Positions 1 through 22,959 of a stretch of DNA of 22,959 bases are shown here, piece after piece. Positions within the stretch are counted from its first letter, which is position 1. Each line of letters starts with the position of its first letter. Both the position numbers and the translations under genes were made by a program. Origin of the DNA: Cyanophora paradoxa CCMP329 (Eukaryota > Plantae > Glaucophyta). The notes beneath the pieces are model-generated. The model did no database searches, was not told the origin of the DNA, and saw nothing but the letters and a program-made list of their open reading frames with translations. The stretch is from NCBI GenBank assembly GCA_004431415.1, contig QPMI01000586.1, forward strand, positions 1 through 22,959. The letters run 5' to 3'.

Positions 1-66
1 TGGAGTTCCGGCGCCCGTGATTGCTAGTGATTTTCTGGTCCCCTCTTCTAGCCCTTCTAGCAAAGA

Positions 67-347
67 ATGCCCGACCCCTCGCCCGACCCGCCGCAGGTGC
101 GAGAGCGCGGGCAGCTCGGACGAGTACTCCGAGCTCACGGATCCCGACCCCGACGAGCCCGGCGACGCCTTCGCGACGGAGAACGAGCGCTTCCTCATGC
201 GCGTCTACGAGGCGCTGCGCGAGGCATCTACTGGGAGGATCCCCGCCTGGGAACCCTGATGAACTTTGCCAAGTCGCCGAGTTCATGTTCGCTATGACCG
301 TGCCCTTCACCCGAGTCGTGCTCTGGGATAGGAACAGGAACTGGTAA
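67..347 (+). CDS. Small acidic hypothetical protein (about 93 aa, reconstructed across frameshifts)
   Basis: ATG at 67 with ATTTTCT 30 nt upstream. Stitched reading: ...SSDEYSELTDPDPDEPGDAFATENERFLMRVYEALR-GIYWEDPRLGTLMNFAK-VAEFMFAMTVPFTRVVLWDRNRNW*, with TAA ending at 347. Confidence 0.5.
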
Positions 348-374
348 AGGCCATTGATAAAACAGTACAGAGCC

Positions 375-747
375 CTACGAGCTAGAGCTGCTATCGCCCG
401 AGTCCAGGCGCCCCTTCTTGGCCTTGGAGCGGCGGAGGCGGGAGACGTACTGCAGGCGCAGGTTGCGCACTAGGAGCTCGCCGGCCGTGGTGCCCGGCAG
501 CCCGGGAACCGAGTCCGTGGGCAGCAGCTGTCCCTCGCGTATCGCCTTGTACGTCTTGCGCTTGTTGAATGCAACCTTCTCCGTATCCTCCGCGACGGGA
601 CTTCCAGCGCCAGCGTGCGCTTGGCCTTCTTGACGGAGACTGCGTTCGCACGCTCCAGCTTCACTCGGGCTCCAGGGGGGTAGGGGCGACTGCGGTTCGC
701 CACCGGGTTCTCAGCGAAGGAAACACGGGGGGAAAGCCGCCGCGCAT
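375..747 (-). CDS. Small basic (Lys/Arg-rich) hypothetical protein, about 125 aa, frameshifted
   Basis: ATG at 747. Reads ...ANRSRPYPPGARVKLERANAVSVKKAKRTLALEVP, then after a frame change DTEKVAFNKRKTYKAIREGQLLPTDSVPGLPGTTAGELLVRNLRLQYVSRLRRSKAKKGRLDSGDSSSSS* (TAG 377-375). Confidence 0.5.
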
Positions 748-763
748 GGTTCGCTCGGTTTAC

Positions 764-1088
764 CTAGCGTTTAGAAAATAGCGCGCGAGCCTCGAGCACC
801 AGGAGACCCGCCACAACCGCTGCGGCGATGACAACGGCCACCTTGAGCCAGTGCCAGAAGCGCTCGGCCCCGTCCGTCAGCGCGCGGCCCGCCTTGCCCG
901 GTGCGGTGAGCGCGGAGCCCAGGCGCCCGCCGCAATGTCGGCCCACGCGCCTCCGTCGCCGCGCAGGACGTTCTCTCGGTTCTTCGTCTCCACCGTGGCG
1001 CCAATCGCCGCGTTGATCTCGCCGAACTGCAGGCGCGGCTGGCCCTTGGGCCGAAGGTCTTCGTGAGCAGCGCATCGAGCCAGCTCAT
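764..1088 (-). CDS. Small membrane protein with C-terminal TM helix (about 108 aa, frameshifted)
   Basis: MSWLDALLTKTFGP...QPRLQFGEINAAIGATVETKNRENVLRG...AERFWHWLKVAVVIAAAVVAGLLVLEARALFSKR*, with a clear hydrophobic helix before the stop. Confidence 0.6.
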
Positions 1089-1126
1089 CCTTGGCTAGCT
1101 TCCAACCGGGGTTTCGAAAAAACTAT

Positions 1127-1600
1127 CTAAATGACCAGGCCGCGCAGGTACCAGACCATCAGGAGCGAGCCGCCCAGCGCCACCAGCAGCGGCAGGTGCC
1201 CGTCCACGGCGCGCCGCATGCGGTTGTCGCACAGCTCCTGGCAGCTCAGCCGGTTGGCCTCGTCGAAGTAGGCGCTCACGGCGTAGGGGCGGCCGGCGGC
1301 GGTGCAGCCCCCGCCCAGGCACGGGTAGGCCTCCGCCTGGCGCCGCGCGGCCAGCGCCGCCGTCGCCGCGTGCGCCGCCTCCTCTGCCCCGGCGCGATCG
1401 CCACGAGGGGCAGCGCCCCCACGCTCCTGCCCTTGCCCGCCCCCTTGATCGTTTTCAGCGACGGCGGCGCGGGATCCGCCGCCCTCACCCTGGGCCCCTC
1501 CGCCGCCGCCCCACCTTAGCCCTCGCCGCCTCGCCGATCTTGCTGCATCGCGAATCCGATTTGAACACGTGCACAGCAGCTTCTCTACCGCGCTCGACAT
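1127..1600 (-). CDS. Hypothetical protein with a Cys cluster and C-terminal TM anchor
   Basis: 157-aa ORF ending YPCLGGGCTAAGRPYAVSAYFDEANRLSCQELCDNRMRRAVDGHLPLLVALGGSLLMVWYLRGLVI*. The frame of the N-terminal half is uncertain. Confidence 0.55.
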   Translation of the reverse strand: MSSAVEKLLCTCSNRIRDAARSARRRGLRWGGGGGAQGEGGGSRAAVAENDQGGGQGQERGGAAPRGDRAGAEEAAHAATAALAARRQAEAYPCLGGGCTAAGRPYAVSAYFDEANRLSCQELCDNRMRRAVDGHLPLLVALGGSLLMVWYLRGLVI

Positions 1601-1694
1601 CTTCGAACGTGTAACGAGAATGAAGAAAATTTAAAAGGGAACGCCACGGACTCGGAACTCGGAAAAGGGGGAGGGGAGAATGAACTTTGAAAAG

Positions 1695-1883
1695 TTAGCG
1701 CCCGGCGGGGCGCATGCCGGCCGCCGCCTGCGAGGCGCAGCCGGGGGCGTAGAGGCTCTTGGCGGCGTAGCCAAAGCCCACGCCGATGACCGCCGAGGCC
1801 GTGGGGGTGCCGCCGAGGAGCCAGGTGAGGGTCGCGGCGAGGGCTCCTAGCGAGTAGTGGGCAGGATAAGCTTCGAAGGCCAT
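1695..1883 (-). CDS. 62-aa hydrophobic small membrane protein
   Basis: Intact ORF MAFEAYPAHYSLGALAATLTWLLGGTPTASAVIGVGFGYAAKSLYAPGC..., with two short Gly/Ala-rich hydrophobic segments and A/T-rich spacers on both sides. Confidence 0.55.
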   Translation of the reverse strand: MAFEAYPAHYSLGALAATLTWLLGGTPTASAVIGVGFGYAAKSLYAPGCASQAAAGMRPAGR

Positions 1884-1928
1884 CGCGGACGAATTGAGGG
1901 AGGGTTGAGAAAAATACCGCCTCGGGCC

Positions 1929-4900
1929 TCAGTGGTGCAGGTGCCGGAAGCGCGCGTTGTCCTCGCCTCCTCGCGCGCCGCCTGCTCCTCCGCCGCGTCG
2001 ATCTTTGCCCGCGAGGCCTCGCGCGCGCCCGCCTTGCGTACGAGGTGGGCACCGGCGCCCGCCGGTAGCTGTAGCCGAGGCCCTTCGCCAGCTCCACGGT
2101 CCCGTCCTCGAACGCCCGCCAGCTCTCCACGGCCTCCGCCGCGCTCATTCCGCTCCGCGCGGAAGCCCGCCTCCAGCTCGGCGCGGAAGGCGGTGGCCTC
2201 CTGCAGGCGCTGGGCCCAGAGGCCTGGCGCCGCTCTCCGCCTCGCGCGCCTGGCGCGCCGCCAGCGCCCGCCGCTCGGCCTCCTGCTGGCCCGAAGCCTG
2301 GATCGCGGTGAGGACGGCGCCGGGCGGGGAGGGGCTGGGGCCGTCGGCGCTCGCGGAGGAGGCCGAGCTCCCGTAGCCGCTCGGCCCGCGCCGCCGTTCG
2401 TCGGGGTACCCTGCCCTTGGATCAGGAGGGGGCGGGGGGAGGGGGGGTACGGGAGGGAAGGCGGGGGTACGCGGGCCGGACTGGCGCGGCAGCATCTCGT
2501 CGATGCGCTGCTGGCCGGGGCGCTGCTGGGGGCCGTGGCGGGGGGCTGGGCGGAGGAAGGCCGGCGCCGAGTTGCGGGTGCGCTTGCCCTTGCCTTGGTG
2601 TGGGCTTGACGAGGAAGGGCCCGACGTCGGGCGCCGGGTCCTTGAACTGGGCGACGGGGATCGCGATCGCCTCCAGCGCCGGCTGGCTCTCGCCGAGGAG
2701 AGCGGGGCCTTGGGGACGATGCCGCGGATGTAGGTCTGCCAGACGCCGCGAGCTTGTAGGAGTAGGGCGGCACAGGAGCCGAAGCCGGCGAGGGTCTCGT
2801 CCAGCCGGCGTTCTCGATGTCGGCGCCGACGGCGGCGGAGGTGTCGGGGCCCTCCGTGCGCGCGATGTACTCGACGATGCCCGCGACGCTCGTCATGTAG
2901 CCCTCCGTGTTCGGGCGGCGACGTAGGTGGTGGGTCGACGGCGCAGTGGCGATGATGAAGCGGGTGAGGGGACAGGAGGCCGTCTCCTGCCAGAAGCCGA
3001 GGCGCTGCGCCCGCAGCCACGCCGGCTCGAAGGCCTGGATGCAGGAGGCCTTGCCGTCGGAGAGCGCGTGGATGATCTTCCACGCGAAGGTGAAGGCCGC
3101 GACCATGAGCGCCGGCAGCTCGTTCTCGCGGATGTCGGAGTGGAGGTAGGTGCGCTTCTTGGCCGGCTTGTGGTCGAGGGGATCAGGACGACGCGGGCGA
3201 AGAACTCGAGCATGCGGTTCTCGAGCTGCGCCGGGGCAAGTGAGAAAGGCGCCGGGGAAGGGAAGGGGGGCAGGGGAACGGGCGCACCTGCGGAAGCTGT
3301 TGCAGACGATGACAAGCACCTTGCGCGTCGCCTTGGTGCGCACATCGTCGCCGCGGACGTTCTTGAAGTTGCGGGAGTAGGCGTCGCCGGAGCGCATCTT
3401 GAGCTCCTCTCCGAGCAGGCCTTAGGGTCGAGGCCCTCCGCCATCACCATGCAGATCGCCTCCTCGCCGCCGTGCTCGAGAAGGCCGAGCCCTTGGAGGG
3501 GCGGTAGACGCAGACGCGGCCCGGCGGCAGGCACTCCGTCATGATCTGCGTCACCATCGACTTGCCTGTGCCCGACTGGCCCTTGATGATGCCGCAGTAC
3601 TGCAGCATGGCGCCCTCGGACGCGGCTCGATCTCCGCGCGCGGCTCCCGGTCGAAGACGGGCTTGTCGCAGAAGTTCCACGGCCGACGAGGTTGAAGGCG
3701 TAGAGGACGGCCGCCGCGTAGCCGAACTCGTCGGCCGTCACGTAGCCGTTGTCCGCCAGGTGCTTGACGACGTTGGGCATGAAGGGGTGCAGCATGCCGT
3801 ACACGGTGGGCCAGTCGCAGGTCTCGGTCGCCTCCTCGATGCCCGCGGGCAGGCGCCCTGGATGTAGCAGGTGTTCATGTAGCCGCGTACCGCTCCCGTG
3901 CCTCCTCGTGCGTCATGACGAGGACGCAGGCGCTGCCCGTGCTGTCCTGCGGCGCCGCACCACGAAATCTGCGCAAGGGGCGTCGGCGGGGTACGGGCGG
4001 GGCGCAGGGGTACGGCGGCGCACGCGTGTCGCAGGCGAAGGCGAAGCCGGGGATGACGGCATCTCGGGGCAGACGTCCTCGAGCTGGAGGGACTCCTCCA
4101 CGAACGTGCGCGTCCGCCCCGAGAGCACCTCCTTCGAGAAGGTGAACTCGAAGGAGCCGGGGTTGGACTCGTAGGTCTTGTGGAAGGTCATCGCCAGCAG
4201 CTGGATGACCTCCTTCATCGTCCGCGCCGGCGTGCCTGTTCGCGCTGACCTTGTCGTACACGAAGAGGTTCGGGAGCTCGACGTAGAAGGTGGGCGGGAG
4301 TTCGGGCCGTAGGGTCTCTGGCGCACGATCCGCTGCGCCGGCAAAGGGGTTAGCGGGGTTCGAACGCGGGAGGGGGCGCACCGGCCGAAGGCGGCTCGGC
4401 CCAGCGCCTTAAGCAGCTGGGCCACGGCCGCCTCCGGCTCTAAGGGGCGGGGCGCGCAGCTAAGGGGGGCGGGGCGCACGTTGTTCTTGACGAAGAGGCG
4501 GAGCGCATCCTGAATGGCCGCCTCCTTCTTGGACTTGTTGTCCTTGCTGTACGTTGTCACGTCGTCGTACTTGACATGTCGATCTCGGGCGCCTCGCGCG
4601 GCTGCACCGCCAGCTCCGCCCGCGCAGCTCCAGCCTGGTGGCGCGCGGCGGCTCGCCGTCGCTCTCCGACGCCTGGCCGTCGTCGTGGTCGCCTCCGCTC
4701 CGCCGCTGATCGCGCAGCAGCTGCCGCTCGCGCTCGCGCCGCTGCTGGGCCCGGCGGGAGAGGCGGCCGGCGCGGGGGCCGGAGGGGGCGGAGGGGCATG
4801 TGGCCGAGGGAGGAGGCGGGCGTGGCGACGGCGTGCCCCGGCGGCGAGGGGATGGGGCGGGCGAGGGGTACCCTGGACGGAGGCGGCGGGCGCTGCGAGG

Positions 4901-5341
4901 GCTGCGAGGGGCGGAAGGGACTGAAGGCCGAGGGGTTGCCGCTCGGGCGCCAGGAGACGTCGGAGGCGGGGCTGGCGGGGGCACGGGGCGGGCGGGCGGC
5001 GGGGGGACGAGGGGCGGCCTGGGGCCGGCGTCGCCGGGCTCGTCGTCCGAGAACTCCTCGATGGGCGGCGGCGGGGCGCCGTCGAGGGAGGGGGAGGGCG
5101 GGAGGGGTAGAACTCGTCGACGGGGGCTCGGGCTCGAAGGTGTCCCCGCCCCCGCCTCCACCGTCGCCGCCAGCTCCGCATCGGGCTCGCCCTCGCGCTC
5201 GCGCTCGCGCTCCAGCTCCATCGCGTACTCCTCCGCCACCTCCAGCTCGCGCGAGGCCTTCGCGTCCGCCGCCGCCGCCAGCGCGGCCTCCATCTCCATC
5301 TCGCGCTCGGCCTCCAGCTCCTCCTCTGTGGGCAGGGTCAT
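1929..5341 (-). CDS. D5-like superfamily 3 helicase/ATPase of NCLDV (phycodnavirus) type; multi-exon, with low-complexity N- and C-terminal extensions
   Basis: Walker A LQYCGIIKGQSGTGKSMVT (GQSGTGKS at 3581-3558), Walker B-like ICMVMAE, motif C VLVIVCN, Arg-finger region FFARVVLIP. The downstream LHSDIRENELPALMVAAF...EPAWLRAQR...ASCPLTRFI resembles my recollection of phycodnavirus D5 ATPase C-termini. Candidate introns: 3226-3287, 3969-4023, 4333-4381, 4440-4479. ATG 5341, TGA 1931-1929, several frameshifts. Confidence 0.8.
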
Positions 5342-5376
5342 TCCTTTGCGCCTCTGGAACGCCCTAGGCTCAGAAA

Positions 5377-7026
5377 TTAGGGGCGGGGAGGGCGCACCGG
5401 CCGCCTTGGGGCCGCCGCCTCCATCTCCTCGCCGAGATCGCGCCGCGCCGCCGGGGCACCCGCCTCCTCCTCCTCGAACCGCAGGTCGATGTAGGCGGCC
5501 TTGCCCTTGCCCTTGCCTTCGCCTGGGCCTGGGCCTGGGCCACGCGCATGGCGCGCGCGAGGCCCTCCGCCGTGATCATGCTGCCGCCGGCCCGGGCGCC
5601 CGAGGCGGAGGCCGTCGCCTCGCCGATCGCCGCCTGGAAGGCCGCGGCCATCGCCTGGCCGGCGCGCGGCAGGCTCCGCGCCCGCTCCAGCTCCTCCTCG
5701 TGAAGTCCAGCGCCCGGGCCGCGGCGGCGGCCTCGGCCTCGCGCTCCGCCTCGGAATCCGAGTCGGAATCCGAGGACTCCGCGGCCGCGAGCATGGGGCG
5801 GGGGCGGGAGGCGGCGGCGGCGGCGGCGGCCGCCTTGTCGAAGACGGGGACGAAGAAGGTGAGGGCGAGGGTGCGCCGCGGCACCACGTACTTCACGGCG
5901 CCGTGGATCATGGGCCGCCCGTGCGAGTCCGGCATCGAGCACCGGCGGATGACCTGCGAGGGGGTTTAAATGGCATCTAAATAGTCTAAATAGCATCTAA
6001 ATAGCATCCAAATAGAAACGGCGCACCTGCACGCGGTCGCCGATGGTGACGCCGGGCACCTCGAACTCAGGAACCAGGTCGAAGGCGCAGATGCCCTGGC
6101 GCCCGTGGCGGTCCCGGCACGTCCGGCAGGCCGCCTCCAGCACGATGCGGATGGCGTAGGCGTCGGTGAGGACGCCGGTGTCCGGCCGCTCGCCCCAGAC
6201 CGCCGAGCTCTCGTGGCGCGTGATGAACGCGCGGCTGTTCCGCATGATGCAGCGCGCCTCGACGCCCATGATGCCTTCGCCAGCCTCTGCGGGCCGGCGG
6301 GGGTCGGCGGGGAGGGGCGGCCGCGGCTGCACGGGCGGCCGGGGGCGCACCTCGGGCGTGTAGGCCGGGTCCGAGCTGAGCACCAGCAGCCAGAGCAGGT
6401 GCGGGGCCGCCTCCGCCATGCGGTTGAAGTAGAACTCCTCCGGGCCGCCAGCAGGCCAATCGTGCGCCACTCGCCCTTGGCGATGTGCCGGGGCACGGCG
6501 CCATGAGCAGCCGCAGGCGCTGCGCCGCGAACAGCCGGCGGCGTCGGAATCGCGCCCGGCTTCGGCTTGCTCGGTGTGTCGAAGTTCTCCTCCGTCATGT
6601 TCAGCGCCGCGTGCATCGCCCGCACGTCCGCGTCTGCGAGCGCGGCGGCGCCTCAGCCGCTGCGAGCCGGCGCGCGAGGGAGAAAGAGGCAGCGAGCACC
6701 TCCGCGAGCCGCAGCCGCGACAGGACGGAGTCGATGGAGAACTGCACCGACGGGCCGGGGGCGCCCTCGAGGTTCAAGGTCCGCGCCGCGGCCAGCTTGC
6801 GCTTGCGCTCGGCCAGCTCGGTCTTGCGCAGCACATCCTTGCTGTTCGGGCTGAACTGCATGCCATCCTCCAGCGCACGCGCCTGCGCCTCCTTCGCCTG
6901 GTCGCTGATACCGGCCTCGAACACCGTCCAATCGACGCCGAAGCTGTCGCCGACGCAGAGAACGTCGTACAGCGTGTTCTTCGCCAGCTTAGCCGGGATC
7001 TCCGGAGGGAGCGCGAGCCGAGACAT
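5377..7026 (-). CDS. Multi-exon hypothetical protein (orphan)
   Basis: MSRLALPPEIPAKLAKNTLYDVLCVGDSFGVDWTVFEAG...EEFYFNRMAEAAPHLLWLLVLSSDPAYTPE...IRIVLEAACRTCRDRHGRQGICAFDLVPEFEVPGVTIGDRVQ|VIRRCSMPDSHGRPMIHGAVKYVVPRRTLALTFFVPVFDK, then an acidic/Ala-rich tail. GTGCGC...GCAG introns are present (e.g. 5954-6026). The stop is uncertain (TAA 5379-5377 or TGA 5372-5370). Confidence 0.65.
5967..6015. repeat. AT-rich 11-nt tandem repeat (TAAATAGCATC, about 4.5 copies) inside an intron
   Basis: taaatggcatc-taaatagtc-taaatagcatc-taaatagcatc-caaatag, within minus-strand intron 5954-6026. Confidence 0.9.
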
Positions 7027-7328
7027 GCTGCTGCCGCCGATGCTGCCGCCGGTGCTGCGCGCGCTCTGCTGGGAGTGCTGCGCGCGCTGCGAAGGTTCTG
7101 GCGCCAAGTTCCCAGCCGATTTGAACGAGCGGCCTGCATTGCATCGCCGGACTGGGCAGTCAAAAAAAAGCGAGAAACCGACCGGGGTTCGAGCCCAAGG
7201 GGGTACGCATTTTGAGGGGGGGGAAGCGGGCTTCAAGTCTGAGTCTTCGCGAGTTGGGGAGGGAACAAGCCAGCGGGGTACGACGTTGAACGGAATCCGT
7301 TGAGACATCGCGGGCAGTAACACTCGCG

Positions 7329-9706
7329 ATGCAGGCGGCGACCTTCCGCTCGTGCGCGAAGCAGCAGCAGCCCGGCGAGCAGGACAGCATAGCCCGCGAT
7401 CTCGGCAGCCTGTCGGCGGAGGAGGCGCTCAACGCGATGACCTGCGATAGCGTGTTCAACTCGGCCGGCGTGCCGCGCTTCGAGCCGTTCGGCGGGCTGA
7501 AGAAGATCCAGAACACGGACGGCCACCCGAAGCGCTTGAAGACCAAGGGCCAGTTCACGCCGGTGAATAAGTTCAACGAGGTTCGCGGTTTCGCCCGCAC
7601 CGCTTCGGCCCCGGCTCACATGCCCGGCTCGCGTGCCCGCGCGCAGATCGTGCCTTACAGCATTCACGAGCTGCCGGAGCATGTGAAGGCGAAGTACGGC
7701 TTCACGCACGGCGATGTGGCGCTGTTGCTGATGTCCGACAATGCGCGGCGGGCTGCTTCAACAGCATCGCGCTCCATCGCGATTTCCATCCGCGCGCGAT
7801 CTTCTCCGGCACTCCGGAGCAGAAGGAGTTCCTCGCGGACCTCAAATCCGGCAGCGGCGGCGCCCACGGGTGAGGGCCCTTCCCTGCGCTCGCGTGCCCG
7901 CGCTTGCTCACGCGCGGGCCGCTGCAGCTCTTGATCGCGCGGGATCAGTGCCTGGCGTCGGTGACGGAGAAGGAGAAGGCCAGCCCGTCCGGCCTCGGCG
8001 TTCGGTGCGATTACGTCATCGTCACCAAGCGCATCAACCCGACGTACGCCAAGAAGTACGACCTCAACTTCGTCTACGTGAAGGAGGGCCGCCGGCCTCG
8101 CAGTACACCGTCACCGTCCAGGCCGGCATCTGCGCCGGCGAGACCATCCAAGGCGCGTACCACGGCGTCGGCACGCTCCCGTCCGGCGGCTTCTTCGACG
8201 TCGTTGATCACATGTTCCTCTCCTGCGCCGATGACATTTACGTGCGCGAGAGCCCGCCCTTTCCCCTTTCCCTGCCCCTGCGCGCGCTAAGGTCGCGTCC
8301 GCAGGTCGGGGAGAACCCGAGCGCGGAGAGCCCGCTGGGCTACGCGTACTGGCTGGTCAGCGTGCAGAAGGTGCTCTCCTGCGCGGCCCTTCTGAAGTAC
8401 GCCAGCGTCTGCGACTCCGGCATGCGGCCCCAGCTCCAGCTTCTCGTGGATCAGGGCCGGAGCGACGAGACCCGCCAGCGCCACCGCGATCTCGCGCGGA
8501 CGGCCGTGCTGAAGCTGGAGGAGGTTCTGCGCGAGGGCCACCCAAACGGGCCGGCCCGCGCCCGTGAGATCCTCTCGGCGGCCATCTCCGTGATCGTCGG
8601 CGAGCTCTCGCACACGGTCCGCCGCCGCCCCGCTTAGCCCGCCTCTCCTCCCTGACCCCGGGCCCTCGGAGCGCAGGAGGAGTCGGACGTTCTCACGCGC
8701 GGGCGGACGAGTTCCAGCGCCAGGCGGAGAAGATCAAGTGCTGGTACGAGAAGGTGAAGAAGCGGAGGAGACGGACCTGCGCGACTGGGGCAGCAAGAGC
8801 GGCGACGCCGAATTCGACCGCGACAAGCTCAAGCGCGTCTTCTTCTGGATGCGCATCTGCGCCAAGCTGGAGGCGCTGATGGACGAGTGGCACATCGAGG
8901 GCGTCCGTCTGGCGAAGGCGATGATCGCCATGGAGTGGGGCCACGGCCACCCGGCGCGCAAGGAGTGCAGCATGCTGGCCAAGGAGATCGGCCGCCGGGG
9001 CCGCTACATCAAGGAGGTGGCCTACGGCATCGAATGTGCGTCCGCCCCGCCTTGGCCTGCGCCCCGCCCTTGGCCTGCGCCCCGCGCTCTCCCCGCTCAC
9101 CCCCTCTCCCGCAGTTACCATCCCGCTCGTCCAATTCTTCCAGCGCGAGTTTGTGCTGATCCAGGCCTCCATCATCAAGATCGGGTCGCTCTCCGCCAAG
9201 GAGGTGGACGAGGCAAGGGACGAGGGCCAGGCGGAGGCGGAGGCGCGCTGGGACGATGCGGCGTTCAGCGCCGTCTGGGGCGTCGGGGACAACGCGCTCT
9301 CGCCCCCCGCCCCGTTCGGCTTCAGCGGGCGGCCCGCGCTGGCGTTCGACGAGCACGGCCTCCCGAGCTGGCGGAGGCGGACGCCGTCGGCTTCAACTGG
9401 GCGACGTTCGAGGCCCGCATCGACGAGAAGGCGAAGGAGGCGCAGATGCGGCTGCTGGAGGAGGGCCTCGTCCCGGCGCCGGTGCCCGCGCCCTTCCCCC
9501 TTCCTCTCCTCCTCGGCCCCTCTCACCGCCTCCTCCAGCCCCCGGCGTCCTCGGCTCCGGCGCCCTTGGCTCCGGCGCCCTCGCCCCCGGCCCTCTGCCC
9601 CACCTACGGAGAGAGGTGCGCCCACGGCGCCGATTGCGCCCTCAACGGCTCCCACCTCCTGCCCGCCAAGAAGGCCCGTGTCCGGACCCTCCCAATAATC
9701 ATATAG
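7329..9706 (+). CDS. Large multi-exon hypothetical protein (orphan)
   Basis: ATG 7329. Coding-like blocks FNSAGVPRFEPFGGLKKIQNTDG, RCDYVIVTKRINPTYAKKYDLNFVYVKEG, YAYWLVSVQKVLSCAALLKY and KLKRVFFWMRICAKLEALMDEWHIEG are separated by introns such as 7581-7646 and 8242-8304. The protein ends with a Pro-rich linker, CPTYGERCAHGADCALNGSH and KKARVR; TAG at 9706. Confidence 0.7.
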
Positions 9707-9727
9707 AGTATTGGAAAGGTCCGGACA

Positions 9728-10383
9728 CTAGAGGAGGGCGTACGACTTAAACTCGCGCAGCGCCGCCTGCTCCTCGCTGAGGTTCTCTGACTTCATTCGA
9801 TCGCTGTAGGGCTCGGGCGGCGTGCCCTCCTTGACGTGCATCCAAAATAGATGTAAGCACTTCCTCATGAGCTTGATGTACCTCTCGTCCCGTCTGACGT
9901 ACCACGTTTGCACGCGCAGAGGAGTGAAGCAAAAAAGTTCGGCCCACTCGCGGCCCGTTATGTCCAGCAGGCCCTGGAGCTGGGGCATGTAATAAGTTGG
10001 GACCTTTTCGTAGAGTTCTTGTTTGTAGGGGCATTTTATTTCAAGTATACGATCGCTTCCAATCAGCCCGTCCGGGCTGCCCGCCAGGAAGGGCAGTTCC
10101 TTATGTTCGTGCAATCCAGTATGTTGCACGTCCACGTTGTTGTTCGACGTTTTGTAGAGAGAGACCGCGAGGGGCTCATAGTCATGCCATAGGTTAGGGC
10201 AGGGTTGTCAAAGTTGTTTTCCTCCGCTATCCCGCTTAGCTCCGCCCACAGGCGGGCCCTGGATTTCCAGGGGTTTATGCCGCACGCAGCCGCAAAATTA
10301 GATGCAGTTAGTTTTTCACGGCGCGCCGCGTGCCACGCTGCGCTCCCCTGTTGCAAAGTCTCGCAATTTGTATCGGTATGCAT
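9728..10383 (-). CDS. YqaJ-like viral recombinase / lambda-exonuclease family PD-(D/E)XK nuclease
   Basis: Canonical motifs QGSAAWHAARREKLTAS, YG...YEPLA, FLAGSPDG, LEIKCP and YYMPQLQGLL. One single-base frameshift near 10180 joins ORFs 10063-10383 and 9728-10135. No introns; visibly lower GC than its left neighbours. Confidence 0.93.
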
Positions 10384-10398
10384 AGCGTAGCCTCGCAG

Positions 10399-10417
10399 TA
10401 GCGTTTAGAATTTCTTG
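10399..10417. promoter_or_regulatory. Putative bidirectional promoter element (TAGCGTTTAGAATTTCTTG)
   Basis: Lies in the 50-nt gap between divergent ATGs 10383 and 10434. AGAA-T-TTCT presents TTCT to both strands. The 12-mer TAGCGTTTAGAA recurs at 765-776 at a similar distance from ATG 747. Confidence 0.5.
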
Positions 10418-10433
10418 ATGTGTGCAATTGCAA

Positions 10434-11128
10434 ATGTCGGATGCAGAGGAAGCGCCCAGGGACGTGATCGCACAGTTCATAGATCAGGTCAAGGACCTTA
10501 GACGCTGGGTGGTAGAGCAGGCCTCGCGACCGAATCGACAGCGCCAACCCTGGCCGGTGCTAGAGCTGGCCCGGGCAGGGTGGCTAGACACGCATTACAA
10601 CTCTGGCGGGGCCCTTTACGTTCGGAGCCACGACGAGGGCAGGATTATCGACGAGTTCAAGCGCATCTGGTTCGCCCTGGGCTCCAAGCTCAGCATACTC
10701 TCGACCCTCCCGGACCACATTCGCATGCAAATCCTCGAGTGGTACGCGAAGGCAAGGGACTCGCAATGGGACGACGTAAATTTGCGCGACCTCTCGCGCT
10801 TGCGCTCGGCTGTGACGGCGTATGTCACAAACTATGATTATCACGTCAAAAAGCCCCAATTCGAAGTTGAGCCAATTCCGATGAATCTGGTACCCCTGGG
10901 ATGGGAAGAGTACCCGAGTACTCGTGGAACAGGGCCTCAACCCCCGCGCCAGGCCCTGCCAGCCCCGCCCGCCCCACCGATAAACGCCCCCGCCCCGCGT
11001 GACGTCAGACGGACATACGCGAATGGGAGGAGTGGAGCAACGACCCGAAGAACTGGCTACCCGGGGAGGCGGAGATGCGGAAGCGCGCGAGGCTGATGCC
11101 CGGCGACAGGTACCCCGACCGCGAGTAG
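10434..11128 (+). CDS. Intron-free hypothetical protein, tandem paralogue A
   Basis: MSDAEEAPRDVIAQFIDQVKDLRRWVVEQ...DEFKRIWFALGSKLSILSTLPDHIRMQILEWYAKARD...LSRLRSAV..., a Pro-rich linker, then after a frameshift near 11015 REWEEWSNDPKNWLPGEAEMRKRARLMPGDRYPDRE* (TAG 11126-11128). Confidence 0.7.
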
Positions 11129-11162
11129 GGGTACAGGTATAAATTCTCACCGAGCCGCGAGC

Positions 11163-11941
11163 ATGGCGCGAACACGCGAGTCCGACGTGCTGTACAACAA
11201 CGGCGACCTGGACGGGGAGATTCGACAGCGGAACGTGGACTTGGAGGATGCGAACGCAGTGCTGGAGGGGAGGCGCACGTCCTCAGGGGCGGCTCGCCGG
11301 CGGAGAACTTCATGGAGCGCGTGCTCTACCTTGTGCGCTGGATTAGAGACGAATTCCACGACGAGCGAGAGCTCCCGGACAGGGAGATGATCAGGGCGCG
11401 GGCTTGATGGGTATGACAGAGAACCCGAGATCGTACCTGAGGCGCGAACGCAGGGATCTGAACGGCGATTGGGCCGACCTGCAAGCGCTGTGGACGGCCT
11501 TTGCGAACCGCAAGAGCCAGATCCTTGCCCTGCCCGCGCAGGTACAGCAGCGTATCATTGATTTCGTAGCCCCCTGGCGCGACGAGTCCCTCCAGCAGCC
11601 ATTCATGCAACCACGCTTCCTCTCCGGGCTCAGGAGCGCGTTCTTCCACTTGGCCGTGAGCAGCGACCGGTATTTCACACCGCAGAGGATCGTTCACGGC
11701 GAATTCGGCATACCCCCGAGTGGCTGAATTTTGCCACCGTACCCCCTTCCCCACCCCGCCTCGAAGGCCCCCCCTCCCCTACCCCGAGCAGCGTGAGTCA
11801 CTCAAGCGTCAGAGGGAGGTACGCGAATGGATGGACGACACAGCCACTGGGTACAGGGCGAGGCCGAATTACGCAAGTTCGGAAGGTTCGGGCAGTAACA
11901 GCGGGGGGTACAGCATTCAGTTAGAGCCTGAGCATCGTTAG
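11163..11941 (+). CDS. Intron-free hypothetical protein, tandem paralogue B (frameshifted)
   Basis: MARTRESDVLYNNGDLDGEIRQ...ENFMERVLYLVRWIRDE...ADLQALWTAFANRKSQILALPAQVQQRIIDFVAPWRD...LSGLRSAF..., a Pro-rich stretch, then QREVREWMDD...EPEHR*. AAATTCT lies 15 nt upstream of the ATG. Confidence 0.65.
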
Positions 11942-12059
11942 AGGCCGGGAGGCCCCCCGAGGGGTACACCGGCTGTTACTCCCCGCGTCGGTTAGTGCTA
12001 GCCCCCCTGTTAGTGCAGCGTGTACCTGATCGCAATATAACACCCAAACCTCCGCGACG

Positions 12060-14690
12060 CGTGACTCATGCAACCTCCGAGGGTTAACAATGCATTGACA
12101 GCGAAGGGGCAAGCTCGAGAGCTCAACGCTTCACAAAGGCCCACGTATATACATGATCACGGTATACGTAGCATGGCGCCAATTGCAAAGTCGACGCCGC
12201 GCGCATATGCGGCATGCCGCATGCGGCATGCGGCGTGCCACGGTGCGGGCCGTGCGGCATGCCATGAATCCCATGATCCGAGATGCGTACTGTAACCTGA
12301 CTCTCTGACTCTCGCATACTCGCATCACGAGTCGCATGTCATGCGCATATGCATGCCCCCCAATTGGGCCCGGCCCGCAAATCCCGCAATAATTTTTTAT
12401 TTAAGTTGCAAGTTGCCGTGGCCAATTGCAAGTTGCAAGGTGAAACCATGAAACTCCATTCAAGATTCAACTTGGCAACTTGATCAAAACTTCTGCAGCT
12501 TCCAATTTTGCAAAGTTCCGCCGATCGCGAGCTCGAGTACCTATATAGCTACATGTGCGGCGCATGCGCATTGTGCGCATGCACTTCCGAAAACTTCCGA
12601 GGCAATGCAGATATATGTGGGTCACGCTGACTCACGCAGACTCACGCAGACTCACGCTGCCTGAGCTCGAGTCACGCATGATCATGATTCATGACACCGT
12701 TGACACGCTTGCTAGCAAGTTTGCAACTTGCAAACTTGCCCTAGGCCTTTAGCGGGAACCTTTGCAATTGGGGTACCGGTATACAGTTTAGAGAGCACCC
12801 GCCGCCGGCCGGACCCCGTATACGTATACGTATAGCCTAGCACCGGGCCATACGGTACATGCATGATGCATGGCCCGGCCCATGAGGGCCGATCGCGATG
12901 ATGAGGGCCATCATGAGGCGCATGATGCATTAGCTAATAAGTGTAGTAAAAAAAAAGTTTCATAACACATGTACATATATATATTTCATGATTTTCACCG
13001 TACGTACACGTGCAGGAAGTTGCCAGGATTCCAGGAACTGGCAGCGGACGTGACCGGGACGTCACGCTGAAAACGGCGAACGTCACGCACATTTGCGGAA
13101 ACAAACCGACTCGGAGGCGCTGAAAGCTCGATCGACTGGCTTCAAGGCCCGACAGCTCGAAAACGGTTGGCTCGAGGCGGTTGGGTTTTCCTGATCATAT
13201 GCATGCTAAATCCCTATTGACGGCGATTCGAATTCGAGATGAAATCGCTGTACCCGCAAAAGGAGTGGCGAATCCGGTCCGGCGATTCCCGCCGCGGCGA
13301 ACTGAAGCGTCGAGCGTTTAATTTGCATATCCGAGTACCGTGTAATTCTTAATTACCGCGCTGACCGTACTACTAGCTAGCTGCGCTACCATATCTTGCA
13401 ATTGATTACTGCGCTCAAAAATTTTATAACGCAGTAATTTGGTAGCGCAGTATTAAAATTACCCCCTTTGCTAACAAATAATGCATTTTCGAGGCCGATC
13501 GATGGAACGCACTTCAACGCAGTAATTTGGTAGCGCACTGCGGCAGTATATATTATAAACTAGTGAAGCGCCCCCTATATGTGCATATGATCAGGTGACT
13601 CTAGCTGTGACTCAGTGAGTCTGTGCCACGGTGAGTCGTCGGTGACTCATCGTCCGATATCCGCCGTGCGCCGCGGTGCGCGGCGGACCGGCGGTCACGG
13701 ATCGGGGACTCACGGTGCGCCGCCGCCGCCGCGGTGTCACGGTGCCACGTGCATGCGCACTGGAAGTCTGGGCCACGCGTGCACGGTACGTTGCGCGTAA
13801 TTTCGCGTAATTTCGCGGCGTAAATATATTAATATTATCCGGCCGCGGATGATATGGCCATCGGATCATGCTGGCAGGCTGGAGTTAACATTGAATCCAC
13901 TGTTATCCACGTGCACATGTATACGTAAAGCTTCGAATTCAAACCTGAATCGGGATTCGGGATTCGGGATTCATGATCAAGAATCGGGAATCGGGATTCC
14001 TGCCAGCCAGTGCCAGGCTAGCCGCTAGCACTACAGTCTACAGCTGGAAATTAGCCTGCTGGAATCATTGAATCCGGCCGCGCGCGGGCCTGCATCATCA
14101 GGCTGCCGGGCTGGATGAGTATTGTGGATTCGCATAGTTTCCATGATCATGACTCAGTGAGGCCGTCGCCGGCCCGTCGACGTCGGCCCGGCGGACTCGG
14201 TCGGAGTCGCAAAACTTGCAAGTTCTACCGTACTAGTACGGTACTACGGTAGTACGTTAACGGTTCGAGACACGGCGTCACACGGACTCACACCGACTCA
14301 CACCGAGTCACACGCCGCGGATATATAATTACGTATACAGTGTCATATGCGCATGCATAGTTTCCGGCGACTATCCAGTCTATCCGATATCGATGATCCG
14401 CCGGATTCCGCCCAGCCGCACCGAGTCTCACTGAGTCAGCCTCTCAGGCATGCGCAGGCTGCGCAGCCTGCGCATGCAGGTGCCAGGCTGCAGGCTGCAG
14501 CTGGCACTGGCTGGCAGAGCCTGGCACTGCGGCAGGCAGTGGCCCAGTGGCATGCAGGCTGGCACTGCCTGGCAGCTGGCCAGCGCCGGCGCCCGGCGCC
14601 GCCGGCCCAGCCTGGCAGCGCCGGGGGCCAGCGGCGCAGCCGCTGAGCCGCGCGCAGCGGCCCCAGGCCCCCAGCGCTAGCGCTACCTAC
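12060..14690. repeat. Non-coding spacer dense in short palindromes and short local duplications
   Basis: Examples: atgcggcatgccgcat, (gactcacgca)x3, tacgtatacgta, (cgggatt)x3, (cgtaatttcg)x2, and many GCATGC/TTGCAA/CTCGAG sites. No credible ORF. Confidence 0.75.
13381..13540. mobile_element. Degenerate MITE-like element with inverted and direct 22-nt repeats
   Basis: AACGCAGTAATTTGGTAGCGCA occurs exactly at 13428-13449 and 13516-13537. An interrupted inverted copy, CTGCGCTACCA...ATTACTGCG, lies at 13381-13413. The interior is AT-rich. Confidence 0.5.
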
Positions 14691-14692
14691 TA

Positions 14693-14908
14693 CTGTAGGA
14701 CGGCTTAAATTGCCGTGGTGAAAAATTGCCGAATTCGCCCAAACCGGAATTGCCGTGGTGATAAATTGCCGAATCCAGACATTCGCTCTATGGGGGCCTC
14801 GGAAACTCCCTACCCCCAGAAACATTGCCGTCCCTTTTTTTTTGCCGAATTCGGCCTCTCGGCAATTAACAGCAAAATAAAACGACGGCTAAAAAAGCCG
14901 TCCTACAG
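14693..14908. mobile_element. MITE (216 bp) with 14-bp TIRs and TA target-site duplication (Tc1/mariner-like)
   Basis: TA|CTGTAGGACGGCTT (14693-14706) ... AAGCCGTCCTACAG|TA (14895-14908). Internal repeats are AATTGCCGTGGTG-AWAAATTGCCGAAT x2, further TTGCCG copies and an inverted CGGCAATT. Confidence 0.85.
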
Positions 14909-15189
14909 TAGGTAGTACTACTAGCCTAGTAGTACCTACTACCTAGCCGCTGAGCGGGCCTTCATTAATTTCCCAGCTGCCGCACTGCGGCATGCATGCG
15001 CAGTGCCGCCAGTGCGCCGGCGCACGCGGCACGCGCAGAATCCGCAGATAGATATCGATATCGATATCGCGGGCGACTCGCCGTGCCGGTGGACACGGTC
15101 AATCCGGGGCCAGGCCCCTGAGGCGAGCATTTCATTTTTGACCTTTAGACCTACTGTCAGCAGCGCAGAGGCGCAGGCGTCAGCATCAG

Positions 15190-15197
<8 letters not shown>

Positions 15198-15275
<78 letters not shown>
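15198..15275. repeat. (CAG)26 microsatellite
   Basis: Perfect 78-nt trinucleotide tract upstream of the RWP-RK gene. Confidence 0.97.
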
Positions 15276-15277
<2 letters not shown>

Positions 15278-15495
15278 CAAAGCAAAAGCCCGCGCGAACT
15301 ACCGAAGTCTCCCGATCTAGGGCCAGCAGGAAATTCGAAATCGCTCGCGGCCGGTGCGCAGTTCACGGTTACGCATCTCCGCGCGGCCGGCCCCGCGCGC
15401 TATCGCTCCGCGCTTCTACGCACGGCGGATCGCGGAGCCTAACTTCAATTTTAAGCTGAAGGGGCATCTTAGAAGTCAGCACGCAGGCCTTTAAT

Positions 15496-15502
15496 TATAT
15501 AA
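15496..15502 (+). promoter_or_regulatory. Putative TATA box
   Basis: TATATAA about 150 nt upstream of ATG 15654 in a GC-rich context. Confidence 0.45.
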
Positions 15503-15653
15503 GCTTACGCATGCGCGTGCCCGGCTGGCAGCGGCGGCTGCCGACTCATTCGAATTCTCCTTTTTGCGCACTCGGCCCGCAGATTCTGAACCGGTATCGC
15601 CACCTGCGTATACGCAGCATTTGCGAGAGATCGCAGCTCGCTTTTTCAGCACG

Positions 15654-18194
15654 ATGCAGGCAGCACATATACACCACGCGGAGGCGACGCTCGGTATTTC
15701 CCTGGACTCCGAGACCCTCTCGCTGTTCGACGTGGAGCCGCTCTCTTTCCTCGCCATGTCCCCGGGGCCCGGCTCCGGCGGCTCCCCGGGCTCCCGGGCG
15801 GCCCCCCGAGCCCGCGCTCCGGCCGGCCCCGCCCGCCCGCCCTCCGGGCACTCCCCCTCCAGCCCCGCCTCCCCGCACGACACCCTCGACCGCTCCCCGG
15901 CCTTCTCCCTGTCGGTCCGCGAGCTCAATTTTCAACGTTTTCCCGCCCCGCCCGATCGCGAGGATTAAATTTCAAATTTCGCCCCGCAGGCGTTCGCCGA
16001 CGAGGAGGACCATGAGCACGCCCGGCAGCAGGAGGCGGCGGCGGCGGCCGTGCCGGCGCCGGCGCCCTTCGCGCAGAACGGCTTCCTCTACTTCGCCGTG
16101 CCGATGCAGGCGGTCCCCACGGCCGTGCCGGGCTTCGGCGCCCGCTCGCAGTCCCTCCCCAGCATGAACGGGGGCGAGCTGCCCGCCAACATTCTCGCCG
16201 GGAAGCGCAAGCAGGAGACCACCGCGGCGGCCCCGGGCCCCGCCAAGCGCCGCAACTCCCTCGAGCCCGCGTGCACGGTGCGCCCCGCGGCCGCCGCCTT
16301 CGATCGCCATCGCGACTCCGATCGATTTACATGAATTGGAAAATTTCAAAATTCCGGCCGCGCCTGGCCATGGCCCGCCTCTGACCGGCATCGCCGCCGC
16401 AGGAGGCGCCGGCGTCGCCGGCGCTGGGCCGCATCGCCCCCGGGAGCCACAGCCTCGTCATGTCCGGCTCTGTCAACGCCGCCTACCTCGAGCGCATCCA
16501 GAAGAACGGTGCGCGAATTTTATCCGCGCAATCCGCCCCGGAGTGCAGGGCTGACGAACCGCCGGCGGGGGGGCGCGCAGGGGCGGAGGGCAAGTTCCTC
16601 CCGCCCTGGCTCATCCGGCCCGGGAGCAATCCGGCGCCCTCGGCGTCGCCCCTCACCACGGACCTCGACACGCTCTACGGCGCCGCCGAGAACCCCGCCC
16701 CGCCGGCCCCCCTCCCCGCCTTCTCCCCCTCCGACTGCAGCTTCGCCACCTTCTCCAAGTGAGCCGCCTCTTTCCCTCGACCTTCGGTCCGCGATCGTTC
16801 GGGCCCGAGCCTCGCGCGCGCGCGCAGGGCCGGCGGCAAGTTCGAGACGGTGACCTTCGCGGAGGCGTTCGGCCCCGGGGCGGCCCGCAGGCCCTCACCG
16901 GCGCCTTCGGCGCGGCCGCCGGCTCGCTGGGCCTGCCGGCGGAGCTCGAGACGGCCTCGGGCTCGTCGGACGGGGAGCCCTCCGAGGATGGCTCGGTCAC
17001 GGCGGCGCCTTCAGCCCGGCGGCTTCCGCGCCGCCACCCTCGCCCTCGACCGCCCCCGTTCCTCCCCGCCGCCCCGCCCCGCCCGGCCCCGGCGCTCGCC
17101 CCGGCCCCCGCGCGCGGGGCCAAGGCCGCGCCGGTGCGGCCGGTGTACAAGGGGGCCCTCCCCTTCGAGCTCGACGAGGGCCTCCTCCGCCGCCTCGCCG
17201 CCCAGCAGGTCCCCCCTCTGATTCGACCCGTCTTAACTGCGCCCGCGCTGACGGGCCGGCCCCTGTCGTGCGCGCAGCGCGTGAAGCTGCAGCAGCAGAT
17301 GGCCGTGGAGCAGGCCCGCGCCGAGGCCACGCCCCGCACGGCCCCCGTGCGCCCCGCCCCGCCCCTCGCGATCGCGCGCGGGCCGACGCCCCCGCGCACG
17401 GGCAGGCGATGCCGCCGTCGGGGTCGAAGGTGACGCGGGAGGAGCTGGTCGCCAACTTCGAGCTCCCGATCCAGGAGGTCGCCAAGCGCCTCGGCGTCTG
17501 CGTCACCGTCCTCAAGAAGATCTGCGCTCCCACGGCATCACCCGCTGGCCCCAGCGCAAGCTCCGCTCCGTCACCCGCTGGACCGAGCAGGCCGACATCG
17601 TCGTCCAGAACCGCGTCCCGGGCTTCGACCACGCCGCCATCGCCCGCGCCGCCGGCCGCCTCCGCGAGACCCGCTCCGTCCTCTACCGCAACCCCGCCGC
17701 CTCCAGTGCGCCCCGCCCGCCCCTTTCATGTTTAGCTCAAGTCCGCCCGAGGCTGACGCGCGCGCAGTCAAGGACGTGACGGGGGCGATCCGGAAGCTGC
17801 TCGTGCAGCCGATCCAGCAGCGCTTGAACGAGATGCGCGCCGCCGCGGCGGCCGGCGGGGCGGCGCGCGACGACTTCGACGGGGAGGAGAGCGAGGCGGA
17901 GGAGAAGTCGGGGGGCGTCCAGATGGACGACATCACAACGTGCGCCCCAGCCACCCCCTCCCCCCTCCGCCGGCGTCCCCGCCCCTGCGGCCGCTGAGAG
18001 CGCCCGCGCGCAGGTACCTCCAGTCGTACCTCGCCGCCGCCTCGACGGGCCCGGCCGCCTCGGGCAAGGCCGGGGCCGCCGCGGCCGCCGCCGGCCTGCC
18101 GCTGGACCTGCCGGCCCCCGACATCTCCGAGCCGGAGGGGATGCACGCCTGCGCTGACCCCCTCGTCATCCAGGGCGCCTACCTCCATCTCTGA
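15654..18194 (+). CDS. RWP-RK domain transcription factor (multi-exon)
   Basis: VTREELVANFELPIQEVAKRLGVCVTVLKKIC(R)SHGITRWPQRKLRSV at about 17430-17572, with RWPQRK at 17543-17560 and one base missing near 17525. Exon 1 (15654-15914) splices in frame to 15990, further GT...GCAG introns follow, and TGA ends at 18194. Confidence 0.9.
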
Positions 18195-19283
18195 GCCCCG
18201 CCCCCGGGCCCCGTCCCGGCGCCGGCGCCGGTGCCGCGATCGACGCCACGCCCTTTCGAATCCTTGAGCCCCTAGCCTCTGCAGCCTAACCGCCTTCGTC
18301 GCGATCGCGAGTTCTCAGTGATCATGATCTCCGGATCCTCCGAATTTCTTTATTACCGAACTCGTTTGAAATTCGCTCTTAGTTGGTCTTAGCTTGCAGT
18401 CCGAGCCGCCACGCTCGGCCGCGCCTGTGCAGTCAGTCGCGCTGCAGGCTTGCAGCGCGCCCGCCTTCTGTAGTTTTTATCGCCTCCGTACACGTTTCAT
18501 GCGCATACCCCGCCACGCTAGAGCAGGTGTATACAGGTAGTGATTAATTTATCGTTGTCGGATCGGAGCCGTCAACGTCGACGTCGTTTCAAGAGTTTAT
18601 ATCTATGTAATTATGCATTGATTCAAACGTGACTTGTAAATTGGTATTTATTTGCAGCTTCGAGCCGCAAGTCCCAGCTGATATGCTGGCTTTTTTATGT
18701 ACTCACGGTATGTATTGATGTTAGCTACAGCTCAAGCGCTTCTGTACATGTAAGCCACGTGCGCGTACGTAAACGCGCATGAGGTCCCTATATAGCTAAC
18801 TCTAACAGTCGTCGAGTCGTGTGCTTCTCGACGGCTAGGTCCGAATGCAGTTAGAATAAAACTTTGAAATTTTCCATCATCATGGCATGATCATTGAATC
18901 CAGCTATACTATGATAGATCTAGACCTGACTGAGTAGACTTGACCACACGCGTTTCAGTTTACTTTGCTTGATCGTGCGGATGATTAGGAAGCATCCTTT
19001 AGCCTAGAATGTCTTGTCTCAGAGTGTGTCATACCGTTCGCATACGTATACCGTTGTTCGCATACCTTGCCGAAATCCTGCAATAAAATCTGTATTACAA
19101 AAGAAGCCTGGCGGCAAGCTTGCAATTGCCTGGGGGATCCGGAAGGGGTCGCTGGGTGGTGAGGCGAGAGGCCAGGAGGTGCATGGGCGCGGCGGCCGTC
19201 GGGGCGGGTGAGGTGGCCATGGGGAGGCAGGGTAAGAGGCGGCGCGAGGTCAGTGACCGCTGGAGGCCCAGGCCGGGCTCGCC

Positions 19284-19428
19284 CCCAGCCTGAGGCTGCA
19301 GGGGACACTGGGGCCGGTGGCGAGGGAGGGGGGCGGGCCGCGGGCGCGCGGGGCCGGGCCGCTTCCCAGCCTGGGGCTGTAGGGGACACTGGGGGCCGGT
19401 GGCGAGGGAAGGGGCGGGGCGGCGGGCG
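19284..19428. repeat. Imperfect tandem duplication with about 81-nt period
   Basis: cccagcctgaggctgcaggggacactggggccggtggcgagggag (19284) versus cccagcctggggctgtaggggacactgggggccggtggcgagggaa (19365). Confidence 0.8.
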
Positions 19429-20275
19429 GCCGGGGCGTCCAGGCCTAAGACGGGTGCCGTGGGCGCGGGGCGGCCGGCCGGGCGGGGCGGGAGGGACGGG
19501 TGAGCAATCGACCACAGCGACGACGTCCAGCGGAGGGAGGGCGGCGCCGGCGCCACGGCGCGCCCCTGCGGGCTGAGACGAAGCGGGCGCGGACCGCCAG
19601 CCCCGTGCCTCTGGCTGTAGGGGCCGTGTTGGGTCGGGCCTCCGCTGAGCGGGGCCGCCGGCGGCAAGCTCGAGTTGGCACCATGGCCATGACATCCGAT
19701 GATGATCGACCTCGCCGTGAAGAGCAGAGACAGGCCTAGGGGAGGAACGCGGCAGACGGGGAAGCGAAACCAGAACCGAGCTGCGGACGGATTACCGGTA
19801 CCGCGCGACGGGCGGACCCGGCGCGCGGCATCGATATCCTGGCCGCGGCCGCATGCGCGCATGCGCATATATATATGCGCATGCATATGCGCAGCCGCGC
19901 GGATCCGGAGGCGGACGGCAGCAGATCCAGACGGTCCTCAAACGTCAACGGTCCTCAATGCGCATGCGCATTGTCGCGGCGCGCGCGCGTACGGCGTGTG
20001 CGTGTGGCCGTGGAACTCTGCGCGGCGGTATGTGCGCAACCGAGCGTCGTAGAATGCGGTTCACCTGGTCGTGGACGGCGGAGCGAGGCTGATCATAAAG
20101 CCGCCAGAGCCGCCAGAGTCCTTGGGCGCGCGGCAGTTGTGCGGCAGCTTTCCGCTGAGTCCGCAAGAAACGCAAGTACAATTTCAAGCGAAGCCAAGCG
20201 CATGGGCAAAGCGCTCGGTCCCGACGGAGAGCTCGAGCTCTGGCCCCTGTAACCCGTCTAGTGAAATCGCTTGTG

Positions 20276-22959
20276 ATGACCGGCGGATCCAAGGCCCGCT
20301 GGCCAGTGCGGGCGCCGCCTTTGCATGCAGCGCGGCTCCGGAGGTCTTGCGGGAGGCGCCGGTGGTCCCCAGTTCGTCTTCAGCAGTCTGCCAGTTCCCG
20401 GCGGCCGCTACGGCACCGAGTAGGCGTGCGCGACGGTCTCTCCGCTCATCAGGCAGCCTAGTTCTAGAGCCGGTTCGGGAGCTGCCTTGCACCGCACCGC
20501 CGGAGCGCAGCCGGGCAGTTACCACGGCGGAGCCCGTCGAGCGCTCGGCGCCTCTTCGACTCGCTCAAGCGCTTGCTGAAGCTCGATGAGAGCCCAAACC
20601 TTCCTCCCTGCCGCGCCTCCCTCGCCGGGTCCGCCGCCCGCGAGCCTGCATGCCCTAATCACTCCTGAGCACGAGCCGCGTGCAGAGCCCGAACCGGTGA
20701 CTGAGCCACAGGAGCCGCTCGCTCCGCTCAAGATCAACGTTGATGAGGGATATATGGCGCGCGAAGACGCGCGCGAAAGCGCACGGCGAATACGCTCGGC
20801 ACGGGAGCTCCGGCGGGGCCCTCAACTACGACCCGAAGGACGGGCCGCGCTGGCTGCTGCTGGCAACGATGGCACAGAAGGAGGGCGACATGGCGTTCGC
20901 ACGGGAGCTGCTGGAGCAGGCGACGGCTGCGAACCCCGACAACGCGCACCTCTGGCAGGTGCGCCGCCGCACGTGCAGCGCCCGCCGCGCGCCCGGGCCC
21001 ACCGGGGCGGCGCGCGCAGTCGTGGGCCCTCCTCGAGGAGAAGGCGGGGGACTTGGGGCGGGCGCGCAAGCTCTTCGACGCGGCGACGGTGGCGGACAAG
21101 CGGCACGCGCCGGTGTACGTCGCGTGGGCGCAGATGGAGGTGCGGGCCGGCGACTTCACGCGCGCCCGGGAGCTCTTCGAACAGTCCGCGTACCTCGACC
21201 AGGACTGCCCCCACGTGCGCCCCGCCGGCCCGCCCCGCTCCGACACGGCCCGAGGCCGCCGCCCGCCGACGCGCACGCCGCCGTCGCAGATCTGGCAGAG
21301 CTGGGGCCTGATGGAGAAGCGGCTCGGCAACATCGAGGCGGCGCGGCGGCTCTTTGAGCGGGGCGTGCGGACCAACCCGCGCTCGGCTGCGACTTACCAG
21401 GCCTGGTGCGGCCGCTCGCTCCCTTTCCTTTCCTTTCCTTTTCTGACGGGCGCGGCGCACGACGCGCTGCAGGGCGCTGATGGAGGCCGCGGAGAACGAG
21501 CCGGAGCGCGCCCGCGAGCTCTTCATGGGTGCCCCGCCCGCCCGCCCCGCCCGCGCGCGGCGCCGCCCATTGCATCCGCTAAGCGCGCACGCGCGCAGAG
21601 GCGGTGAACGCGAACGGCTCGAACGCGCTGGTGTGGCACGCGTGGGCCAAGTTCGAGCTGGAGCACGCCGGCGGGAGAGGGCGCGGCGCGCGCCGCCCGA
21701 GGTCTTCTCGGCTGGGGACGGAGGCGAACTGGCGGGACGGGCGCTGCTGGCAGGGCTGGGCGACGCTGGAGGCGGCGGACCGGGGCAACGCGGAGCTGGC
21801 GCGGGACCTCTTCTGGCGGGGCGCCGTCGCCGAACCGCGCGAGCCGGCGATCTGGCAGCGCTGGGGCTGCCTCGAGCAGCGCGCCGGCAACGCGCGCCTC
21901 GCGCGGCACCTCTTCCGCTGCGGCCTGGCGCTCCAGCCGCGCAACGTGTACCTGCTGCAGGCGTGGGCGCTGCTCGAGTCCTCGCTGGGCCGCTACGACG
22001 TCTCCGCGAGCTCTTCGAGTGCGCCGTCGCCGCGACCCCAAATGCCGCCCCCCGCCCCCCGGAGCCGCGCTGCCGCCGGTCGCTCTGCCCGGCTGACGCG
22101 GCGGCGGCGGCGGCGGGGCAGAGCCTGCCGGCGTGTCGGCGCGTACCAGCGGATGGAGGAGCGGGCGGGGAACGTGCGGGCGGCGCGGGGCGTCCTCGCC
22201 CGCCAGCTGGCGGCCCTCTCCGGCCGCAAAGGTCCGAGGCTCAGGTGTACCCCGGCACGCCTGGCGAGGCGGCCCTCGCGATGCGCGCCTGGCTCGCCGA
22301 GCGCTGGGGCCGCACCGCTCCGCCGCGGCCGCCAGGCCGCCGCCGGGCCCTCCTCCTCGTCCACCTCGGCCAACACAGCCGGGCGGCCATCGCGGCGGCG
22401 GCGGCCGCGGCGGCGGCCTCCTCCTCGTCCTCGGGGGCGGCGGTGCCGCTGGCGCCAGCGGAGGCGGGCGGCCTGCCGGCGTTCGAGCGGCTGGTGATGG
22501 CGTGCCGGGGCCGGCGGGGCGGGAGCAGGAGGAGGCGGAGGAGGTCGCGGCGATCTGGCGCTGGCTCGCGGTGCGCGGGGAGCGGCCCAGGCGGCGCTTC
22601 CCGGGCAGGTCCCCGTGGAGGGCGTCCCGCTGGTGATGCAGCAGGCGGCCGCGCGGGGCGAGGCGGAGGAGGAGGAGGAGGCGGAGGCCGGCACCAGCCT
22701 GGAGACGATCAAGCGGGAGGGCGCCTTCGTGCTCAATCGACCTCGAAGCTGCGGCCCCGTCCGCACGGGCATCGGCGAGCGCCTGCAGCTCTCCCGCCGG
22801 GCCCGCAGCGCCACGCAGGCCTGCGCAACGCGGCGGGGCGGGGCGCCGGCGTGCAGCGGGGCGTGCGGCCGCCGCGGCGGGCGGAGGCGGAGCCGGCGCC
22901 GCTGGGAGTGCTGGACCTGGACCCCGCCTTCGAGATGGCCTGGGTCCCCACCCGCCGCC
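20276..22959 (+). CDS. HAT/TPR-repeat plastid RNA-binding protein, HCF107/Mbb1-like; 3' end beyond the window
   Basis: Serial HAT repeats: ARELLEQATAANPDNAHLWQSWALLE, ARKLFDAATVADKRHAPVYVAWA, IWQSWGLMEKRLGNIEAARRLFERG, NVYLLQAWALLE. The LFDAATVADKRH block is characteristic of HCF107/Mbb1. The Ser/Ala-rich N-terminus (ASAGAAFACSAA...SSSSAVCQF) resembles a transit peptide. The start is approximate and frameshifts are present. Confidence 0.85.

Follow-up and report, generated by a model that had tools for sequence, protein, structure and literature searches.

An amplified, intron-rich mobile element with a YqaJ exonuclease and a putative divergent D5-type helicase in the glaucophyte Cyanophora paradoxa

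Endogenous Polinton-like viruses (PLVs) of protists are integrated, compact, multi-copy elements with a helicase-type replication gene and a mosaic of modules (PMC10120064; PMC12220804). Their size is given as 15-30 kb, and they are described as intronless in a survey of integrated protist DNA viruses that starts from capsid profiles and uses intron-free gene calling (PMC10120064). Swaps of the replication module are common among them (10.64898/2026.06.19.733378). For Cyanophora paradoxa, 366 PLV-type capsid genes (PMC10120064 Table S1) and 156 PLV-type elements (PMC12220804 Table S6) have been tabulated. The element described here, from the same host, is likewise integrated, multi-copy, compact and mosaic and has a helicase-type replication gene. 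It differs in having 14 spliceosomal introns, a host-like G+C content and a helicase matched by neither the Pfam D5_N nor the DUF5906 model, and a capsid protein, an A32 ATPase, an rve integrase and a terminal inverted repeat are not seen in its right arm.

Nucleocytoviricota-like PLVs and Mriyaviricetes share with the element the lack of an own polymerase in view, an SF3 helicase situated behind an uncharacterised N-terminal domain and a PD-(D/E)XK nuclease; YqaJ is named in a figure legend for haptophyte PLV-related contigs (10.64898/2026.06.19.733378; 10.1101/2024.02.29.582850; 10.1101/2022.07.28.501842). In contrast to these viruses, the right arm of the element has introns and no detectable HUH endonuclease, VLTF2/3, RuvC or Mriya48. 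The mriyaviruses, as far as those sources describe them, have no integration genes, whereas the element has been integrated many times, which speaks against placing it in Mriyaviricetes.

Introns of the host type are known from larger viruses. The punuivirus of Chlamydomonas, a giant endogenous viral element, resembles the present element in having GT-AG introns in a subset of its genes (61 of 506) beside intronless ones, and the latency genes of a latent algal giant virus are enriched in introns (10.64898/2026.10.09.758095). Unlike the punuivirus, the element is small, sharply ended and present in dozens of copies. Its right arm has no giant-virus core gene besides the D5-like helicase, which itself is without giant-virus relatives, and host genes resume 3.5 kb to the right of its end. 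The eupolintoviral elements of dinoflagellates also contain introns within integrated Polinton-type DNA, but most of these are mobile introners, inserted into single copies once integration had taken place (PMC12166617); those of the present element are unlike each other, of ordinary host type, common to the copies and situated within coding sequence. Capsid-less Polintons are large integrated DNA elements too, some with a divergent D5-like helicase (PMC4405056); neither their pPolB nor their rve integrase is seen in the right arm here. No description of the element was found in a literature search, and it may be listed in PMC10120064 Table S5, in PMC12344493 or in bioRxiv supplements.

The window, the whole stretch of 22,959 nucleotides that was analysed, contains one arm of the element at positions 1-12,151. 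With introns and assembly indels taken into account, this arm can be segmented into eleven tightly packed genes, the number given in the preliminary description. Gene A runs off the window at position 1; the left boundary is thus not reached, and the element is at least 12.15 kb long. Its host is C. paradoxa, from which every named related gene model comes. The intergenic gaps are about 15-97 nt (those between M and N and between B and C vary with the frame chosen as gene end), except for a 302-nt divergent promoter region between G and J. The compact packing noted earlier is seen in the gaps, but not at the G/J interval, nor in G and J themselves, which are intron-rich and not compact viral reading frames. 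Most frame breaks are errors of the assembly: relative to model P0002, missing bases account for 31 of the 33 frame changes. Gaps, and hardly any substitutions, distinguish the short-read contigs from the window; an X1 contig covering 7216-9614 has 12 gaps and no other letters.

The right end of the element is sharp. Loose ends fall at 12,151-12,153, with mutually unlike flanks behind them, three plus three such flanks being listed behind 12,151 in each of the short-read runs X1, X2 and X3. Past about 12,160 the depth drops from hundreds or thousands to the single-copy level. The abrupt end reported previously near 12,050 is therefore real but lies about 100 nt further right, and the host spacer behind it, put at 3.7 kb, extends for about 3.5 kb to the next host gene. 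The non-coding right end (11728-12151), delimited by the depth drop and the loose ends, has the terminus ...CCCACGTATATA and contains a 17-nt inverted repeat (11889-11905 / 11969-11985).

The arm is present in about 30-40 near-identical copies. In X1 the element contigs have a depth of 152.5 and 198.2 and the flank contigs one of 3.8-7.6 (ratio 27-35); in X2 it is 2015 and 2485 against 46-74 (ratio 34-42). The left 3 kb are deeper still, at 57 and 75 times the flank, and occur in more copies. Gene models for three of the element genes are spread over 50 contigs. Taken together, the depth ratios of 27-75, the 50 contigs and the several flanks support integration at many sites. The gene order is conserved across many contigs: a G model lies within three gene numbers on 18 of the 26 contigs with a J model, and G or J is found nearby on 13 of the 21 contigs with an A model.

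The copies are mosaic. P0013 and P0015, two diverged paralogues, share with P0002 96% identity in the N-terminal domain, 62-63% before it and 77% in the ATPase core. Twelve of the 35 G models begin, where the loose end at 3051 lies, with unrelated sequence, and none of the 12 contigs that carry them has a J model; a second element type thus has the left arm in common but is without J. In some copies gene C is swapped for other sequence, as indicated by a joint 781-1118 in X2 and by loose ends at 781 in X15 and X17. Introns, copy number and mosaicism were absent from the preliminary description.

All 14 introns are of the host GT-AG type and are confined, in this copy, to the two large genes, eight in G and six in J, so that the intronless state taken as a working assumption in PMC10120064 does not hold here. 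The G+C content of G and J (69-73%) resembles that of host genes (75-77%) and does not appear foreign. Contigs of runs X15 and X17, which were taken as RNA-type from their predicted class plus one skipped intron, none of the listed runs being on record as RNA, show 1 of the 14 introns joined (the G intron 2411-2480, in X17) and stop at five more. The J exon 8676-9035 is a piece of 1.6-kb contigs in both runs. Because the introns are common to all copies, they were probably gained before the latest copying burst; the element would therefore have stayed mobile with them.

Gene G (7026-1929, minus strand) encodes about 1,500 residues interrupted by eight introns, as delineated by mapping P0002 block by block and by the intron ends; 35 models of it occur on 34 contigs. 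It consists of an N-terminal domain without family match, a low-complexity linker, a candidate divergent D5-type SF3 helicase and a helical tail. The preliminary description had called it D5-like. G is matched by none of the D5 models in Pfam, NCBIfam and PHROGs, and neither Pfam nor NCBIfam detected D5_N or primase domains in it, but a profile of our own, built from ten phage D5-type helicases, scored 10.8 bits over about 200 residues of P0002, the best of 400 shuffles reaching 1.2. Comparison of this profile with P0002 by hhalign gave 89%. The ten members were hand-picked from 25 rows listed for a Leopard phage protein, which was itself excluded because it had been selected by the query (tblastn E 10; hhalign 89%). 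In the alignment with the profile, GQSGTGKS is followed by VLVIVCNSFP and FFARVVLIP, the register of Walker B being ambiguous. A D5-type SF3 core holds Walker A, B and B' motifs, motif C and an arginine finger, in this order over about 130 residues and with a helical post-core segment behind them, an arrangement with which this alignment agrees. The diverged paralogues match at Walker A only (P0013, 2.1 bits; P0015, 0.7 bits, within the shuffle range). G, which passes these controls and holds the sole P-loop of the arm, may thus carry a divergent D5-type SF3 helicase, although the assignment is a weak one.

Among 1.84 billion protein representatives, nothing outside this element family proved to be related to the helicase region. 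PLV helicases usually do have outside relatives. Sequence searches of the PDB with G and J gave nothing significant, and an ESM Atlas search with G 1-335 and J returned no usable match, which speaks for neither novelty nor absence. The AlphaFold models are of low confidence, with a pLDDT of 36.7 for the N-terminal domain of G and 34.5 for P0008 and 11 paralogues; fold-search matches of the P0008 model were regarded as noise.

Gene K (10383-9728, minus strand) is intronless, has 55% G+C and is solidly assigned by its sequence as a predicted YqaJ / lambda-type exonuclease, as had been proposed. Both halves match Pfam PF09588 above the cut-off of 22 bits (41.6 and 30.9 bits), and the gene matches phrog_434 with E 6e-20. 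Alignment with PDB 3syy (E 4e-7) superimposes SPDG, E-x-K-C-P (EIKCP) and Y-x-x-Q-x-Q, so that the catalytic D and E-x-K motifs are present; the N-terminal half searched separately against PDB sequences gave no match. The relatives collected for it (94 records) are all of phages and less than 40% identical. A scan for related loci found one in a tailed phage (L001); two bacterial loci (L002, L003), of which L003 was inspected, were taken as chance matches. Several sequence variants of K exist among the copies. Among the variant sites listed, 6 of 11 fall on third codon positions, each of the six lying in the N-terminal half; they were not used as evidence of purifying selection.

The remaining genes belong to no recognised family, so that the earlier count of nine unassigned genes out of eleven is retained after searches of Pfam, PHROG and NCBIfam. 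Gene J (7329-9706, plus strand) encodes about 660 residues here and up to about 800 in other copies, which have an additional C-terminal part; 30 residues are common to J and the N-terminus of G. Gene A (1-347, plus strand, 3' part; model P0045 maps to 116-344, and models occur on 21 contigs) specifies in other copies a protein of about 190 residues with a predicted N-terminal hydrophobic helix. Gene B (748-375, minus strand), intronless, encodes a small basic protein, whose peptide is also found in the fused models P0017 and P0024. Genes C (1088-764, about 105 residues) and D (1600-1127, about 157 residues), both on the minus strand, each have a predicted C-terminal membrane helix; the D frame is identical to a EukProt model, the sole exact match among ten window frames looked up. 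Gene E (1883-1695, minus strand) is a 62-residue hydrophobic microprotein whose peptide recurs in models P0016, P0017, P0022 and P0061. The best 19-residue hydropathy is 2.56 in C, 2.15 in A and 1.84 in D, consistent with the membrane microproteins of the preliminary description, and is weaker in E (1.27). On the plus strand follow the intronless gene L (10434-11128, about 233 residues; P0110 maps to 10476-11125), the small gene M (11163 to about 11407, the end being at 11390 or 11407) and the 106-residue open reading frame N (11407-11727). A and N had no Pfam, PHROG or NCBIfam match, B and D no Pfam match, M none in Pfam above cut-off and L no family match above cut-off. J, L and A have no relative in viral contigs. 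Exact DNA patterns for the left part gave no match in metagenome, viral or prokaryote contigs, and an Rfam search of 1-15,700 gave none.

That the locus is a mobile element in an alga, as first proposed, is borne out by its copies, end, flanks and gene order. Its status as a virus is less clear: in the 12.15 kb in view, family profiles detected neither a capsid, an A32 ATPase, a protease or a pPolB nor an rve integrase or tyrosine recombinase, and the replication gene of a PLV is represented by the putative helicase, with no primase domain detected. Our preferred reading, to which we give about an even chance, is that the arm forms the right part of a Polinton-like provirus that is multi-copy, transcribed and spliced, with capsid, packaging and integrase genes beyond the left window edge. 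Expression of G and J would start at the divergent promoter and rely on the host nuclear RNA polymerase and spliceosome. G would unwind the element so that a host polymerase could copy it (this arm encodes no polymerase), and YqaJ would resect ends and promote the recombination that yields mosaic copies. An integrase would insert new copies, with TATATA either as target or as the element's own end, and the intronless membrane microproteins A, C, D and E would be late, particle-associated proteins. The depth and contig counts, the sharp end with unlike flanks, the helicase profile, YqaJ, the tight packing, the small hydrophobic genes and the mosaicism speak for this reading, as do the many PLV-type elements of the host and the introns in giant-virus latency genes. 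The missing hallmark genes, the weak helicase assignment, the lack of outside relatives of the helicase region, the host-like G+C, the intronless state described for PLVs and the joining of only one of the 14 introns speak against it. None of the six C. paradoxa capsid-gene contigs named in PMC10120064 Table S2 is among the 50 contigs of the element, a weak test with six examples of 366.

A less probable, yet substantial, alternative is a giant DNA transposon that descends from a virus and has no capsid. G, J (which may bind the ends or carry out integration) and YqaJ would then replicate the element and insert it within the nucleus, copies without J would be non-autonomous, and the membrane microproteins would be cargo or relics. 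The host-like G+C and the 14 host-type introns point to a long nuclear residence. The second element type without J and the absence of morphogenesis genes from the 12 kb seen also favour this alternative, and searches of viral and metagenomic collections gave no relative of G, J, L or A; some polintoviruses are described as having lost their capsid genes (PMC4405056). However, the PLV size range of 15-30 kb leaves space for a capsid module on the left (PMC10120064), and J bears no mark of a transposase in family, ESM Atlas or PDB searches. The tight run of intronless small membrane-protein genes, which is covered by RNA-type contigs, also argues against a transposon. Such runs are more typical of particle-forming viruses.

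A giant-virus origin, in which an endogenous Nucleocytoviricota piece gained copies passively, through segmental duplication or carried along by another element, appears improbable. For C. paradoxa, insertions of giant-virus DNA are reported (PMC12344493), both D5 and YqaJ are frequent among Nucleocytoviricota (10.1101/2024.02.29.582850) and such insertions can bear introns (10.64898/2026.10.09.758095). Nevertheless, the end constant within 2 nt in front of unlike flanks, the tens of near-identical copies with module swaps and the lack of a giant-virus core gene or close giant-virus relative in the searches fit an element with its own ends better. It is still harder to see the genes as a cluster of the host's own, situated in a repeated segment such as a subtelomere, to which horizontal transfer added YqaJ and whose P-loop ATPase is unrelated to the helicases. 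Introns and G+C are host-like and the helicase assignment is weak; YqaJ-like genes occur in cellular genomes too. But the boundary is sharp to one base with several flanks, the 15-97 nt gaps contrast with the 770 bp that separate neighbouring genes on average in C. paradoxa (PMC6704402), and the searches gave no homologue in other eukaryotes, nor the single-copy orthologues that the preliminary description had named as contrary evidence, nor outside relatives. An assembly chimera joining viral to host DNA is very improbable: although the window is rich in indel errors and the single-copy junction contig has only 28 letters of repeat, below the 31-letter bridge threshold, the junction is found without differences in four short-read runs of at most three samples (12,124-12,450 at single-copy depth in X1 and X7; 12,124-12,349 in X2 and X3), overlapping contigs continue into the element, 14 of the 23 runs listed, all of one organism, contain half or more of the words from 3000-12999, and the introns are of host type.

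A bolder proposal, which we consider rather unlikely, is that the locus represents an undescribed large, intron-rich, self-copying element, either post-viral or with a capsid undetectable by profiles. It would combine a helicase without recognisable relative, J for end processing or integration at TATATA, and YqaJ, and would recently have reached dozens of copies in a glaucophyte while depending on the spliceosome. Capsid-based, intron-blind surveys would not see such a class, to which part of the unclassified repeats in protist genomes could be due. In the C. paradoxa genome, unclassified repeats make up 11.5% (PMC6704402).

The element is a recently amplified, expressed family with a replication arm full of host-type introns and proteins that match almost nothing, a kind that would escape intron-blind surveys. 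It raises the questions of whether a spliceosome-dependent element of Polinton size can stay mobile or form particles, and whether intron gain is limited to early or replication genes. Should it prove to have no capsid, it would be a candidate for a new transposon class with an unrecognised integrase. For C. paradoxa an axenic culture and methylation data exist (PMC12344493).

The divergent promoter region of G and J (7027-7328) contains two GGGGTAC sites, and an X15 contig extends into it as far as 7139, upstream of the G start. An 11-mer at 7312 within this region recurs near the end of the element, at 11890.

The element is real, recently amplified, intron-rich and virus-like, and almost all of its proteins lack an assignable family. 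It contains eleven packed genes, A, B, C, D, E, G, J, K, L, M and N, as the preliminary description had claimed. Mapping of stored gene models onto the window shows that G is a single gene of about 1,500 residues with eight introns (7026-1929, minus strand), and that J is a single gene with six introns (7329-9706, plus strand). All 14 introns of G and J are about 55-150 nt long and have GT and AG ends, as in the host; at one of the donors the GT requires a base missing from the assembly. Genes of the element are spaced by 15-97 nt, with the exception of a 302-nt divergent promoter. Host averages for C. paradoxa are given as 9.2 introns per gene, 86 bp per intron and 770 bp between genes (PMC6704402). 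Immediately to the left of window position 1, directly upstream of A, the fused models P0037 and P0055 indicate a further small gene with a hydrophobic stretch.

The window belongs to an indel-rich eukaryotic assembly. Upon mapping of the models, frame changes were found to be shortfalls of bases in 31 of 33 cases against model P0002 and in 5 of 5 against P0075. Among the indels listed, the short-read contigs carry the extra bases at 11 of 12 positions in the element and at 3 of 3 in the end region, and an X1 contig covering 7216-9614 differs from the window by 12 gaps and no substitutions. The frame breaks in the element genes are therefore mostly assembly errors.

Of the 23 runs listed, 14 contained half or more of the sequence words from 3000-12999, all from one organism; six runs were compared in detail with the window. 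Relative to the mean single-copy flank, the long contigs carrying G and J have a depth of 27-35x in the DNA run X1 and 34-42x in X2, and those near position 400 have 57x and 75x, respectively, all values being per contig and uncorrected for G+C bias. Gene models are situated on 50 contigs in total (G on 34, J on 26, A on 21), and in 18 of the 26 J contigs a G model lies at most three gene numbers away.

Beyond about 12,160 the depth falls to single-copy. In the DNA runs X1, X2 and X3, at least three contigs diverge behind 12,151 and at least three behind 12,152, and the contigs leaving the window at this end agree among themselves at just 54-63%; in X7, at least two diverge behind 12,151 and at least one behind 12,153. 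Because contigs with unlike flanks part here, the sequence common to the copies ends ...CCCACGTATATA at 12,151. The TATATA at this one visible end may be the target or the terminus of the element. A single-copy contig starting at 12,124 is identical to the window in all four of these runs, covering 28 letters of the repeat, which is just below the bridge bar. This contig, free of differences, and the overlapping element contigs make a chimeric join unlikely, a case that the preliminary description, placing the junction near 12,050, had listed among its refuting conditions.

Between 2403 and 11967 the element has 14 occurrences of the heptamer GGGGTAC (in G introns, the divergent promoter, the end of L and the terminal region), and the host part has two; 1.9 would be expected in the whole window, an excess that is overstated because the motif was chosen by eye. 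A protein of the element may bind this motif. Positions 7312-7322, shortly before the J start, hold an 11-mer that is found again in the terminal region (11890-11900), where it makes up an arm of an inverted repeat of 17 nt.

The element is expressed and spliced. In a contig of X17, which like X15 was classed as RNA by guess, 2481 is joined to 2410 and a 70-nt G intron is skipped. In both runs the exon of J that separates introns 4 and 5 (8676-9035) is part of contigs roughly 1.6 kb long, and among the rows listed X15 pieces end at 6699, 3292 and 3956, positions that coincide with or lie close to G introns 1, 7 and 6, respectively. The same introns are read through in DNA contigs. Among the contig rows listed, one of the 14 introns is thus observed joined and five more are consistent at their edges. 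Gene borders are also crossed by RNA-type contigs, in X17 between D and E (1349-1838) and in X15 between E and the G end (1774-2148), either because transcripts overlap at their 3' ends or because neighbouring genes are transcribed jointly.

In protein searches with parts of G, A and J, all matches were EukProt gene models, numbering 35, 6 and 23, respectively; two of them are 100% identical to the window across the query. Two cluster look-ups listed 23 and 32 members, every one under a Cyanophora paradoxa accession, and on these grounds the host is assigned to this glaucophyte species. A search of 1.84 billion representatives with the 553-residue helicase region gave 18 matches, 55-97% identical; ten are named Cyanophora models, and the remaining eight resemble this family in sequence.

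K (9728-10383, minus strand) is a YqaJ/lambda-type exonuclease, as had been proposed. Both halves match Pfam above cut-off, phrog_434 is matched with an E value of 6e-20, and the catalytic motifs align with PDB 3syy. The gene is intronless and has a G+C content of 55%, versus 69-73% in G and J. The proposed D5 helicase fared less well. G carries a Walker A motif, its AAA_22 match is sub-threshold (14 of 19 models), and tblastn against 50,697 phage records gave a single match, a D5-type primase-helicase with an E value of 10. Against our own profile of ten other phage D5-type helicases, from which the one chosen by tblastn was excluded, the G models P0002 and P0008 reached 10.8 and 11.5 bits, respectively, along some 200 residues that begin at Walker A and take in the post-core helices; 400 shuffles gave 1.2 bits at most, reversed sequences scored below 0, and J and A gave no score. 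The hhalign value for G against D5-type helicases was 89%. The putative D5-like assignment stands but is weak, since the profile test passes its controls, yet the diverged paralogues P0013 and P0015 align at Walker A only.

None of the other nine genes has a family match above cut-off, as first reported, and folding and Atlas searches with the element proteins returned nothing usable. Candidates for the suggested membrane microproteins are A, C and D, each with one strong hydrophobic stretch, and E, in which it is weaker. Residues 27-56 of G and 578-607 of J have a 30-residue segment in common (53% identical, E 2e-6), which in the DNA is an 87-nt, 76% inverted repeat (6862-6948 and 9380-9466). 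Before its variable C-terminus, J has a Cys/His cluster, C-x6-C-x5-C-x5-H (9590-9660), resembling a small zinc finger and having no profile match.

The copies are mosaic. Over the first 335 residues, P0013 and P0015 have an identity of 96% with P0002, compared with 62-63% before the ATPase core and 77% inside it. An unrelated start is found in 12 of 35 G models, exactly at an X1 loose end at 3051; on the 12 contigs concerned J is present in none and A is nearby in three. A second element type thus has its left arm in common with this one, which fits the higher depth of the left arm. Past 3051, the unrelated part resembles the antisense of another gene (P0022, P0029, P0068). Most J models extend 85-180 residues past the point where J of this copy meets K, and X15 has a loose end at 9678, near the J end. 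In some copies C is replaced (joint at 781-1118). At 3514-3568, a contig of a diverged subfamily (X1 depth 26.7) has 115 letters versus 53 in the window, and the diverged protein models have no insertion there; this is possibly a 62-nt intron restricted to one subfamily.

Direct support exists for a high copy number, a single sharp end, transcription and splicing, mosaic copies and an exonuclease with its motifs. The element genes would be expressed in the nucleus by host machinery, the helicase G driving copying with a host polymerase and YqaJ aiding recombination. Integration might be performed by an enzyme encoded in the left part, or by J itself, and the membrane microproteins may be particle parts.

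For C. paradoxa, 366 capsid genes of Polinton-like virus (PLV) type are recorded in one supplement (PMC10120064). A later table counts 156 elements, and its columns, as interpreted here, give 139 A32 ATPases, 85 rve integrases and 0 tyrosine recombinases (PMC12220804 Table S6); adintovirus-like proteins have also been described (PMC8502044). Compared from its right part, the element works like an integrated element of PLV grade. Endogenous viruses of this kind are described as intron-free, and their genes were called accordingly (PMC10120064); the present element departs from this working criterion. Introns do occur in dinoflagellate Polinton-type elements, as introners (PMC12166617), and in a latent algal giant virus (10.64898/2026.10.09.758095). 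PLV membership is putative, since the capsid, ATPase, integrase and inverted repeats are out of reach and introns are present. An intron-bearing Polinton-like provirus is our leading interpretation, with the chances about evenly balanced. A giant transposon lacking a capsid is a tentative second choice. Giant-virus insertions are reported in C. paradoxa (PMC12344493), and passive multiplication of such a piece is improbable; a cluster of host genes is slightly more so. An artefact of assembly is highly improbable. The element has a minor chance of representing a new class of mobile element. No published account of it was found in the literature searched; survey supplements may still list it.

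The host part of the window contains an RWP-RK transcription factor (15654-18200, PF02042 above cut-off) and a HAT/TPR-repeat protein (20586-22959). Host introns to the right of 15.6 kb are short, start with GTGCGC or GTGAG and end with GCAG. The host spacer contains a 250-nt MITE-like element (14676-14925), whose inverted arms measure 44 nt and match at 75%. Its contig depth is high, and a CAG run follows it at about 15,195-15,275.
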